Made by a program: the position numbers and the translations under genes. A stretch of DNA of 64,000 bases, taken from positions 1,602 to 65,601 of the forward strand of contig SVGO01000001.1 in assembly GCA_015056305.1 (NCBI GenBank). Direction: 5' to 3'. The notes under the pieces were generated by a model that did no database searches, had not been told where the DNA came from, and worked only from the letters and a program-made list of their open reading frames with translations. This document shows positions 1-64,000 of this stretch, piece after piece (position 1 is the stretch's first letter; every line of letters begins with the position of its first letter). This DNA is from Clostridiales bacterium (GTDB lineage: Bacteria > Bacillota > Clostridia > Christensenellales > Aristaeellaceae).

Positions 1-78
1 ATGTAACAAACCTTCGCTTTGCATTTTCCTCCCGCCGTGCTATAATCACCTCTGTTCGTTTTTTGAACGTCAGACCAT

Positions 79-267
79 TTGCATTCAAAGGAGTATTTTC
101 CGGTGCCTCTGATTATCTGCACTGTATTTTTTGCCGCATTGTTCATCGTCGAGGGGGCCTGGTATCTGGCCGGCATCGCCGCGAAGGAGCGCGAACTCGA
201 CCGCTTCCAGGCCGTCGAGCATCCCCGCCGCATGACCAGCGATCTCTATCTGGATATGCTGGGTTAA
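79..267 (+). CDS. small hydrophobic protein, function unknown
   Basis: ORF track 79..267. AAGGAG at 88-93 favours an in-frame GTG at 103. TATAAT at 41-46 lies upstream. Hydrophobic stretch PLIICTVFFAALFIVEGAWYLAGI. Confidence 0.35.
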   Translation: MHSKEYFPVPLIICTVFFAALFIVEGAWYLAGIAAKERELDRFQAVEHPRRMTSDLYLDMLG

Positions 268-291
268 ATTTCCCGCATCCATGAGTTCCCC

Positions 292-320
292 TTGACTTCC
301 CGCCGCAATTCAGATATACT
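292..320 (+). promoter_or_regulatory. sigma-70-type promoter for the tRNA gene
   Basis: TTGACT (292-297), 17-nt spacer, TATACT (315-320), about 22 nt upstream of the tRNA 5' end. Confidence 0.5.
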
Positions 321-342
321 GAACTGGCATTCATCCTCACCC

Positions 343-426
343 GCCGGTGTGATGGAATGGCAGACGTGACGGATTCAAAATCCGTTGGGGAGACCCGTGT
401 GGGTTCGAGTCCCACCACCGGCACCA
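343..426 (+). tRNA. tRNA-Leu (anticodon CAA), class II with long variable arm, encoded CCA
   Basis: Acceptor gccggtg/caccggc. Anticodon stem acgga/tccgt with loop ttCAAaa. Variable arm ggggagacccgtg. T-arm gtggg-ttcgagt-cccac. Discriminator a followed by cca. Confidence 0.9.
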
Positions 427-428
427 TT
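402..428. repeat. attL core: 27-bp direct repeat (tRNA 3' end), identical to 40523-40549
   Basis: ggttcgagtcccaccaccggcaccatt occurs at 402-428 and again at 40523-40549. Confidence 0.85.
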
Positions 429-432
429 TGAG

Positions 433-466
433 AAATCCAGCAATCGCTGGATTTCTTCTTTTTTCT
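433..466 (+). terminator. intrinsic terminator after the tRNA
   Basis: Hairpin aaatccagc-aatc-gctggattt followed by a T-rich run cttcttttttc. Confidence 0.7.
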
Positions 467-526
467 ATCTATTGTTTGGTTTTTCTTTTTTATCCCTTTG
501 GATTATTGTACAGACAAGTGGAGAAA

Positions 527-567
527 AATGCAACACAATGGAGCACAATGCAACAGGCAATGCAACA
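527..567. repeat. three direct copies of (C)AATGCAACA; candidate integrase arm-type sites
   Basis: Copies at 527-535, 546-555 and 558-567. Degenerate versions lie at the equivalent position right of the second att copy (~40660-40700). Confidence 0.3.
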
Positions 568-616
568 GAAAAAGCGCCCCGCCAGCACAAAGCCAGCAGG
601 GCGCAATTTTTATTTT
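568..616. terminator. bidirectional hairpin downstream of the holin gene
   Basis: gcgccc (574-579) pairs with gggcgc (599-604). An A-run precedes the hairpin and a T-run follows it. Confidence 0.45.
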
Positions 617-1068
617 GTTTCGTTGTGGCCAGCGTGCGCCACATCAAGGATCGTCTGAATCAGCGGAACATTCAGGCCGAGCAGATTCAGATTTTCCAGC
701 AGGCTGACCAGCTCCGTCGCAATGACGTAGGTCATCGCTGCGGTGCTGATACCCTCCATGCCCAGCGGCGTGCCGGTGTAGATGCACACCAGAACGATAA
801 GCCACTCAGCGCCCTTCTTGATGATGCCCTCAAGCATCACACGGCTGGACACCTTTCCGCTCTCGCTCTTCTGGCTCTTGCCCAGCACGGCGCATGCGAG
901 GCCGGTAAGAATGTCAGCCGCCTGCACGATCAGAACAGCCTGACCCAGCGCAGGCAGGCCAGTCCAGAAGCTGATGGCCAGACCGACGAGCGCGCCGATC
1001 CAGCCAAAGATATCTGTGAGAAAATCCACCAACCAATCCATAATTGTGTGAAAGAGTTTCATCTGCAT
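610..1068 (-). CDS. phage holin (multi-TM, toxin-secretion/phage-lysis holin type)
   Basis: 152 aa with several hydrophobic helices (WIGALVGLAISFWTGLPALGQAVLIV; WLIVLVCIYTG). Lies immediately downstream of the endolysin. Confidence 0.65.
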   Translation of the reverse strand: MQMKLFHTIMDWLVDFLTDIFGWIGALVGLAISFWTGLPALGQAVLIVQAADILTGLACAVLGKSQKSESGKVSSRVMLEGIIKKGAEWLIVLVCIYTGTPLGMEGISTAAMTYVIATELVSLLENLNLLGLNVPLIQTILDVAHAGHNETK

Positions 1069-1084
1069 TCTTTTCTCCTTGTTC

Positions 1085-1621
1085 TTAGTCCACGCTCCCG
1101 ATCAGCACGCGCCAATCACCGATAGGTTCAAAGTGATTGCCAGCCGAATCAATAATCGTAATCTTCGTATTGTTGGGATCCGTACCTGTATTGTTGGGGA
1201 CGACGTCGATATCGTTGGGAGCAGTCTGATCCAGAACAGCGATATACCGATGTTGGCCCAGCAGGTGCCAGCCACCATCCAGCGGAGTCTCGACCACACA
1301 GCCGGAGACAGAACTGGAATGAATCACCGTCCCCTTGTCCGTCACCAGACCAACGTGATGGATGTCTTCACCGCTGCGTTTGAACGCCAGCATGCCGCCG
1401 CGCGCACCTTCGATCCCCTCCTGCCGCCAGACCAGATGGCGGTACTTGCCGGATCTGTCAATGCTGCGCCACAGCCAGTTCGTGCCCTCGCAGCGATAAT
1501 CCGTCACGCCGCCAGCGCTGCGCTTGATCACATCGCGGATCAGCGCAATGCAGTCCATTTCTTTGTACGCAGTACCGAGACGCGCCTGCGCGGATCGAAT
1601 CGCATCATGCGCCTTGATCAC
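1085..1621 (-). CDS. endolysin, NlpC/P60-type cell-wall hydrolase
   Basis: Cys/His motif candidates (DCIALIRDV; IHHVGLV). GTG at 1621 has better GGAGG spacing than the track start at 1630. Paralog at 40819..41358. Confidence 0.75.
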   Translation of the reverse strand: MIKAHDAIRSAQARLGTAYKEMDCIALIRDVIKRSAGGVTDYRCEGTNWLWRSIDRSGKYRHLVWRQEGIEGARGGMLAFKRSGEDIHHVGLVTDKGTVIHSSSVSGCVVETPLDGGWHLLGQHRYIAVLDQTAPNDIDVVPNNTGTDPNNTKITIIDSAGNHFEPIGDWRVLIGSVD

Positions 1622-1683
1622 CCGTTCCACCTCCCTTACACAACACCCACCAGAACAGTAACGTAATCAAAAAAGCTTCTTCA

Positions 1684-4600
1684 TCAAATCTCACCCGCCT
1701 CTCTCTTCCTGCGCGCCATGTCCGTGACAATCAGCAACTTCGCATCGTCCACCATGTCTTTGACCAGCTTCGTGCGCTCGTCATCGTCCATCTTGCTCCA
1801 TGCCTTGCTCTGATTGCCGTAGCGTGCCTTGTCTTCCATAACCAGCCGCAGGCCGGGGAAGTCAACATCGTTACTCTTCGCATCTCTGTAGGGTCGGCCG
1901 CCATCGCCGTTGAACAACAGGTCACCATGCTGCGCGTTCACGCTGCGCTTTTCATCATCCGTCAGATCCATGATGATCGCCGCATCGCCGTAGTGCATTG
2001 CCTGCGCTTCTGTCTTGTTCAGCTTCAGCTCAGACTTGTTTGCTCCAATCAGGTCCGTCGGCAGGAAATTGCCCTCGCCCGTGCGATAAGCAAGATCCAG
2101 CAGTTCAACAAGCGCCTCATCGTTCTTCTCGCCGATGGTCGCCGTCGGGGTAAGGAAGCTGTCCAGCATCTGCATCACAGCATTGCCATGCTCGCCTTCC
2201 GGATTCCAGTAGCCATTCTGCAGCTGCTCGTCGCCCGTGATGTCCGTTTTAATAGGAAGCATCTGACGCAGCAGCGGCCAGCTCTGTACCATGTTCTGCT
2301 TAAGGGATGCCCAGATTGCATTGGAATCGCTGGTGTCGCGCACATAAGGATCTGTCGCTTTCGCCACAGCACGCACCCAAGAGGGCGTGAGGCGGTTCAC
2401 AAGCGAATTGGCAGAAGTCTGGATGAAGCGCTCGGCAATACCCGTCGCATCGCCATAGCCGCGGAATACGTCATTGAAAGCGGAGAGCATCGAGCTGTTG
2501 AACATCTCGTTCCAGGTGCTGGAAAGAACACCCTTGGTCAGCGCTTCCACAACATCCGCATTGCCCGTCGCATCTGCCAGATCCTTGACCAGATTCGCAC
2601 CGATCACCAGACCGCCGGCACCCGGCAGCGCCCAATCAATCTCATGCTTCTTGCCGCCGATCTCAAGGTACATGCCGTACGGATCGCCAAGCGCCTTGCG
2701 AACGCCGCGCACCTTCTCATCCTCTTCTTCACCATAACCAAACTTGAGCGCGCCTGCGCTTGCCAGCGCACAGCCGGCAGCTACAAGGCCCGTGCCCGTC
2801 AGGCCGCGGCCCACGTTCATAACAAAACGGCGCTGGTCGAATCCCGCGCCGTTATTGTATTTCATGTCCCACAGGCCATCCTTAATCAGCGACTTCGCCA
2901 GACCGACCGGGCTGTAATCCAGAAGACGCGCCGCAATATTTGTCGGGGTCTTCACGAACGGAATCACCATGTTGGCAACCGTTCCCCAGAAGGGGGATTC
3001 CTGCAGCTGGGCAATGGCCTTGCTGATTGTGCCATCTTCCTGGAAGACGCGCTTGGTTGCGCGCATCGTCGCTTCCTCGTGCATCTCTTCGGCAGTCATT
3101 TCACGCAGCACGCCGCCCTCATTCACCTTCATGCCCAGACGCTTGATGATCGCCAGCTCTTCGGCATAGCACTTCTCATAGAAGGGCCGGTCACCGATCT
3201 GCATCGCAAAGTCAACCATCGTCTTTCCGGCTTCAAGCATATCATTCTGGAACGTCCTGCCGCGGCCAGCCTGATTGATATCGTACTTTCGGCCGTGGCC
3301 TGTGTCCGTGTGCGTAATGAAATAGTCCTCAAAGGTCTGCGCAGCTTCACTCTTGAAGGCTTCCTTGCCCTGTGCACGCTCCTGCTTGTTGGCAATCGAA
3401 GTCGTGCGCGTGCCGGTCTGCTTAGAAACTGCCTTATCAACCAGCGTTCCGAGCGCCGTGGACAAGGATTCAAGCGGATTCATCAGGACGTTGGACGCCA
3501 CGTTGCGCACCCACGTTGCCGGGGAAGACAGCATATTGGCATACGTCCAAGATCTGAACTTCTCCATGAAGCTCGCCGGCGTGATGTTCGCCTGAGCGTC
3601 ATATACGCGGCTCAGCGCAATCTTGCCTTCTCTGGTCTTGGGGATGTCATTCTCCACGCCGCCCTGTGCAATCACTTCGCTCATCTGGCCGGCAATGTAA
3701 TTCAGGTCAGCTTCGGTCACAACCGCATAGCCTTCCTTCATGAATTCCAGCTGCTGGCAAAGCGTCAGCAGACCGCTGCCGCGTACGCCTTCAGGCGTTG
3801 CGATGATCGCGGAGAGCATCCTCTGCTTGAGCGTAGCATGCGCGTAGTCGCTGGGAAGCGCCGTGCTCATCAGACCATACTTCTTCGCCAGCTCCATCTG
3901 CGCAGCATTGAGCGGAAGTCCCCACGGATTGTTGCGGCTCGTCTCACCGTCCAGCTTGTCCAGTCTGTTCTTGAGTGTATCGGCCGCATCGTAAATATCC
4001 TGAATGTATTGCGGCACAAAATGAATCATACCCGTATCTTCGACAGGGCCAGGACCAATGGATTCTTGTACGCCATCTGCATCAGCTGCAAGCTGTGGAC
4101 CATCAAATGCTTCATCTGCGAGCCATCCATCCTTGTTGTCAAGCATGGTCTCCTGAAGCGCCGCACCATCAGGTGCGGATTCTTCACCCGTCCACGCAAT
4201 GCCCGGCGTTGTGTTCTCTGGCAGAATCTGACCGTCAAACTCTTCATCGGCCAGCGGGGTATCATCCATAAAGGTCTCTTGAAGCGCAGAGCCTTCAGGT
4301 GCAGATTCGTTTCCGGTCCATGCAGTAGACGGCCCACCATTCCTTTTGCTTGCCGATCCTGCCGCATTCCCGCCAACATTCCCGCTTCCAGATCCGGAAT
4401 AACCGCCCGTTCCGCTTCCCTGGCCAGCTGCACCAGTACCATCGCCATTGCCAGAACCCGCCGAAGTATTGCCCGTAGTACCACCAGCATTACCCGAAGC
4501 CGGTTTACCCTTCGGCGCTTCGTTGCCAATCGGGATATACTTGGTCGCATCCGTGTTCTTCTTCTTGGTATTGTACTGCTGCGCTTTGCGAATCGCTTCT

Positions 4601-7600
4601 GCCATCGCGCCTTCCGGCGTGAGGCGAAGACCGATCTTCAGGCTCTGAAGCGCGCGGCCCTGCTCCGTGGATTCTTCCAGCATGCGCATGGCCAGCATCG
4701 CCGCCGTCACGCTGTCACTGTTCCTCGTCGCATCTGCCATCGCTACAAAGGCAAGGGCATTATCATCCGCGGTATAGCTCTTCTTCTCTTTGTTCATGAG
4801 CATGGCAACTGTCGCATCGAGGCCGTCCCGGTCAAGCCGCTCCGTCGCTCTCTTCACCTGGTCGCGGTTGGTATCGCGCTCATATTCGCTGTCCTTCACT
4901 AGTTCCTTTACATGATCTTCAATGAAGTCCGCGCGCTGCATGGTGTTGTTGCCGAACTGACGGATACCGATGGATTTTTGCACGCTACTTTGCATAGACT
5001 GATTCTTGACACCGGTTCCGCTTTGCGGTACACTAGTGTTAGAAGAGGGCGTCGCTTCCGACCTGCCCCGGCTACCGTCCGGGGATCGGAGCTGAGCGTC
5101 CTTTTTTTCTTTTGTCTTTCGCGCATACAGCTGATAAACCCAACCACCATCGTCGCGCTCTTTCAGGTCGAGCCACAGCGTCATCGGCTTGTCACCATTC
5201 TCGTCACGATACACAAAATCATTGGAGAAGTAGTGCCACTCTTTCACGCCTTCATGCGTCGGAGATACCTTGCCGCTTTCCGCTTCATTGTCAACCTGTG
5301 TCACTTCACGCGCCATATCATGCAGATCGTCTGCCAGATTCAGCGTGATTGTTCGGTCTCCCGAAGAGCCATTTTTGCTGTGAACAACCTTGCCCAGATC
5401 AGTCTTAACCTGATTCGTCGGATCATAGTCCGGATCAAAATTAGCGGTGATCTTGCGGCTCTGGCCATCCATACCGATAACATCCAGCTCAATGGGATCT
5501 TTACTCCATACATTCTGCCACAGATCAACCAGACGGTTAATCTTTACGCTCTTTGGTGTATCCGGCGCGAAGTTGGATTCGTAGATACCCTTGCCATCAT
5601 CCGTCCTTCCAACAAGCGAATACTGCAGCTGCGTCTGCTCGACCGGTCGATTGTCCGTGTCATTCGTCAGCTCACTCATCGCTGCCGTCGGATCGCTGCC
5701 CGTCTCGCCTTCCTTGATCTTGGCCGATTTGCGCAGCGCCTGCTCCATCAGGTCGTGTGCCTTCTGAATTGCGTCATACTGTGCGCGTGCTTCAGGGCCG
5801 GCCTTTTTTGCTTTTTGGCGATTCAGGAACGTGCGAAGCTTCATGTACACGCGCTTGACAAAACTGCGCTTGCCGCTTTCAATCAACTGCTCAAAGAACA
5901 CTTCGTCGCCGCCGATCACCGTCTCCGTCGCCGCGGCTACCAGCTCGGCGTCAAGCTCGCTTTCGCTCAGCGTCACGCCATGCTTGCTGTATTCCTCGCG
6001 GATATCCTCACGGTCTCGCTCGGTCGCCGTTTCATCTCCGGCATACGCCGCTTCAAGCACAGCCTGCTTGTACTCCTCGTAGCCCTTCGACTTCTCAATG
6101 AAGTGCGTCAGTTCATGGAGCACAACCACCCTGCGCAGTTCACCTGCACCCAGCTTATTGGAAAGAACAAGCTGACCATTGGCCCGGTCGAACCATCCGC
6201 GCGTGCCGTCTGCCAGATTCGCAGTCACCAGCTTAATGCCCGTCTTCTTGTACAGGTCACTTGCCATCTTCTGCGTCACAGGATCGAGTGTACCTTCGGT
6301 TGTCTCGGTAATGTAGGCTTCAGCAACCGCGCTGCCAATAGACGCCTGAACACCGGCCAGCTGCTTCTTACGCTCGGCAAGAGCAACAATCGCTTCCTCC
6401 GGATGCGTCGTTTCTCCGTCAATGTAGCCGGGAGCCTGTGCCGCCAGATCTGCAAAGAAGCTGCCGTCCAGACTATTGCGGCTCTTGGTTTTGTCCTGCG
6501 TAAGGTTAAAGCCATACTTGCGGTTGAACTGAGGAATCGTCAGGCCGGTTTGGCTCTTGATCTCCGCTGCCTGCTGCGCGTCTACATAGATCGCGCGCGT
6601 ACGCAGATCCTTATATACCGGGGCCATGGTGGCCTTTTCCTGCGTCAAATTCTCTTTCTCTGCCGCTTCCTGAAGGGCAGCGGCCGCCTGTTCATCCTGC
6701 GCATTCAGCGCGTTCTCAGCGGCATTTCGCGCATCCTGCGTGGCCTCAGATTCTTGTGCTTCGCCCAGAAGCATGAGCCTTCTGTCTTCCAGCTCGCTGC
6801 GCTTCATGGATAGCTCATCGAATGCAGCTATATCGTCATCGGCATCAGCCTGGGCAATCTGCTCCTCAAGCCCAGCCAGCTGTGATTCTACCTCTTCGAT
6901 CTGAGCATCCAGCGTGCGCTTGCGGTTCTCGTTGTCATTCTGAAGCTGCGTGCGCTTCGCTTCCGCTTCCTGTGCCAGCTTGACCGCCGCAGCCTTGCGT
7001 GCATCCTGCATCTTCTCTTCGCGCACCTGATTGGCTTCGTAGGTCTTCTGCGCTTCCTCTCGCGCATGTTCCTTCTGACCCTGCTCAGCCTTGCTGATAT
7101 CGTCCAGCGCATTCACAGCCGCCTGCATGTTGCCGGCCGCCTTCTGCTCGTCGTAGTGCTTCCAGCCCTCTTCAATGCGAACCGTCGAAGCGTCTAGCTC
7201 CTGCTTGTGGCTGTCTGCCTGCTCCTGCAGCTTTTGGTGTTGGGCAATCTTGCCATCGCTGCCATCATCCCGGATCAGGACGTGTACCACCTTTTCATCC
7301 ATCTGCTGCGCATGCGCATCATCATTGATCGCAGCCGCCGTTTCCGGATTGCTCATGTCAGCCTTGGCCGCCTCGATGAATCCGGCAATATCCTTGCTCT
7401 TACCGCCCACAATATCCTTGGCCATGCGCACGCTGGTGATCGTGGTCACACTTGCGCCTGCCAGCGTAAACAGGCTGCTGGTAATCGCAGCATCCGGAAG
7501 CCCGATCATTACGTCGCGTCCAGCCTTAACCAGATCCACATCCGTCACGTTGAGCATTGCGCCCACTACATCAGCAGCGCCAATATCTTCGCCTGCATCA

Positions 7601-10600
7601 ATCTTGCGATAGATCGGGCCGAACATCTGATCCACCGCCTGCGCGGCGATATTTTCTTTCAGCTCATCCGATACAGCTTCATCAAATACGTTGCCTGCCG
7701 CAGTCGTAACAAATGTCTTGATGGCAGCTTTTGCCTTCATCGAACCGCTCGGATTCTTGCTCATGGCTTCAAACCATCCGGCGCGGCCCAGCGTTGTTGC
7801 GCCGGTCAGCTGGCCATAGATCTTTTCAAACGTGCCGCTGTTCGCCAGATGCATTGCTGCTGTGTCCCACGCAGCCATATGGCTGGCGCTGTTCAAGAGG
7901 TAGCCCTGCGCAAGGCGCGCGTCATAGTTCTGGCCGTAGCTGGTCACATCGTAGCCCAAGAAGAAACCTGCCGCTGCATTTCCGGTCAGCGCCGAGCCGG
8001 CGCCCGCCACGGTCGCGGAGATCGTGTTCTCCGTGATTGCGCTTGCAAAGCCATACCACCTGTTTTCGCCCGGCGTGCCGTTTTTCGCCATAAAGGTATC
8101 CAGCTGTGCCACGTTTTCACGCATCTGCGCCGCCGTCGAGCGAAGACCCCCCAGCGCCGTCGGATCAATGCCGATATCATAGATGTCGGTTGCGCTGTCC
8201 ATCGCCTGTTTCAGCGCCTTGGCATATTCCTCGCTCAGCGTGCCGCTGTCAATGAGCGCCGTCAGATCATCTCGATAGTAGTCTCGTCCATACGGGCCGA
8301 ACTCAGTCTGATAATGACCTGTCAATTTCTCCGCCGTGCGCACCACATTGGCCTGCGTCATGCCCTTATACAAGGAATCATTGAACGTGCCCCACCAATT
8401 CTGCGCGCCGCGGGCAATGCCGTATCCCGTCGCCGGGATCACGCCCACGCCCTCGCCCATGCCGATCAGCGTTTCCTTCTCTTCCGGCGTAATGCTTGCA
8501 CCCTGCTGCTGCATGCGCACATTTGCGCGCTGTGCCAGCTGATCCAGATTCATGCCGCCGATGCGATCATAGTACTGTTCCAGAGATAGGCCAAGAGACA
8601 ACGCCGTCTCCGTATCTTCATCCAGAAGAGCATGCATCTCACTCTTGATCGATGCAATGAAAGAGCCGGTATCCTTGACACCGCGCGCAGACAGATTCTT
8701 ATAAACGCTCGTCTGTTCAAAGCCGCCATATACCGGTTCGAAGTAATTGCGGTTCAGCTGGAAATTCATCACCGCGCGCAGCTCATCGTCCAGCACATCT
8801 TTCCATTCTGCCGTTGCATTCTCCTGAACAAGCGCCAGCTGCGCATCGCTGTACTGGCCGCTGAGAACAGCAGCGCGCGCATCTTCGAGCGCCTTTGCGC
8901 TCTTCTGCTCTTCCTCGGCGCGGATCTTATTTTCGTTTTCAATCAGCAGATTCCAGTTATTGTAAATCCCTTGAATCTTGCTGTGTCCATCTGAATTCTT
9001 CAGATAATATTCAAAGCCATTCTCACCTTCCGGGCATACCAGATCGCCCTTGGCATACGCCTGTCCGGCAGCATATACCACTTCGGTCAGGATCATCATG
9101 CCATCTCCGCGCAGCTCACGCGGGAATTCGTCGCTCATGATGTCCTGATATGCGCCGTAAATCGTCGTGCCAAAAGAACGCATGCTCTTGTCGGTGATGA
9201 ATTCAGGGCTGTTCGTGCCGAGTTCCATTTCGACCAGCTCCTGATTATTCAGAGCGCCATGCAATCTGCGCACGTTCTGATCCTTCATCAGCTCGTCAAT
9301 GTGTGCCCTGTCCTCCGGCGCAATCAGGTTGCCCTTGCCCTGATACATCAGCTCAAGCACTTCGCCATCGTCTGCAACAGGAATATACTCCGGCTTGTCC
9401 TGCTGAGCCTGTACCTGTGCCATGCCCGGCATATCTTTGTCTCCAAGCACAGTCTGCGTAAACAGCTGTACGCTCGGCACATTGGACGGAGCAGAGGAAG
9501 TCTCGCCGCTCTCCTGCTCAGTCTCCTTCACCGGGCTGCTTTCTTCCGGCCGCTGGGCAGGCGCTTCGTTATCCGCTGTTCCCTTTGCTTCCGGCTCTGC
9601 ATCGTCACCCGGTTTGGCATCCGTCTTGCCAAACAGAAATTCGTCGACACTCTGTACCGCATCACCCACGGCATCAAGGCCATTGTCAATCGCATCGCCA
9701 ACCTTTTCGATCCAGCGGCGGTTGTCCTTCTTCGGCTCTTCTTCCTGCTGCGGCCCCTGTGCTTCCGGCTGTTCCTGCGGCTTATCCGGCAGCTTGTCCT
9801 TGTGCGTAGCTACACCGAAGTACGCCTTTTCAAGTGCGCTTGTCAGATTGCGCTTGGCCAGAACATCATAGCTCTCATTGTCCTGAATACTGGCCAGCTG
9901 CAGGTGATACTGCTCAGCATTGAAACGGTCAATCTCCTCTCCCGTTCCCTGCTTAAAGAGCGTCTTGTATTCCTTGGCCAGGGAGTTATACTGCGTCTGC
10001 GTCAAGGAATAGCTGTCGCGGAACGTATCAATATCATCCGGCGGGAAGTAACCAAAGAATCGGGAACCTCGGCGCGAACACAGGCTCTTGAATGCCTTGA
10101 CAGCTGCTGCGCGATCATCTTTATCTGCAATACCCTGAATACCCTGCGTCACCATTTCCGGGCGCGCAGTATTGATGTTGATCGCGTTGCCGTTTACATC
10201 GACAAGACCGGACAGAATACCCATGCTGCTCTGCGGCTTGCTGAACAGACGGTCGCCCAGCAGCTGCTCGGCGCTGTAAAGCACATCGTCATAATTCTTA
10301 TTGTGCTTATTGGCCCATGCTTTATAGACCGTAACTTTGTCCCAGTCGCTGTCCAGCGTGGACGCAAAGTAAGCCAGCTGCTTTTCGTCCTTGATAGAAG
10401 CGATATTCACAGAGATATCATTTACACCCCAATCGCGAACGCTGGAAGGAATGAAACCGCCTTCTCGATTCTTCTGCTCGATCTGCTCCCGATGCGGTTC
10501 CAGAGTATCCGGCAGATACAGTTCGCCTGCCTTTACGACTTCTACATCAACACCACGGGTATAATTTCTCTGATGAATCAGAAAATGCTGATCTTCTGTC

Positions 10601-10857
10601 ATCGGGCTTCTCAGCGGCCCCATGGAAACCTTTAAGCCATCATCCGCTTTTTCAAACTTAACGGCTTCCGGCTGTCGCATCTGTACATCCTTAGATACAG
10701 CTTCCGCTTTCGGATCCGACACCGGCGCAGGCTCGGGCGCAGCAGGCTGCGGCTCTTCCACTTCCGGCGCTTTTACCTTCTTATCCTCTTCGTCTTCCTG
10801 ACGGCTCCGGCTGTAAAAGCTCTTAGCCGAATTTCTTGCGCTCGATCCTCTTGCCAT
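1684..10857 (-). CDS. giant 3,057-aa multi-domain virion-module protein (polyvalent/ejection-protein candidate) with a zincin HExxH motif
   Basis: Uninterrupted ORF with AAGGAG RBS before the ATG at 10857. HELTH encoded at nt 6103-6117. E/Q/A/K-rich coiled-coil-like tract around nt 6650-7290. Gly/Ala hydrophobic segments. G/S/N linker and tandem repeat at nt 4090-4500. Confidence 0.8.
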   Translation of the reverse strand: MARGSSARNSAKSFYSRSRQEDEEDKKVKAPEVEEPQPAAPEPAPVSDPKAEAVSKDVQMRQPEAVKFEKADDGLKVSMGPLRSPMTEDQHFLIHQRNYTRGVDVEVVKAGELYLPDTLEPHREQIEQKNREGGFIPSSVRDWGVNDISVNIASIKDEKQLAYFASTLDSDWDKVTVYKAWANKHNKNYDDVLYSAEQLLGDRLFSKPQSSMGILSGLVDVNGNAININTARPEMVTQGIQGIADKDDRAAAVKAFKSLCSRRGSRFFGYFPPDDIDTFRDSYSLTQTQYNSLAKEYKTLFKQGTGEEIDRFNAEQYHLQLASIQDNESYDVLAKRNLTSALEKAYFGVATHKDKLPDKPQEQPEAQGPQQEEEPKKDNRRWIEKVGDAIDNGLDAVGDAVQSVDEFLFGKTDAKPGDDAEPEAKGTADNEAPAQRPEESSPVKETEQESGETSSAPSNVPSVQLFTQTVLGDKDMPGMAQVQAQQDKPEYIPVADDGEVLELMYQGKGNLIAPEDRAHIDELMKDQNVRRLHGALNNQELVEMELGTNSPEFITDKSMRSFGTTIYGAYQDIMSDEFPRELRGDGMMILTEVVYAAGQAYAKGDLVCPEGENGFEYYLKNSDGHSKIQGIYNNWNLLIENENKIRAEEEQKSAKALEDARAAVLSGQYSDAQLALVQENATAEWKDVLDDELRAVMNFQLNRNYFEPVYGGFEQTSVYKNLSARGVKDTGSFIASIKSEMHALLDEDTETALSLGLSLEQYYDRIGGMNLDQLAQRANVRMQQQGASITPEEKETLIGMGEGVGVIPATGYGIARGAQNWWGTFNDSLYKGMTQANVVRTAEKLTGHYQTEFGPYGRDYYRDDLTALIDSGTLSEEYAKALKQAMDSATDIYDIGIDPTALGGLRSTAAQMRENVAQLDTFMAKNGTPGENRWYGFASAITENTISATVAGAGSALTGNAAAGFFLGYDVTSYGQNYDARLAQGYLLNSASHMAAWDTAAMHLANSGTFEKIYGQLTGATTLGRAGWFEAMSKNPSGSMKAKAAIKTFVTTAAGNVFDEAVSDELKENIAAQAVDQMFGPIYRKIDAGEDIGAADVVGAMLNVTDVDLVKAGRDVMIGLPDAAITSSLFTLAGASVTTITSVRMAKDIVGGKSKDIAGFIEAAKADMSNPETAAAINDDAHAQQMDEKVVHVLIRDDGSDGKIAQHQKLQEQADSHKQELDASTVRIEEGWKHYDEQKAAGNMQAAVNALDDISKAEQGQKEHAREEAQKTYEANQVREEKMQDARKAAAVKLAQEAEAKRTQLQNDNENRKRTLDAQIEEVESQLAGLEEQIAQADADDDIAAFDELSMKRSELEDRRLMLLGEAQESEATQDARNAAENALNAQDEQAAAALQEAAEKENLTQEKATMAPVYKDLRTRAIYVDAQQAAEIKSQTGLTIPQFNRKYGFNLTQDKTKSRNSLDGSFFADLAAQAPGYIDGETTHPEEAIVALAERKKQLAGVQASIGSAVAEAYITETTEGTLDPVTQKMASDLYKKTGIKLVTANLADGTRGWFDRANGQLVLSNKLGAGELRRVVVLHELTHFIEKSKGYEEYKQAVLEAAYAGDETATERDREDIREEYSKHGVTLSESELDAELVAAATETVIGGDEVFFEQLIESGKRSFVKRVYMKLRTFLNRQKAKKAGPEARAQYDAIQKAHDLMEQALRKSAKIKEGETGSDPTAAMSELTNDTDNRPVEQTQLQYSLVGRTDDGKGIYESNFAPDTPKSVKINRLVDLWQNVWSKDPIELDVIGMDGQSRKITANFDPDYDPTNQVKTDLGKVVHSKNGSSGDRTITLNLADDLHDMAREVTQVDNEAESGKVSPTHEGVKEWHYFSNDFVYRDENGDKPMTLWLDLKERDDGGWVYQLYARKTKEKKDAQLRSPDGSRGRSEATPSSNTSVPQSGTGVKNQSMQSSVQKSIGIRQFGNNTMQRADFIEDHVKELVKDSEYERDTNRDQVKRATERLDRDGLDATVAMLMNKEKKSYTADDNALAFVAMADATRNSDSVTAAMLAMRMLEESTEQGRALQSLKIGLRLTPEGAMAEAIRKAQQYNTKKKNTDATKYIPIGNEAPKGKPASGNAGGTTGNTSAGSGNGDGTGAAGQGSGTGGYSGSGSGNVGGNAAGSASKRNGGPSTAWTGNESAPEGSALQETFMDDTPLADEEFDGQILPENTTPGIAWTGEESAPDGAALQETMLDNKDGWLADEAFDGPQLAADADGVQESIGPGPVEDTGMIHFVPQYIQDIYDAADTLKNRLDKLDGETSRNNPWGLPLNAAQMELAKKYGLMSTALPSDYAHATLKQRMLSAIIATPEGVRGSGLLTLCQQLEFMKEGYAVVTEADLNYIAGQMSEVIAQGGVENDIPKTREGKIALSRVYDAQANITPASFMEKFRSWTYANMLSSPATWVRNVASNVLMNPLESLSTALGTLVDKAVSKQTGTRTTSIANKQERAQGKEAFKSEAAQTFEDYFITHTDTGHGRKYDINQAGRGRTFQNDMLEAGKTMVDFAMQIGDRPFYEKCYAEELAIIKRLGMKVNEGGVLREMTAEEMHEEATMRATKRVFQEDGTISKAIAQLQESPFWGTVANMVIPFVKTPTNIAARLLDYSPVGLAKSLIKDGLWDMKYNNGAGFDQRRFVMNVGRGLTGTGLVAAGCALASAGALKFGYGEEEDEKVRGVRKALGDPYGMYLEIGGKKHEIDWALPGAGGLVIGANLVKDLADATGNADVVEALTKGVLSSTWNEMFNSSMLSAFNDVFRGYGDATGIAERFIQTSANSLVNRLTPSWVRAVAKATDPYVRDTSDSNAIWASLKQNMVQSWPLLRQMLPIKTDITGDEQLQNGYWNPEGEHGNAVMQMLDSFLTPTATIGEKNDEALVELLDLAYRTGEGNFLPTDLIGANKSELKLNKTEAQAMHYGDAAIIMDLTDDEKRSVNAQHGDLLFNGDGGRPYRDAKSNDVDFPGLRLVMEDKARYGNQSKAWSKMDDDERTKLVKDMVDDAKLLIVTDMARRKREAGEI

Positions 10858-10866
10858 AGTTTCTCC

Positions 10867-11646
10867 TTAAATACCCTGTCCCACAAGAACTGTGGTCTTC
10901 TTTGTGCCGCTGCTGGTCTTCTTCTGGCCTGTCGTGAAGTTCTCGCCATTCTCGATATCACCGCTCAGAGAAAGCGATTCGCTGCCGCTTTCTGTGCTTT
11001 GGCTGCCGGAAGACTGACTGCCCAGCGCTGCGCTGACAGCAGACATATAGTTGCTGTTGTAACGATCCTTCTGATTCTGAAGCAGTTCCTGCGTCTTCGC
11101 CGCCAGCTGTGCAGCATAGTCCGTATTCAGGCGGCCCTGCGTCTGGGCGTTCTGCTTCGCAGCCTGCGTGATCTGCTGCTGTACCTGCCCCTGCTGGCGC
11201 GCGCCTTCGTCCGTCAGCTGTCTGATCGTCTCGGCAAGCATATCACCCTGCTGGCTCAGCTTGTCCAGCGTATAGCTGCTTCGGCCCATGCCGCGCGCAA
11301 GAGCCGCCGTTTCCACCTGCGCAGCGTTCTGCTTGTACGCCGCCTGCTGCTGAGCAATCGCCTGCGCAAGCTGCACAGCAATATCTTCCTTCTCCTGATT
11401 AAGCGCAAGCTCGGCAGCATCATACTGCTGCTGCGCCGCCTCAAGACCAGCATGAAGCTGCGGACGCAAAAGAGATTCTGCAAAGCTCCTGACCTCATCC
11501 TCGGTCATCTGAGGACTGAGGCCGGAAAGGATCGTCTGCATCAGTTCTTTATCCAGAATCTTTCTGGTTGTCGTCTGATGCTGTGTGTTGCTCGTGCTCT
11601 TGGAATTGGATTCAGTCCAGTTCCTCGCCACATAGTTTTCAGCCAT
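10867..11646 (-). CDS. Q/A-rich virion-module protein, function unknown
   Basis: ORF track 10867..11652. The ATG at 11646 follows GAGGTGA. Long Q/A-rich helical composition. Confidence 0.5.
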   Translation of the reverse strand: MAENYVARNWTESNSKSTSNTQHQTTTRKILDKELMQTILSGLSPQMTEDEVRSFAESLLRPQLHAGLEAAQQQYDAAELALNQEKEDIAVQLAQAIAQQQAAYKQNAAQVETAALARGMGRSSYTLDKLSQQGDMLAETIRQLTDEGARQQGQVQQQITQAAKQNAQTQGRLNTDYAAQLAAKTQELLQNQKDRYNSNYMSAVSAALGSQSSGSQSTESGSESLSLSGDIENGENFTTGQKKTSSGTKKTTVLVGQGI

Positions 11647-11830
11647 GGTCACTCACCTCTTCCAGTTTGCTGATTCTCTCTTTAAGCTCTTTAATTTCCC
11701 TGATCCGATTGTTGTTGGCCTTCCACGAAGCCATACAAAACCCTTTCAGGAACAGAATCAGATTGCGCAATGTGGTATACACATTCCCGCCATGTGGGAA
11801 TTCCGGAACACGCGGTTGCTCAAATGCCAT
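11639..11830 (-). CDS. small hypothetical protein
   Basis: ORF track 11639..11836. The ATG at 11830 is preceded by GAGGTG. C-terminal KELKERISKLEE helix. Confidence 0.35.
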   Translation of the reverse strand: MAFEQPRVPEFPHGGNVYTTLRNLILFLKGFCMASWKANNNRIREIKELKERISKLEEVSDHG

Positions 11831-11832
11831 TG

Positions 11833-13320
11833 TCACACCTCATCCATGCTGTATTCCACCTGCACGCCGCCAAAGATTCTCCAACCCGCTGTGCGTCCTC
11901 CGCTTTGGATACGCAGCTTCACGCGTACGCCTACGTTCTGAATCTTCACCCGGTAATCCCGCCGGTTTTTTGAAAGCAGCACCGTCTTCTTTTTTTCGCG
12001 CCTGTCTGTCATAATCGTGATGTCCAGCGGCAGATCATTTTCATCCGCCTCTGCTGTAAATCGAAGCACGAAATCCCGCTTCATCAGCGCCTTTCCCAGA
12101 TCCAGCCATGCGGTTTCCCATATGCTCTGCATCGGCGTATCCAAATAGCTGCCCGCCTTGGGATCGTTGTAGCGCAGCACCTCATGCGGATCGTCTGCCT
12201 GCGTATAATACACGGCATTGTTCATCACAAAGAAATCTCTGACGCGGATTCCCGTGCGAAGCATGAACGTACCCCGCTCTGTGTCAAATTCAATGACAGC
12301 ATTGTTCTGCGTCAGTACATCCTCCTCGTTTTCCTTCACGCGCAGCGCAAGATAATATACGCGATCGCACAAACAGGCAGTCTCCGTCGTTTGTTTTCCT
12401 TGCATCATCATGCGCATCGTTTCATGCAGCGCATTGCGCGCAAGCAGCGAAAGCGTCGATCCGTCGTACATGCCAATACCGCCCTGCGAAAGAAAGTACA
12501 CATGAAGCCGATCGGTGCAAATCGTGCTTGCCTGCACTGGACCGTCTGTGCCATATGCCTGCGTGATGGTGAAGCTCGAAGGATCTGTGCCGCGGATTTC
12601 GTATACCGAATTCTGCTTGAATGCCAAAAGGTACCCGCCGAAAGGCTCCACTGACACAAATGCATCGCCATCCCATGATGGCTGTTGGATGACGCCGCCG
12701 CCCAACTCCGGTGTTTCCGCATGGTTTGTCCAGTCAAACGGATCATACGGCCGGGAATAAAACACGCTGTCCGGATATCCAGGCGCACCCGTACCCCAGA
12801 TGCGCTCCGCATGCCGTCCAAGCCGTGCAAAATTAACCGCCGCATAATCGCTGCCCAGCTTCAGCGTCTTTTTCTCCACACCAAGCGTATGACCATACAC
12901 GGCAATCATCCCGTCTCTGGCATTGGTCATCAGCAGAATGTCCTCCGTTTTGCCATCCACAGCTGCTTCATAATTGACGCTGTTCCATCTATTTGAAGAA
13001 AACCCTTCCGCCCGCTTGATCCATCCTTCCGTACCCATCGTGTAGGTGTAGATCGCACCACCCGCACCTGCAACAAACACGTCCGGATCATCCGGCCTGT
13101 TTCTGCGATAAAAGCGCGTCAGCGTTTCAATTGGTGCGCCCAGCGCAGGAAAGGCGCGGCTTGTTCCGTAGCTTGTGGCCAGCAGGCCGCACTCCGTGCG
13201 TATGTTCTGTGCGCGATAGGCATAGTCCACGCCGATGTTCGTATCGCCCGCCGCCTGATATACGCCCTTCGGCGTGGGAATCATGAAGCTTCCTTCATAG
13301 CTGCTGTCCTTGATCGCCAT
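11833..13320 (-). CDS. putative tail/nozzle structural protein (beta-rich)
   Basis: The track ORF runs to 13572, but that N-terminus overlaps the upstream gene. The ATG at 13320 (MAIKDSSYEG) follows the upstream stop at 13335. Position is downstream of portal and adaptor. Confidence 0.45.
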   Translation of the reverse strand: MAIKDSSYEGSFMIPTPKGVYQAAGDTNIGVDYAYRAQNIRTECGLLATSYGTSRAFPALGAPIETLTRFYRRNRPDDPDVFVAGAGGAIYTYTMGTEGWIKRAEGFSSNRWNSVNYEAAVDGKTEDILLMTNARDGMIAVYGHTLGVEKKTLKLGSDYAAVNFARLGRHAERIWGTGAPGYPDSVFYSRPYDPFDWTNHAETPELGGGVIQQPSWDGDAFVSVEPFGGYLLAFKQNSVYEIRGTDPSSFTITQAYGTDGPVQASTICTDRLHVYFLSQGGIGMYDGSTLSLLARNALHETMRMMMQGKQTTETACLCDRVYYLALRVKENEEDVLTQNNAVIEFDTERGTFMLRTGIRVRDFFVMNNAVYYTQADDPHEVLRYNDPKAGSYLDTPMQSIWETAWLDLGKALMKRDFVLRFTAEADENDLPLDITIMTDRREKKKTVLLSKNRRDYRVKIQNVGVRVKLRIQSGGRTAGWRIFGGVQVEYSMDEV

Positions 13321-13334
13321 CCCCTGCCCCCGTT

Positions 13335-13886
13335 TCAGTTGGTCGCCGAATAAAAATTCGTATATGTCGTCACGCTGCCCGTGCCCACAGGCTTGAGCAT
13401 GCTCATCATTTCGTAAAAGCTCTGCTTGTAATACTGTGCGCGACTCTGCTTGGCCAGATTGCCGCTGGAAAGGTGCTTGTAACAGATATACTGTACGAGC
13501 GCATAATGCACATGTTCTGGAATGCGCGGTACATCCAGTTCCCCTGACAGCGGCGGATACGTCACTTGGCAAACAACGACCACATCCTCGTCCCGCGCCG
13601 TCGTGTGATAGACGCCATCGCCCTGCGCGTCTGCGCGGAAATGCACAATGCGCCCATCTTCATCCTGCATCTGCACAACGCAGTCAATGTCGTAACCGGA
13701 AAGATTCACCATTCCGCGCTCATCCGCCTGGGAAAGATAGGTTTCCCTTGGCTTGTAATGTTGGCGCAGAATGAGCTGATATCCCATATTCAGATACATC
13801 ATGAACTTCTGATCGTAATCGTTGATGTCAGCCGGATCTTCATCCAGCTCCAGCATCACATGATGCAGGATTGCACTCACGTTCAC
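13335..13886 (-). CDS. putative head-tail adaptor/completion protein
   Basis: GTGA overlap with the portal stop. Clear paralog at 44055..44609 (LELDEDPxDxxxYDQxFxMYxNxGYQLILRQxYKPRET). Confidence 0.45.
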   Translation of the reverse strand: MNVSAILHHVMLELDEDPADINDYDQKFMMYLNMGYQLILRQHYKPRETYLSQADERGMVNLSGYDIDCVVQMQDEDGRIVHFRADAQGDGVYHTTARDEDVVVVCQVTYPPLSGELDVPRIPEHVHYALVQYICYKHLSSGNLAKQSRAQYYKQSFYEMMSMLKPVGTGSVTTYTNFYSATN

Positions 13887-15745
13887 GCCATCGCGCCTCC
13901 CTTCATCGAAGCATCCAAAGCGCCCTGCGCTGAGCTTGCCGCGCCGTTTGCAATCAACGCAGACGCGCCGCCCTGCGTCCTGCGGCTGCGCTCAAGGCCT
14001 TCGATATTCAGCCTCTGATCCTCAATCGTCTTGGCCTGCTGCTGATTGAGTGCTTCCAGCTGCGCAAGCTTCTGCTGGATCTGACTGGATTTCATGACCG
14101 CCTTGAGGATTGCACCCTTGTTCGGGTAACCCTGAAGCAGACCAAGGATCACTTCCGTCGGCATCGGGTTGCCATTCTGCGCGCACATCTCTGCCGCTTT
14201 GAACAGCAGCTCATTGAAGCTCTGGATCTGTTCCGGGCTGCTGCGCTGCACCTGAACGCGCACCGTATACGCAGGCTTGGGAAGATCGTCGCCCTCTGCT
14301 TTCGTGGTGACCAGCTCAATCAGACGATCTTTCATGCTGCCGCTGCTTTCATAACCGCCGATGATGCGCAGCTTGCGGCCCGGCTCCATGTATTCGCTGA
14401 GCACCCACAAAATCTGTTCAATCATCTCGCGGAACGCGCTCTTGAAGCTCGCCGTATGCCAGCGCGTGATCTTCGTGCCGGCGTCCTGAAGCGCCTTGAC
14501 CGCCGTGAAAGCCGTTACACCCTTGCCACCCTCACCGCGCGCGAACTGATTCTGTCCGCAATCCTGCTTCATCGTCTCACTCAGATACTGCGCCATCTGA
14601 TAGATCTGACCATTGAGCGGCTGCGCCTGCACAGTCTGCATCACTTCGCGAATATCGTTGCCGTCCCATTCAATAAAGTCACGGCTCATGTCCGCAACCT
14701 CATTCAGATTGACGCCGCTGTTCCTGCGAATGAACGTGCGCTGCTTGCTGCTCGCGCGTGCATTATCATCAATGTATTTAAAGTAGCGGTCAATGGTAGC
14801 CTGTGTATCTTCGTAGTCGTGCATCAAGCCCGTACCAAAGGGACGAGTCGGAACAGTACGATACCTGTAGAAGATAAACGGATACTGGCCATGCGCATAG
14901 ATTCCCTCTGCGTATTCGCCCTTGCGCTCCACGTTAAAATCCAGTTCAGAAGAGTACAGCAGCGCACCGCCGGCTAGCTGCGCCATGTGCACACGATACC
15001 GCCTCTTTGCAGCATCATATCTTTTATACCAGAATTCAATCAGCGTCACCTTCTGATCGCCTTCCGGTGTCTGCACCACAGCCTGTTCGTCCTGCCTGGT
15101 ATACTCATCCTCACGAACATAACCCTTGGCAAGAGGATAATGCTCTTCCACCCACGCAATCGTGGTATGTGTCACCTTGAAGATCGCGCGGCCGTCCTGG
15201 ATATTCTCATACTGCGGATCAGGGAAGATGTCTTCTGGATGCCAATTCAGTACATTGACCATGCCCTCGCCGCCCATGGCGTCGTTATCCCAAAAGATCT
15301 CTGCAACGCCTGTACCGACAACAGCAGCATCTTCCATGAGCTTCTGATACTTACTTTCCCATCCACTCTGATACAGCACAAAGGAAACGACATCCGTCAT
15401 CTCTTCCGCGCTATTCATCGTCTCTTCCCGTTCCGGCACCATGACCGCCTCGGGCATGTTGTCCACCTGGTCGGCAATCACGTTATCAATACTGGAATTG
15501 AGCGTGCTGCCTGCCGGAGAAGTGTTGCTCTTCTTGTCGTGACGCAAGCGGCGCATCTTGCGCGCCTCCCGGATCTCGTTATGCTCTTCCCTGTGCTGAT
15601 CATAGAAGAAGCGGAACAGCTCATAGCCGCGCCGCACCAGATTTTTCTGTTCTTCCGTCAGCGGCTGTTCGCCCATACTCGCATACCGCCCGGAATCCAA
15701 CCGAACATCGCCCGGCAGAGCGGGCTTTTTCTTTTCTCTGACCAA
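13883..15745 (-). CDS. putative portal protein
   Basis: 620 aa. TTG start preceded by GGAGGG. Size and position within the head module. No motif-level proof. Confidence 0.55.
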   Translation of the reverse strand: MVREKKKPALPGDVRLDSGRYASMGEQPLTEEQKNLVRRGYELFRFFYDQHREEHNEIREARKMRRLRHDKKSNTSPAGSTLNSSIDNVIADQVDNMPEAVMVPEREETMNSAEEMTDVVSFVLYQSGWESKYQKLMEDAAVVGTGVAEIFWDNDAMGGEGMVNVLNWHPEDIFPDPQYENIQDGRAIFKVTHTTIAWVEEHYPLAKGYVREDEYTRQDEQAVVQTPEGDQKVTLIEFWYKRYDAAKRRYRVHMAQLAGGALLYSSELDFNVERKGEYAEGIYAHGQYPFIFYRYRTVPTRPFGTGLMHDYEDTQATIDRYFKYIDDNARASSKQRTFIRRNSGVNLNEVADMSRDFIEWDGNDIREVMQTVQAQPLNGQIYQMAQYLSETMKQDCGQNQFARGEGGKGVTAFTAVKALQDAGTKITRWHTASFKSAFREMIEQILWVLSEYMEPGRKLRIIGGYESSGSMKDRLIELVTTKAEGDDLPKPAYTVRVQVQRSSPEQIQSFNELLFKAAEMCAQNGNPMPTEVILGLLQGYPNKGAILKAVMKSSQIQQKLAQLEALNQQQAKTIEDQRLNIEGLERSRRTQGGASALIANGAASSAQGALDASMKGGAMA

Positions 15746-15774
15746 TGTTTTTCCCTCCTGCCGGGCGCAGATGC

Positions 15775-16047
15775 TTACATGTTGCCCGTATTTTCCAGAA
15801 TCTTGTACAGCTGTTCCGGCATGTTCACGGTCTTGCCGCGCAGGAAGTAGAACAGCTCGCCGTTCAGGCCGATGGTCAGCACGTCGTCATTTTCGTTGAT
15901 GCTCTTGGGCACCATCATCTTCACAGTCTTGTACTCCGCAACGCCAGCGCGCTCCATCTTCTTCTTCATATCCGTTTCGGTCGCCTTGATCTTCTTCTCG
16001 AGCACGTTGCTCGCCTTCTTGACATTGCCTGTAGTCGTGGTAGCCAT
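15775..16047 (-). CDS. small head-module protein, function unknown
   Basis: 90 aa with AAGGAGG RBS, between the capsid and portal genes. Confidence 0.5.
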   Translation of the reverse strand: MATTTTGNVKKASNVLEKKIKATETDMKKKMERAGVAEYKTVKMMVPKSINENDDVLTIGLNGELFYFLRGKTVNMPEQLYKILENTGNM

Positions 16048-16068
16048 AATCCTTTTTCCTCCTTATTC

Positions 16069-16101
16069 AAAAAAACAGGGACGAGAAGCGATTCTCGTCC
16101 C
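16069..16101 (-). terminator. intrinsic terminator just after the capsid gene
   Basis: 10-bp stem gggacgagaa/ttctcgtccc with loop gcga. On the minus strand it is followed by tgttttttt. Confidence 0.7.
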
Positions 16102-16116
16102 TTGGTTTATAGATGC

Positions 16117-17043
16117 TTACGCGCTGAAACCGCACTCGATGCGGCACGCATATTCCGGCTGCAGCAGCTTAGCGGCAAAGCCGTCCATCTTCCAGCCGAC
16201 AGTAGAGATCTGATGCAGCGGATCAGCGGTGCCCGCGCTGCCGGCCGGATTGACGATCACGCGCGGCTCAGCGCCCGTCAGGCTGGTGTAACCGTAGGCA
16301 TACTGGCCCAGCACAATGACGCTCGCCACGTCTACGCCGCCGGCACCCGCGCCTTCGAAGACCTTCGCCTCCGTGGTCTCCACAATGCGGCATCCGAACA
16401 GATGGCCGATCTCACCCTTCAGGATACCCTCCTTCATCTGGTACTGGCTGACCTTGACGAAGTTGTCGTCATCTTGCAGATCGTAGGTAGTGTCCGGCGT
16501 CACCAGCGCCACGTAGTAGCCGTCGGAGAACGGCTGCGCACCAGACTTCTTGAGCGTGCGGACCGCCTTACGCAGCTCCTTGGTGGTCAGCTTATCCTCT
16601 TTGGTCAGCGCATCGCGGCTGGCCTTGCCGCCCGCAAAGATAACATTGGTGCTGGTCGCCAGTTCGTCGCGCACAACCGCGTCGATGGTCAGGCGGCCCT
16701 GATCACCCAGCAGCTTGATCTTGCGATCCAGATTCAGATCAAAGTGCGTCAGATCCAGCAGATCGGTAGTCTCGATATACTTGCCGTACTGATTCAGCTT
16801 CACGAGGATTTCCACCTCCGCCAGCTGCTGCGCATCGCCCGGCTGGCCCTCGGTCAGCGTGGTCGTATCCGCTTCAAGCGGAATCAGCTTTCGGAAGGAC
16901 ATCGTGGTGCCGCTGTTCTTGGGGAACGGGTGCATATCGCCGAACTGCAGATGCGCAAGCAGCGGCTCAAAGGTCTTGAGCAGATTCTTGTTGTAAGTCG
17001 TAATCATGCCCGGAGACAGAGCCGGGGTCTGGGTAGTCATCAT
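16117..17043 (-). CDS. major capsid protein (resembles the N4-gp56 capsid family from memory)
   Basis: 308 aa with strong AAGGAGG RBS. Preceded by a scaffold-like gene and followed by a strong terminator. N-terminal pattern YNKNLLKTFEPLLAHLQFG...FPKNSGTTMSFRK. Confidence 0.75.
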   Translation of the reverse strand: MMTTQTPALSPGMITTYNKNLLKTFEPLLAHLQFGDMHPFPKNSGTTMSFRKLIPLEADTTTLTEGQPGDAQQLAEVEILVKLNQYGKYIETTDLLDLTHFDLNLDRKIKLLGDQGRLTIDAVVRDELATSTNVIFAGGKASRDALTKEDKLTTKELRKAVRTLKKSGAQPFSDGYYVALVTPDTTYDLQDDDNFVKVSQYQMKEGILKGEIGHLFGCRIVETTEAKVFEGAGAGGVDVASVIVLGQYAYGYTSLTGAEPRVIVNPAGSAGTADPLHQISTVGWKMDGFAAKLLQPEYACRIECGFSA

Positions 17044-17061
17044 AAATCAAATTCCTCCTTG

Positions 17062-17838
17062 TCAGATGCGGATTTTCTCTCCGCGCGCGGCGCGCTCTCT
17101 GACATTCGCAATGAATTTCTCATACTGCGCGTCCGTCATGTTCTTGATGGGATCAACCTCCGGCGTGCTGCCTGCGGAAGTTCTGCGCGCAATCGGTGCG
17201 CCGCTCTTCTTTTTGGCCGCCGTCGGCTGGGTCTGATAGGCGAGCCTGGCCTTGTAGGCAATGGCGGCGTCTCGTACGCTGACGCCGTTGCTCATTTCCT
17301 CTCTGGCAGTCTCGTCTTGGGAGAAGGCAAGCAGTTCTTCCCTCGTCCATTTCTTGGACAGCAGATACTTCACGTCCGCGACCTGCTCTTCGCTGGCCGT
17401 CTGCGTGTCGGGCTGCTCCTGCTGCTGCGCTTTGAGAATCTTCTTGGCTGCCTTGACGCTGATTTCCGGATCTTCCGCGTTCATCTGTCGCGCCAGATGT
17501 TCATTGACAATCTCGGCAATCTGTGCCTTGCTCAGCTTACCGCCGCCCAGCTCGCTGAGAAGCTTCTGTTCCTGATTCTTGAGCGCCGCCGCAATGCGAC
17601 GGGAGAACTTGTCGCCCTCTTTCCCCTGCTGCTCGTCATCATGCTGCTCTTCCTGCGCGCTCTGGCCGTCGTCGCCCTCGTTATCGACCGTTTCTTCGCC
17701 GCCCTCATCGCCGGCATTCAGACTGGCAAGCACTTCCTCAACGGAAATCTCCGTCGCCTGCGCGTCGTCCGCAGACTGTTCCACCACAGTGCCAGCTTCC
17801 TGGCCCTGGGCAGCGACCGAATTTTCGATATTCTCCAT
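17062..17838 (-). CDS. scaffolding protein candidate (acidic, E/Q/A-rich)
   Basis: The ATG at 17838 is preceded by GGAGGA; the track start at 17952 lacks an RBS. Highly charged helical composition directly upstream of the capsid gene. Confidence 0.55.
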   Translation of the reverse strand: MENIENSVAAQGQEAGTVVEQSADDAQATEISVEEVLASLNAGDEGGEETVDNEGDDGQSAQEEQHDDEQQGKEGDKFSRRIAAALKNQEQKLLSELGGGKLSKAQIAEIVNEHLARQMNAEDPEISVKAAKKILKAQQQEQPDTQTASEEQVADVKYLLSKKWTREELLAFSQDETAREEMSNGVSVRDAAIAYKARLAYQTQPTAAKKKSGAPIARRTSAGSTPEVDPIKNMTDAQYEKFIANVRERAARGEKIRI

Positions 17839-17888
17839 AAATCCTCCGATATCGCCCCTGTTTGGCGTCGTCAGCCTTTCGGCGTATG

Positions 17889-17911
17889 AAAAAAGCAGGC
17901 CGTCGCCTGCT
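17889..17911 (-). terminator. intrinsic terminator between the terminase and scaffold genes
   Basis: Minus strand reads agcaggc-gacg-gcctgct followed by tttttt. Confidence 0.5.
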
Positions 17912-18060
17912 GATTCCCATTGTGTTTTAGATCGAGTTACCCCTAAAAACACATCATAATTTCAAAATCCCGCTATATTTTGTAGCTTTTGAAATCAAGT
18001 TGAGTGCTTCGGGGCTTAAAAGTTTGACTTGACCATTTTCGCGACCTGACGAAAATGGTA

Positions 18061-19455
18061 TTACTTGAGCGGATTCCACTTCTCCGGCGGCTTATTAACC
18101 GTCGGACGCGGCGCAATCGGACGCGCCATGAGGAAATACCGCGTTTCGTCGTAGATGTGATCCTCGCCGCTGGAATCAATGTCCTCCGGCTTGTGCGGAT
18201 CGTAGACCAGCGAAGGAATTGTCCGGACAAAATCCTTGCAGGTGTTGAACACATACAGCATCGGCTTGCCTTCCTCGTCAAACTTCAGCCGTTCATGCAG
18301 CTGCATCTTGCCCGGAAGCCGCGTATTGTCTCCCTTCCTGAAGTAAACGCCCGAGAATTCCTTGCGGATCATCTCTTCCACGCTCATGCCGCGGCTCTTG
18401 TCCCAGATTGCAGGGTCGGCAATGCCGTCAATGTGCAGCCCTTCCCTGAATTCCGGCTCGAGGAATTCAGATAGCTTCTTGCCAATCTCGCCCGGCGAGA
18501 GCGCCAAGCCTACATTCGCCTCGCCCGGCACACAACCGTACAGCTCCTTGTACCGATACGCGCGCCCTTCTGTATCCACAGCCCATACGCCGAACGAGAA
18601 CGGGCGCGTGAAGCCATGATCGAAGCTCACATACCGCGTCCAGTTGAGCGGAATCGGCATCGGATCAATTACGTGCGTAAACAGACCGTCCTCATAATGC
18701 GCAGGATCGTCTGTAAACTCCGGAAATGCCTGGCCATCAAACGCATCCCACTTGCCCAGCAGAAGCGCCTCACGGAGCGCACGCGGCTTCTGCTCAAGCT
18801 CTAGCACATAGTCCTGCGTGATGTGCGGATTGTCCACCACCGTTGCGGGAATGTACTGCACCTTTCGGATCTCCGTCTTGCCAAGCACTTCCGACTTGAC
18901 CTGAATCTTGCTTACTTTCTTGCCCGTGTCCGTCGGATCGACAAACCGCTGCTTCACCCATGCATGCCCCGGGCCGCCCGGGTTGCTCGCGCTGCGAACA
19001 CACGGCACAATGCCAAGCCGCTTCTCTGCACGCAGACGTGTGCGCAGATAGTCGTACATCGCTTTCGTGAAGTGCGTCAGCTCATCAAAGTACAGCCAAT
19101 GAATCTCCGCTCCCTGATACTTCAGCAGGCCTTCACCCTCGTTCTGAAGGTGGCAGAAGTGCACCACGCTGCCGTTGATGAAGCGCATCTCATGCGCGCT
19201 GGCGTTATACGTTCCCAGCTCCTTCGGCACAATCCGCTGCATCGTTCGCACAAGCGTCAGCTCCAATTCCGGATACGTCCGTCGGAACATATACGCATGC
19301 GTATCGTCCCATTGGATGCACCGCATGAACGCATCCCAGCACAGCGAATAGCTCTTGCCGCCGCCAGCTGCACCGCCGTACAGCACCTCATCCGCAATGC
19401 TGTCGTGAAGCTGCCATTGCTTCTGCGTCGGTTCGTAATCAAAGACGATGTTCAT
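18061..19455 (-). CDS. terL: terminase large subunit
   Basis: Walker A candidate GGAAGGGKSY near the N-terminus. 464 aa. Start directly abuts the small-subunit stop codon (no overlap). Confidence 0.9.
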   Translation of the reverse strand: MNIVFDYEPTQKQWQLHDSIADEVLYGGAAGGGKSYSLCWDAFMRCIQWDDTHAYMFRRTYPELELTLVRTMQRIVPKELGTYNASAHEMRFINGSVVHFCHLQNEGEGLLKYQGAEIHWLYFDELTHFTKAMYDYLRTRLRAEKRLGIVPCVRSASNPGGPGHAWVKQRFVDPTDTGKKVSKIQVKSEVLGKTEIRKVQYIPATVVDNPHITQDYVLELEQKPRALREALLLGKWDAFDGQAFPEFTDDPAHYEDGLFTHVIDPMPIPLNWTRYVSFDHGFTRPFSFGVWAVDTEGRAYRYKELYGCVPGEANVGLALSPGEIGKKLSEFLEPEFREGLHIDGIADPAIWDKSRGMSVEEMIRKEFSGVYFRKGDNTRLPGKMQLHERLKFDEEGKPMLYVFNTCKDFVRTIPSLVYDPHKPEDIDSSGEDHIYDETRYFLMARPIAPRPTVNKPPEKWNPLK

Positions 19456-19914
19456 TTACTCTTCGCCGCTTTCTTCGCGCTCCGGCATCCGCGGACGCAC
19501 GTTCATGCCCGAAGCAAACGACACCGTGACTTCCTGCTTGTTATCGCTCACAGCACGCACGCCGGCGCGATCAAGCACATCTCGGCGGGCGTTCTGGCTC
19601 AGATATCCAAACGCATCGTCACGCTCCTTCAGCGCATCCTTGATCGTCGCTTCCATCACCTTCGGTGCCGCGAGCTGCGCCATCGACTGCGCTACTATCG
19701 TTCGTGTCTGCATTCGCTTATTCAGCCGGCTTACTTCGTCGCTGCTCGTAACAATCTTGCTGATCGTCGATTGATTCACGCCGTACTTCTCCGCAAGATC
19801 CTTCTGCCGCACGCGATGACCGCCGTACTTTTCCGGGAAGATCATGCTTTCAATGTACGTCAGTACAATTTCTTCCTTCTCTTCCTCAGTCAGCACTCTT
19901 TCGTTCGCTGCCAT
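19456..19914 (-). CDS. terS: terminase small subunit candidate (HTH)
   Basis: 152 aa immediately upstream of terL. HTH-like KDLAEKYGVNQSTISKI. Confidence 0.6.
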   Translation of the reverse strand: MAANERVLTEEEKEEIVLTYIESMIFPEKYGGHRVRQKDLAEKYGVNQSTISKIVTSSDEVSRLNKRMQTRTIVAQSMAQLAAPKVMEATIKDALKERDDAFGYLSQNARRDVLDRAGVRAVSDNKQEVTVSFASGMNVRPRMPEREESGEE

Positions 19915-20005
19915 TTAAACCGCCCTCCTTCCTTCTCCATATAAAAAGCAAAAGCGCCCATGCCTTCCTCGGCATGAACGCTATTGCTTATTGTCTCTCT
20001 ATTTC

Positions 20006-20136
20006 AATTTTCATTTTTTCTCCCGGGGTGGGTTCCGGTAGGCGGTTGGGGAGGTATATATACGTTATATTGTATATACCCTACCCCTACCCATCCCGGG
20101 CACCCCGTCCGGGTCCGTTGCGAGAATTTTCATTTT
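20006..20136. repeat. 12-bp direct repeats (AATTTTCATTTT at 20006-20017 and 20125-20136) flanking a ~79-bp imperfect GC-rich palindrome with an AT core
   Basis: Arms cccggggtgggt (20022-20033) and acccatcccggg (20089-20100). Centre gaggtatatatacgttatattgtatatacc. Lies upstream of terS. Confidence 0.6.
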
Positions 20137-20494
20137 CCCAGAGCGCCGGAAAAAAAGAGAAAAAAACAAAAAAAGCATGTCATTTGGGTCTTGTACCCAC
20201 ACGGATGCACGCATTGCCTGCGCTCCCGCGCGTGCACGTTGCATCTGTGTTGCATCGCGCTTCCATTCACACACGTGCATGCACCCGCACGCCCACGCAC
20301 ACTCACGCGCCCACCTGCCCGGGCACATGCGCACCCAGGCACACACCCCCGGGAGAGGGTGCAGACAGTCGACCAGCTAAGCCACCAGCAGCCATCCCAC
20401 CCATAAAGCCATCCACCCGCGCGCAGGAGCGATCCTGCGTGTGCGAGCTGGCGCGAGTGCTCAGCCGGTCGCTGTCCAGAAAGGAGATTATACG

Positions 20495-20632
20495 ATGGAC
20501 ATACTATATTCTAAGCGTGGCGAACATGAGCGAAGGCCACGCAAAGAACCGGCATTTATTCCCCGCACATTCAAAACAGATGTAATGAAGGAACGCGGGG
20601 AAGCGTGCACGCATAAAGCCCGTGCGCGATGA
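20495..20632 (+). CDS. possible 45-aa basic peptide
   Basis: AAAGGAG lies 7 nt before the ATG at 20495. Followed by hairpin aagcccg..cgggctt and a T-rich run. No family recognised. Confidence 0.25.
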   Translation: MDILYSKRGEHERRPRKEPAFIPRTFKTDVMKERGEACTHKARAR

Positions 20633-20860
20633 CGCCGGGCTTTTCTTGATAGCGTGTATTATTATACTTGCGAGAGCTGCACGCGCCGGGAGCCTTGGGG
20701 AGCTCCCCGCGGCGCTCCGCAAGTATAATGTATCACGTCAAGAAAAAGCTGTCAACGCGACGGAATGCGCCGCTTCATGACATTTATATATGTGCGCTCA
20801 TGCCCCGCTGGCGCTCCCAAGCATCCCGGATCAGCGCAGAAAATTTCTGCAAATTGGGTC

Positions 20861-20890
20861 TTGACAGTATGGTGCACCCCATGATATTAT
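20861..20890 (+). promoter_or_regulatory. strong sigma-70-type promoter driving the rightward ArdC unit
   Basis: TTGACA (20861-20866), 18-nt spacer, TATTAT (20885-20890) with an upstream TG (extended -10). Confidence 0.55.
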
Positions 20891-20940
20891 GAGTGCGTCA
20901 GGAGGCACCACCCTCTTGACGGACACGGCGTTAGGCATAA

Positions 20941-21150
20941 CAGAAAGCGAGGGGAAAAACAATAGAGGAGAAAAGGAAACAGACGGCGCAGGATCGCTAT
21001 CAGGCGAAGACCCGCCGCAGATACGTGCTCAACCTGAACAAGAACACAGACCCGGACATACTTCACCACCTCGAAGCCCTGGACAATGTGCAAGGCTACA
21101 TCAAGTCTCTGATCCGCGCTGACATCGCCAAGTGCCAGCAGGAAAAATAA
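20941..21150 (+). CDS. small conserved-looking ORF without a canonical start (...RYVLNLNKNTDPDILHHLEALDNVQGYIKSLIRADI...)
   Basis: Open frame from 20941 to the TAA at 21148-21150. The only in-frame candidates are ATA at 20962 (after GAGGGGA) and an internal GTG. Confidence 0.3.
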   Translation, partial: QKARGKTIEEKRKQTAQDRYQAKTRRRYVLNLNKNTDPDILHHLEALDNVQGYIKSLIRADIAKCQQEK

Positions 21151-21273
21151 AAAATCCCCGGCAACCGCGCCAACGGTTAACGCCAGGGATGCACCACCCA
21201 ACCACCACGAAGGACGGCACACGATCATTATAGCATGGTGTGCCGCCGCATGCAAGCGAAAGGAGCGCACACC

Positions 21274-22125
21274 ATGAAGAAGGACGTTTATCAGGAAGTC
21301 ACCGACCGCATCATCAGCCAGCTCGAAAAGGGCATCATCCCGTGGCATAAACCTTGGATCACCAGCCACGCCGACCAAGCCATCAGCTACAGCACCGGCA
21401 AGCCGTACAGCCTGCTCAACCAGATGATCCTTGGCAGGCCCGGCGAATACCTGACCTTCAACCAGGTGCAGCAGGCCGGCGGCCGTGTGAAGAAGGGCGA
21501 GAAGGCCGGCATGGTTGTCTTCTGGAAGTGGCTCGATGTTGATGACGATCAGAACCCCGGCGAGAAGAAGCAGGTGCCCTTCCTGAAGTACTTTAACGTC
21601 TTCCACATCGACCAATGCGAAGGCGTGAAGCCCCGCCACGAAGTCACCCTGACCGGCGAAGATGAGACCGACGCAGATGCGGATGCGATCATCACCGGAT
21701 ACCTCCAGCGCTCCGGCGTCAAGCTGATCCACCGTGAAGGTGACCGTGCCTTCTATAAGCCGAGCACCGACAGCGTAACCCTTCCGCTGGTTGCCCAGTT
21801 CAAGGACATCGCCGAGTATTACAGCACAGCTTTCCACGAGCTGACCCACAGCACCGGACACGAAAGCCGCCTGAACCGCCTTGCCAAGTGTGCCTTCTTC
21901 GGATCTGAAGAGTACAGCAAGGAAGAGCTGGTCGCAGAGATCGGCGCAGCTGCGCTGGTCAATCACGCCGGCCTCGAGACTGCCGCCAGCTTCCGCAACA
22001 GCGCCGCTTATATTCAGAGCTGGCTGAAGGCGCTGCGCAATGACAAGCGCATGATCGTCAGCGCATCCGGCCAGGCAGAGAAAGCCGTGCGCCTGATCCT
22101 GGGCGAGGACGAAGCCGCCGCCTGA
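21274..22125 (+). CDS. ardC: ArdC-like anti-restriction protein (N-terminal ssDNA-binding domain plus C-terminal zincin)
   Basis: N-terminus MKKDVYQEVTDRIISQLEKGIIPWHKPW. HELTHSTGH zincin motif. AAGGAG RBS at 21260-21265. Confidence 0.8.
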   Translation: MKKDVYQEVTDRIISQLEKGIIPWHKPWITSHADQAISYSTGKPYSLLNQMILGRPGEYLTFNQVQQAGGRVKKGEKAGMVVFWKWLDVDDDQNPGEKKQVPFLKYFNVFHIDQCEGVKPRHEVTLTGEDETDADADAIITGYLQRSGVKLIHREGDRAFYKPSTDSVTLPLVAQFKDIAEYYSTAFHELTHSTGHESRLNRLAKCAFFGSEEYSKEELVAEIGAAALVNHAGLETAASFRNSAAYIQSWLKALRNDKRMIVSASGQAEKAVRLILGEDEAAA

Positions 22126-22139
22126 CACACAATCAAAGA

Positions 22140-22167
22140 GCCGACCCACACGGGCCGGCCCTTTTTT
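22140..22167 (+). terminator. intrinsic terminator after ardC
   Basis: gccgaccc-acac-gggccggc (one mismatch) followed by cctttttt. Confidence 0.65.
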
Positions 22168-22567
22168 ATTGGTCTTCCTTGAGCATCTTCAGGTATGAAA
22201 GCACCGTCTGATCATCAGCGCCGGAGTACTTGTGTGCCGTTTCCTTGGTCTGCAGATCTGCGCAGTATGCTTCAAAGAACATGCGTGCCTTCACGCTGGC
22301 AATCCGTCTGCACACCTGATACGCTTTCACTCTGGCACTTTCCAACTTCCGCACAAGCTCCGTTTCCCGTCTCTCCATGCTGTCAAGCCGGATCATATGC
22401 TCTGCCATCATGTCGGCATGGCTGCTTCCCTTGGGCATTCCATCCATGCTCGGACTGTGCAGCGCAATGATCCTCTGTTCTTTCAGATCTTCACGCAGCT
22501 GCAGCAGCTCTTTATAGATTCGGCGCACACTCCGCAGCACTTCTGCATCTTTATCGCTGATAACCAT
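22166..22567 (-). CDS. candidate late-gene transcriptional activator (ArpU/RinA/sigma-region-4-like)
   Basis: 133 aa. Last gene of the early operon before the packaging genes. SPSMDGMPKGSS motif remembered from ArpU/RinA-like phage regulators. Confidence 0.4.
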   Translation of the reverse strand: MVISDKDAEVLRSVRRIYKELLQLREDLKEQRIIALHSPSMDGMPKGSSHADMMAEHMIRLDSMERRETELVRKLESARVKAYQVCRRIASVKARMFFEAYCADLQTKETAHKYSGADDQTVLSYLKMLKEDQ

Positions 22568-22590
22568 TCACACCTCCATACCTATCCGAT

Positions 22591-23073
22591 TCAGGCGCAG
22601 CCCTCGCCGCGCTTCTCCAAACACACAAGCCCCACAGCATACGCCTGCCATTCATCAGCTGCGAAACCATAGAACCAATCAGGATTTTTCTTTGTCCCCT
22701 TGCCCCGCTTCAGATCATGCTTGGCAAAGCGATCAATCAGCGCGCGCTTGATGTTCGCATCGCTGGCTCTGCTGTCATGGCAGATTCGTTCCTTCTCTTC
22801 CATCCGGAAGACACGCGAGTTTGAGATACCAAGCATGTCCGCGAGTTGTTCAAGGCGGCCGATCATCGTACACGTATCAAACACATCCGCACCGACAGCC
22901 ATGCCATAGCTGGCGATCATCTCAATCGCAATATGCTGGATGTTCTTTGCGTTGAGCTTGATATAATCCAGCAGCTGCGCATTGGACACCTTCGCTTTTT
23001 CATGCGGGAAATACGCATCATCCATCAGACAATATGCGCTGTCAATATTGCCCGGATCAATTGCGAGAATCAT
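22591..23073 (-). CDS. RuvC-like Holliday-junction resolvase
   Basis: The ATG at 23073 gives MILAIDPGN (RNase-H-fold first acidic motif). Later acidic residues in AIEMIASYG and at the C-terminus. Confidence 0.55.
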   Translation of the reverse strand: MILAIDPGNIDSAYCLMDDAYFPHEKAKVSNAQLLDYIKLNAKNIQHIAIEMIASYGMAVGADVFDTCTMIGRLEQLADMLGISNSRVFRMEEKERICHDSRASDANIKRALIDRFAKHDLKRGKGTKKNPDWFYGFAADEWQAYAVGLVCLEKRGEGCA

Positions 23074-23269
23074 ACACAACACCCTCTTCCCAATCCATCT
23101 CAGACTGAAAGCGCGTGGGCCGCCAGTCTGTACATCTGTCGCAGGATGTGCAGCGCATCCTGCTTCGGATCGCGCTTCGATAATGCCCATTGTATTCCAG
23201 CTTGGGCGCGCCGCCGCATCGCCTGCATGCGCTGGGCACATACGGTTCTTCTACTCTGGCAGCCATCAC
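23057..23269 (-). CDS. small double-CxxC zinc-ribbon protein, Lar-like restriction-alleviation candidate
   Basis: CRRCGG...CTSCDRC in about 70 aa. Start overlaps the upstream stop. Confidence 0.35.
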   Translation of the reverse strand: MMAARVEEPYVPSACRRCGGAPKLEYNGHYRSAIRSRMRCTSCDRCTDWRPTRFQSEMDWEEGVVYDSRN

Positions 23270-23757
23270 ATCACCTCGCCGATGTTGATTGTCGCCCAGC
23301 TCCTGCCGTCCCGATCAAAGGCAAGCACATTATCCAGCGCCTTGCACAGAGGGCAGCCGGCGCAGGTATCCTCGCCACAGATCCTGCATTTGTTTTCGTG
23401 CGCACTCAGCACCAGCGCATCAAGCGTCTGCTGGCTGATGATCATTGCATCCTTTTCCTGTGCCGCCGTCGGGCCAAGCTTGAGCTTGTACTTCATGTGC
23501 TGCATCGTCAGATCCACGCCGGCTCTCTTCTCCGGCGGGATGGTCTGGCGAATGTGCCGCAGCGTCTTGAGCATCACAGAGGCCAGCATCTTGGCGTCAC
23601 GCCAAGCACCCGGGATCGCATGAAGCCTGGCAGGATACTGCTCGATGTAATCTTCCAGCGCATCCAGCCCGGCGCAGACACAGAAAAAAGCATTCAGCTC
23701 GCCCTTGTTCATGCGCATGATGGGCAGCAGCGTTTCGTTATTTTGCTTCATCGTCAT
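23266..23757 (-). CDS. hypothetical protein with C-terminal Cys cluster
   Basis: 163 aa. CRICGEDTCAGCPLC motif. Confidence 0.5.
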   Translation of the reverse strand: MTMKQNNETLLPIMRMNKGELNAFFCVCAGLDALEDYIEQYPARLHAIPGAWRDAKMLASVMLKTLRHIRQTIPPEKRAGVDLTMQHMKYKLKLGPTAAQEKDAMIISQQTLDALVLSAHENKCRICGEDTCAGCPLCKALDNVLAFDRDGRSWATINIGEVM

Positions 23758-23980
23758 GCTTCACCGCCCCGAGCATGCCATCCGGAAGATTGATGGTGAT
23801 CCTGTCATCCTCTTCGCGCAGCTGCTCCTCGACCGTCTCAACATCCTTGATGATACTGGCAAACGTTTCGCAGGCCGTATCAGAAACATGCTCCTCATCC
23901 ATGTTAGTGATGAACGCTTCAAACGCTTTCAGGCCACCAATCACACGTTGAATCCTCTCGTTCTTTGTCAGGTCTCGCAT
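23738..23980 (-). CDS. hypothetical protein
   Basis: The ATG at 23980 is preceded by GAGGAG. The track ORF extends to 24079 without an RBS. Confidence 0.4.
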   Translation of the reverse strand: MRDLTKNERIQRVIGGLKAFEAFITNMDEEHVSDTACETFASIIKDVETVEEQLREEDDRITINLPDGMLGAVKHDDEAK

Positions 23981-24269
23981 TGTTTTTTCTCCTCTCTTGT
24001 TCGGCCTTGACATTGTCAAGAAAGTACAGCCACAGCGGCTTATCAATATGCTCATGCCCAAGGCTGGGCGCACCCTCAATGTCCTTCACAAAACACCACA
24101 GCGCTTTGTCATTCAGCTTCGAAAGATGCGGCTTGATGAAGTCAATCACCAACTTAGGCATATACGTACCCCTGCCAAGTGCGTACCTCACCGCGCACAC
24201 AAGCACCGTCCCGAAGTCATCATCAAACGGATCAATCAAGATCCTGTCCTTATTCGTGAGCCGTGCCAT
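23919..24269 (-). CDS. hypothetical protein
   Basis: 116 aa (MARLTNKDRILIDPFDDDFG...). Its 3' end overlaps the next gene. Confidence 0.45.
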   Translation of the reverse strand: MARLTNKDRILIDPFDDDFGTVLVCAVRYALGRGTYMPKLVIDFIKPHLSKLNDKALWCFVKDIEGAPSLGHEHIDKPLWLYFLDNVKAEQERRKNNARPDKEREDSTCDWWPESV

Positions 24270-24496
24270 CAGTCATACTCCTTCTTAAGCAGACGCCGGG
24301 CCACCTTCAGATTGTCCCGGACAACAGATTGATGCGGTTCTTTAGGCCACTTGCGATAGAGTTCGCCCCAGTCTTTCGGGGCAGGCTTTGCATAGAAAGC
24401 ATCACGATCTTTCTGGAACTTAATCAAGCGCTCCTTCTCTTCCTTTGCTTCCTGAATCAGCGCCATCGCTATAGCCAGATTATCCATGCGCTTCAT
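24269..24496 (-). CDS. hypothetical protein
   Basis: 75 aa, charged and helical. Confidence 0.45.
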   Translation of the reverse strand: MKRMDNLAIAMALIQEAKEEKERLIKFQKDRDAFYAKPAPKDWGELYRKWPKEPHQSVVRDNLKVARRLLKKEYD

Positions 24497-25160
24497 CCTT
24501 CCACAGCATCCTGCAGCTTCGGCTTCCTTCCGGACAGCTGCCGCTCACGCATCCCGGCCCCGCCTTTTCAAAGATCTTGGGCGCTTCCTTCTGGCATTCC
24601 TTGAGCATGGCCCACGCCAGTTCCCGGATCTCCCATTGCGCATGTGTGCAGCAGCGCAGCTCAAAGAAGTGCAGCAGCTCGCGCGCGTTCATCGTCACCA
24701 GCAGGCAAGTCGCCGCCGCATTGGGCAGTACAAAGCGTGCGTCTTCGTTGGCATGCGTCTTCTTTCTGCCGTTCTGCACCAGGCGCTCAGACCATTCGCA
24801 GTACCATTGATTGATCGTCATCATCTGCCGGGCGAATTCATCTTCAGCTTCCTTGCCCAGCTTGCTGATCTCCGGCGGGATCACAAAGTCAAAGCCATCC
24901 ATGGACATATAGCGCTGAGACTGTACAGAGAAGGACGCAATGCGGTGGCGCGTGAGCTGGGCCAGCAGCGCACGGCTGACGCCGGACACATAGAACGTGA
25001 AGGTTGCATGCTCCGTCACAGAAAGATGATTGCCATCAAGCGCATGCTCAAGCGCCTTGCTTGTGTTCCCGTTGCCGGAACAGATGGAAGCTGCGAAGCC
25101 TGCCAGCCAATCCGGATACTGCGGCTTCTGAATCAGGGTAACTCTCGGCTTAACCTTCAT
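24480..25160 (-). CDS. thyX: FAD-dependent thymidylate synthase ThyX
   Basis: ThyX signature RHRIASFSVQSQRY. ATG at 25160. Confidence 0.9.
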   Translation of the reverse strand: MKVKPRVTLIQKPQYPDWLAGFAASICSGNGNTSKALEHALDGNHLSVTEHATFTFYVSGVSRALLAQLTRHRIASFSVQSQRYMSMDGFDFVIPPEISKLGKEAEDEFARQMMTINQWYCEWSERLVQNGRKKTHANEDARFVLPNAAATCLLVTMNARELLHFFELRCCTHAQWEIRELAWAMLKECQKEAPKIFEKAGPGCVSGSCPEGSRSCRMLWKDEAHG

Positions 25161-25479
25161 GGATAGCCACCTTCTTTCCCTGCCTTCTTTTGCTCTTCGG
25201 CGCTGCCAGATATCTGGCAATGCTGCGAACACTCACGCGCTTACCTTCGCACGCACCTTCGATGCGGCCGTCGGCCAGCATCGCATAAACCGTCGCGCGC
25301 GTTACGCTCAGAATCTGCGCGGTCTGCGTCTTGTCCACATACTCTCCATACCTGTTGACAAGTTCTTTTTCAGTCTTAATTGTGCTGTTGTCCCACAGGA
25401 TGGAATGCAGCCGCTGCTCAAGAAATTCGATGCGCTTTTCCATATCTTCAATGCGCGCCATCATCAGTTCATCACTCAT
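25150..25479 (-). CDS. excisionase-family (MerR-like) HTH DNA-binding protein
   Basis: TQTAQILSVTRATVYAMLADGRI. The ATG at 25479 follows GAAGGGAGA. Confidence 0.5.
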   Translation of the reverse strand: MSDELMMARIEDMEKRIEFLEQRLHSILWDNSTIKTEKELVNRYGEYVDKTQTAQILSVTRATVYAMLADGRIEGACEGKRVSVRSIARYLAAPKSKRRQGKKVAIHEG

Positions 25480-25753
25480 GTTCCGGTTCTCCCTTCTCTT
25501 CTGCAAATACATTGCCGCCGTGTCCTTCGACCAGCGCCACACACAGCGCAGCCAGAACGCCGAAGCCGCCGGCCATACCCAGCATAGCGATCAGATGGAT
25601 GACGGCCAGTTCCCCGGCCATCATCGCAATCATCCCAAGTACAACACCGAAGACCATCACCCCGGCCATACCACCAAAGGCAAGCACGCCCACCCTCGCC
25701 AGGTTGCGGCGAAGTGCAGCGCTGAAGATCTCCGGATCAAAACCTTTATCCAT
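25472..25753 (-). CDS. small integral membrane protein
   Basis: Gly/Ala/Met-rich TM segments. The ATG at 25753 has better SD spacing than the ATG at 25762. Confidence 0.45.
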   Translation of the reverse strand: MDKGFDPEIFSAALRRNLARVGVLAFGGMAGVMVFGVVLGMIAMMAGELAVIHLIAMLGMAGGFGVLAALCVALVEGHGGNVFAEEKGEPEHE

Positions 25754-25754
25754 A

Positions 25755-26081
25755 TCAGACATCTCCTTCTCTGCGATGCATGGACTTCTCAGGATCGAAG
25801 CCGTCGGGGTATCTCCTTTTCAGCTTCTCAATGTTGGTGTCGAAAACTTCGTCGAGCGTGACGTGCAGGATCTCGCAAAGCAATGCCAGATACCACGCCA
25901 CATCACCCGCTTCTTTAATCATCTTGTCCTTATCCAACGGATGCCCTTGAAAGACACTCTTCTTGATAGCATCGGCCACCTCGCCGGCTTCCCCTGCCAG
26001 TCCAAGCGCAGCGTTTGTCAGCCTTCGGCATTCAGGATTTGCCGTGCGCATCGCCAGCTTCTGATATTCATTGCCTGTCAT
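25755..26081 (-). CDS. mazG: MazG-like nucleotide pyrophosphohydrolase
   Basis: 108 aa. AGEAGEVADAIKK ... EAGDVAWYLALL ... E/D pattern of all-alpha NTP-PPases. Confidence 0.8.
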   Translation of the reverse strand: MTGNEYQKLAMRTANPECRRLTNAALGLAGEAGEVADAIKKSVFQGHPLDKDKMIKEAGDVAWYLALLCEILHVTLDEVFDTNIEKLKRRYPDGFDPEKSMHRREGDV

Positions 26082-26379
26082 TTGTTACTCCTCCAAACAT
26101 ATCAATCTGCCCTTCAACTGGCAAGATCTTCTTGGGATCGTTCGTGAGTGTCCTGATAATCTGCCTGTATCCCTTTGGCGCAGGCTTATCGAACAGGCCG
26201 CATGCTTCCCACTTCTTCACCCAGTCCGTAGCAATCGAAGCGGATGTGCCATATATCACGCACTTAAACCATCGTCTGTTGCCGTGCTGGTATGTGTACA
26301 GGTAAGGACAATCCCTACACTTCTTCCCCGGCGTTGTACCGAAGAGCTTGTGCATAGCATAGATTTTTCGTAAGACCAT
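26068..26379 (-). CDS. hypothetical protein
   Basis: 103 aa, downstream of the helicase-MTase fusion gene (26383..28902) in the leftward operon. Confidence 0.45.
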   Translation of the reverse strand: MVLRKIYAMHKLFGTTPGKKCRDCPYLYTYQHGNRRWFKCVIYGTSASIATDWVKKWEACGLFDKPAPKGYRQIIRTLTNDPKKILPVEGQIDMFGGVTNDRQ

Positions 26380-26382
26380 CGC

Positions 26383-28902
26383 TCACGCCTCCATATCCAG
26401 CAAATCAAACAGCGTCGGTGCAGCGGCCTGTGCTTCTGCCGCTTGCAGATATCCCACGCCATCTCGGAAGTAATCCACGTTCAACTCGGTACCCATACCC
26501 CGGCGGCCCATGTCCAAAGCTACCTTCGGTACTGTGAACAGACCAGCGAAAGGATCAAAGACCAGATCCCCCTCGTTGGAATAGCGCCGGATCAATCGCT
26601 CCACGATATCCAGCTGCAAAGGACACACATGCATCTGTGCCCGGCGCTGGCTCTGCGAAGTATTGAGTGTGCGCATGCGGTTGATATCATCCCACACCTG
26701 ATCCGTCCAGCTGCCAGGCGCAACCACCATGAACGTCGCCGGCAGCTTGCCATCCTCATCCAGCTTAAGCGCCAGCTTCACATGCTCGTCATAGCTGTAC
26801 ACATTGTCCCGGCTGAACTGACGGTACAAGGATTGCAGCTTGGTGACCGGCGCGCTGGCCAGCTCCTTCTTTTCCACCAGCCTGTCGCCACTAGAGCGCC
26901 AGTAGCCGTGCGCATCGATCTGCCATTGAGCGCGCGTGTATTCTTCCTTGCTCTTGGTGACAGGCTCGTCCGCATAGGCGCGGCTGGTATCCGTGGGCAG
27001 CTTGCGGAAGAGCAGGATATATTCCGGGCAACCAACGCCCATCTTCGTGCCATCCTTGCATTGCTCCGTCCAGCCCAGGCGATACGTCTGGTTGTTCTCC
27101 CTCACAACATCGGTGACAACCGTGATCATGCCGAAGTACTGGAAGCCATGGCGCATGTAATGCTGGATGCACATCGCATGGAACGGCTCCATCGTAGGCA
27201 TGCCCGTGCCCGTTGCATTGCCAAAGAGAACACGATCTTTCACATGGCAGGCGAACACGCGACCGGGCCTCAGGATCTTGAGAAGGTTCGGGCTGAGATA
27301 ATCCATCTGTTCAAAGAACTTGCCCGTGTTCTCGTTGTGTCCGAAATCGTTGTAGCTCGGTGTGTATTCGTAGTGATTAGAGAATGGAATGCTGGTCACA
27401 ATCAGATCAACGCTGCTTTCCTGCATCCTGCTCGTTTCTTCCACGCAGTCTGCATGGATCGCCTTGAAGCGTTCGCCGCAGACTTCCAGTCTTTCAACGC
27501 CCATACTGCGCTGCATCCTTTCCGCAATCAGGCCATTGTGCAAGCCGTACTTCTTGACGATGGCAACCATCTGACGCTGCAGCTCATCATGCTGCGCCCA
27601 CTTTTTAAGCAGCGCCGCCTTGACCTGCGCTTCGCTCTCCGTGTAGATGATGTCGATGATCACCTTCTCCGTCTGAAGGAAACGATAGATGCGATGGATG
27701 GCCTGAATGAAATCATTGAACTTATAGTCGATACCCAAGAAGATTGCCCGATGACAATGCCGCTGGAAGTTGCAGCCCTGTCCGCTGATCTCTTTCTTGG
27801 TTGCCAGCAACCGGATGCGTCCCTCGGAGAAGTCGACCACGCGCCGCTCTCGCTCGTCCAGATCCTGCGTGCCGTACACTTCCACGGCTTCAGGGATTAC
27901 CTGCTTGATGGCATGGCGCTCGCTTTCCAGATCATGCCACAGGATGAAATGATCATCAGGCGCAGCGCTCACCAGCTCCACCATTTTGCGGACCCGCGCA
28001 AAAAGGCTCTCGCGTTTTTCCCTCGCTTCGTCCTGAAGAGAGATGCTTGCATCCCGGATCAGCTTCACCTGTCCATGCTTGTCTGTACCTGCGCTCGCAT
28101 GATCCACCGGGATCTCATGCCAGCGGATGTCCAGCTCCGGCAGATCATAGCCTGCGTCGCTGTATCCCAGGTCGCTGGGCTTACTCAGCAGCAGCGCCCA
28201 GCTGGCCACCCACAGCCAGAACTCCTGTTCCTTGTGCGGGTAGAGCGTCAGGTTATTGGCCTTGGTGCTGTCCCTCTGAAAGAATCTGGTGAGCGCCTGC
28301 CCTGTGTCCATGATCTCAAGAAAGCCGGCGTAATGAATCAGCTCTTTGAACTTGTTCGGGGATGGCGTCGCCGTGCAGACCAGCTTATACTTGACGCCCT
28401 TGAACTTGTCGAGGAAGGTTTGATAGGTCTTGCTGCCAAAGCTGCGAAGCACGCTGGCCTCATCCAGGCAGGCCGTGCAGAACTGGCGCGGATCAATGTC
28501 GCCGTCGCGCACGCGCTCATAGTTGGTCATGACAATCTCACCGCCAAAACCTGCAGCCTCTTCCATCGTGCGCACATACACCGGCGCAGGGTATCCAAGG
28601 ATGCGCTCGGCATCCCTGGCAAACTCCTGCTTTACCCCTAAGGGTAAAACAATCAGCGCCTTCGCATGAGCATGGCCATTGCTTCGCTCATGCTGTACGG
28701 TCTGGTGACAGAACTCCAACTCCTGTACCGTCTTGCCCAGGCCGAAGGATTCAAACAATGCGCGCCGACCTCCGCGGCAGGCCCACATCACAGCATCCTT
28801 CTGGTGATTCATGAGCGCAGGATTGACAGCTGCAGGATCTACATCAAATCCGCTGGCCGGGGCGATGACCACCTTCCCCTTGAGGAAATCCGTGTAGTTC
28901 AT
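26383..28902 (-). CDS. SNF2-family helicase fused to a beta-class amino (N6-A/N4-C) DNA methyltransferase
   Basis: Helicase motifs GLGKT, DEAS, TATP. MTase motif IV SIPF precedes motif I FDPFAGLFT. The ATG at 28902 follows GGAGGTG, with an ATGA overlap to the upstream stop. Confidence 0.85.
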   Translation of the reverse strand: MNYTDFLKGKVVIAPASGFDVDPAAVNPALMNHQKDAVMWACRGGRRALFESFGLGKTVQELEFCHQTVQHERSNGHAHAKALIVLPLGVKQEFARDAERILGYPAPVYVRTMEEAAGFGGEIVMTNYERVRDGDIDPRQFCTACLDEASVLRSFGSKTYQTFLDKFKGVKYKLVCTATPSPNKFKELIHYAGFLEIMDTGQALTRFFQRDSTKANNLTLYPHKEQEFWLWVASWALLLSKPSDLGYSDAGYDLPELDIRWHEIPVDHASAGTDKHGQVKLIRDASISLQDEAREKRESLFARVRKMVELVSAAPDDHFILWHDLESERHAIKQVIPEAVEVYGTQDLDERERRVVDFSEGRIRLLATKKEISGQGCNFQRHCHRAIFLGIDYKFNDFIQAIHRIYRFLQTEKVIIDIIYTESEAQVKAALLKKWAQHDELQRQMVAIVKKYGLHNGLIAERMQRSMGVERLEVCGERFKAIHADCVEETSRMQESSVDLIVTSIPFSNHYEYTPSYNDFGHNENTGKFFEQMDYLSPNLLKILRPGRVFACHVKDRVLFGNATGTGMPTMEPFHAMCIQHYMRHGFQYFGMITVVTDVVRENNQTYRLGWTEQCKDGTKMGVGCPEYILLFRKLPTDTSRAYADEPVTKSKEEYTRAQWQIDAHGYWRSSGDRLVEKKELASAPVTKLQSLYRQFSRDNVYSYDEHVKLALKLDEDGKLPATFMVVAPGSWTDQVWDDINRMRTLNTSQSQRRAQMHVCPLQLDIVERLIRRYSNEGDLVFDPFAGLFTVPKVALDMGRRGMGTELNVDYFRDGVGYLQAAEAQAAAPTLFDLLDMEA

Positions 28903-30536
28903 ACGCCACCTCCGCAATACTCTGGCAGATTCGCTCTGACCAGCGCCGCCGGGATCGGGGGACACACCGCATTGCCGCAGCGCGCCACCTGTTCGGACTT
29001 AGGATACTCCTTACCGTCCGCATCCACGTCGATGATGTAATCAGCCGGGAATCCCTGTGCATCAAATAACTCACGCGGCGTCAGCATGCGCAGACCAATG
29101 TCAACGATCTGATAATCCTGCCCGTGTACAGTCACCAATCCCATCCGATCCTTTGCCGTGACCGTAGGTGCCGGTTTGTCGCATGGTGCAGAGCTGTCGC
29201 CGGAGCTGTAATACTTGATCAAAAATGCCTTGACTTCTGCAAAGTGTCCGATACCAGCTGTCACTGTATTGAGCGGCTGGTCAACAGGCTGCCCGTCGCA
29301 ATGGTTATTGAACTGCGTAACATGCACAGCACACATGGCATTATGATCAATGGCTGTCACCGTAGACAGCGGCGCTTCCGGGCTGCTTCCTGTTACGCCA
29401 CCGTAATACTTGGAGATGAACGTAGATACCAGACCGTAACGATTGGATGCATCCACCGTACGAATAGGCTCATCAATATGCTGGCCGCGCACGTTGTCGC
29501 CAGCCTGTTCATCGTGATACTGGATCAGATTTGGCGCAATCATCATGTGATGGCCGCCCGTCGTGATCGTTCCAATCGGATTGCGTGCATCGCTGCCGGC
29601 CGCATTCTCGTTGTTGCACATGAGCACCGGCGTCACCACGCCTGTACCATGCTTAGCCGTGATGGTATCAAGCGGATCTTCAACCGCCTGTCCTCTGAAG
29701 TTATCGCCGCCGTGGTTTACCTGCACAATGAACGGGCGCGGATTGTTGATAACAAACTTCATGATGCCGCGCGCAATCCTGCGCATGGTCTTCTCGCTCA
29801 GCGGACGCACCGCACGGATTCCGTACTGCTTGAAGATTTCTTCGCTGGATGCAAAGATGCTGGGACACGGAAGATTGAAATCCAGCACATCAGCAACCGG
29901 TATCCAAGGCTTCTTGAAACCCGCGACGACTTCCAGCGTACCCGGCTCTGCATGCGTAGGCTCCGGCCATACAATCGGCTTTCCGTCGCATCTGGCAATC
30001 AGGAAGAACCGCTTGCGGATCGTAGGCGCTCCATAATCACAGGCACGAAGCAGGCGTGTTTCAACACGATACCCTTCACGTTGAAGGTGGCGAAGGAATC
30101 TGCGGTATGTTTCACCGGCTCGTCGAGGATCGGGCCTGTTGTTCTTCTTGAGCGGCCCCCAGCTTTGAAATTCTTCGACATTTTCCAGCATAATTACACG
30201 TGGATGCACACGTCTCGCCCACTTCACAGCGACCCAGGCAAGGCCGCGGATGTTCTTATCAACCGGCTTGCCGCCCTTCGCTCTGCTGTGATGCTTGCAG
30301 TCAGGAGAGAACCAAGCCAGCGCAACCGGCCTGCCCTCGCATGCTTCGACCGGATCAACAGCCCAGACATCCTCGATATAATGCTTGGTTGTCGGATGGT
30401 TCGCTCTGTGCATGGCGATAGCTGCCGGATCATGGTTGATTGCAATATCAACGCTCCGGCCAATGGCAATCTCAATGCCAGTAGATGCGCCGCCACCGCC
30501 GGCGAAGTTGTCCACGAAGATTTCATTCTTCATCAC
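28899..30536 (-). CDS. DNA (cytosine-5) methyltransferase with an expanded, six-fold repeated TRD-like region
   Basis: Motif I FAGGGG, motif IV SPDCKHHS, motif VI LENV, C-terminal GNAV. Six P-x-x-T-[IV]-[TD]-[AT] modules between aa 286 and 471. Confidence 0.9.
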   Translation of the reverse strand: MMKNEIFVDNFAGGGGASTGIEIAIGRSVDIAINHDPAAIAMHRANHPTTKHYIEDVWAVDPVEACEGRPVALAWFSPDCKHHSRAKGGKPVDKNIRGLAWVAVKWARRVHPRVIMLENVEEFQSWGPLKKNNRPDPRRAGETYRRFLRHLQREGYRVETRLLRACDYGAPTIRKRFFLIARCDGKPIVWPEPTHAEPGTLEVVAGFKKPWIPVADVLDFNLPCPSIFASSEEIFKQYGIRAVRPLSEKTMRRIARGIMKFVINNPRPFIVQVNHGGDNFRGQAVEDPLDTITAKHGTGVVTPVLMCNNENAAGSDARNPIGTITTGGHHMMIAPNLIQYHDEQAGDNVRGQHIDEPIRTVDASNRYGLVSTFISKYYGGVTGSSPEAPLSTVTAIDHNAMCAVHVTQFNNHCDGQPVDQPLNTVTAGIGHFAEVKAFLIKYYSSGDSSAPCDKPAPTVTAKDRMGLVTVHGQDYQIVDIGLRMLTPRELFDAQGFPADYIIDVDADGKEYPKSEQVARCGNAVCPPIPAALVRANLPEYCGGGV

Positions 30537-30793
30537 GCATCCCCCTCCGGCGGTTTACGCAGCGGCAGTCCGCATTCCGGGCAATGGTTATACCAATGCT
30601 CGATGAATTCCCCACATCTTTTACAGATTGTGGACAGCTTCAATGCCCAATCTTTGCAGCCGGCTGAGTATCCAATTAGGCCGCCGCGGCTTCGGCGCTT
30701 CTTCAAGCACCTGCCATCTCGGATCTCTGGATCCTCGTTCCTCTGGAAGTGAATACACGTGGCACATTTCCCACGGTAATCATTATGTTTCAT
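30533..30793 (-). CDS. Cys-rich zinc-ribbon protein
   Basis: CATC...C and CKRCG...CPECG motifs in 86 aa. Confidence 0.45.
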   Translation of the reverse strand: MKHNDYRGKCATCIHFQRNEDPEIRDGRCLKKRRSRGGLIGYSAGCKDWALKLSTICKRCGEFIEHWYNHCPECGLPLRKPPEGDA

Positions 30794-30814
30794 GTGTTTC
30801 TTGCTCCTTGTTTC

Positions 30815-31129
30815 TTACTCGTTTTCAATACGTTTCTTATACCGGGCGCATTGGCGCACGCTCCGGTTAAGTGATTCTGCAGCAGTTTCCAAACTCATCG
30901 CGTTGAGATAATACATGGCGCAGAATGCGTATTGTTCCGGCTTCATGCTGTCCATGTGTTTGCGCGCCTCTTTCTCTACCCGGATCATGCGCTGTGTCTC
31001 TGCTCTGAGCTTGTTGTCAAAATACTTTTTCTCGTTCTCCGTCATCGCCTTGTGCAGCTGGTTCTTCAGACCACGAATCAGCAGCACCTGGGCGCGCACA
31101 GTTTGAAAAGCCTTTCCCCTCTCCGTCAT
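30815..31129 (-). CDS. small HTH protein (sigma region-4-like)
   Basis: C-terminal MSLETAAESLNRSVRQCARYKKRI. ATGA overlap with the dnaB stop. Confidence 0.4.
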   Translation of the reverse strand: MTERGKAFQTVRAQVLLIRGLKNQLHKAMTENEKKYFDNKLRAETQRMIRVEKEARKHMDSMKPEQYAFCAMYYLNAMSLETAAESLNRSVRQCARYKKRIENE

Positions 31130-32394
31130 GATTCCTCCGCAAATCGCATCACATTTCCCCTGAAGACCACGCGGATTATGCCGCGCTGTCCCTGCCTGTT
31201 CTTGGCGATAATCAATTCCATTCGCTTGCCGCCGAACTCATCGGGCGGTGTCCCGTCATCGTGCACAAAGATCACCACGTTTGCATCCTGCTCAATGCTG
31301 CCGCTCTCGCGCAGATCGCTGAGCACCGGCCGGCGGTTAAACTTTGCATTGTCTCGGTTGAGCTGAGCAGCTGCCACAACCACCACGCCCAGCTCCATGG
31401 CCAGCGCCTTGAGGTCGCGCGTGATCTGGCTGATCTCGTTGACCCTGCTGCCAAGGTTCTGCTCCGGTCGAAGCAGGCCGATGTAATCCACGCACACCAT
31501 GTCCAGGCCGCCCTGATCTTTCAGCCGCACAGCCAGGTTGCGGATGTCGCTCACCCGGCAGATCGCCGCTGCATAGTGCTGGATATTCTCAAGCCCGTAT
31601 GCCGCCATACCCTCGCTGATCCGGATGTTCTCCTTATCGCTCAGCGGTTCCAGTTTGATCAATCTGGAGAAGGCAATCTGCGAGATGTGCGCCAGCGTGC
31701 GCTGGGCATTCTCTTCATCGCTCATTTCCAGGCTGATATATAAAACCTTCTTGCCCTTGCCACCGGCGGCCAGCGCCATGCTCAGCAGCAGCGCGCTCTT
31801 GCCCACGCCCGGACGCGCGCCGATGACAACAAAGTTGCTGGGGATCATGCCGCCGTTCATCATGCCGTCAAGCAGATCCATGCCCGTAGTCACGCGCTGG
31901 GGAAGCTGCTGGGGATTCTCCCTGGCGTCCAATTCACCAAGCACCAACTCAAGCATGGAACGCGTGGTGACCGCCGTGCTTCCTGCAATGATTTCCTTGA
32001 GCTGATCGCAGGCCGTAAGACATACGCTGGACACAGGCGCATCCGGCTTGGAAAGCGCCGCGGATGTATCGACCAGCACCCTGCTGATCTCCCGCTTGAG
32101 CGCATTGTCACGGATGATCTGCGCATGCTTGAGCGCCAGGTCGATGCTGAAGCCCATGCCGCCGGCACAGATATTCACCAGCTCATCGTCAAGCCCCGTC
32201 GCTTCGACCATCGTCACCAGATCAATCGGCTGCTTCTTCTGCTCAAGATCCAGCGCCGCCTTGAAGATCGCCTGATGCTCCGCGCTTTCAAAGTGTGAAG
32301 GCAGCAGGCCCGTCTCGCTGGGGCGCAGCGTGTTCTGAACGATAGCGCTGAGCAAACTCTGCTCAGCTGCCGCCGATAATCTGTACTCCTGCAT
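31126..32394 (-). CDS. dnaB: replicative DNA helicase, DnaB family
   Basis: Walker A GARPGVGKSALLLS. 422 aa. Typical DnaB N-terminal and C-terminal arrangement. Confidence 0.9.
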   Translation of the reverse strand: MQEYRLSAAAEQSLLSAIVQNTLRPSETGLLPSHFESAEHQAIFKAALDLEQKKQPIDLVTMVEATGLDDELVNICAGGMGFSIDLALKHAQIIRDNALKREISRVLVDTSAALSKPDAPVSSVCLTACDQLKEIIAGSTAVTTRSMLELVLGELDARENPQQLPQRVTTGMDLLDGMMNGGMIPSNFVVIGARPGVGKSALLLSMALAAGGKGKKVLYISLEMSDEENAQRTLAHISQIAFSRLIKLEPLSDKENIRISEGMAAYGLENIQHYAAAICRVSDIRNLAVRLKDQGGLDMVCVDYIGLLRPEQNLGSRVNEISQITRDLKALAMELGVVVVAAAQLNRDNAKFNRRPVLSDLRESGSIEQDANVVIFVHDDGTPPDEFGGKRMELIIAKNRQGQRGIIRVVFRGNVMRFAEES

Positions 32395-33166
32395 ACGGAT
32401 CGTAGCCCTCCGACTGTCTGCCGCCGCTGTCTCTGAGGATCGCGCGGTAATAGTTCACGCTGATGCCACCGCGGTTGTCGCTCTCGCTGGCCTTCTTCAG
32501 CGCCGCTTCCAGCACGTCAAATCCGTGAGCGTCCGCGTCTTCAAGCAGCGCATCGAGCGTCGCTTCGCTGTCCGTCAGACGATATCGGCGTATTAAACCA
32601 TCGGCACGCTGAATGTTTGCAACGCGGTCAAGAAGCTCCCTGCCTTCTTCGTCATCCTCGTCATCCTCGGGCGGGAGCGCGTGCGGATACAACAGCCCCT
32701 TCTTAGGTTCTTTAAGTTCTTTAAGTTCTTGGATGTGGGGATCTGTTGGGGACTTGCCGGGGATCTGTTGGGGATCTGCCGGGGCGCTTGCTGGGGATTC
32801 TGCTGGGGAAAATGCTGGGGAATTGTCGGGGAGTTTGCCGGGGATTTGCTGGGGCTGACAGCAATGCTCGTCATACTTGGGAAGGGTGATGACACTATAC
32901 TTGCTCTTCGCCGTCACGATCACATGGCCCGTCTTCTTGAGATGCCCCAGCGCCGTGCGCACCTCGTCTTCGGTCAGGCCGCTGGCAATGGACAGCTGAC
33001 GCCGCCCCGTGAGGAGCTGCCCCCGGAGAAGCGTTTCGCCTCTCCAAAGGGTCTCCTCATGGTTCGCCAGCAGCAGCATGATGATATACAGATAGCCGGT
33101 CTTCGGCTCGTCGTGCCAATCCCAGTCAAGCAGGGAACGGCTCAGCTTAATGAAGCCGTCTGACAA
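32363..33166 (-). CDS. replisome organizer / replication initiator candidate (winged-helix N-terminus, DnaD-like C-terminus)
   Basis: TTG start after GAGGAG. N-terminus FIKLSRSLLDWDWHDEP. Low-complexity P/Q linker. Located upstream of dnaB. Confidence 0.6.
   Translation of the reverse strand: MSDGFIKLSRSLLDWDWHDEPKTGYLYIIMLLLANHEETLWRGETLLRGQLLTGRRQLSIASGLTEDEVRTALGHLKKTGHVIVTAKSKYSVITLPKYDEHCCQPQQIPGKLPDNSPAFSPAESPASAPADPQQIPGKSPTDPHIQELKELKEPKKGLLYPHALPPEDDEDDEEGRELLDRVANIQRADGLIRRYRLTDSEATLDALLEDADAHGFDVLEAALKKASESDNRGGISVNYYRAILRDSGGRQSEGYDPYAGVQIIGGS
32737..32857. repeat. 11 tandem 11-12-nt GGGGAnyTGyy units inside the organizer gene: iteron-type origin candidate
   Basis: GGGG recurs every 11 or 12 nt from 32737 to 32854, so it is not codon-phased. 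An adjacent AT-rich direct repeat ttctttaag x2 lies at 32709-32727. Confidence 0.5.
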
Positions 33167-33196
33167 TCCGTATCACTCCTCATCTGCTGTCCGTGA

Positions 33197-33988
33197 TCAG
33201 CCGATCACACAAACGTTGCAGCCTGCCAGATTGTAGCGCAGCCAATCCGCAACAGCACGCACCGCGTAGAGCCTCCAAGCGCCGCCGTCGCCCTCGTACA
33301 GGGCTGCCTGCGCGTTCTCATTGAAGCGGAGAATGAACGGGCTGGTGACCTGCTCAACCTCGCAGAACGTGCGCAGCGGCGTCAGCGGAACAGGATTCTT
33401 CAGGCTCACATCGCCCACGGTCACCACGCCCGTCTGCACCTGAACCGTCTGCGTCATGCCGTCATCGCTCTTGCGCATGCTCTGTTCCTTGCTCACGCTG
33501 CCGGCCAGCGTCATGACCATGTCGCGCGCATCGCTCTTCTCAAAGCAGGTCTGCATCATCACCTGGAATTCATCAGTCTCAAGGTACTGACCGAACTTGA
33601 TCTCCGGCACAGGAGCCTGGCAGAGGATGCGGCGATGGCGCGTCTTGTGAATGCCCAGCGCCGGGGACAGCACTTCAACCGTCGTTTCGTCCGTCACTCG
33701 CACGATGTGCGTTGGCCTGCCCTCGGCAAACATGCCATCCACGTCAGCTTTGATCATGTCCACCAGGCCATACAACGAGAAAACCGTCACAGAGGAAGGC
33801 TCGGGCATATCCGGCGGCAGCACTCTCTCCATTCGGTTGAGACGACCGCCGTAATACGCATAGGTGCCGCCATTGATGTCAATCGTCTGCACCTGCTCCG
33901 CGGCTTTCTGCATCTCCATGCCGGTATTGATCAGGAATTCTTCAACGGCGCGCGCCGTTTCGGGATTGGGATTCATCTGCTTATACAT
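33197..33988 (-). CDS. hypothetical replication/recombination-module protein
   Basis: 263-aa ORF between the SSB-like and organizer genes. Confidence 0.45.
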   Translation of the reverse strand: MYKQMNPNPETARAVEEFLINTGMEMQKAAEQVQTIDINGGTYAYYGGRLNRMERVLPPDMPEPSSVTVFSLYGLVDMIKADVDGMFAEGRPTHIVRVTDETTVEVLSPALGIHKTRHRRILCQAPVPEIKFGQYLETDEFQVMMQTCFEKSDARDMVMTLAGSVSKEQSMRKSDDGMTQTVQVQTGVVTVGDVSLKNPVPLTPLRTFCEVEQVTSPFILRFNENAQAALYEGDGGAWRLYAVRAVADWLRYNLAGCNVCVIG

Positions 33989-34005
33989 CTGCGTACCTCT
34001 CTTTC

Positions 34006-34371
34006 TTACACACCAAAGTCAATGACCTTGGGAAGGATCGTCGTGCCGTCCATCCTCGTCTGGCCCGGCGTCTGGTTGGTAATTTCCGTCGCCGTGACAG
34101 CGCCGGTCGCTTCATCCTTGGCGAGGAAGACCGTCTGCGCATTGGGTACCGGCGGCGCAAGCGTGCTCTTCACTTCCACCTTGAACTCGGCAGCGTCACG
34201 CTTTTCATTGGGCGCGATGCTGATGTTGATCGCAATCGCGCGCTTCTTCTTCGGATCGGTATTCGGATCGAAGACGTTCTCAAGCACGCGCTTGAGCTCA
34301 TAATTGAAACGCTCCGTCAGGCTGCCATCCATCAGCTCATCAAGGTTGCGGATCTGTCTCTGGTTTGCCAT
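34006..34371 (-). CDS. hypothetical protein
   Basis: 121-aa ORF. Confidence 0.45.
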   Translation of the reverse strand: MANQRQIRNLDELMDGSLTERFNYELKRVLENVFDPNTDPKKKRAIAINISIAPNEKRDAAEFKVEVKSTLAPPVPNAQTVFLAKDEATGAVTATEITNQTPGQTRMDGTTILPKVIDFGV

Positions 34372-34384
34372 CGCTCATCCCTCC

Positions 34385-35008
34385 TCAGAACGGCAGCTCA
34401 TCATCATCAATCTGGGTAAAGCCAGCATCCGCAGGCTTAAAAGACGGAGCAGCGCCCCTGCCGCCGCCATTACCCTGCAGTAGCTTCGGCTCGGGAATCT
34501 CGAAGTTGCCCTCGCGGATCGTCTGCACGCTGCGCGCTGCGCAGGCCTTGACGGCCGTATGTTTCTTGCCGTCGCTGCTGCCGATGTATTCTTCCTCGCG
34601 GAAGAGCAGGCCGATCAGCTTGCCCTTGAGATTCGCTTCGTTGAGCTGGCCACCCACCACGCATTGGAACGGCTCGTTGCTCTTGTCAATGCAGGTAATC
34701 AGACCCTTGAAGAAGGGATTGGTCGCGCCCTCGTTCGTCAGCAGGAAGCAATCATACGTGCCGCGCCACTTAGCGCCGCTTGCGTCCTTCTCCTTGGCGC
34801 GCTTGAACTGCGCATCGAAGTGTCCAGCGAACTCACCTTCGGCGATGTCGAACGCCAGCACAAGCTTCTGCGCCGGGCCGTTCTTGGTGTTCACCTTCTC
34901 GCAGCGCGCACCGGCGATCTTGCAGATGTAGCCGCCCGGCACAAGCTTCGGACCGCCGCTGCCGTCATAGGCCGCAGCCTGGTTGTAATCACTCGGAAGT
35001 GCGATCAT
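34385..35008 (-). CDS. SSB-like single-strand DNA-binding protein candidate (non-OB-typical body with canonical acidic SSB tail)
   Basis: C-terminus IDDDELPF preceded by a Gly-rich linker. The ATG at 35008 follows GGAGGG. Confidence 0.55.
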   Translation of the reverse strand: MIALPSDYNQAAAYDGSGGPKLVPGGYICKIAGARCEKVNTKNGPAQKLVLAFDIAEGEFAGHFDAQFKRAKEKDASGAKWRGTYDCFLLTNEGATNPFFKGLITCIDKSNEPFQCVVGGQLNEANLKGKLIGLLFREEEYIGSSDGKKHTAVKACAARSVQTIREGNFEIPEPKLLQGNGGGRGAAPSFKPADAGFTQIDDDELPF

Positions 35009-35012
35009 TCTC

Positions 35013-35702
35013 TTAGCCCTCCATTTCGTAATAGGCGCGGATCGTCGCATCCACAGCCTTCAGGTCGTTCGGGATCTTCGCATCGGCAAACATGCCCATC
35101 GGAGATTTGACCACGCTCCTGCCGTCGTTCTGGGTGAGGAACCAATGGTCTACGCCGTCCGTCTCAGCCAGCAGCACGGTCGTAAACAGGCCGGCGACAT
35201 TCAGCTTTTCATCCAGCATGCGGCCCTGCGTCTTCGGCTTGAGCATGCCGCTGTCATCGCGATCCGGATGATGCAGGAAGTACACAATCGCATCGTCCGT
35301 GCGCTTGCGCGTATCGATGTACGTACCGTCCTCCTGCCGCTCCCAGATCGTCGCGCTGCCCACGTCGCGCAGCAGATCATAGAAGCCCTTGGCCATGTCG
35401 GTAAACTTGCCGTAGCCCTTTTCCTCGGCCTTGTCGAAGGCGTCAAACGCCATCAGGTACTGGCTATCGTCGATGACGTAGCGCTTGTATTTGCCGCTGC
35501 GCACCGCGCGCTTGATCAGTTCATACATCATCGTCACGTTCGCCGCATTGCTCACGTTCACCACATGGTTGCCGAAGCCGTTGCGGAAGGGCAGGCGCTT
35601 GCCAGCCACGTTGAGCACGCACACCTCGCCCGGCTGGAAGTTGCGAAGGCTGGCGCTCTTACCGCTGCCGCTTTCGCCCAGAATCATTACAATCTCTGCC
35701 AT
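35013..35702 (-). CDS. Sak4-like RecA-fold ATPase (single-strand annealing/recombination)
   Basis: Walker A GESGSGKS near the N-terminus. 229 aa. Adjacent to the SSB-like gene. Confidence 0.65.
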   Translation of the reverse strand: MAEIVMILGESGSGKSASLRNFQPGEVCVLNVAGKRLPFRNGFGNHVVNVSNAANVTMMYELIKRAVRSGKYKRYVIDDSQYLMAFDAFDKAEEKGYGKFTDMAKGFYDLLRDVGSATIWERQEDGTYIDTRKRTDDAIVYFLHHPDRDDSGMLKPKTQGRMLDEKLNVAGLFTTVLLAETDGVDHWFLTQNDGRSVVKSPMGMFADAKIPNDLKAVDATIRAYYEMEG

Positions 35703-35709
35703 TGTCTTT

Positions 35710-35862
35710 CTACCTTTCTTCGTCTTTGTAATCGATTTCAAACGGATTGCCCGTATCATCGTCGTATGGATTGCGGATATTTCCGTACCCGTGTCCCCAA
35801 TCATCACAGCGGCCGCAGCCGTCGCACTCATTCTTCAGGAACAGCTTGCATCCGAACGCCAT
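35710..35862 (-). CDS. 50-aa Cys-rich peptide
   Basis: The ATG at 35862 is preceded by GGAGGG. CDGCGRC motif. Confidence 0.3.
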   Translation of the reverse strand: MAFGCKLFLKNECDGCGRCDDWGHGYGNIRNPYDDDTGNPFEIDYKDEER

Positions 35863-36118
35863 CGGCTTTCCCTCCCCATGCTTCTTCAAACTTGGCGAGA
35901 ACGCTGTATGTGAACTGCTCCTCAGGGAATCGGTGCAGGATACCTTCCCAGTCTTCCGCGTCGTGGGACAGCGCCTTGGCAAACTCAAGCAGCTCTTCGC
36001 TGGTGAGCGCACCAATGTTCTTTAGCTCTATCGAATAGCTGGGCTTTCCCTCATTGTTCAGCCTGCCGGTGACGATCAGCGCTTCACCCTCAAGCTCAAA
36101 CTTTCTGAGCCTGGCCAT
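35828..36118 (-). CDS. hypothetical protein
   Basis: 96-aa ORF. Confidence 0.45.
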   Translation of the reverse strand: MARLRKFELEGEALIVTGRLNNEGKPSYSIELKNIGALTSEELLEFAKALSHDAEDWEGILHRFPEEQFTYSVLAKFEEAWGGKADGVRMQAVPEE

Positions 36119-36233
36119 TCGTCTTCACCTCTTCCTGGATCTGCATCCACATCGCGCCCAAGCAGAACACCGTGCAGGCTACGACAATCGGCACACCGAA
36201 CAACAGAATCAGCAAAACCTGAATCAGCGTCAT
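36096..36233 (-). CDS. 45-aa single-TM peptide
   Basis: ATGA overlap with the upstream stop. MTLIQVLLILLFGVPIVVACTVFCLGAMW. Not in the ORF track (under 60 aa). Confidence 0.3.
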   Translation of the reverse strand: MTLIQVLLILLFGVPIVVACTVFCLGAMWMQIQEEVKTNGQAQKV

Positions 36234-36481
36234 GCAGCAGCAGCCCCCTCTCCCATTGTCTGGTCGAACACCATGCCATGCTTCTCAAAGAGGATCGACA
36301 GCAGCCTCATCTCAAACACCCGCAGCGTCCGCGGATGTTCGTAGCGGTTATAGAAGCTGTTGCGCTTGATCCCCGCTGCGTCAGCAACATCGGCCTTGTT
36401 CTTCGTGTGCATCCTGACCATCAGCAGGTCGATCTGCTCCCGGAAGTTATCGTCGGCCAGCTGCCATCTCGATTTCTTCAT
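36230..36481 (-). CDS. small hypothetical protein, possible HTH
   Basis: 83 aa. KADVADAAGIKRNSFYNRY. Confidence 0.4.
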   Translation of the reverse strand: MKKSRWQLADDNFREQIDLLMVRMHTKNKADVADAAGIKRNSFYNRYEHPRTLRVFEMRLLSILFEKHGMVFDQTMGEGAAAA

Positions 36482-36628
36482 TGCGCTTTTCTCCTTTCCG
36501 TGCTATACTTTAGATGTGTTTTTTGCTCTGCTCCTCGTCGGCGTTGGCGCGCTGGCGGGAGCTTTTTTTATTTCCGTCCGGCGGTGGAAGCGCCGGATAT
36601 CGGCTTCTTGGATTTGGTGCGTTGCCCG

Positions 36629-37189
36629 TCAGTTCAGCACAGGCAGTGGCATCGGATCGCCGCAGTTCTCGCAGTGGATCGTCGGCTCTTCGCTCAGCTC
36701 CGTCGGGAACGTGCTGGGATCGCGCTTCCATTTCAGCTTGCCATCCTTGCCATAGCTGGCAATGATCACGCCGTAGATCTTCGCAGAGAACAGACCTTGC
36801 TGCATCGGTGCGTGCGGATTGTGCTCCGGCAAATACTTCGTGCTGATGCAATGCCAAGCGCCCCACTTGCCATCGTATTTCTTGATGACCACTTCCGGCC
36901 CGTTCCCTACGACGTGCATCTGCTGGCACAGACAGCAGTCATAGCTGCCGTCGCCGCCTCTGCATTTCAGTCTTTCCGGCCTCGGGAAATGCTTGAAGTC
37001 AACAATGACCTTGCCGCCATCCTCAATGCCTGCGCCTTCCATACAATGGCCCACCACAGGGAACGCAACCATATCGGCAAACTTGACCAGGTTCTGAATG
37101 TCCCGATCCTTCAGATAATTCTCCGATACCGGAATATCAGGAAGCGTTTCCGGGAACTCGTCGCCGATGATGAGAACTTTACTTTTCAT
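36629..37189 (-). CDS. stand-alone S24 (LexA/UmuD)-like protein with Cys in place of the nucleophile Ser, plus Cys clusters
   Basis: GHCMEGAGIEDGGKVIVDF compares with the canonical GDSMxPxIxDGDxVxV. VVIKKYDG matches the Lys motif. CCLC and CENCG clusters. No HTH. Confidence 0.5.
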   Translation of the reverse strand: MKSKVLIIGDEFPETLPDIPVSENYLKDRDIQNLVKFADMVAFPVVGHCMEGAGIEDGGKVIVDFKHFPRPERLKCRGGDGSYDCCLCQQMHVVGNGPEVVIKKYDGKWGAWHCISTKYLPEHNPHAPMQQGLFSAKIYGVIIASYGKDGKLKWKRDPSTFPTELSEEPTIHCENCGDPMPLPVLN

Positions 37190-37213
37190 TGATCTTCACC
37201 TCGTTGCAAATGT

Positions 37214-37438
37214 TCAAGCACTTTGAACTTCCGGGGTAAAAAAATATAGACCAATCTCAGCGTCCGGGATCTGAAGAACCTGACACGCCTTCCGAATTTC
37301 ATTCTGCTTCCACGGAATGCGATTGTTCAGCTTCAAAGACACCGTACGTTCAGATAAGTCCATACTATCTGCAAATTTAGCCTGGGTACCGCATATCTCA
37401 GTAATCTTTCCCAGCAGCTTCGCGTAATCAAACTTCAT
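37214..37438 (-). CDS. Cro-like XRE-family regulator
   Basis: First gene of the leftward operon, divergent from the repressor. The ATG at 37438 follows GGAGGTGA. HTH GTQAKFADSMDLSERTVSLKL. Confidence 0.7.
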   Translation of the reverse strand: MKFDYAKLLGKITEICGTQAKFADSMDLSERTVSLKLNNRIPWKQNEIRKACQVLQIPDAEIGLYFFTPEVQSA

Positions 37439-37490
37439 GTATCTCACCTCCATCCTTTGCTCAGAAGTTCAACTCCATTGAACAATTGTG

Positions 37491-37519
37491 ATTCTAGCAC
37501 ACAGCTGAACTTGTGTCAA
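37491..37519 (-). promoter_or_regulatory. leftward early promoter (PR-like)
   Basis: Minus strand reads TTGACA, 17 nt, TAGAAT with an upstream TG. Overlaps operator-like site 37505-37520. Confidence 0.55.
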
Positions 37520-37557
37520 TAGAAAATTCAATTATTTTGAACTTTTGTTTTTTGCTC

Positions 37558-37586
37558 TTGAACTTTTGTTCAAGACATGATACAAT
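37558..37586 (+). promoter_or_regulatory. repressor promoter (PRM-like) overlapping a perfect operator palindrome
   Basis: TTGAAC (37558-37563), 17 nt, TACAAT (37581-37586) with an upstream TG. Palindrome TTGAACTTTTGTTCAA at 37558-37573. Confidence 0.55.
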
Positions 37587-37610
37587 AAACAAAAACCAGA
37601 GGAGGCTGTA

Positions 37611-38303
37611 ATGAATAAAGAAACAACCGCGTCACGTTTGAAACACCTGATGAAGTTGCGCAATTTGCGACAAGTTGACATTCTCAATCGAGCCCTTCCA
37701 TATGCAGAACTGTTTGGAATCAAACTAAACAAATCTGACATCAGCCAATATGTTTCCGGTAAAGTTGAACCAGGGCAGGATAAACTCTTCATTCTTGGTG
37801 AAGCTCTGAATGTCAGTCCGGCATGGCTGTTGGGCTATGATATCCCTATGAATTGTGAGCAGGTTGTTTCTACTACTGACGCAATCCCCAACCACCCCGA
37901 CATCCTTCCAGTCACTACGCAATACGTCCCCCTGCTGGGCGACATCGCCTGCGGCGAGCCGATCTATGCAGAGGAAAACCTTTCTGCTGTGCTGGCCGTC
38001 GGCGCGGAAGTCGATTGCGACTTCGCCCTGCGCTGCCGGGGAGATAGCATGATCGGCGCGAGGATCTATGATGGCGATATCGTCTTCATCAAGAAACAGG
38101 ATACTGTGATGGATGGCGAGATTGCCGCCGTGATTCTGGATGATGACGCCACGCTCAAGCGCGTGTATCGTCTGGCTGACGGCCGCATTGAGCTGCGCGC
38201 AGAGAATCCTATGTACAAATCCATCATCGTCGGTGGCGACGCTGAAACCAGAAGCTTCCACATTCTGGGCAAGGCGGTTGCTTTCCAAAGCAGGGTGATA
38301 TGA
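37611..38303 (+). CDS. CI-like repressor (XRE HTH plus S24 autopeptidase)
   Basis: N-terminal HTH. CRGDSMIGARIYDGDIVFI with downstream ATLKR (Ser/Lys dyad). GGAGG RBS. Confidence 0.9.
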   Translation: MNKETTASRLKHLMKLRNLRQVDILNRALPYAELFGIKLNKSDISQYVSGKVEPGQDKLFILGEALNVSPAWLLGYDIPMNCEQVVSTTDAIPNHPDILPVTTQYVPLLGDIACGEPIYAEENLSAVLAVGAEVDCDFALRCRGDSMIGARIYDGDIVFIKKQDTVMDGEIAAVILDDDATLKRVYRLADGRIELRAENPMYKSIIVGGDAETRSFHILGKAVAFQSRVI

Positions 38304-38644
38304 TGAAGAAGATTCTTGTGTTTCTTCTGCTGATCGCGCTGGCCGTCCCTGCTTCCGCTGCCCCTTCCGATCCAGAAGCGTTCGCCGATTGGTTTGTGGC
38401 ACAGGGCTTCGAGGGCCGAGAGTATTATCAATGGGCCGCGATCCTCAATGCGCTGACAGATGGGATCGACCGCAGCCGCGAAGCCCATCAGGAAATCAAA
38501 ACGCCGGTCTTCGTCGCGATCTTGACCGGCACCGTCTATCATAATCAAGACTGCACCGCATTAAAAAACAGCTCCCGCATCCTCGAGCTTGATCTGCTCG
38601 AAGCGCAGGAGCGTGGGTTTGAAGCGTGCAGTAGATGTAAATAG
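38300..38644 (+). CDS. secreted small protein with C-terminal Cys/His motif (moron)
   Basis: Signal peptide MMKKILVFLLLIALAVPASA. C-terminus YHNQDCTALKNSS...GFEACSRCK. Confidence 0.55.
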   Translation: MMKKILVFLLLIALAVPASAAPSDPEAFADWFVAQGFEGREYYQWAAILNALTDGIDRSREAHQEIKTPVFVAILTGTVYHNQDCTALKNSSRILELDLLEAQERGFEACSRCK

Positions 38645-38655
38645 GAGAATCGTAT

Positions 38656-39141
38656 ATGAAAAAGTTTCTTGCCATGCTTTTGCTGATAGTCGTCGCAATA
38701 CCATGCCATGCAATGGCAGAATCCACTTACGCTGACGGTGTTTTTACACCGCTTAGTATGATTGAAGGTAGCGGAATTACTTTAGCAGAACACGCCGACA
38801 ATGGATATACACGCGCATTGTTTACTCTACTCATTGGTTTATCGCTCAATATGGATGAAGACTATGGAAATGATCTTGATCTAACAAGAGTAGATAATAT
38901 CTACCATGCCGGTTTTGTTGATGACTACTCCATTATTACCCTTCAATCTACCGACACCTTTATTATGGTATTCTATGTGCCCAATAGCGAAGAATCTTTC
39001 TTCTCCGTGTCCGACGTTGCTTCTTCCAATGGGTTATTTACGATGGCACAATCAATGTGCGACACATTATATAAAATTGACATGCAAGATTTCGCAGACG
39101 CAATGAGCGATTTCAATGCTCTAATTGCCAAGAACAAATAA
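38656..39141 (+). CDS. secreted protein, AT-richer moron
   Basis: Signal peptide MKKFLAMLLLIVVAIPCHAMA. AGGAGA RBS. Visibly lower GC than its neighbours. Confidence 0.55.
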   Translation: MKKFLAMLLLIVVAIPCHAMAESTYADGVFTPLSMIEGSGITLAEHADNGYTRALFTLLIGLSLNMDEDYGNDLDLTRVDNIYHAGFVDDYSIITLQSTDTFIMVFYVPNSEESFFSVSDVASSNGLFTMAQSMCDTLYKIDMQDFADAMSDFNALIAKNK

Positions 39142-39262
39142 AAAACGCCCGCCGGAGCTTCCACCTTCCGACGGGCAACGCACCACCAAACCTCGACCAA
39201 GAAGCCAGTATGTGCGCTTCCATTATAGCACATGCCTGGCTGTAATGAAAGGAAAATCAAAT

Positions 39263-40519
39263 ATGGCAAACACGAAATCCAAGCGCCCCAAGCGCGGCGC
39301 AGACGGCCAGTACCACGTTCAGAAGTACATCGGCAGGCGCGCCGACGGCTCCCGCTATTACAAGTGGTTCCACAATAAGGATTGGAACGCGCTGATTCTT
39401 GACGTTGCTCTTGAGAAGAAAGCCTTCGCCGCCGGCCAGATCCCGGAAGAGGAGACGCGCAGGCAGACTGAAGCGAAGCCCAAGGAGATGACGCTTGGCG
39501 ATGCAATTGACAAGTACATTGATACTTGCCGCGTACTGACCAAGGGCAAGGACTTCTCCCATAGCACCATCCCCGGATACAAATCCATCCGGGAGCATGC
39601 TTTCCAAGATATCATCGACAAGCCCATCAGCCAGATTACCGTTGACGATATCCAGACTTCGCTGGACAGACGCGCCACCCAGGTCAAGAAGCTCAAGAAT
39701 GGCAAGGAGAAAACCCTGTCCCCCAAGACGATCAAGAATGAGTATTACCTGCTCAAGCCTGTCATGGATAAATACGCGCCGGATCTGAACCTGAAGACCA
39801 TCAAGCTGGCCAAGCGCAAAAAGAAAAAGGCGCTGATCCTGAACAACTCAGACGCGCCCATTATCCTCAAAGCAGCTTATGATCTGCACCCGGAGTTCTT
39901 CCTGTATACGCTCCTCACCATGAACACCGGAATGCGTCCCTCTGAGGTCTACGCGCTCCGCTGGGGCGATATCAGCGCCGAGCCGGAGATTGCCCTTGTC
40001 GATGGCAAGAAGGTCGTATACGGGCAAATTGACGTTCACAAGGCCATGGTCATGAATGAGGATCGCGTATACGAGGAGAAGGGCACGAAGACCGAAGCCG
40101 GCGAACGTGTGCTCAATCACGCATGGTCACTCTTCCAAGCGATCTATTCTATCAAGCAGCGCGGCGAAGATGACGATCGAATCCTTGAGATGACTCCCCG
40201 CCGGCAGCAGTATTACTGGGATCTGCTCCGCACCAATCTTGGCCTGCCCAAGGAGCGCCGCTTCTACGATTTGCGACACTATCATTGCTCCGTCATGGTG
40301 GCCACCGGCGCTCCCGAGGATTACATCGCCGCGGACATGGGACACAGCACCATTCAGATGGCGCACGATGTCTATGTTGAGATCATCGGCGAGAAGCAAC
40401 AGGGTATTTTCGCCGGCGTTGCAACGCATACGGATGACCTGATTGCGCAGTTTAATTCGCTCAATGCAACAGACGATGCAACGGCTGGGCCAAAAGTACT
40501 TGCATTGACTGGAAACTAA
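39263..40519 (+). CDS. int: tyrosine integrase
   Basis: The ATG at 39263 follows AAAGGAAAA. Catalytic-region motifs RPSEVYALRW, LRHYH, GHSTIQMAHDVY. The stop lies 3 nt before the att repeat. Confidence 0.9.
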   Translation: MANTKSKRPKRGADGQYHVQKYIGRRADGSRYYKWFHNKDWNALILDVALEKKAFAAGQIPEEETRRQTEAKPKEMTLGDAIDKYIDTCRVLTKGKDFSHSTIPGYKSIREHAFQDIIDKPISQITVDDIQTSLDRRATQVKKLKNGKEKTLSPKTIKNEYYLLKPVMDKYAPDLNLKTIKLAKRKKKKALILNNSDAPIILKAAYDLHPEFFLYTLLTMNTGMRPSEVYALRWGDISAEPEIALVDGKKVVYGQIDVHKAMVMNEDRVYEEKGTKTEAGERVLNHAWSLFQAIYSIKQRGEDDDRILEMTPRRQQYYWDLLRTNLGLPKERRFYDLRHYHCSVMVATGAPEDYIAADMGHSTIQMAHDVYVEIIGEKQQGIFAGVATHTDDLIAQFNSLNATDDATAGPKVLALTGN

Positions 40520-40522
40520 ATA

Positions 40523-40549
40523 GGTTCGAGTCCCACCACCGGCACCATT
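40523..40549. repeat. attR of prophage 1 (= attL of the decayed neighbour): partial tRNA-Leu 3' end
   Basis: Identical 27-mer to 402-428. No tRNA 5' half precedes it. Confidence 0.85.
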
Positions 40550-40818
40550 CAAGGAATTCAGCAATTGCTGGATTCCTTCTTTTTTTCAATTATTATTTGC
40601 TTTCTCTTTTTATCTCTCTGGATTATTGTACAGGCAGATGGCGTAAAATACAACACAATGGAGCGCAATGCAGCAGCAAATGCAACGCAAAAGCGCCCTG
40701 CCGGCATACAGCCGGCAGGGCGCTCATCGTTGTTTTGCTTTTATTTCAACCGTCATTTCCACATTGTCCTGTCCATTCGAATCTCGCATCAAACGGTTTA
40801 TCCGTCCCTGCTTCCCGG

Positions 40819-41358
40819 TCAATCCACGCTTCCAACAAGCACGCGCCAGTCGCCAATCGGTGAAAAATGATTTCCGGCAGAATCAATGATTGTGATCACC
40901 GTATCGGCGGGGTCATCAAGCCCATCATTCTGATTCATGCCGGCCTCATCGCTTTGAGCGCCCTCTTCCAGCGCTGCAATGTGCTTATGCCGGCCAAGGC
41001 AGTCCCAGCTGGCGTCCAGCGGCGTCTCAATCACGCAGCCGGAAACAGAGCTGGAATGGATCACTGTCCCCCTGTCCGTCACCAGACCGACATGGTGGAC
41101 GTCATCGCCGGATCGCTTGAACGCCAGCATGCCGCCGCGCGCGCCTTTGGTTCCTTCCTGCCGCCAGATCAGATGACGGTACTTGCTGCTGTTGCCAATC
41201 GATCGCCACAGCCAGTTTGTCCCCTCGCATCTGTAATCCGGCACGCCGCCTGCGCTGCGCCTGATCACTTCCCGGATCAGCGCAATGCAGTCCATGTCCT
41301 CGTATGCCGTCCCGATGCGCGCCTGCGCAGATCGAATCGCTTCATGCGCCCTGATCAC
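40819..41358 (-). CDS. NlpC/P60 endolysin paralog
   Basis: Aligns along its length with 1085..1621 (IRSAQARxGTAYxxMDCIALIRxVIxRSAGGVxDYRCEGTNWLWRSI). Confidence 0.75.
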   Translation of the reverse strand: MIRAHEAIRSAQARIGTAYEDMDCIALIREVIRRSAGGVPDYRCEGTNWLWRSIGNSSKYRHLIWRQEGTKGARGGMLAFKRSGDDVHHVGLVTDRGTVIHSSSVSGCVIETPLDASWDCLGRHKHIAALEEGAQSDEAGMNQNDGLDDPADTVITIIDSAGNHFSPIGDWRVLVGSVD

Positions 41359-41542
41359 CCGTTCCGCCTCCTTTGCACAGCGCCCACCATATGAGCGCAG
41401 TAAAAATGATCCAGATCATCCGCTCGCTCCTTACCTATTGCTTATTTGCCATCAGCAGCGCCGCTGTCACAAAGCCGATCATTCCTGCCAGTGGGACGAT
41501 CCAGATAAGATGCATTGCGTTGATCATCCACGTCCCTCCTGA

Positions 41543-43084
41543 TCAAATCGGCTCGTTGACCGTGATGATGGAACTCTCGTTCAGATCGCCACAGCAAATT
41601 CGAATATAATCATAACTGCCCCAGCCGGACGGCGCGGTCAACTGGATTACGTCACCGTTATCACCGTATACGGGATTAAACACATCTGCCGGCGGGTTGG
41701 CCGGATTGTGGCTTGCGTTGATGAGTTTCTGGAACGTGGAGCTGTATACGAAAAACGTGGTTCGCGGCGTACTGCCGCCATCACCCGAAATGTCATAGTA
41801 TTCCATGTTCTTGAATCGGATGATGTCTCCCGTCTTTGCAGGAATCAGACCCGTCACACACCAACCGGTGGCAGCAGTATCACCGCTGGAAGACGTGCGC
41901 GTGTTGATCTTGTAGCCGTCCGGCACGCCGTCATTATTGTAGTCATCGCCGAAAATGGCTGTACCATCCAGCGTAAGCGACTTTTTAAGCCAGTTGGTGT
42001 ATGTCACAACATCCGGGATCGCGAGACTGCGCGTAGAACCGCGCCCGACATTGATGACCTTTATTGTCTTCGCTGTGTAATCCGCAATGACAGCATACAC
42101 ACAGCTCTCCGTGGTCGTGCCTTTTACCGGATCGTAGTCCGCTTCGCGCTCCTGCCATGCGTCGCACTCCGTCAGGATAACCGGGATTCCCCTTGCGGTA
42201 GCAAAATCATAGTCCTGATGGACATGACCGCCGATGATGAATTCAATCTTACCCCCGGCATCCGTAAAGTCGTAAGGCAAACTATGCTTTGCGGTTGTGC
42301 CGCTCTTTCGATAATTATAATCATCGAACAGATCGAGCAATACCTGTACATAATCCTCCGGAGTGGTGATAATCCCGCCATTGGCGTAATCGTTGTTGAG
42401 CCACAGATGGCTGATCATGACGATATGCCAGTTCTTCGGCGTGCTCAGAAGCGTGTCGATGCACCACTGCAGCTCATCAGAATAGACCCACATCCGTCCT
42501 GTGCTCAGGCAGATGTAGCGCGTTTTTTCGATATGGTTGTCCATGCAGTAGTACATCTTTCCGTTCGTCGCATCGGTGCCCATCGCCATATCGCTTGTGC
42601 GCGGAATAAAGAAATCCGCCCGATCCCCGGCAGTTGATAACTCAGTAACCTGATTATCATGGTTCCCGATCACACTGTGGTGATTAGGAATATCGCCGAC
42701 CAATTCTTTCCAGTCAGAGAGAATGTCGATTTCTCCAGAGCCCGCAACCGCAGCATCACCGCCGAAGAATGTTTTTGTCATGCCGGTATTTTTGCTCAGG
42801 TATTTAAGCAGAACGGGAGACACGCCGTGATTGGTCGTCCAGTGCGCGTCTGTGTACCAAAGAAAAGCAGATTTGTTATCCCCAGCATCGTTGAGGGCAT
42901 CGTTGATCTCTGCCGCCTTCGTCTCGAGATACGTGCGCCAGTAATCCGGCACTGCGCCGACGCCAATCGAACTGATCATCGACGGCATCTCATCCGGCGT
43001 CATGGTCGCGGTCGTGCCAAGCTGCGCTCTTACTGCATCCGCGATGGCTGTGAGCTTGCTGTCCTCAATCTTCCGATACGCCAT
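41543..43084 (-). CDS. tail-fibre-like protein with calcineurin-type metallophosphoesterase core
   Basis: Motifs YTDAHW, GNHDN, GGHVHQD. N-terminal KLTAIADAVR fibre-like segment. Located next to the collagen-like fibre gene. Confidence 0.55.
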   Translation of the reverse strand: MAYRKIEDSKLTAIADAVRAQLGTTATMTPDEMPSMISSIGVGAVPDYWRTYLETKAAEINDALNDAGDNKSAFLWYTDAHWTTNHGVSPVLLKYLSKNTGMTKTFFGGDAAVAGSGEIDILSDWKELVGDIPNHHSVIGNHDNQVTELSTAGDRADFFIPRTSDMAMGTDATNGKMYYCMDNHIEKTRYICLSTGRMWVYSDELQWCIDTLLSTPKNWHIVMISHLWLNNDYANGGIITTPEDYVQVLLDLFDDYNYRKSGTTAKHSLPYDFTDAGGKIEFIIGGHVHQDYDFATARGIPVILTECDAWQEREADYDPVKGTTTESCVYAVIADYTAKTIKVINVGRGSTRSLAIPDVVTYTNWLKKSLTLDGTAIFGDDYNNDGVPDGYKINTRTSSSGDTAATGWCVTGLIPAKTGDIIRFKNMEYYDISGDGGSTPRTTFFVYSSTFQKLINASHNPANPPADVFNPVYGDNGDVIQLTAPSGWGSYDYIRICCGDLNESSIITVNEPI

Positions 43085-43659
43085 CAGTATCTCACCTCCG
43101 ATGCATCGGGCAGCGCGGCGAGAACGTCGGCGACGATTTCCTGCTGATCCGCTGCCGTCCAGTAGTCCGTGCCGCGCTGCGGCGTGTAGCCCGCCGGACC
43201 GGGTTCACCCTGCGGGCCGTCAAACTCGCCAGACTCTTTCGCCTCGTCCAGCGCGGTCTCGACAGCGGCGTTCAGCCCGGCAGCGCCAACCTTCGCGTCA
43301 ATCGCTTCCTTTAACACACTGAGCGCATCGCCTACAGCACCAGCATCAGCCGCTTTTCCGCTGACAGAAAGAGTCGTGTCAAGCTCAACGAAAGACTCGC
43401 CGCCCTCCGGCGCTTCCGCAAGCTCCGCAGCCATCCCGGCGATTTCCTGCTTGTCCGCGTCGGTCAGCACGTAGCTCTTGCCGGCCGGGCCCACAGGACC
43501 AATCGGACCTTCAGGACCGGTTGGCCCCATCGGGCCGGCAGGACCGATCGGTCCACGCGCACCTTTTTCTCCCTGCGGTCCCCGGGGACCGGTCAGGCCC
43601 TGCGGACCCATACTGTTCCTCAATTCAATTTTTATTTCGTTTTTTCCAACGACCCTCAT
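43084..43659 (-). CDS. collagen-like (Gly-X-Y) tail fibre protein
   Basis: [43 protein letters not shown], encoded at about nt 43470-43615. Confidence 0.7.
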
Positions 43660-44045
43660 CTTGCACCTCCTGCCACAGCCAGAACCGACAGCCTGCCCTT
43701 GAGCACAGCCGTATGCTGGCTCCTGGTTCCATTCAGTCTGCCGTTTGCGTCAAATACACCGTCACGCACCACGCGGAACGACCATTCGTAATGATCCGGC
43801 TTGATCCTGGCCGTGTCCTCGTAGGTAAACATCATGTCAAATGCATTGCCCTCCGCGTCGGGCAGAAGCATTTTGCGCAGGATCAGCGTGCCGTCACGCC
43901 TGACCATCGTGAATACGCCGACGTCCTCCTGCGTAATCTTTCCCTTCTCCGCCGCAAACTTTACAGCGCCGGTGTCTCCCTGCGGGATCCTGATCATCGT
44001 TCCCTGAACCTCTACAGCCATCCGCATCTCCTCCTCATTGGCCAT
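43656..44045 (-). CDS. hypothetical structural protein
   Basis: 129-aa ORF between the adaptor paralog and the fibre genes. Confidence 0.45.
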
Positions 44046-44054
44046 TATTCTCCT

Positions 44055-44609
44055 TCAGATATTCGTCGCCGAATACAGATTTTTGTATGCCGTCACGCTT
44101 CCCGCGCCCATGGGCCTGAGCATGCGCATCGCCTCATAGAAGCTCTGCAGATAAACCTGCGCCCTGCTTTGCTTGGCCAGATTGCCGCCGGAAAGATGCT
44201 TGTAGCAGATATAGCTCACCAGCGCATCATGCACATGCTCCGGAATCCGCGGCACGTCCAGTCCGCTTTCAAGCGCAGGATAATTCACCTGACAGATAAC
44301 GGTCACATCCTGATTGCGCACGGCTGTCTGATGCATGCCGCATCCGTCCGGACAGACGCCGAACGGCACGCATCGGCCGGTCTTGTCCCTCATCTCTACA
44401 ACGCGTTCGATATCGAATCCATCCAGATTCACGCGGCCGTTTTCGTCCGCATGGCAAACGAAGGTTTCCCGCGGCTTGTAATACTGGCGCAGGATCAGCT
44501 GATACCCCGTATTCATATACATCCGAAACCTCTGGTCATACTCGCTCATATCGCCTGGGTCCTCGTCCAATTCAAGCATCGCATGCCTGATAATCTGATC
44601 TGCGGTCAC
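44055..44609 (-). CDS. adaptor/completion protein paralog of 13335..13886
   Basis: Shared LELDEDPxD...YDQxFxMYxNxGYQLILRQxYKPRET...VPRIPEHVHxALVxYICYKHLSxGNLAKQSRAQ. Confidence 0.5.
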   Translation of the reverse strand: MTADQIIRHAMLELDEDPGDMSEYDQRFRMYMNTGYQLILRQYYKPRETFVCHADENGRVNLDGFDIERVVEMRDKTGRCVPFGVCPDGCGMHQTAVRNQDVTVICQVNYPALESGLDVPRIPEHVHDALVSYICYKHLSGGNLAKQSRAQVYLQSFYEAMRMLRPMGAGSVTAYKNLYSATNI

Positions 44610-44671
44610 GCGCCAACGCCTCCTTTCATACCGTCTTTTTCCTCTCCGTCCATTGCCTTGTCTGCCGCCAT
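44606..44671 (-). pseudogene. possible 3' stub of a portal gene
   Basis: 21-codon ORF ending ...GMKGGVGA-stop with a GTGA overlap onto the adaptor start. This mirrors the portal end ...SMKGGAMA-stop and its GTGA overlap at 13883-13886. Confidence 0.35.
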
Positions 44672-44880
44672 TTTGTCCGTCCTCCTCTCTTTTTCATCAT
44701 AAAAGCCCGGTCGCATCAGCGCGTCCGGGCTTTATCCGCATATGAATGCGCAGCGCCGCAGGGAACTCTCAGGAAATCCCCCCGCAGCGCTGCGCAAGTA
44801 TAATGTATCACACCATATATCCAGCGTCAATGCGACGCTTTACGACACTTTATGTCATCTTCTCCTATCGCATGAAATAA

Positions 44881-44906
44881 GCCCTGCTCCCGCAGGGCTT
44901 TTGTGT
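44881..44906. terminator. bidirectional hairpin at the remnant/host junction
   Basis: gccctgc-tccc-gcagggc flanked by aaataa and ttttgtgt. Lies downstream of the stop at 44912. Confidence 0.55.
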
Positions 44907-44911
44907 ATATC

Positions 44912-45820
44912 TCATTTCTTCCTTCGGATCTTCGCCACAAAGAATCCCTCGTGCAGCGCATCCGGGCAGACGCACAGCGTCCCCGGAATCGAAACTGGCA
45001 GCTGCGGCACGGATGCAAACGCAGCCAATTCCAGCGGCACCACCTCGGCATTTGCCTTCCGGAGTACGCGCGTAACGATATCCTCGTTCTCTTTGGCAAG
45101 CACAGAGCAGGTGGAATAGATCATCTCGCATCCCGGCCGCAGGAGCCTGAGCGCTTTTTCAAGCAGCGCCGCCTGCTGCTTCGTGGTTCTTGCGAGGAAT
45201 TCTTTCGAGAACTGTCCCTTCGATCGCGCATTGCCCAGCTGCACGGTGCCGCTGCCCGAGCAGGGCGCATCCAGCAGGATGCGGTCAAAGGAGAACAGGT
45301 CGTCCATGTTGCGCGAGTCGATGTTCATCACCGTCACGCGCGTCGCGCCCTGCCTGGCGACATTATATTTGAGCCTGTCCGCGCGGATCTTATTCATCTC
45401 GCAGGCCGTGATCATCGCCTGATTGCCCGTCATCGCGGCGATCTGCGTCGTCTTGCCGCCGGGGGCCGCCGCCATATCCAGCACGTTTTCGCCTGGCTTC
45501 GCGCCAAGCAGCAGCGGCGGGATCATCGACGAGAGGCTCTGCAGATAGATCTCCCCGCGCGCATACATCTCCAGCGCCGTCAGCGCATCCTCGCGCGCGT
45601 TTTTCACGATCATCGCATCGGCGTACCATGAAACAGGCTCCGTCTCGATCCCCTGCGCAGCAAGCGCCTCGCACACAGCCTGTGCATTCGTTTTGAGTGG
45701 ATTGGCGCGCAGCGTCACGGCGCGCTGCGCCGCATAGCCTTCCGCAATCTTCTCCGCCGTCTCCCCGCCATACTGCGCAATGAGCAGTTCCTTCAGATAT
45801 GCCGGTACACCCTCGTGCAT
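44912..45820 (-). CDS. RsmB/RsmF (NOL1/NOP2/Sun) family RNA m5C methyltransferase
   Basis: VLDMAAAPGGKT, ILLDAPCSGSGT, YSTCS. The ATG at 45820 follows AAGGAGAG. Confidence 0.8.
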   Translation of the reverse strand: MHEGVPAYLKELLIAQYGGETAEKIAEGYAAQRAVTLRANPLKTNAQAVCEALAAQGIETEPVSWYADAMIVKNAREDALTALEMYARGEIYLQSLSSMIPPLLLGAKPGENVLDMAAAPGGKTTQIAAMTGNQAMITACEMNKIRADRLKYNVARQGATRVTVMNIDSRNMDDLFSFDRILLDAPCSGSGTVQLGNARSKGQFSKEFLARTTKQQAALLEKALRLLRPGCEMIYSTCSVLAKENEDIVTRVLRKANAEVVPLELAAFASVPQLPVSIPGTLCVCPDALHEGFFVAKIRRKK

Positions 45821-45950
45821 GGATCTCTCTCCTTCAGCGGGCGCATGCCCGGATATTCTGTCTTCGCGTGGTTCTATGATATCATGCGCCGATTCGAAAT
45901 GCAAGAAGCGCCGCAGGAAGCCATATCCCGCAGCGCTTTTGTATGCCGTT

Positions 45951-46595
45951 TTAATCAAAGAACCTGCGCACATACACGCTCATCCACGCAACCAGCGAGC
46001 CGATGAACAGCGTGATGCCCACGGATACCGGACCCGCCGTCGCGCCCAGCAGCGCACCGCCCACCATCATCACAAAATCCCACAGCGTGCGCACCACGCG
46101 GAAGGACCAGCCCTTGCGCGCGGCGATGATCTGCGGAATCGCGTCGTACGGCGCCACGCCCATGTCCACGCACATATACGTCGACGCCGCCAGCAGGAAT
46201 ATCGCCAGCGCCGGCACAAAGATGATGATGCGCGCCGTCATGGAAAGCGTTCCCAGCGCCGGGAACTGATCGATCACGAACATGAAAAACTGAGCCACAT
46301 AGCCCACGACGGTCATGTTCGCCAGCGTGCCCAGACCGATGCGGCTGGCGTCGTAGCGGATGACGATCAGCATCATCACAATATTGAACAGCAGCTGCAT
46401 CGTGCCGAACGGAATGCCGATGTTCATGCTCATGCCCATGGTCATCACCGAGCACGGATCCGTACCAAACCCGATCATATCAAACACCGCCACGCCAAAG
46501 CCCATCAGCGCCACGGCGGCAAACAGCGCAGGCACCCTGCGCTCCATCCTCGGGCGCTTCATCCCCACGACAAACGCCTTGATCTTCTCTTTCAT
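45951..46595 (-). CDS. polytopic membrane protein (YczE/YitT-like)
   Basis: 214 aa with multiple hydrophobic helices. Confidence 0.45.
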   Translation of the reverse strand: MKEKIKAFVVGMKRPRMERRVPALFAAVALMGFGVAVFDMIGFGTDPCSVMTMGMSMNIGIPFGTMQLLFNIVMMLIVIRYDASRIGLGTLANMTVVGYVAQFFMFVIDQFPALGTLSMTARIIIFVPALAIFLLAASTYMCVDMGVAPYDAIPQIIAARKGWSFRVVRTLWDFVMMVGGALLGATAGPVSVGITLFIGSLVAWMSVYVRRFFD

Positions 46596-46695
46596 TTTCT
46601 TCTATCCTCCGTATAAGCGGCGCACGCCGCATGCAGTCCAGCGCCATATTATACAGAAAGAAATGCGAAACATCAAGACGGGAATTGCAAAAAAC

Positions 46696-46928
46696 GTAGG
46701 GAACGTTCGGGGACGCTGTCCCCGAACCCCTGGCAGGGACATTGTCCCTGCACCCTTCTTCGCTTCGCGCCGGTTTTAAGACGCCAGGATATAAATTCGG
46801 ACGCAGGAAATATCCTGCGTCCATGTTTATTGATTTATCTCTTCAAGCCGCCGCGAAGCGGAAAGAGGGAGTCTGAGGGACAATGTCCCTCAGGCAGGTC
46901 TGGGCGGCAGCCCAGCGTCCCCCCGCCC
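46696..46928. repeat. composite REP/MITE-like element: two inverted triple-hairpin arms around hairpin 46799-46822
   Basis: Arms at 46696-46773 and 46848-46928. Shares its architecture with 52156-52382 and 61071-61296. Confidence 0.75.
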
Positions 46929-47573
46929 TTACAGCTCGTCTGCCGCAGGCTGCATCAGCACGACGCCCTGCGGGACGGAGTCTTTCGTGATTTCCAGCTC
47001 GCGAACAGGCTGCGCGCCCTGCACGCCCATCAGCGCGAGGAAATCGTCGACCTTCGCAATCGGGTACGGGCAGCGCCTCGTCTTCACGTGCATCGGGATC
47101 ACGCAGGCGGGCTTCGCCTGATCGATGATCGCCTTCGCGCCCTGCGCATCCACGGTATATGTGCCGCCCACAGGGATCATCATCACGTCCGCGCTGCTGA
47201 TAGCCTCCAGCACGTCCTCGTCCGGCATGCAGCCCTGATCGCCCATGTGCACGATCGTCAGGCCGTCTGCCGTAAAGATGCGCACCATGTTGCCGCCGCG
47301 CATAGAGCCCTCGGCGTCGTCGTGATAGGAGTTCACCGCGCGGGAGGAGAAGCTGCCCACGCACGCCAGCTCCGGGCCGCGCGCGATCACGGGATTGCCC
47401 TCGATCATGCGCGTCTCACAGTGGTCATGATGCCCGTGGCTCATCGTGATCAGATCCGCTTTTAGTCTAATCATGTCGATGCCCACGCTCTCGTCATACG
47501 GGTCGGTGATCGCCACCGTGCCATCCTGCGCCGTCAGCCGAAAACATGCGTGTCCGATCCATTCAATCTTCAT
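46929..47573 (-). CDS. MBL-fold metal-dependent hydrolase (UPF0173-like)
   Basis: MKIEWIGHACF... HGHHDH motif. Confidence 0.8.
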   Translation of the reverse strand: MKIEWIGHACFRLTAQDGTVAITDPYDESVGIDMIRLKADLITMSHGHHDHCETRMIEGNPVIARGPELACVGSFSSRAVNSYHDDAEGSMRGGNMVRIFTADGLTIVHMGDQGCMPDEDVLEAISSADVMMIPVGGTYTVDAQGAKAIIDQAKPACVIPMHVKTRRCPYPIAKVDDFLALMGVQGAQPVRELEITKDSVPQGVVLMQPAADEL

Positions 47574-48099
47574 CTTCTTTTCCCTCCTGCATCGCGCACC
47601 AGTTCCAAATTACGGCCCCCGCTTCGCGAAAACCGCTTGTGTCCGCGTTTCTTTGCATCAGGGCTGCCTGCGCGCGCAGCGCCGGCAGACCGTCCATCAT
47701 CCGGTCCTGCCACGTCAGCCGCAGGGCGTCGATGATCAGCTGCCTGCCCGCCGGGGTCAGCGGCTTTCTCGCCTTGCCGAGCCATCGCGCAGCCAGCGCC
47801 TGTGCGCTGCATCGCGGGCTGTCCCAGTCCACAGCGCAGGGGCAGCTGCATGCAATCCCTGACAGCACATCGTCCGCAGGCGTGAGCAGCAGCAGCCCAT
47901 CTTCCTCGCGGCAGTCAAACCCCGCGCTTGCCATGGCGTCCAACAGTGCAGCTCTGGCAGATTCGTCTTCGCAGCGGCGAAGCGCGTCGCTCACCAGCAG
48001 CGCACCCCGCTCCGGAAAGCGCACGAACCCGCGTCCGCCTGCTTTCAGCATCGCTGCGCGCGCCGTGTCGCGCAGCTGCTGCGCCGTCACAGGCGCCAT
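47563..48099 (-). CDS. hypothetical protein
   Basis: 178-aa ORF, translationally overlapping both neighbours. Confidence 0.45.
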   Translation of the reverse strand: MAPVTAQQLRDTARAAMLKAGGRGFVRFPERGALLVSDALRRCEDESARAALLDAMASAGFDCREEDGLLLLTPADDVLSGIACSCPCAVDWDSPRCSAQALAARWLGKARKPLTPAGRQLIIDALRLTWQDRMMDGLPALRAQAALMQRNADTSGFREAGAVIWNWCAMQEGKEDED

Positions 48100-48524
48100 G
48101 TGATCTCCATCACGGCGCTCGACGTGCGCTCGCCGCCCATGTATACGTCGTAATCCAGCCTCAGCTCGCCGCCGCGTTCATCCTGCTCGATGCCTACGCT
48201 GCGCGTATCCACAGCGACGGGAATATCGCCGTAGATCGTCACATAGCTGGACGAAACCTTCTGTCCCGGCAGGAACGTCAGCATGCTGGATACCATGCCC
48301 CTGCGCTGCATGCGCGCGCGGTTCTCTCTCTGTGTTCTGCCCGGCTTCATCGTCAGGATGATATGCGCCTTTTCCTCGTCCTGCACATCGTCATATTCCA
48401 GCACGATGCCGTCCGCAGTTTCCCTGAGCATGCCCGAGCGGGCGTTCTTGATTTCATGCACATCGCCGTCCGGCTCCGTCAGCCGGGAGACGACGCGCAT
48501 GCGTACTTTCTTTTCCTCAGTCAT
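48087..48524 (-). CDS. DUF1934 (YwiB-like) beta-barrel protein candidate
   Basis: 145 aa. The pattern is remembered from this family. Low certainty. Confidence 0.45.
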   Translation of the reverse strand: MTEEKKVRMRVVSRLTEPDGDVHEIKNARSGMLRETADGIVLEYDDVQDEEKAHIILTMKPGRTQRENRARMQRRGMVSSMLTFLPGQKVSSSYVTIYGDIPVAVDTRSVGIEQDERGGELRLDYDVYMGGERTSSAVMEITWRL

Positions 48525-49962
48525 GGCTCTCCTCCTCGCGTCCCATCGGGATCACATTAAGCAGCATGCACAGCGCCAGCAGGCACAGCACGAATGCATA
48601 GACCATCGGCAGCAGCACCTCTTCCGTCATCGGATAGCAGGAGCCCGCCGCCGTGGCAAAGAGCACAAGGCATGCCGGGATTCTCAGCCCCGGCGCGGCA
48701 AGAATCGCATACAGGCAAAGCATGTCCGCCGCCAGCCATGCGCCGCTGGTTACGCCCGGGCAGACGATCAGCGCGCAGAGCGTCAGGACAAACGCGCGAT
48801 GCAGCGCCGGCTTTTCCTTCCAGCGGCTGATGAGCGCCCATACGCCCGCATACGCCGCCACGCCGGCCCATGCAAAGCCGCGCATCACGTAGGCATAGTG
48901 GGTCTGCGTATAATGCTCCTGCGCGTAGGTCAGCGTATCGATTCCCGGCAGGTGGCGCAGGATCGGCGCGTACTGCGCCATCTCCTCCACGACCGCGCGC
49001 GGAATCAGATTCGCAGCGCCCGGCGCGCCTCCGGCGTACACCGGCATGCCCAGCACAGCGCCAAACAGGCTGCCTGCGGCGTCTCCGATCGGCATGCCGC
49101 CAAGCACAGCCGGCACGCACAGCGCAAGCATCACGCCGGCGATCACGCCAGCCTCACGCTTCCAGTTCTTTCTGTCGATCATCGCCGGCAGCGCCAGCAG
49201 GCACGCGCCGCACAGCGCGCACGCCGCGCCATAGCACGCCGAAGCAGCCACCGTTTTCGGCTTATCGCAGCCAAAGCGCAGTGTCAGCGCCGCGCCCATC
49301 AGCGCCAGCGCCGCAATCTCCACCAGCGCGCTGCACGCCGCATTCATGAATCCCTGCGGCAGGATCATGCACAGCGCCAGCAGCACCTCCACGCGGATGC
49401 CAAGCCCTGCGCGGTCCGCCGCGCGGCTCATCAGCAGGGCGATAAGCAGATAGCAGCCGATGGCAAAGAGCTTGAGCAGATACATGTCATAGACCGGTCC
49501 GCGCGTGAGGCTATAAACAAGCAGCCTCGCCGGGGCCGAAAGGAAGGACTGCGCCTGCATGCCCGCGCCAAAGCCTGTGTCCATCGCGCGCACCAACGGC
49601 TGCATCACATTCACATAGATATACGTCTTCTGGTTGATCGCCAGCAGCATGATATACAGTCCCGCCGTAAGGATCACCTGGCGCAGCGCCGTGCGCGAGA
49701 AGCTCACGCGCGAAAGCAGCACGCAGAGCATCAGCATCGACGCATGCACAAACGCGCTCATGGCGATAAACAGCGCGCGATTGTTCCAGCCGCCAATGTC
49801 ATTGAGATTGGAAAGCGGGCCGGAGGAGACGTTATCAAGCGCCAGCGCGCCGGACAGCACCAGCGTCAGCAGCGCAGAAAACACCAGCCGGTGCTTCGTC
49901 AGGAAGCGGTCGACGCGCTCCGCGGCCTGACCCGCATGAAACAGCAGTTTGCTCATCATCAC
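48517..49962 (-). CDS. polytopic membrane protein
   Basis: 481 aa with at least 10 hydrophobic segments. Overlaps the next gene. Confidence 0.5.
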   Translation of the reverse strand: MMMSKLLFHAGQAAERVDRFLTKHRLVFSALLTLVLSGALALDNVSSGPLSNLNDIGGWNNRALFIAMSAFVHASMLMLCVLLSRVSFSRTALRQVILTAGLYIMLLAINQKTYIYVNVMQPLVRAMDTGFGAGMQAQSFLSAPARLLVYSLTRGPVYDMYLLKLFAIGCYLLIALLMSRAADRAGLGIRVEVLLALCMILPQGFMNAACSALVEIAALALMGAALTLRFGCDKPKTVAASACYGAACALCGACLLALPAMIDRKNWKREAGVIAGVMLALCVPAVLGGMPIGDAAGSLFGAVLGMPVYAGGAPGAANLIPRAVVEEMAQYAPILRHLPGIDTLTYAQEHYTQTHYAYVMRGFAWAGVAAYAGVWALISRWKEKPALHRAFVLTLCALIVCPGVTSGAWLAADMLCLYAILAAPGLRIPACLVLFATAAGSCYPMTEEVLLPMVYAFVLCLLALCMLLNVIPMGREEESHD

Positions 49963-51380
49963 AGCAGGCCTCCCTTCGCCGCAAAAACACGATTCCTGCG
50001 CATCCGCGCAAGCAGATCGCGCGAGACGACCACCAGCGCTGCGAGCATCATCAGCGCGAGCACGCGCTCGTCAATCGGCCTCTGGCGCATCAGATAGGGC
50101 ACATAGCTCATCAGCGACGCTCCGACAACCAGCAGCGGCATGAACCTGCGCCGCGGATGCTTGACCGCGTAGAGGATAGAGAGCATGTCCGCCAGATAGA
50201 AATATCGCTCGTGGATCTTGGGCATGACAAACGGCAGGAAGATCGCGAAAAACAGCGCCAGCTCCAGCGTCATGTCCGGCGTGATCTCCTTCCAGTGCAT
50301 CAGCCAATAGATGACCACAATCAGCGTCAGCACCACGCACGCATACAGCGCCGCATGCTGCAGATCCGGAAAGAGATCGGGATTCAGATAGCCGTTAAGC
50401 CCCTTGCCGTCGATGCCTTCGATATAGCGCATCCAGGTGAATTCCTGGCTGCTGGCGAACTCAAGCATCGGGAAGAAGAGATACAGGTTCGGCGCGTTGT
50501 AGGTCAGGCGGTCGTAATACTGGCCCATCGACTGATTGGCATAGACGCTCACCGCGTCCATAAACGTTCTGCCGGCGATCAGCGCCGGGATCATCGTGAC
50601 CACATACGCAGCGAAGAACGCAGCGGCATGGCACCAGTCGTACTTCTTATGCAGAAGGCCAAAGAGCACCACCGGGAAAAAGAAGATCGTCTGCAGCTTG
50701 AAGGCAAACGCCACGGACAGGAAAATCGCCGAGCGCATGGGCCTGTCGGTTTCAAGCATGTACAGGCTCATCACCACCAGGAACGCATACACCGAGTCGC
50801 ACTGACCCCAGCACGCGCCGTCCAGCAGCGTCGTGGGCAGCGCCAGCATGATCAGCAGCACGGGCAGCTTTGCCTTCTCCCCGCCGAATACGCCCGCGGC
50901 GCGCATCATCGCCAGCGCCAGCAGGTGGTCAAAGATCACCGTCACATACTTGATCAGGTACAGGTCGTTAAGCGACGACTTGGAGATGATCAGCAGCGCA
51001 TACTGATACAGCAGGTTGTAATCGCCCACATTCTGCGCCAGCAGCGAGAAGCCGCCCGCGCGGAATTTGTCTACCCATTTGGATAAAAAGGACGTATAGT
51101 CCGCCGTCACAAAGTCGAGCATGCTCACACGCGCGATCATCGTCAGCGCCGCAAACGCGCCGACAAAGCACAGCGTGTACGCCTTCGGTCGCTCCAGCGC
51201 GGCATAGCCCGCCATCAGACCGCCGTATACCAGCGCAAACAGCGCGGCAAGCCCCAGCGTCTGCATGAGCGTTCCCGCATGCAGCAGCGTCGCGCCCATC
51301 TGCAGCGACAGGATCGCAAACAGCGCCAGCGTCATGCCCAGGGCAAGCGCCGCACTGCGGGTAGTTTCCTTGTTTCTCAT
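49959..51380 (-). CDS. GT-C-fold (PMT_2/Gpi18-like) membrane glycosyltransferase candidate
   Basis: 473 aa, polytopic. The N-terminal third resembles mannosyltransferase-like families from memory. Confidence 0.45.
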   Translation of the reverse strand: MRNKETTRSAALALGMTLALFAILSLQMGATLLHAGTLMQTLGLAALFALVYGGLMAGYAALERPKAYTLCFVGAFAALTMIARVSMLDFVTADYTSFLSKWVDKFRAGGFSLLAQNVGDYNLLYQYALLIISKSSLNDLYLIKYVTVIFDHLLALAMMRAAGVFGGEKAKLPVLLIMLALPTTLLDGACWGQCDSVYAFLVVMSLYMLETDRPMRSAIFLSVAFAFKLQTIFFFPVVLFGLLHKKYDWCHAAAFFAAYVVTMIPALIAGRTFMDAVSVYANQSMGQYYDRLTYNAPNLYLFFPMLEFASSQEFTWMRYIEGIDGKGLNGYLNPDLFPDLQHAALYACVVLTLIVVIYWLMHWKEITPDMTLELALFFAIFLPFVMPKIHERYFYLADMLSILYAVKHPRRRFMPLLVVGASLMSYVPYLMRQRPIDERVLALMMLAALVVVSRDLLARMRRNRVFAAKGGLL

Positions 51381-51593
51381 ATTTCAAAGCTCCTTGATGA
51401 TCGATATGATCTTTTGCAGCACATAGTACCATCGATTTTATCATTATATCATACTTTTCTGAGCATCTCAACGTCTGCGCGCTGCCAAATCTGGCATGGC
51501 CACAAAATCAAAAACTGGCACTTTACTCCATGCCAGTTCATGCTATAATGTCTTTATCGAAGAAATTCATCCCGTCAGAAAGGGGTCTTCCTC

Positions 51594-52157
51594 ATGTCAA
51601 ACAGCCGCAACAAAACCTTCAGAATCTGCTTCATCGGTCTGATGGCTGCGATCGTGTTCGTCGTCAATTATTTCCGCATTCCCTTCATGGGCACGCAGCT
51701 GCACATGACCAACGCGCTTTGCGTGCTCTGCGGCCTGCTCTTTGGCCCGGGCGCGGGCTTTCTGGCGGCCGGTCTGGGTTCCGGTCTGTATGACATCGTC
51801 GCCGGCTGGGGCGTGGAGTGCATCATCACCTTCATCAACAAGGGCGCTATCGCCCTCGTCGCCGGTCTGATCGGCTATCACGCCGCCCGCCGCGACAATC
51901 CCTCCGCCGCCGACCACGCCAAGATCATCGCCGGTTCTGTCCTCGGCTCGCTTGCCTATGTCGCGCTCTATATGCTTAAGACCTTCATCGCCGGTCAGCT
52001 CATCGACGGCCTGACCCTCGACGCAGTCACCGCCAAGATGCTCACCAAGCTGCCCGGCAGCCTGATGAACGCCGTCTTCGCCTTCATCGTCGCGCCGATT
52101 CTCCTTGGCGCGCTCAAACCCGCGCTCAAGAAAGCGGGTCTGTACGACAAGCTGTGA
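51594..52157 (+). CDS. ECF-transporter S-component-like membrane protein
   Basis: 187 aa with about 6 TM segments. TGcTATAAT promoter at 51540-51548. Confidence 0.5.
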   Translation: MSNSRNKTFRICFIGLMAAIVFVVNYFRIPFMGTQLHMTNALCVLCGLLFGPGAGFLAAGLGSGLYDIVAGWGVECIITFINKGAIALVAGLIGYHAARRDNPSAADHAKIIAGSVLGSLAYVALYMLKTFIAGQLIDGLTLDAVTAKMLTKLPGSLMNAVFAFIVAPILLGALKPALKKAGLYDKL

Positions 52158-52382
52158 GGGGAACGTTGGGCTGCCGCCCAAACCCGCCAAGGGACTTCGC
52201 CCCTTGACCCCATGTTCGCTTCGCGGCGGTTTTAATCTTCTTCACCGTAAAACGCCTCCGGTTTCACCGGAGGCGTTTTTGCACATAAAATCTTAAAACA
52301 TGCGCGAAGCGTAATAGGGAGTCTGAGGGACAATGTCCCTCAGGCAGGTCTTAGGGCGGCAGCCCTAACGTACCCCCCGTCC
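52156..52382. repeat. composite REP/MITE-like element bracketing terminator 52248-52281
   Basis: Arms at 52156-52229 and 52302-52382, in inverted orientation. Confidence 0.75.
52248..52281. terminator. bidirectional intrinsic terminator between convergent genes
   Basis: aaaacgcctccgg-tttca-ccggaggcgttttt. Confidence 0.75.
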
Positions 52383-53360
52383 TCACACGCGCTCGCCCGC
52401 GCCGATCTTGCGCGCGCGCTTCCAGAGCGCGTCTTTTTTGGTCACGATGCGCTGCTTCTTTTCGCCGGCTTCGCACAGGGTGAGCGCGATACGGCCCGGC
52501 GCGATCAGCGGATGGCGCAAAACCCGTGCGGCGCAGGGAGCCTCCGGCGCTTCGCGCGTCAAGGCAAGATAGCAGTATTTCTCGTCTTCGTAAGGTGCGT
52601 CTCCGCCCTTGAGCTGCTTGTGCAGCCGCGTGCGCTGCACGCGTACGGCAAAGTGACACCAATCGTCCCCGGTCATCGGGCAATTGATCGATCCGGCGGG
52701 GCACGGCGCAGCCGCATGCGCGCCCAGCGCAGTCAGTTCCCGGCGCACGGCCGCCAGATTGGCAAAGCCCTGCGGCGTGCCCGGCTCAATAAGCACAAGC
52801 ATCTTTTCGCTCGCCTCCCAGAGCCTGCGCGCGACCGGCAGGCGCATGTCCTCGCGCAGCTCGCCGAGCATGTAACCCTCGACCACCAGCTCAGCCTTGG
52901 GCAGCGCCGCCTGCGCCGTCAGATCGCACGGGGCCCACTGCGCCCTGGAAAGCGCACCGCTGCCCGCACGCATCAGCGTGCTGCCGACGCTGCGCATCGC
53001 GTCCTCGCGCTCAAGGCAGGTGATCGCATCCAGATCGAGCAATTCTGCCGCCGCCCACGTTGCCGCGCCCGTGCCCGCGCCGCAGTCCAGCAGCGTGCGC
53101 GGCGCAAGGCCGCTCGCCTCCAGCGCCTGCAAAATCGCCTCGCGCGCCGCTTCAAACGTCGCCGGCATGCGCGCAGCCGCATACGCCGCCGCCTCGCCCT
53201 CGCGCGTGAGCAGGCGGCTGCCTGTCCCCGTTTTCATCCGGTAATTCTCGCTGATCGTCTTCGCGTCACGCTCCAGCTGTGCATTTTCCCTGCCTGCAAG
53301 CAGCGCCTCCAGCGCATTCGTCAGTTCCTGAGGAAACAATTGATCGTCCGTCCTTTCCAT
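52383..53360 (-). CDS. Rsm22-like class I SAM methyltransferase
   Basis: LLDCGAGTGAATWAA motif I. C-terminal Cys cluster CPAGSINCP...C. Confidence 0.6.
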   Translation of the reverse strand: MERTDDQLFPQELTNALEALLAGRENAQLERDAKTISENYRMKTGTGSRLLTREGEAAAYAAARMPATFEAAREAILQALEASGLAPRTLLDCGAGTGAATWAAAELLDLDAITCLEREDAMRSVGSTLMRAGSGALSRAQWAPCDLTAQAALPKAELVVEGYMLGELREDMRLPVARRLWEASEKMLVLIEPGTPQGFANLAAVRRELTALGAHAAAPCPAGSINCPMTGDDWCHFAVRVQRTRLHKQLKGGDAPYEDEKYCYLALTREAPEAPCAARVLRHPLIAPGRIALTLCEAGEKKQRIVTKKDALWKRARKIGAGERV

Positions 53361-54270
53361 TGCTCAGCGCGCGCATCGCGCGTTCCACGCGCGGCATCAC
53401 ATCCTTGCCCCGCGAGGTGAGATAGTCATAGGCAATCGTTTGCACTTCGCCATCCGGCGTGAGGTTGTACTGCATCGAGCGCATCCCAACCGGATCATGC
53501 ACAAGAAACACCCAGAGAGCCGCCCGCTCGCGCGTGAGCTCCGCACGCAGCACGGCGAGGATTTCTTCCAGCTTTTCCTGCGTCATCGCGTCCGTCTGCA
53601 AATAAGTCGACAGCACGCGCCTCTCGCCGAACGCATAGGCTTTTCTGCCCAGCATCGCCAGCTCACGCGCTGGCAGGCTCATATCCATCAGGCCCATGCC
53701 CTCCCGTCTGAGCCAGGCTTCGTCCAGAGAAAGCCGCCTTGCCTCTCGCTCGCCCCAGGCTGCCTCTTCCTTGGTGATTTTCGCGCTCTTCAGCGCGATC
53801 GTATCCAGATAGAGCGCGGTGATCGCCAGACGCTCGTCCTCCTGCGTCACACTTACGCCCGCCTCCTGCAACAGCCGCAGCACGATCACGGCGCATGCAC
53901 CGCTGTCCTCAATCTGCGCATACGGGATATCCGGCGGATAGTCCGTCGGATGGTGGTCCACGCAGGCAACGACTGTGCCCGCCCGCGTGCTCTGATGATG
54001 ATCGACGAGGATCTGCTGATCGCCGTCCTTTGTTTCGCCAGTCATGGCCGTGATGTCCACGCCGAATCGCATCAGCACGCGCCGGGACTGCCGGTCCGGC
54101 GCACGGAGCACGATTTCGCACGGAATATTCCATGCGGCAAGCAATCGCTGCATCAGCACGCAGCTGATCACGCTGTCCACATCCGCGCCGTCGTGGCCCG
54201 TGATCACCAGGCGGCCGCGCTGCGCGGCGCGCGAAAGAATTGCGTGGAGACGCTCTGTTCTTTGACTCAT
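53266..54270 (-). CDS. DHH-family phosphoesterase (NrnA-like)
   Basis: GHDGADVDS, VDHH and GACA motifs. Confidence 0.75.
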   Translation of the reverse strand: MSQRTERLHAILSRAAQRGRLVITGHDGADVDSVISCVLMQRLLAAWNIPCEIVLRAPDRQSRRVLMRFGVDITAMTGETKDGDQQILVDHHQSTRAGTVVACVDHHPTDYPPDIPYAQIEDSGACAVIVLRLLQEAGVSVTQEDERLAITALYLDTIALKSAKITKEEAAWGEREARRLSLDEAWLRREGMGLMDMSLPARELAMLGRKAYAFGERRVLSTYLQTDAMTQEKLEEILAVLRAELTRERAALWVFLVHDPVGMRSMQYNLTPDGEVQTIAYDYLTSRGKDVMPRVERAMRALSNGKDGRSIVSSGTDECAGGAACRQGKCTAGA

Positions 54271-54288
54271 GGTTTTCTCCTCGGAACT

Positions 54289-54365
54289 GGGGGTTACGCC
54301 GGGCGGCTGCCCGGACCCGCTTGAGGGATTTCATCCCTCAAACTCCCTTCTTCGCTTCGCGGCGG
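54289..54365. repeat. solo triple-hairpin REP arm
   Basis: Near-identical in its 3' two-thirds to arm 61071-61149 (cgcttgagggatttcatccctcaaactccctt...cgcttcgcggcgg). Confidence 0.7.
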
Positions 54366-54380
54366 CTAAAAGCTGCTTTG

Positions 54381-54402
54381 AAAAAAGCGGGCTGCGCCCG
54401 CT
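54381..54402 (-). terminator. intrinsic terminator after the CapA-like gene
   Basis: Minus strand reads agcgggc-gca-gcccgct followed by tttttt. Confidence 0.7.
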
Positions 54403-54409
54403 TTATGGT

Positions 54410-55600
54410 TTAGTAGGTGGTTGTCCACTCGGTTGGATAGCCGCTTACAGCCGCCACACCGGTGGATTTGAAGTTCTTTTCCAGCTTCGTATTGAGCTCC
54501 AGCAAGCGGTCGACGATCGCGGCGCTGTGTTCATCCGTTGCCGGTGTCGGCTTGAAATCGTTCACCTTCTCCTGCGAGGAGATGGAGCACGGCACGATGC
54601 GGAATCCCTCGTTTTCCACGATGCCTGTCTGCGGATAGACGCGCCATCGCTGCTGAAAGATATAGGTATCCATATCGTCCGGGCGGGTATTGCCTGCGAA
54701 CGAGAAATTGCCCAGCGAATAGCAGATATACCTGCCCTTGTATTCCTCAATCGGGTTGATGCGGTGGCTGTGATGGCCGATCACCAGATCCGCACCGGCA
54801 TCGATCGTCGCGCGGCCCAGCGGCACCTGGCGCTCATTGGGCACATAGTCCTTTTCCTCGCCCCAGTGATAGGAGACGATCACCAGCTCGCAGCCAGCGT
54901 CGCGCAGCGCCTGAATATCGCCCTCGATGGATTCGTAGATATTGGCGTAATTGCCGTTAAACGTCTGATAGGAGAGCATGCCGATGTCCACGCCGGTCTC
55001 GGTCGTGAAGATGCTGCTGCCCAGATGGCCGCTGTAGAGGATGCCCGCACCATGGAGCGCCTGGCAGGTGTCCTCATAGCCCTGCTCGCCGTGGTCCATG
55101 ATGTGGTTGTTTTCCAGCGACACCGCTTCCACGCTGCCGGAGGTTAGCACCTGCACATACTCCGGCGGCGCGGCAAAGGAGAAGGAATTCTGCGTCTTGC
55201 TCTTGGTCGTGGTCAGCGTGCCTTCGAAATTGACGAGCGTCATGTCGTCCGCCTCAAAGATCGCGCGCGTGTTTTCAAACGGAAAATCAAGTCCCGACGG
55301 CTCAAGCTCCAGCTGCTTGTCAAAGATATTCTTGCCGCTCTTGCGCCTGTCGCCGCCGATGGTCACATCGCCCGTCGCCGAGATGGTCACGATCACCGAG
55401 CCGTCGTCCTGATAGCGCCAGTCGCTGCCATCCTCCCGCTCGTACCAGGGGCGCGTGTCAAACACGGCGTCCTCCCAGGTCTCTGCCACGGGCGGCTCGC
55501 CGCCCTCAAACAGCGACAGATCGAGCATCTCTCCCATGGCGCACGCAGGGATCAGCAGCGCCATCAGCAGCGCAAGCATGCACAGCAGTCTCGTGTTCAT
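54410..55600 (-). CDS. CapA/PGA_cap-family metallophosphatase-like exported protein
   Basis: Signal peptide. SYHWGEE and GHHSHR motifs. Confidence 0.8.
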   Translation of the reverse strand: MNTRLLCMLALLMALLIPACAMGEMLDLSLFEGGEPPVAETWEDAVFDTRPWYEREDGSDWRYQDDGSVIVTISATGDVTIGGDRRKSGKNIFDKQLELEPSGLDFPFENTRAIFEADDMTLVNFEGTLTTTKSKTQNSFSFAAPPEYVQVLTSGSVEAVSLENNHIMDHGEQGYEDTCQALHGAGILYSGHLGSSIFTTETGVDIGMLSYQTFNGNYANIYESIEGDIQALRDAGCELVIVSYHWGEEKDYVPNERQVPLGRATIDAGADLVIGHHSHRINPIEEYKGRYICYSLGNFSFAGNTRPDDMDTYIFQQRWRVYPQTGIVENEGFRIVPCSISSQEKVNDFKPTPATDEHSAAIVDRLLELNTKLEKNFKSTGVAAVSGYPTEWTTTY

Positions 55601-55636
55601 CGTGTGTTTCTCCCATGATTGTATCCGGATCGTAGT

Positions 55637-56506
55637 TTACGGATTGTTCAGCAGTTCGTGGAATTTAACGCGGTTGCTCTTCCATCGCACATCCAGCGCG
55701 GAGGAATCGCCGACGGTGCCGTAGGAATACATGCCCTTTTGTGGAATGCTGAATTCCACAAAGTCCGCATCCCCGTTCATCAGCGCATAGCCCTTCGAAA
55801 TTGCGCCAAGGATATCCATCGCCGAGAGGTTCATCTTCATGCCGGAGGACACCTGATTGTACACGCCCACCAGCTCCAGCAGCGACAGATCGCGGCACTT
55901 GCCAAAGAGCTGCCCGACGACCTTGCGCTGGCGCTCAGTCCGGCTGAAATCGCCGCCGGAGCCCGTCGCGCGCGTGCGCATATAGGCCAGCGCGATGCGG
56001 CCGGTCATGTGCGTCATGCCGGGGCCCTTGGGCATATTGGGGTCCTGTCCCATCAGGATGCTCCTGATCGCCAGATATTCCGCCTCGTCGATCTCGATAT
56101 CCACGCCGCCCAGCGCGTCGATCACTGGCTTGACATGCTCAAAATTGATGAGCACCGCGCCCGTGATCTCGATATCCAGCTCCCGCTCAAGGCTTCCGAT
56201 GATGCCGTCGAAGCCATGATAGCGATAGAGCAGATTGGCCTTGGTATCATTGCCGTTGGGGTTTCTGATCTTGCTGTCGCGCAGCACGGAGGTCATGATC
56301 ACGCGATTGTATTTTTCGTCCAGGGTCACGATCACGATGGTGTCCGTGCGCGCATCCTCAACGATTTCCTCCGCATAGCCATCCTGGCCAAGAAGCAGAT
56401 AGTGCGTCAGCTGTGTGTTTTCCTCCGCCGCTGCCGTTTCGCCCAGCGCCCATGCAGGCACAAGAGAAAGAAGGACAAGCAGGACGGGAATGATGCGTCT
56501 GATCAT
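55637..56506 (-). CDS. LytR-CpsA-Psr (LCP) family protein
   Basis: N-terminal TM segment. LLLGQD...RTDTIVIVTL...SVLRDS. Confidence 0.8.
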   Translation of the reverse strand: MIRRIIPVLLVLLSLVPAWALGETAAAEENTQLTHYLLLGQDGYAEEIVEDARTDTIVIVTLDEKYNRVIMTSVLRDSKIRNPNGNDTKANLLYRYHGFDGIIGSLERELDIEITGAVLINFEHVKPVIDALGGVDIEIDEAEYLAIRSILMGQDPNMPKGPGMTHMTGRIALAYMRTRATGSGGDFSRTERQRKVVGQLFGKCRDLSLLELVGVYNQVSSGMKMNLSAMDILGAISKGYALMNGDADFVEFSIPQKGMYSYGTVGDSSALDVRWKSNRVKFHELLNNP

Positions 56507-56591
56507 GATGATGGGCCTCCGGCCAAGCGTTCTTCAAGCATTCTTCATCCAATAAACGAATGAAACAGGGATTTTCTTCCCGTTGTGGTCT

Positions 56592-57818
56592 TTATACAAA
56601 CAGCGCGCGCAGAAGCATCGGGCCTTCCTCAAGGAAATCGCCTGTCTGACGGGCATGCTCCTCGTCAAACTTGCGCATCTCGCCCTTCTCACGGCTGTCG
56701 TAGATCGCAAACGGCACGGGATTGCCGTCGTGACCGCGAGTAGCAAGCAGCGTCGGATGATCCGAGAGGATCAGGATGCGATGCTCGGGATCAACGCCCG
56801 GCAGGCGCTCGAGCAGGGGCTTTACCACCCGGCTGTCCAGACGCCTGATCGCCTCGCACTTGCCCTCCACGTCGCCGCCGTGGGCGCATTCGTCCGGCGC
56901 CTCCACATGGATGCAGCAGAAGTCTGCGCCGCCTTCAAGCGCCGCGATCACCGCGTCCACCTTGCCCTCGTAGTTGGTGTTCAGCTCGGCGTTCGCGCCT
57001 TCCACGCGCGGGGTATCCACGCCGCAGAGATTGGCAATGCCCCAGACCAGCGGCACCGCGGAAACCGCGCTGCCCTTCTTCTGATAGAGGGAATCGAACG
57101 ATTCAAGGCTCATCGCCGCACCCGGGCCCCACGGCCAGATGCAGTTGGCGGCGAGCTTGCCCTCAGCCTTTCGCTTCACGTTCACCGGATGATCGCGCAG
57201 GATCTCAAAGGACGCGCGCATCAGCGCCGTCAGCTCCGCGCCCAGCTCCCCCTTGGGCATATAGCCCGCCACGTCGCTGCCCAGGATGTTGTGCGGCTCA
57301 GTAAAGCACATCTTCGCCCTGTCCGGCTCATGCGCTGCGTCGATCACGCCGGTATGACGGAAGGTCGGCGTCACATGAATCGTAAAGCCGATCGCCGCCG
57401 CCAGCGAGCCAAATCGCGGATCGGCGCACAGATCCTCCATAAGCTGCACGGCCTCTTCGCCCTCGATGCTGCCGCCGTTGTGGGAGAGGATCTTCGCCGT
57501 GTCAAAGCTGTCGCCCTCCAGCGCGCAGAGATTGACGCGCAGGCTCGTTTCGCCCGGCTGGATCACCACGCCCATGCCAGCCGCCTCTAAGGCCGAGCGG
57601 CCGGTGTAGCAGGTGCGCGGGTCATAGCCGAAGATCGAGAGGATCGCCGTGTCGCTGCCCGCGCTCACGCCATGGGGAACGGTCTGACACATGCCAAGCC
57701 TGCCGCCGGCCAGGGTATTCATATATGGACAGTCGAGCGCGGCCAGCGGGGTCTTTCCGCCCAGCTGCTCAACCGGTTCGTCTGCGATGCCATCGCCGAT
57801 GATGAGCACATACTTCAT
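56592..57818 (-). CDS. apgM: cofactor-independent phosphoglycerate mutase, archaeal-type (ApgM family)
   Basis: The ATG at 57818 gives MKYVLIIGDGIADEP...GGKTPL. 408 aa. Confidence 0.75.
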   Translation of the reverse strand: MKYVLIIGDGIADEPVEQLGGKTPLAALDCPYMNTLAGGRLGMCQTVPHGVSAGSDTAILSIFGYDPRTCYTGRSALEAAGMGVVIQPGETSLRVNLCALEGDSFDTAKILSHNGGSIEGEEAVQLMEDLCADPRFGSLAAAIGFTIHVTPTFRHTGVIDAAHEPDRAKMCFTEPHNILGSDVAGYMPKGELGAELTALMRASFEILRDHPVNVKRKAEGKLAANCIWPWGPGAAMSLESFDSLYQKKGSAVSAVPLVWGIANLCGVDTPRVEGANAELNTNYEGKVDAVIAALEGGADFCCIHVEAPDECAHGGDVEGKCEAIRRLDSRVVKPLLERLPGVDPEHRILILSDHPTLLATRGHDGNPVPFAIYDSREKGEMRKFDEEHARQTGDFLEEGPMLLRALFV

Positions 57819-58078
57819 AAATCTGCGCCTCCAGCGCCGCGCATGACGCGGCATTTTGGTCTATTATACCGCAATTCCCCTGATCAATCAATGCCCTTGC
57901 GTTTTCCGGGCGGTCATCATGCGCCGCAAAGGTACATAGACTGATATCGTCAGCGCGCACACAGGAAAAAAACGTATAAACCGCCTTCGCCATGTACATC
58001 CTTATATGTAGAAGCGGCCCTTTGCGGGGCTGCGATTCCCCGCTGGCTGCGGGATCAGACCCAAGGAGGGACCAGAAG

Positions 58079-58975
58079 ATGGAGATGTCCTCAAGCCGCA
58101 TCAGGCAGGACGAACCCGCTGCGATCCGCCGCCCGGTTCGCGGGCCGCACGGCGGCTGGCAGAAAAGCGAGATTGACGCGCTGAAGGCGCGCATTGACGA
58201 GGCTGAGAAAAACGGCGAATCGCTGCGCAGCGTATTCGACCGGCTCGCCCTGGAGCTGGGCAGAAAACCCAACAGCATCCGCAACTTCTACTACGCTCAG
58301 CTGCGCACGCAGTCCGGCGAGGGCATGGGCCGCGCGCTGCCGTTTGAAACCTTCTCGCCCGATGAGGTGGAGAGCCTGCTGCGCAGCGTGCTCGCCTCCC
58401 GCGCGCAGGGCATGAGCGTGCGCGCCTGCGTGCGCAAGCTCTCCGGCGGCGACAGGACGCTGATGCTGCGCTATCAGAACAAATACCGCTCCACCGTCCG
58501 CACACGCCCGGAGCTGGTGCGCAAGGTGATGGACGATCTCGCGCAGGAGGGCATCCCCTATGTGAGCCCCTATGCCGCCGAGGCCGTCGAGCAGCAGGAG
58601 TCGATGGCGCGCATGCAGCGCCAGGCGGAGCGCTCCGGCGACGCGCAGCTTGTGCAGCTGTTCGCCTCGCTGGATCACCTGCTCTCCCTGGCGCTCAGCC
58701 CCAAAGACGAGCAGGCGCCTCATGCTGCGGACAGCGACGTCCAGCGCCGCGCCGACAGGCTCAGCGCGCAGTGCGATATGCTGCGCATCTCCCTGGACGA
58801 TGAGCTTATGCGCCGCGAAAACCTTGCGCGCGAAGCCGGCAGCATGGTCACGCTGATCAAAGAATACATCGCGCTGCCCGCCTGTGAGCGCGCTGCGCAT
58901 ACCGATCTTTTCTGCCGCCAGGCAGCCGAGCGGCTCAGCGCCGTGGAATGCGCGCTGATGCCGGAAAGTGTATGA
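58079..58975 (+). CDS. Myb/SANT-like DNA-binding protein (RsfA-like)
   Basis: The ATG at 58079 follows AAGGAGGG. GGWQKSEIDALKARI...NSIRNFYYAQLR. Confidence 0.4.
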   Translation: MEMSSSRIRQDEPAAIRRPVRGPHGGWQKSEIDALKARIDEAEKNGESLRSVFDRLALELGRKPNSIRNFYYAQLRTQSGEGMGRALPFETFSPDEVESLLRSVLASRAQGMSVRACVRKLSGGDRTLMLRYQNKYRSTVRTRPELVRKVMDDLAQEGIPYVSPYAAEAVEQQESMARMQRQAERSGDAQLVQLFASLDHLLSLALSPKDEQAPHAADSDVQRRADRLSAQCDMLRISLDDELMRRENLAREAGSMVTLIKEYIALPACERAAHTDLFCRQAAERLSAVECALMPESV

Positions 58976-59074
58976 ATATAACCGGACCTGCGTCCGGTTT
59001 CTTTTTTTTGCACAGAAGACCGTGCCATTTCACATGCAAAAGCCGGGCGGATTTCTCCGTCCGGCCTGCTTGTA

Positions 59075-60586
59075 TCACTCAAAGCAATAGTCTTCCTCGC
59101 GCTTATCACGCTTCATCGCCGCATACAGGCACGCCACCGTCACCAGCAGCAGCACGCCCGCCCAGAATACGCCGTTCCAGTCGGCGCGGGTGAGGCCGAG
59201 CACCGTCTGCGGATGCACGCTCAGCGCCACTGCCTCGCCCAGCTGCGTCTGTTCTTCGTTCACGCTCCATGCCAGCGCCGCGCCGAGCATCTGCTGCGTC
59301 ATTCTGCCCTGGGCGATCTTAGCGCGAACGGGAATCTCGATAATCTGTGTATGGGCGATCACGCCGTCCGCCGTCTGTCTGGCGGCGTCCATGTGCACGT
59401 CGAGGATCAGCGAGCGATCCTGACGCTGCATGACCGTCTTTGCGCCGGCTTCCTCCACGGGGATCGCCTCGCCCACACCGGGCAGCTGACCGTCGTCCTG
59501 CACCGCAGGCACAACCTTTTCTTCCTCGTCGTCATTTTCTTGCAGATCGTCCGCCAGCGTCAGTCCGTCCGGCAGCACGCAGGAGAGCTTCACGTCTGCC
59601 TCCGCCAGACCGCTGTTAACCACCACAATGCTCAGCGCCGTCTCCTCGCCGGTTTCCAGCGTCTCGCGCTCGGTCATCAGCCGTGCGCTGATCTTCGGCC
59701 CGCAGACCTGGATGCGCGGCGCAGATATGCGCTCGCCGCCCGCGCTCACTACAGGCGCAATCAGGCGCTGCGCGTCTGTGTCGCCCTTGAGCGCATCCGA
59801 CGCGATGGTCGCGTCAAACGTGATTTCCTTTTTCGCGGCCGTTTCGCCCTGCGCCGCCGGCACATGCACCATGCCGCTGACCTTGCGTCCCTCGAGCGCA
59901 AACCCCTCCGGCAGTTCCTGCTTGAGCGCCGTTGTCTCTGGCATCGTCATCTCCAGCGCCATATCCTTGGGCGCGTCGCCGGTGTTGACCATCTCCACCC
60001 GATAGGCAAACGCATCGCCCGGATTCAATCTTCCCTGCGTCGTGCCGTCGGCATAGACGCTCACGCTGACGTCCGGCACGCACAGCTGAAGCGGCGTCTG
60101 CGCCCTGTAGAAACGGGTGCCCATCGCCATCTCGCATTCGATCTGCGCCTGTGCGCTCTCGCCGCCCTCCGGCAGCATGAGCTCACGCGTGATCACCGTT
60201 TCGGACGGCGTCATTTCGCCCGTTTCTCCGTCCATCACCGCCGCCGGCAGCACTGCCTCCCACGCCGTATCACCGTCCGCCGCGATATGCTCCGGCAGCC
60301 TGAGCGCAAAGCTCACCTTCGTCTCGTATGGCAGCGGATTGCCCGCCCGGATCGTCAGTGTGGTGCTCTTGCCCTCTTCGATACGCGCGCTGAGCGTCTC
60401 AAGGCTCAGCGTCAGCTCGCGCTGCGCGGCGTCCTTGGCCAGCTGCGCACCCTGATTCAGCCCCTCTCCGATGCTCTCGTATACCTGGGTAAACAGCTCC
60501 GGCAAATCCTGCGCCAGACCCGCCGCCGGCGCCGTCACAAGCAGCAACGCCAGCAGCATCATGTTCCATTTCCTCACTGGGATCAA
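59075..60586 (-). CDS. secreted, C-terminally membrane-anchored repeat (Ig-like) surface protein
   Basis: Signal peptide MMLLALLLVTAPAAGLA. C-terminal TM segment VFWAGVLLLVTVACLY followed by basic residues. Confidence 0.5.
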   Translation of the reverse strand: MIPVRKWNMMLLALLLVTAPAAGLAQDLPELFTQVYESIGEGLNQGAQLAKDAAQRELTLSLETLSARIEEGKSTTLTIRAGNPLPYETKVSFALRLPEHIAADGDTAWEAVLPAAVMDGETGEMTPSETVITRELMLPEGGESAQAQIECEMAMGTRFYRAQTPLQLCVPDVSVSVYADGTTQGRLNPGDAFAYRVEMVNTGDAPKDMALEMTMPETTALKQELPEGFALEGRKVSGMVHVPAAQGETAAKKEITFDATIASDALKGDTDAQRLIAPVVSAGGERISAPRIQVCGPKISARLMTERETLETGEETALSIVVVNSGLAEADVKLSCVLPDGLTLADDLQENDDEEEKVVPAVQDDGQLPGVGEAIPVEEAGAKTVMQRQDRSLILDVHMDAARQTADGVIAHTQIIEIPVRAKIAQGRMTQQMLGAALAWSVNEEQTQLGEAVALSVHPQTVLGLTRADWNGVFWAGVLLLVTVACLYAAMKRDKREEDYCFE

Positions 60587-60655
60587 CCTCCTTGTGCGCC
60601 TTACTCTTGCCTGTTCGCCCAGCGTTTATACCCTTTACGCGCGACATTTGTCCGC

Positions 60656-60708
60656 TTGACAAAGCGCAGCCGCTGCGATAAGATCAATAGACATGAATTG
60701 ATATCAAT
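60656..60708 (+). promoter_or_regulatory. promoter plus palindromic operator upstream of the ArsR-family gene
   Basis: TTGACA (60656-60661), 17 nt, TAAGAT (60679-60684). Perfect palindrome ATTGATATCAAT at 60697-60708. Confidence 0.45.
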
Positions 60709-60725
60709 GTCCATCGGAGGATAGC

Positions 60726-61070
60726 ATGGAAGAGCTGATCTGCAATTGTCCCCCGCCCGAACAGGTGCGCGTGCACATGCCCGGCGATGCGGATATCGCC
60801 GCGCTCGCCGAGTTTTTCCGCATGATCGGCGCGGATACGCGGCTCAAGATCCTGCTCGCGCTCGACAAGAGCGAGCTTTGTGCCGGCGCGCTCGCCAAGA
60901 CGCTGAACATGACGCCCAGCGCCGTCTCCAATCAGCTCAAGGCGCTCAAGGCCGCGCGCCTTGTCACCGTGCGCCGCGAGGGCAAGATGCTCTATTATGC
61001 CCTGGCAGACTGCCATCCGCGCGAGATCATCCATCTGGCGATGAGCCACGTACAGGAGGACGTGGAGTGA
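60726..61070 (+). CDS. ArsR/SmtB-family metalloregulator
   Basis: FFRMIGADTRLKILLAL...ELCAGALAKTLNMTPSAVSNQLKALK. N-terminal Cys pair (ICNC). Confidence 0.85.
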   Translation: MEELICNCPPPEQVRVHMPGDADIAALAEFFRMIGADTRLKILLALDKSELCAGALAKTLNMTPSAVSNQLKALKAARLVTVRREGKMLYYALADCHPREIIHLAMSHVQEDVE

Positions 61071-61296
61071 CGGGGGACGTTAGGGCTGCCGCCCTAAACC
61101 CCGCTTGAGGGATTTCATCCCTCAAACTCCCTTCACCGCTTCGCGGCGGCTTCAAGCAAGAATATAATAAATAAGGACGCAGGAAATATCCTGCGTCCAT
61201 TATTATTGCTTTGTTTCTTAAAACAACCGCGAAGCGGTATAGGGGTTCGGGGACAATGTCCCCGAGCGGGTCCGGGCGGCAGCCCGGCGTCCCCCT
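61071..61296. repeat. composite REP/MITE-like element with the same central hairpin as 46799-46822
   Basis: Arms at 61071-61149 and 61227-61296. Central hairpin ggacgcagga-aata-tcctgcgtcc at 61175-61198. Confidence 0.75.
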
Positions 61297-61298
61297 CG

Positions 61299-61595
61299 TT
61301 ACTCCTCGTCCGCGCCGCCCTCGAGCGCTTCCTCGATGGCTTCCCAGACCTCTTCGGTCTCCTCGATGGTTTCCTCTTCGACGTCGAAGACATCCTCTTC
61401 GCCTTCGAGCACGATGACGTCATCCTCGATGGCATTCTTGGCCTGAATGATCAGCTCCAGGGTATCCACGTCCACGGCGAAGATGGTCTCCGGGGAACCG
61501 GAATGATCCTTGATATAGCGGGCGACGGAGGCCGCCTGCTTGCGGTTCATCTTGAAAACGATCGCGCGATGCTCGCTCTTGACGATTTCTTCCAT
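61299..61595 (-). CDS. acidic hypothetical protein
   Basis: 98 aa with AAGGAG RBS and an E/D-rich C-terminal half. Downstream of the ATPase gene. Confidence 0.5.
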   Translation of the reverse strand: MEEIVKSEHRAIVFKMNRKQAASVARYIKDHSGSPETIFAVDVDTLELIIQAKNAIEDDVIVLEGEEDVFDVEEETIEETEEVWEAIEEALEGGADEE

Positions 61596-61664
61596 GATGA
61601 TAAATCTCCTTTATGTCATGATATGGGTTTAGGATATCACGGCGCATCGGCTCTGTCAAGCGGC

Positions 61665-63632
61665 TCAGCGCATGGCGCGCATCGCATTGAGCACGCAGAC
61701 GAGCGCCACGCCCACGTCCGCAAATACTGCCGCCCACATGCCCGCCAGGCCAAACGCGGCCAGAATGAGCACGGCAATCTTGATGCCAAGGGCAATAGCG
61801 ACATTCTGCCGGGCGAGCATGCGCACGCGGCGCGCGACTGCCAGCGCCTGCGGTAGGCGGTCCATCTCGTCGGTCATCAGCACGATATCCGCGGCCTCAA
61901 TCGCCGCATCGCTGCCCAGTGCGCCCATCGCCATACCCACGTCTGCGCGCACGAGCGCCGGCGCGTCATTGATGCCGTCGCCGACAAACGCACAGCCGCC
62001 CTCTTCGCAGATCGCCTCCAGCCGCTCCAGCTTGCCGCCCGGCAGCAGCTGCGCATGCACCTCGTCGATGCCCAGCTCATCTGCCACCGCCTGCGCCGGG
62101 GCTTCCCTGTCGCCGGTGAGCATCACCGTGCGCGACACGCCAAGTGCGCGCAGCTGAGCAAGCGCCTCTTTCGCGCCCGGCTTGACCACGTCGCTCAGAC
62201 AGATAAATCCAACGGCGCATCCGTCCAGGGATACATAGATGCGCGCGCTGTCGCTCTCGCAGTGCAGCTCGTCAAGCGCTACGCCGTTTTCCTGCATCAG
62301 CGCCGCATTGCCTGCAAGCGCCATCTTTCCGTCAGGCATCCTCGCGCATACGCCGCGTCCGGCGATTTCCCGCTCCAGCGTCATCGCAGCGGGCTCAATC
62401 CCGCGCGCTTGCGCCGCTTTTACTGCCGCGACGGCCAGGGGATGATTGCTGTCGCGCTCCGCGCCGGCGATCATGGAGAGTACATCCGTCTCAGCATAAC
62501 CCGCCGCCGGATGCACATGACAGACGTCAAATTCACCCGTGGTCAGCGTGCCTGTCTTATCCAGCACAACCGTCTCCACGCGGCACAGCGCGTCGAGGCT
62601 GTCGCCGCCCTTGATCAGCACGCCCCGCCTGGCCGCCGCGCCAATGCCCGCAAAATAGCACAGCGGCACCGAGATCACCAGCGCGCACGGGCAGGACGCC
62701 ACCAGGAACGTCAGCGCCCGATAAATCCACACGCGCCATCCGCCAAGGAACACCGGCGGCACAACCGCCAGCACGGCTGCCAGACCGACCACGATCGGCG
62801 TATACACGCGCGCAAACACCGTGATGAAGCGCTCGGCCGGCGCCTTGCGCTCCTGCGCCTTTTCAACCATGGTCAGAATCCGGCTGACGGAGGACTCGGC
62901 AAGCGGTTTCTCCACGCGCGCGGTAATCACGCCGTTTTGGCTGACAAAGCCGGCCAGCACGCGCTCGCCCGGCTCCGCTGCGCGCGGCGCACCCTCGCCT
63001 GTGAGCGCGGAGGTGTCCATCTCGCTCATACCCGAGAGCACGACCGCGTCCAGCGGCACGCGCTCGCCCGGGCGTACGCGGATCACATCGCCCACCTGCA
63101 CAGCAGCCGGATCACAGGGCATATATTCACCGTCCCGCAGGACAAAGGCCTCGTCTGCCTTGAGCGAGAGCAGCGCCTTTACCTGCCTGCGCGAGCGGCC
63201 AACGGCATACGCCTGGCAGCACTCGCCCACCTGATAAAACAGCATAACCGCGCAGCCCTCGCTCATCTCGCCGATGGCCATCGCCGCCAAAGACGCAACC
63301 GCCATCAGGAAATGCTCATTGAGCATGCGGCCCCGCCTCAGCGAGCGCCACGCGTTTTTCAGCACGTCATAACCGGAGACCACATAGCACAAGAGCAGCA
63401 GCCCCGCTTTGATCAGCGCCGGAAGGGGCAGAATCATGCCCGCCGCAAACAGCGCAAGCGCAGCAAGCAGGCGCGGGAGTTCTTCTTTTACGGCTTCGTC
63501 ATTGTCGTGATCATGCCCGCAGGAGCAGCCGCAGGTACAGCTGTGCTCAGCCTCATGATCGTGGTCGCACCCGCAGGCGCAGCTATGTTCGTTCTCATGA
63601 CAGCCGCATCCTTCATGCTTATGCGCGCTCAT
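61665..63632 (-). CDS. heavy-metal (Cd/Zn/Co-type) P1B-type ATPase
   Basis: His/Cys-rich N-terminus. CPC in SCPCALVISVP. DKTGTLT. GDGINDAP. ATG at 63632. Confidence 0.9.
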   Translation of the reverse strand: MSAHKHEGCGCHENEHSCACGCDHDHEAEHSCTCGCSCGHDHDNDEAVKEELPRLLAALALFAAGMILPLPALIKAGLLLLCYVVSGYDVLKNAWRSLRRGRMLNEHFLMAVASLAAMAIGEMSEGCAVMLFYQVGECCQAYAVGRSRRQVKALLSLKADEAFVLRDGEYMPCDPAAVQVGDVIRVRPGERVPLDAVVLSGMSEMDTSALTGEGAPRAAEPGERVLAGFVSQNGVITARVEKPLAESSVSRILTMVEKAQERKAPAERFITVFARVYTPIVVGLAAVLAVVPPVFLGGWRVWIYRALTFLVASCPCALVISVPLCYFAGIGAAARRGVLIKGGDSLDALCRVETVVLDKTGTLTTGEFDVCHVHPAAGYAETDVLSMIAGAERDSNHPLAVAAVKAAQARGIEPAAMTLEREIAGRGVCARMPDGKMALAGNAALMQENGVALDELHCESDSARIYVSLDGCAVGFICLSDVVKPGAKEALAQLRALGVSRTVMLTGDREAPAQAVADELGIDEVHAQLLPGGKLERLEAICEEGGCAFVGDGINDAPALVRADVGMAMGALGSDAAIEAADIVLMTDEMDRLPQALAVARRVRMLARQNVAIALGIKIAVLILAAFGLAGMWAAVFADVGVALVCVLNAMRAMR

Positions 63633-63663
63633 ATAAATTCCCCCCAACCCGAAGAAACGATTC

Positions 63664-63689
63664 ATCATTTCATTGATTAATGAAATGAT
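63664..63689. promoter_or_regulatory. 11-4-11 inverted repeat, candidate ArsR/SmtB operator upstream of the ATPase
   Basis: atcatttcatt-gatt-aatgaaatgat, about 30 nt upstream of the start codon. Confidence 0.45.
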
Positions 63690-63740
63690 AGCACGGGAAC
63701 AGCGGCCTGTCAAGCAGACCGCTGAACTTTATTTTGCTTT

Positions 63741-64000
63741 TCACGCGTTCATGCGCGCGGCAATCTCGTGCAGCTTCTCGCGGATGGGCAGGGACTGCGG
63801 GCAGGCCTTTTCGCACTTGCCGCAGCTCTTGCACTTGTCCGCGCGCTCGTCTTCGTCCATCTCCTTCCACCGGGAGACAAGGCCGCGCTCGTTAGAATAC
63901 TTGGCGAAGTTGTTCATCATCGCGAAATTGCGCGGGATATTCACGCCGAACGGACAGGGCATGCAGTACTTGCAGTCCGTGCAGCCCACGAAAGTGCGCT
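63741..64000 (-). CDS. C-terminal 4Fe-4S domain of an aldo/keto-reductase-type oxidoreductase (partial, runs off the window)
   Basis: CTDCKYCMPCP and CKSCGKCEKACP cluster motifs. The frame stays open to the window edge. Confidence 0.5.
   Translation of the reverse strand, partial: RTFVGCTDCKYCMPCPFGVNIPRNFAMMNNFAKYSNERGLVSRWKEMDEDERADKCKSCGKCEKACPQSLPIREKLHEIAARMNA

Follow-up and report, generated by a model that had tools for sequence, protein, structure and literature searches.

A giant prophage gene of a Clostridiales bacterium as a candidate for a packaged polyvalent ejection protein

Results

The giant gene and its prophage setting

The window considered here, that is the whole stretch of 64,000 nucleotides that was analysed, carries an integrase gene (39125–40519), consistent with a prophage of about 40 kb, and at the extreme end of this prophage lies one very large gene (1684..10857) on the reverse strand, as are all features described below. 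It starts with ATG and runs in one uninterrupted reading frame of 3,057 amino acids plus a stop codon. The genes before it are, in order, those for terminase, a scaffold candidate, the capsid, a P22-like portal protein (13883..15745; PF16510, E 2.8e-21; phrog_156, E 3e-47), an adaptor and three small or medium-sized genes. The adaptor candidate (183 aa; 13335..13886) has a faint, precomputed match to SU10_adaptor. It is followed by a virion protein of about 483–495 aa (11833..13320), a candidate nozzle or internal protein in conserved synteny, which matches phrog_511 ('internal virion protein', E 9e-10) and phrog_3287 ('virion structural protein'). Upstream of the giant gene stands a 259-aa Q/A-rich, coiled-coil-like protein (10867..11646) with a weak match to DUF7934; it is a conserved neighbour, with equivalents of 249–334 aa at four further loci (L004, L006, L015, L016). 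Searching the 483-aa and 259-aa proteins against PDB sequences found nothing.

Directly downstream of the giant gene is the lysis pair (610..1630), made up of an NlpC/P60 gene (1085–1630) and a holin gene (610–1068), with host genes beyond it. Wherever this giant is found, the lysis cassette of a podovirus-type prophage comes next, and podovirus-type synteny is also kept around it at the loci of relatives. This gene order agrees with an earlier reading made from the DNA letters (below, the sequence-only reading), which had placed the gene between the head/adaptor genes and the lysis cassette. Within the virion module of the window we found no tape measure, tail tube, sheath, chaperone, Dit or Tal genes.

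A Shine-Dalgarno sequence, AGGAG (10863..10867), can be read directly 5 nt 5′ of the giant's ATG, so that the single ribosome-binding-site-led frame of about 9.2 kb described by the sequence-only reading stands as it was described. The AGGAG overlaps the TAA stop codon (10867–10869) of the preceding 259-aa gene, which suggests that the giant is translationally coupled to the structural operon. Its product is present at NCBI as MBE5798325.1, labelled 'hypothetical protein', from a MAG named Clostridiales bacterium. Independent assemblies from JGI, ENA, Logan and NCBI have the identical product on at least 24 contigs, and collinear homologues are known at 36–83% identity; the reading frame is thus no artefact, and the giant is a real gene. 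Frameshifts splitting it, which had been named earlier as evidence that would count against it, appear in none of these assemblies (at least 24). A relative called as a short stand-alone gene for the C-terminal module described below (P0042) is ruled out as such, being a gene-calling truncation of a 2,239-aa ORF, and the two-gene arrangement at L015 was rejected as a natural split, since it looks like a frameshift.

Nothing significant was found when the giant protein was compared with Pfam, PHROGs and NCBIfam, both whole and as ten overlapping 400-aa segments. The whole protein gave nothing significant against PDB sequences either, and no segment was covered.

Parts upstream of the C-terminal module

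The N-terminal portion (N-module; aa ~59–1250; 7108..10683) recurs collinearly at the start of 87 representative clusters, of which nearly all are giants of 2,300–3,600 aa, and is specific to this clade of giants. It comprises a conserved domain (~90–360), an acidic Pro-rich spacer (~360–480) and a large region (480–1250), and includes weakly hydrophobic Gly/Ala stretches. The N-module is without library matches in Pfam, PHROGs, NCBIfam or PDB sequences. The possibility that it is a fused equivalent of IVP-C (gp15), or that it resembles the N-terminal part of marine gp16, found no support, and profile comparison gave no link to IVP-C or IVP-D.

By composition (no Pro, 2–5 Gly per 100 aa) the region at aa ~1250–1500 (6358..7110) is an E/Q/A/K-rich, coiled-coil-like tract, conserved among close orthologues only. 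The tract of this kind noted earlier by eye is thus borne out, as an E/A/Q-rich, Pro-free and Gly-poor stretch at aa ~1200–1400.

Beyond the tract lies a zincin-like domain (aa ~1524–1713; 5719..6288), common to several family members (P0016, P0018, P0022–28 and P0055). Its HELTH motif (aa 1581–1585; 6103..6117) is exactly where the sequence-only reading had put a zincin HExxH, and 53 of the clade's 54 giants have an HExxH in the corresponding position. The predicted topology is a helix, three strands, the HExxH helix and a further helix (pLDDT 60–87). In Pfam the domain has sub-threshold matches only (DUF6782, E 0.002; Peptidase_M78, E 0.046), and its profile matches the HExxH region of phi24B gp47 with an E-value of 6.8e-5. 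A Foldseek search of PDB with a model of this domain together with the following cassette and H2 domain found nothing (best E 0.07; mean pLDDT of the model 56.5). Judged from its sequence and its predicted fold, the domain may be called zincin-like, and it is conserved in the clade. The Pfam families that had been proposed for testing did not hold up for the giant itself: none of the LPDs matches, and MPTase-PolyVal (PF18818) has no match at E ≤ 1.

The next segment is a variable cassette of mixed alpha/beta character (cassette A; aa ~1780–1960; 4978..5520), present in P0002–4, P0006 and P0018 and absent from P0011–15. In the same slot P0007, P0009 and P0010 have LPD3 instead, and P0005 and P0055 have another cassette. 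For instance, in the orthologue P0009 LPD3 lies at residues 1788–1905, where the giant has an unrelated cassette; LPD3 (PF18798) has no match in the giant. The H2 domain (aa ~1961–2120; 4498..4977), helical in predicted model 2, precedes the C-terminal module in many family members, and is found also in P0016, P0017, P0019–21, P0041, P0044, P0045, P0049, P0055 and P0057–60.

Between H2 and the C-terminal module (aa ~2121–2280; 4018..4497) comes a G/S/N-rich linker with 24 Gly in 70 aa and then two acidic repeats of about 40 aa (alignment score 98.5, compared to 28.6 ± 5.8 for shuffles), which is the arrangement of linker and tandem repeats reported from the letters. The repeats are repeats of protein; a tandem repeat at the DNA level was looked for in this region and none was seen. 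As most orthologues are without it, the linker with its repeats is a lineage-specific insertion.

The C-terminal module

The last ~780 residues (aa 2281–3057; 1687..4017), with a conserved core at 2404–2934, form what we call the C-module, which was aligned across the family (A1) and modelled with AF2. The model is almost all alpha-helical (pLDDT 75.6; pTM 0.64). At least 223 proteins have this module, C-terminal in all of them, behind N-terminal cargo that varies (median length of the cargo 852 aa), and it is the core of the family. No Pfam model scored on it in the giant or in its relatives.

A signature motif of the module, PFVKTPTN (aa 2633–2640; 2938..2961), had been singled out by eye in the C-terminal region and is present there; it aligns to FPFVKTGHN of Syn5 gp45, and a PFxKTPxN-like motif occurs in 167 of 168 module-bearing proteins. 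About 49 aa past it, a Gly-rich hydrophobic helix is kept in 198 proteins (median Kyte-Doolittle value 1.48; at least 1.6 in 44 of them). In the giant this helix is LTGTGLVAAGCALASAGAL (aa 2686–2704; 2746..2802), and with a 19-residue Kyte-Doolittle mean of 1.52 it is the strongest of the Gly/Ala stretches; the one quoted first in the sequence-only reading stays below 1.3. The suggestion made there that these stretches fit membrane insertion does not gain support from hydropathy, as they are not of transmembrane grade, and for the conserved helix of the C-module membrane insertion would be a borderline case.

Kinship with internal virion proteins of marine podoviruses

Foldseek comparison of the C-module model with BFVD gave 47 matches at E ≤ 1e-3, among them entries named 'internal virion protein' from Pelagibacter phage EXVC018P (E 2.4e-13) and from Synechococcus phages S-CBP2, S-CBP3 and S-RIP1. 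The same model found nothing in PDB, including the T7 core and ejectosome entries (best E 0.22, TM ~0.1), and PDB profile searches with alignments A1 and A2 gave no matches. When individual phages are searched with the A1 HMM, the sole matching ORF in P-SSP7 is gp16 (E 5.6e-8; runner-up 0.24), and in Syn5 it is gp45 (E 9.9e-10). Aligning the C-module to the marine proteins at the gp16 position (Syn5, P-SSP7) with hhalign gives 97.7% (E 1.7e-12), and a second hhalign comparison, to IVP-D, gives 97.3% over 463 columns, with 0.3% for the IVP-C specificity control. A tblastn search with the giant's C-terminus found no match among 50,697 phage records; one with the divergent member P0017 reached the entries named 'internal virion protein D' in HTVC011P (E 3e-5) and in a MedDCM phage (E 4e-7). 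These comparisons show homology between the C-terminal ~650–780 aa and the internal virion proteins (IVP-D) that marine T7-like podoviruses encode at the gp16 position.

With Syn5 gp45, P-SSP7 gp16 and the IVP-D of HTVC011P, the homology takes in the C-terminal ~500–650 aa and includes common motifs (MLSxPxT..N, PFxKTxxN, the Gly-rich helix and GD..D..P). Both the C-module and the marine proteins are all-alpha, and both are encoded downstream of adaptor/nozzle genes in a podovirus structural operon. However, the marine proteins are 770–1,415 aa long, compared to 3,057 aa for the giant with its ~2,300 aa of unrelated upstream sequence, and the giant belongs to a temperate phage with a P22-type portal in a Clostridiales host, in which, unlike the marine phages, separate genes resembling gp14 or gp15 cannot be recognised.

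For T7 itself, the A1 HMM has no match in the gp11–gp17 region, and hhalign of A1 and A3 to T7 gp16 stays below 1%. The link to T7 comes via HMM-HMM comparisons in the literature, which connect P-SSP7 gp16 with T7 (PMC4819975), and membership of the canonical IVP-D family is therefore transitive only. Considered against the extended IVP-D family (Hardies et al. 2016), the C-module has profile-level homology with one match per genome and is extensively alpha-helical in its model, and the gene is placed after the adaptor/nozzle in a podovirus late operon.

Polyvalent relatives

Hundreds of proteins with bona fide Pfam domains of polyvalent proteins end in the C-module, and orthologues of the giant have a site of cassette exchange. 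The cargo found in relatives includes LPD3, LPD23, MuF_C, PBECR3, ART-PolyVal, and PLD/ResIII helicase/zeta toxin. The giant is like the polyvalent proteins of Iyer et al. 2017 (PMC5512222) in being multidomain, in belonging to a portal-terminase phage and in adjoining virion genes, with homology to carriers of network domains in a portal/terminase late context. Its single HExxH domain resembles the MPTase hub of those proteins, and cassettes are swapped between orthologues as they are there. Unlike them, the giant matches no Pfam polyvalent family, whether MPTase-PolyVal or any LPD, though it has the conserved HExxH domain and the slot that holds LPD3 in orthologues. Another difference is that it is without a MuF/SPP1 gp7 head-anchor domain: Phage_Mu_F has no Pfam match in the giant, and relatives have only MuF_C, an RNase-like C-terminal domain. 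A candidate for the head anchor of the giant is its IVP-D-like C-module.

Sister giants that share the N-module end in an LPD38-type module, which matches phi24B gp47 with an E-value of 6.4e-24; the idea that it might be a diverged C-module was rejected (hhalign 0.2%). The protein phi24B gp47 is itself a giant polyvalent protein, found in virions by proteomics and proposed to be an ejection protein (bioRxiv 10.64898/2026.04.10.717836). Like our giant, gp47 (VT2-Sakai orf71 class, ~2,800 aa) is a podovirus giant at the end of the late region with a weakly similar HExxH region; it has polyvalent domains. However, it has a Gram-negative host, shows no overall sequence similarity to the giant, and its C-terminal module is unrelated to the C-module (hhalign 0.2%). 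It was rejected as a carrier of the C-module or N-module, and is related to the clade in its LPD38-type end and HExxH region only.

A similar comparison can be made with N4 gp50 (3,500 aa), which is also of giant size and has an HExxH MPTase region. It is encapsidated and injected and has been described as an IVP-D homologue with a cytoplasmic enzyme. The HExxH regions line up with a score that is not significant, and HMMs of all four modules score near or below zero against gp50. The giant, unlike gp50, has no RNAP, and no similarity to the N4 vRNAP was found; the sequence-only reading had likewise seen no RNAP catalytic motif.

Discussion

The best account of these results, and in our view a probable one, is that the giant is a polyvalent ejection (pilot) protein encapsidated by a temperate phage of podovirus type, whose host is a gut Clostridiales bacterium. 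Its presence in virions we infer from homology and analogy; the IVP-D homology of the C-module, together with the polyvalent cargo of relatives, argues for the virion-packaged polyvalent or ejection-type protein that the sequence-only reading had proposed. The first two thirds of the giant are most likely cargo, and homologues of IVP-D are known to host domains destined for the cytoplasm, such as the N4 vRNAP and H66 gp60 (PMC4819975). Several results weigh against this account: our profiles give no link to T7 gp16 or N4 gp50, the C-module model resembles no solved structure, the hydrophobic helix is of borderline hydropathy, and neither Foldseek nor the Pfam cut-offs bear out the zincin fold.

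One alternative is that the giant is an external part of the tail, be it a fibre, a spike or a tip protein, which remains outside the cell and there binds the cell wall or digests it. It stands where podoviruses have their fibre gene, past the adaptor and nozzle candidates, and contains a Gly/Ser-rich linker; the stretch from it to the lysis genes holds no further fibre-like gene, unlike the loci L004, L006, L015 and L016; family members at L006 and L007 also move as one block with a Flg_new-domain protein and lysis genes. We nevertheless consider this unlikely, as the conserved C-terminus is an all-helical bundle without a beta-helix, fibre, CBM or lysin domain and is homologous to proteins from the inside of the virion, relatives encode fibre-like genes besides the giant, and the cargo of relatives (ART, RNase-like, helicase, zeta toxin) acts inside cells.

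The giant might also be no virion protein at all, but an accessory protein of the prophage acting in conflicts (anti-defence, superinfection exclusion or a toxin-like moron). The extreme end of a prophage by the host junction is a typical place for morons, families of polyvalent domains are found in non-virion conflict systems too (PMC5512222), and phages that differ in their tails exchange the giant as a cassette. However, it has the same orientation as the structural gene before it, whose stop codon its ribosome-binding site overlaps with no room for a promoter of its own, its place in the structural operon is fixed across distant relatives, and its homologues include proteins with the annotation of internal virion protein, all of which makes this quite unlikely. 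A tape-measure protein or tail-length determinant of a long-tailed phage, to which the size of the giant, its position before the lysis genes and its Gly-rich hydrophobic segments and coiled coil (common in such proteins) might point, is highly improbable: the module of the window is without tube, sheath, chaperone, Dit and Tal genes and has a P22-like portal with a faint SU10-adaptor match next to it, no tape-measure family of Pfam or PHROGs matches, so that the conventional tape measure with tube and sheath genes which the sequence-only reading had set against its own proposal is absent in both signature and genes, and the family member at L007 coexists with a separate tape-measure-sized gene of 1,013 aa, Dit and Sipho_Gp37.

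If the giant is a packaged ejection protein, it would be made late and, like IVP-D in T7-like phages, would enter the procapsid by way of its C-module. At infection it would pass out by the portal and the tail channel, before the DNA or together with it, and the C-module might help to extend or seal a conduit across the thick wall and the membrane, a stage at which exposure of the invariant PFxKTPxN segment and of the Gly-rich hydrophobic helix is conceivable. The upstream parts would then reach the cytoplasm. There, the zincin domain may divide the polyprotein into functional fragments or be directed at targets in the host, and both the cassette and the N-module may act on host or defence functions.

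More generally, the C-module could be the general carrier for capsid targeting and ejection of a very large, unnamed class of polyvalent effectors in phages of gut Firmicutes, a suggestion that we make only tentatively. A 2022 review, which speaks against an ejection protein here, describes such proteins as typical of podophages of Gram-negative hosts. If the suggestion is right, delivery by internal virion proteins of the T7 type would also work in phages of monoderm Clostridia, and the biology of ejection proteins would come to include phages whose hosts are Gram-positive gut bacteria. The conserved N-module of 1,200 aa, joined in some giants to one and in others to another of two unrelated C-terminal carriers, would in that case be a new injected machine or conduit component and not an optional effector. 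Giants of this kind would gain a testable role, packaged in the head and then injected, and could be read by a simple rule of a C-terminal carrier with swappable effectors upstream. The effector cassettes and the N-module would be candidates for new anti-defence or host-takeover activities, and also possible vehicles for delivery of protein cargo by phage particles.

Giant hypothetical genes fill up to a fifth of many prophage genomes of gut Firmicutes, and are routinely mis-called or left unannotated. For instance, prophages phi1 and phi4 of Clostridium clostridioforme LM41 have been reported to have unusually large ORFs of 8 kb at their 3′ ends (PMC11318856). That paper gives no domain analysis of these ORFs, and the likeness to our giant is one of description: a giant at the end of a Clostridiales prophage that takes up about 20% of the genome and weakly resembles LPD3. 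Speaking likewise against the ejection account, an identical family member (P0022) stands behind a siphovirus-type tail module with its own tape-measure-sized gene, where a tail-extending role is not needed.

Identification of the giant gene and its modules

The giant gene (1684..10857, minus strand) was read directly from the sequence as 3,057 uninterrupted codons with an ATG start, preceded by an AGGAG site (10863–10867, minus strand) that overlaps the stop codon of the upstream gene, in keeping with the uninterrupted, RBS-led ORF first described by eye. Because independent assemblies (JGI, ENA, Logan, NCBI) yield the identical protein on at least 24 contigs, and collinear homologues occur at 36–83% identity, the gene is real and not an accident of assembly. 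The NCBI record of its product (MBE5798325.1, from the MAG Clostridiales bacterium) reads “hypothetical protein”. An ORF scan also finds long antisense “shadow” ORFs inside the gene, of up to 991 aa (1927–4902, 4912–6813, 7207–8589 and 9259–10635, plus strand). On related contigs gene callers have shortened the giant and called spurious antisense genes (for instance at 5492–12211 of the related prophage contig L004), and one homologue listed at 736 aa, P0042, is really a 2,239-aa ORF, so that protein lengths in the databases cannot be trusted for this family.

Searches of Pfam, PHROGs and NCBIfam with the whole giant and with ten overlapping 400-aa windows found nothing significant, and PDB sequence searches with the whole protein and with two profiles built from the family (A1 and A2) gave no match. 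The sole hints from the libraries were sub-threshold metallopeptidase matches at the HExxH motif (DUF6782, E 0.002; Peptidase_M78, E 0.046). BLAST and phmmer mapping onto homologues shows a modular architecture. An N-module (aa ~60–1250), present in close relatives and across a broader clade of giants, is followed by a coiled coil (aa 1250–1500) seen in close orthologues and by the HExxH domain (aa ~1524–1713), which also occurs in the homologues P0016, P0018, P0022–28 and P0055. Next come a cassette that varies among orthologues (aa ~1780–1960; 4978–5520, minus strand), a helical domain, H2, that lies ahead of the C-module in many members (aa ~1940–2120), a Gly/Ser/Asn linker with repeats (aa 2121–2280; 4018–4497, minus strand) and the C-module, shared by the whole family (aa 2281–3057, core 2404–2934).

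Most of what the sequence-only reading had picked out can be placed on this map: the HExxH motif is HELTH at nt 6103–6117, the coiled-coil-like tract is E/A/Q-rich and Pro-free, the linker runs into two acidic ~40-aa repeats (pair alignment score 98.5 vs 28.6 +/- 5.8 for shuffles), and PFVKTPTN is found in the C-terminal region. The Gly/Ala-rich hydrophobic stretches are present but weaker than implied: over 19 residues the Kyte-Doolittle mean peaks at 1.52.

The linker is an insertion absent from most orthologues; only P0007 aligns unbroken across it, and in the others the C-module begins almost immediately after H2. Relatives exchange cargo in a slot that lies after the HExxH domain and before H2. 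In orthologues otherwise 61–83% identical, it holds cassette A (the query), another cassette, B (P0005, P0055), LPD3 (P0007, P0009, P0010) or nothing (P0011–15). In a further relative (L015, 5943–14620) the giant lies in two ORFs, of 1,370 aa (N-module) and 1,539 aa (HExxH, LPD3, H2 and C-module); the break, an apparent frameshift within the coiled coil, could reflect an indel from sequencing, a pseudogene or a true two-gene form.

A candidate C-terminal carrier related to internal virion protein D

A profile search with the C-module identified at least 223 proteins, most of 1,600–1,900 aa and on contigs of ~38–45 kb, with LPD3, MuF_C, PBECR3 (PF18812) or ART-PolyVal domains upstream, and in one member PLD, a ResIII helicase and a zeta toxin. 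The module is C-terminal in all 168 of 168 sequences, 167 of which have a PFxKTPxN-like motif; the upstream “cargo” has a median of 852 aa and a maximum of 2,814 aa, and only three of the 168 proteins are 3,000 aa or longer. AlphaFold2 models aa 2281–3057 as almost wholly helical (pLDDT 75.6, pTM 0.64). The model has no match in the PDB, and 47 matches at E <= 1e-3 in a library of viral predicted structures. These include segments of giant uncultured-phage proteins annotated as containing LPD, MuF_C or PolyVal-ART domains, and “internal virion proteins” of Pelagibacter phage EXVC018P and Synechococcus phages S-CBP2, S-CBP3 and S-RIP1.

The same picture emerges from profiles. The C-module HMM finds exactly one ORF in P-SSP7, the gp16 “T7-like internal core protein” (E 5.6e-8; next best 0.24), and exactly one in Syn5, the gp45 “internal virion protein” (E 9.9e-10), where the alignment spans the signature motifs. 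Profile-profile comparison with marine gp16-position proteins gives 97.7% probability (E 1.7e-12), and a local run 97.3% over 463 columns, compared to 0.3% for the control against gp15-position proteins. [quoted passage not shown] Judged by sequence comparison, these matches show the C-module to be related to marine IVP-D. T7 gp16 and N4 gp50 were undetected with the module profiles of the giant. What links the family to the canonical T7 protein is therefore published HMM-HMM work, in which the P-SSP7 gp16-position protein is treated as an IVP-D homologue. In that work IVP-D homologues were also shown to host cytoplasm-destined domains, the examples being N4 vRNAP, H66 gp60 and a Stx-phage giant entered as IVP-D in its Table 2 (PMC4819975).

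An N-module with two alternative C-terminal modules

An exhaustive search with aa 1–1200 against 1.84 billion representatives gave 87 clusters, nearly all giants of 2,300–3,600 aa with the region collinear at the N-terminus. The residues most strongly conserved in this N-module are mainly G, Y, P, A and D, and no relative of it was detectable among IVP-C (gp15-position), IVP-D, gp47 and N4 proteins. Fifty-four of the giants are 2,000 aa or longer; the C-module closes 35 of them and is missing from the end of the other 19. LPD38 was found in all eight of the latter that were scanned. A profile of their C-termini shows no relationship to the C-module (hhalign 0.2%) and aligns to the last ~600 aa of phi24B gp47 (E 6.4e-24). 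That protein, a ~2,800-aa giant polyvalent protein found by virion proteomics, is invisible in cryo-EM maps and was proposed to be an encapsidated ejection protein (bioRxiv 10.64898/2026.04.10.717836). It follows from the 35/19 split and from the IVP-D and gp47 matches that, as far as homology can tell, one N-module couples to either of two unrelated C-terminal modules, each linked to virion-internal proteins.

HExxH occupies the equivalent place in 53 of the 54 giants. The predicted layout of this region (helix, three strands, HExxH helix, helix; pLDDT 60–87) is that of a zincin, and a profile of the region aligns with the equivalent HExxH part of phi24B gp47 (E 6.8e-5, single-target comparison). 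No Pfam metallopeptidase model scores above threshold on the giant and Foldseek found no match to the domain model; we regard the domain as a probable, unconfirmed zincin.

Prophage context and alternative roles

The giant is coupled to the structural operon, with all its neighbours on the same strand. The order is small and large terminase, a scaffold-sized gene, the major capsid protein (phrog_1357), a 90-aa gene, a P22-like portal, a 183-aa adaptor candidate (faint SU10_adaptor match), a ~490-aa protein matching “internal virion protein” and “virion structural protein” PHROGs, a 63-aa gene, a 259-aa Q/A-rich protein, the giant, NlpC/P60 and holin, beyond which lie host genes (two-component system). 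This order, the flanking host genes, a tyrosine-type integrase (39125–40519, plus strand) and the absence of tape-measure, tube and sheath genes from the morphogenesis module identify a ~40-kb prophage with a short-tailed-type module.

Giants of 2,239–3,519 aa occupy the equivalent slot in four relatives, where as a rule two to five fibre-like genes come next (L004 12208–16200, L015 14617–17515, L016 20609–23780, L006 7198–9987) of collagen, Gly-rich, Flg_new and CBM_5_12 types. The corresponding part of the window (1–1684) has none, and no gene separates the giant from the lysis pair, so that the receptor-binding protein of this prophage is unaccounted for. The lack of any other fibre gene would suit a giant that is itself an external fibre or tail-tip protein, which we consider unlikely given that the carrier is helical and IVP-D-like and the cargo in relatives is of intracellular type. 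A non-virion accessory protein, as the location at the prophage end might suggest, is likewise unlikely in view of the coupling to the structural operon and the conserved synteny. A tape-measure protein is effectively excluded.

Two relatives, L006 and L007, share a 12.3-kb block (7639–19968 in both) that is 99.88% identical, begins exactly at a gene boundary and encodes a 526-aa Flg_new protein, a 249-aa protein, the 2,773-aa giant P0022, endolysin and holin. One host is a podovirus-type prophage; in the other (L007) the block lies behind a siphovirus-type tail module with a 1,013-aa tape-measure-sized gene, Dit and Sipho_Gp37. Because near-identical blocks sit behind both types, the giant arguably belongs to the head/cargo side and not to a particular tail, and its presence behind a siphovirus-type module shows that a role in tail extension cannot be the whole story.

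The giant is probably an ejected internal virion protein: it would be synthesised late, built into the procapsid via the C-module, and would leave through portal and tail at infection. The C-module might then have a conduit or membrane role; a conserved Gly-rich helix ~49 aa past PFxKTPxN is only borderline hydrophobic (median KD 1.48). The upstream parts would be delivered to the cytoplasm, where the zincin could cut the polyprotein or attack host targets, as proposed for polyvalent proteins (PMC5512222).

Giant IVP-D/polyvalent fusions are already known (N4 gp50, H66 gp60, phi24B gp47), and giant ORFs at prophage ends in Clostridiales have received passing mention (PMC11318856). Three things appear undescribed: the probable IVP-D-type identity of the C-terminal carrier common to hundreds of polyvalent proteins from Firmicutes phages, the presence of this carrier in phages that infect a Clostridiales bacterium, and the conserved 1,200-aa N-module. 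According to a 2022 review, ejection proteins are typically found in podophages that infect Gram-negative bacteria (PMC8954989).

In other polyvalent proteins a SNF2-methylase pair is fused into the giant itself; here an 860-aa SNF2 and N6-adenine methylase protein is encoded separately (26383–28965), near genes for a C5 cytosine methylase (28899–30536), ThyX thymidylate synthase (24480–25232) and a DnaB-type helicase (31126–32394), all on the minus strand. G+C climbs from ~55% to 60–64% past ~46 kb, which fits host DNA.
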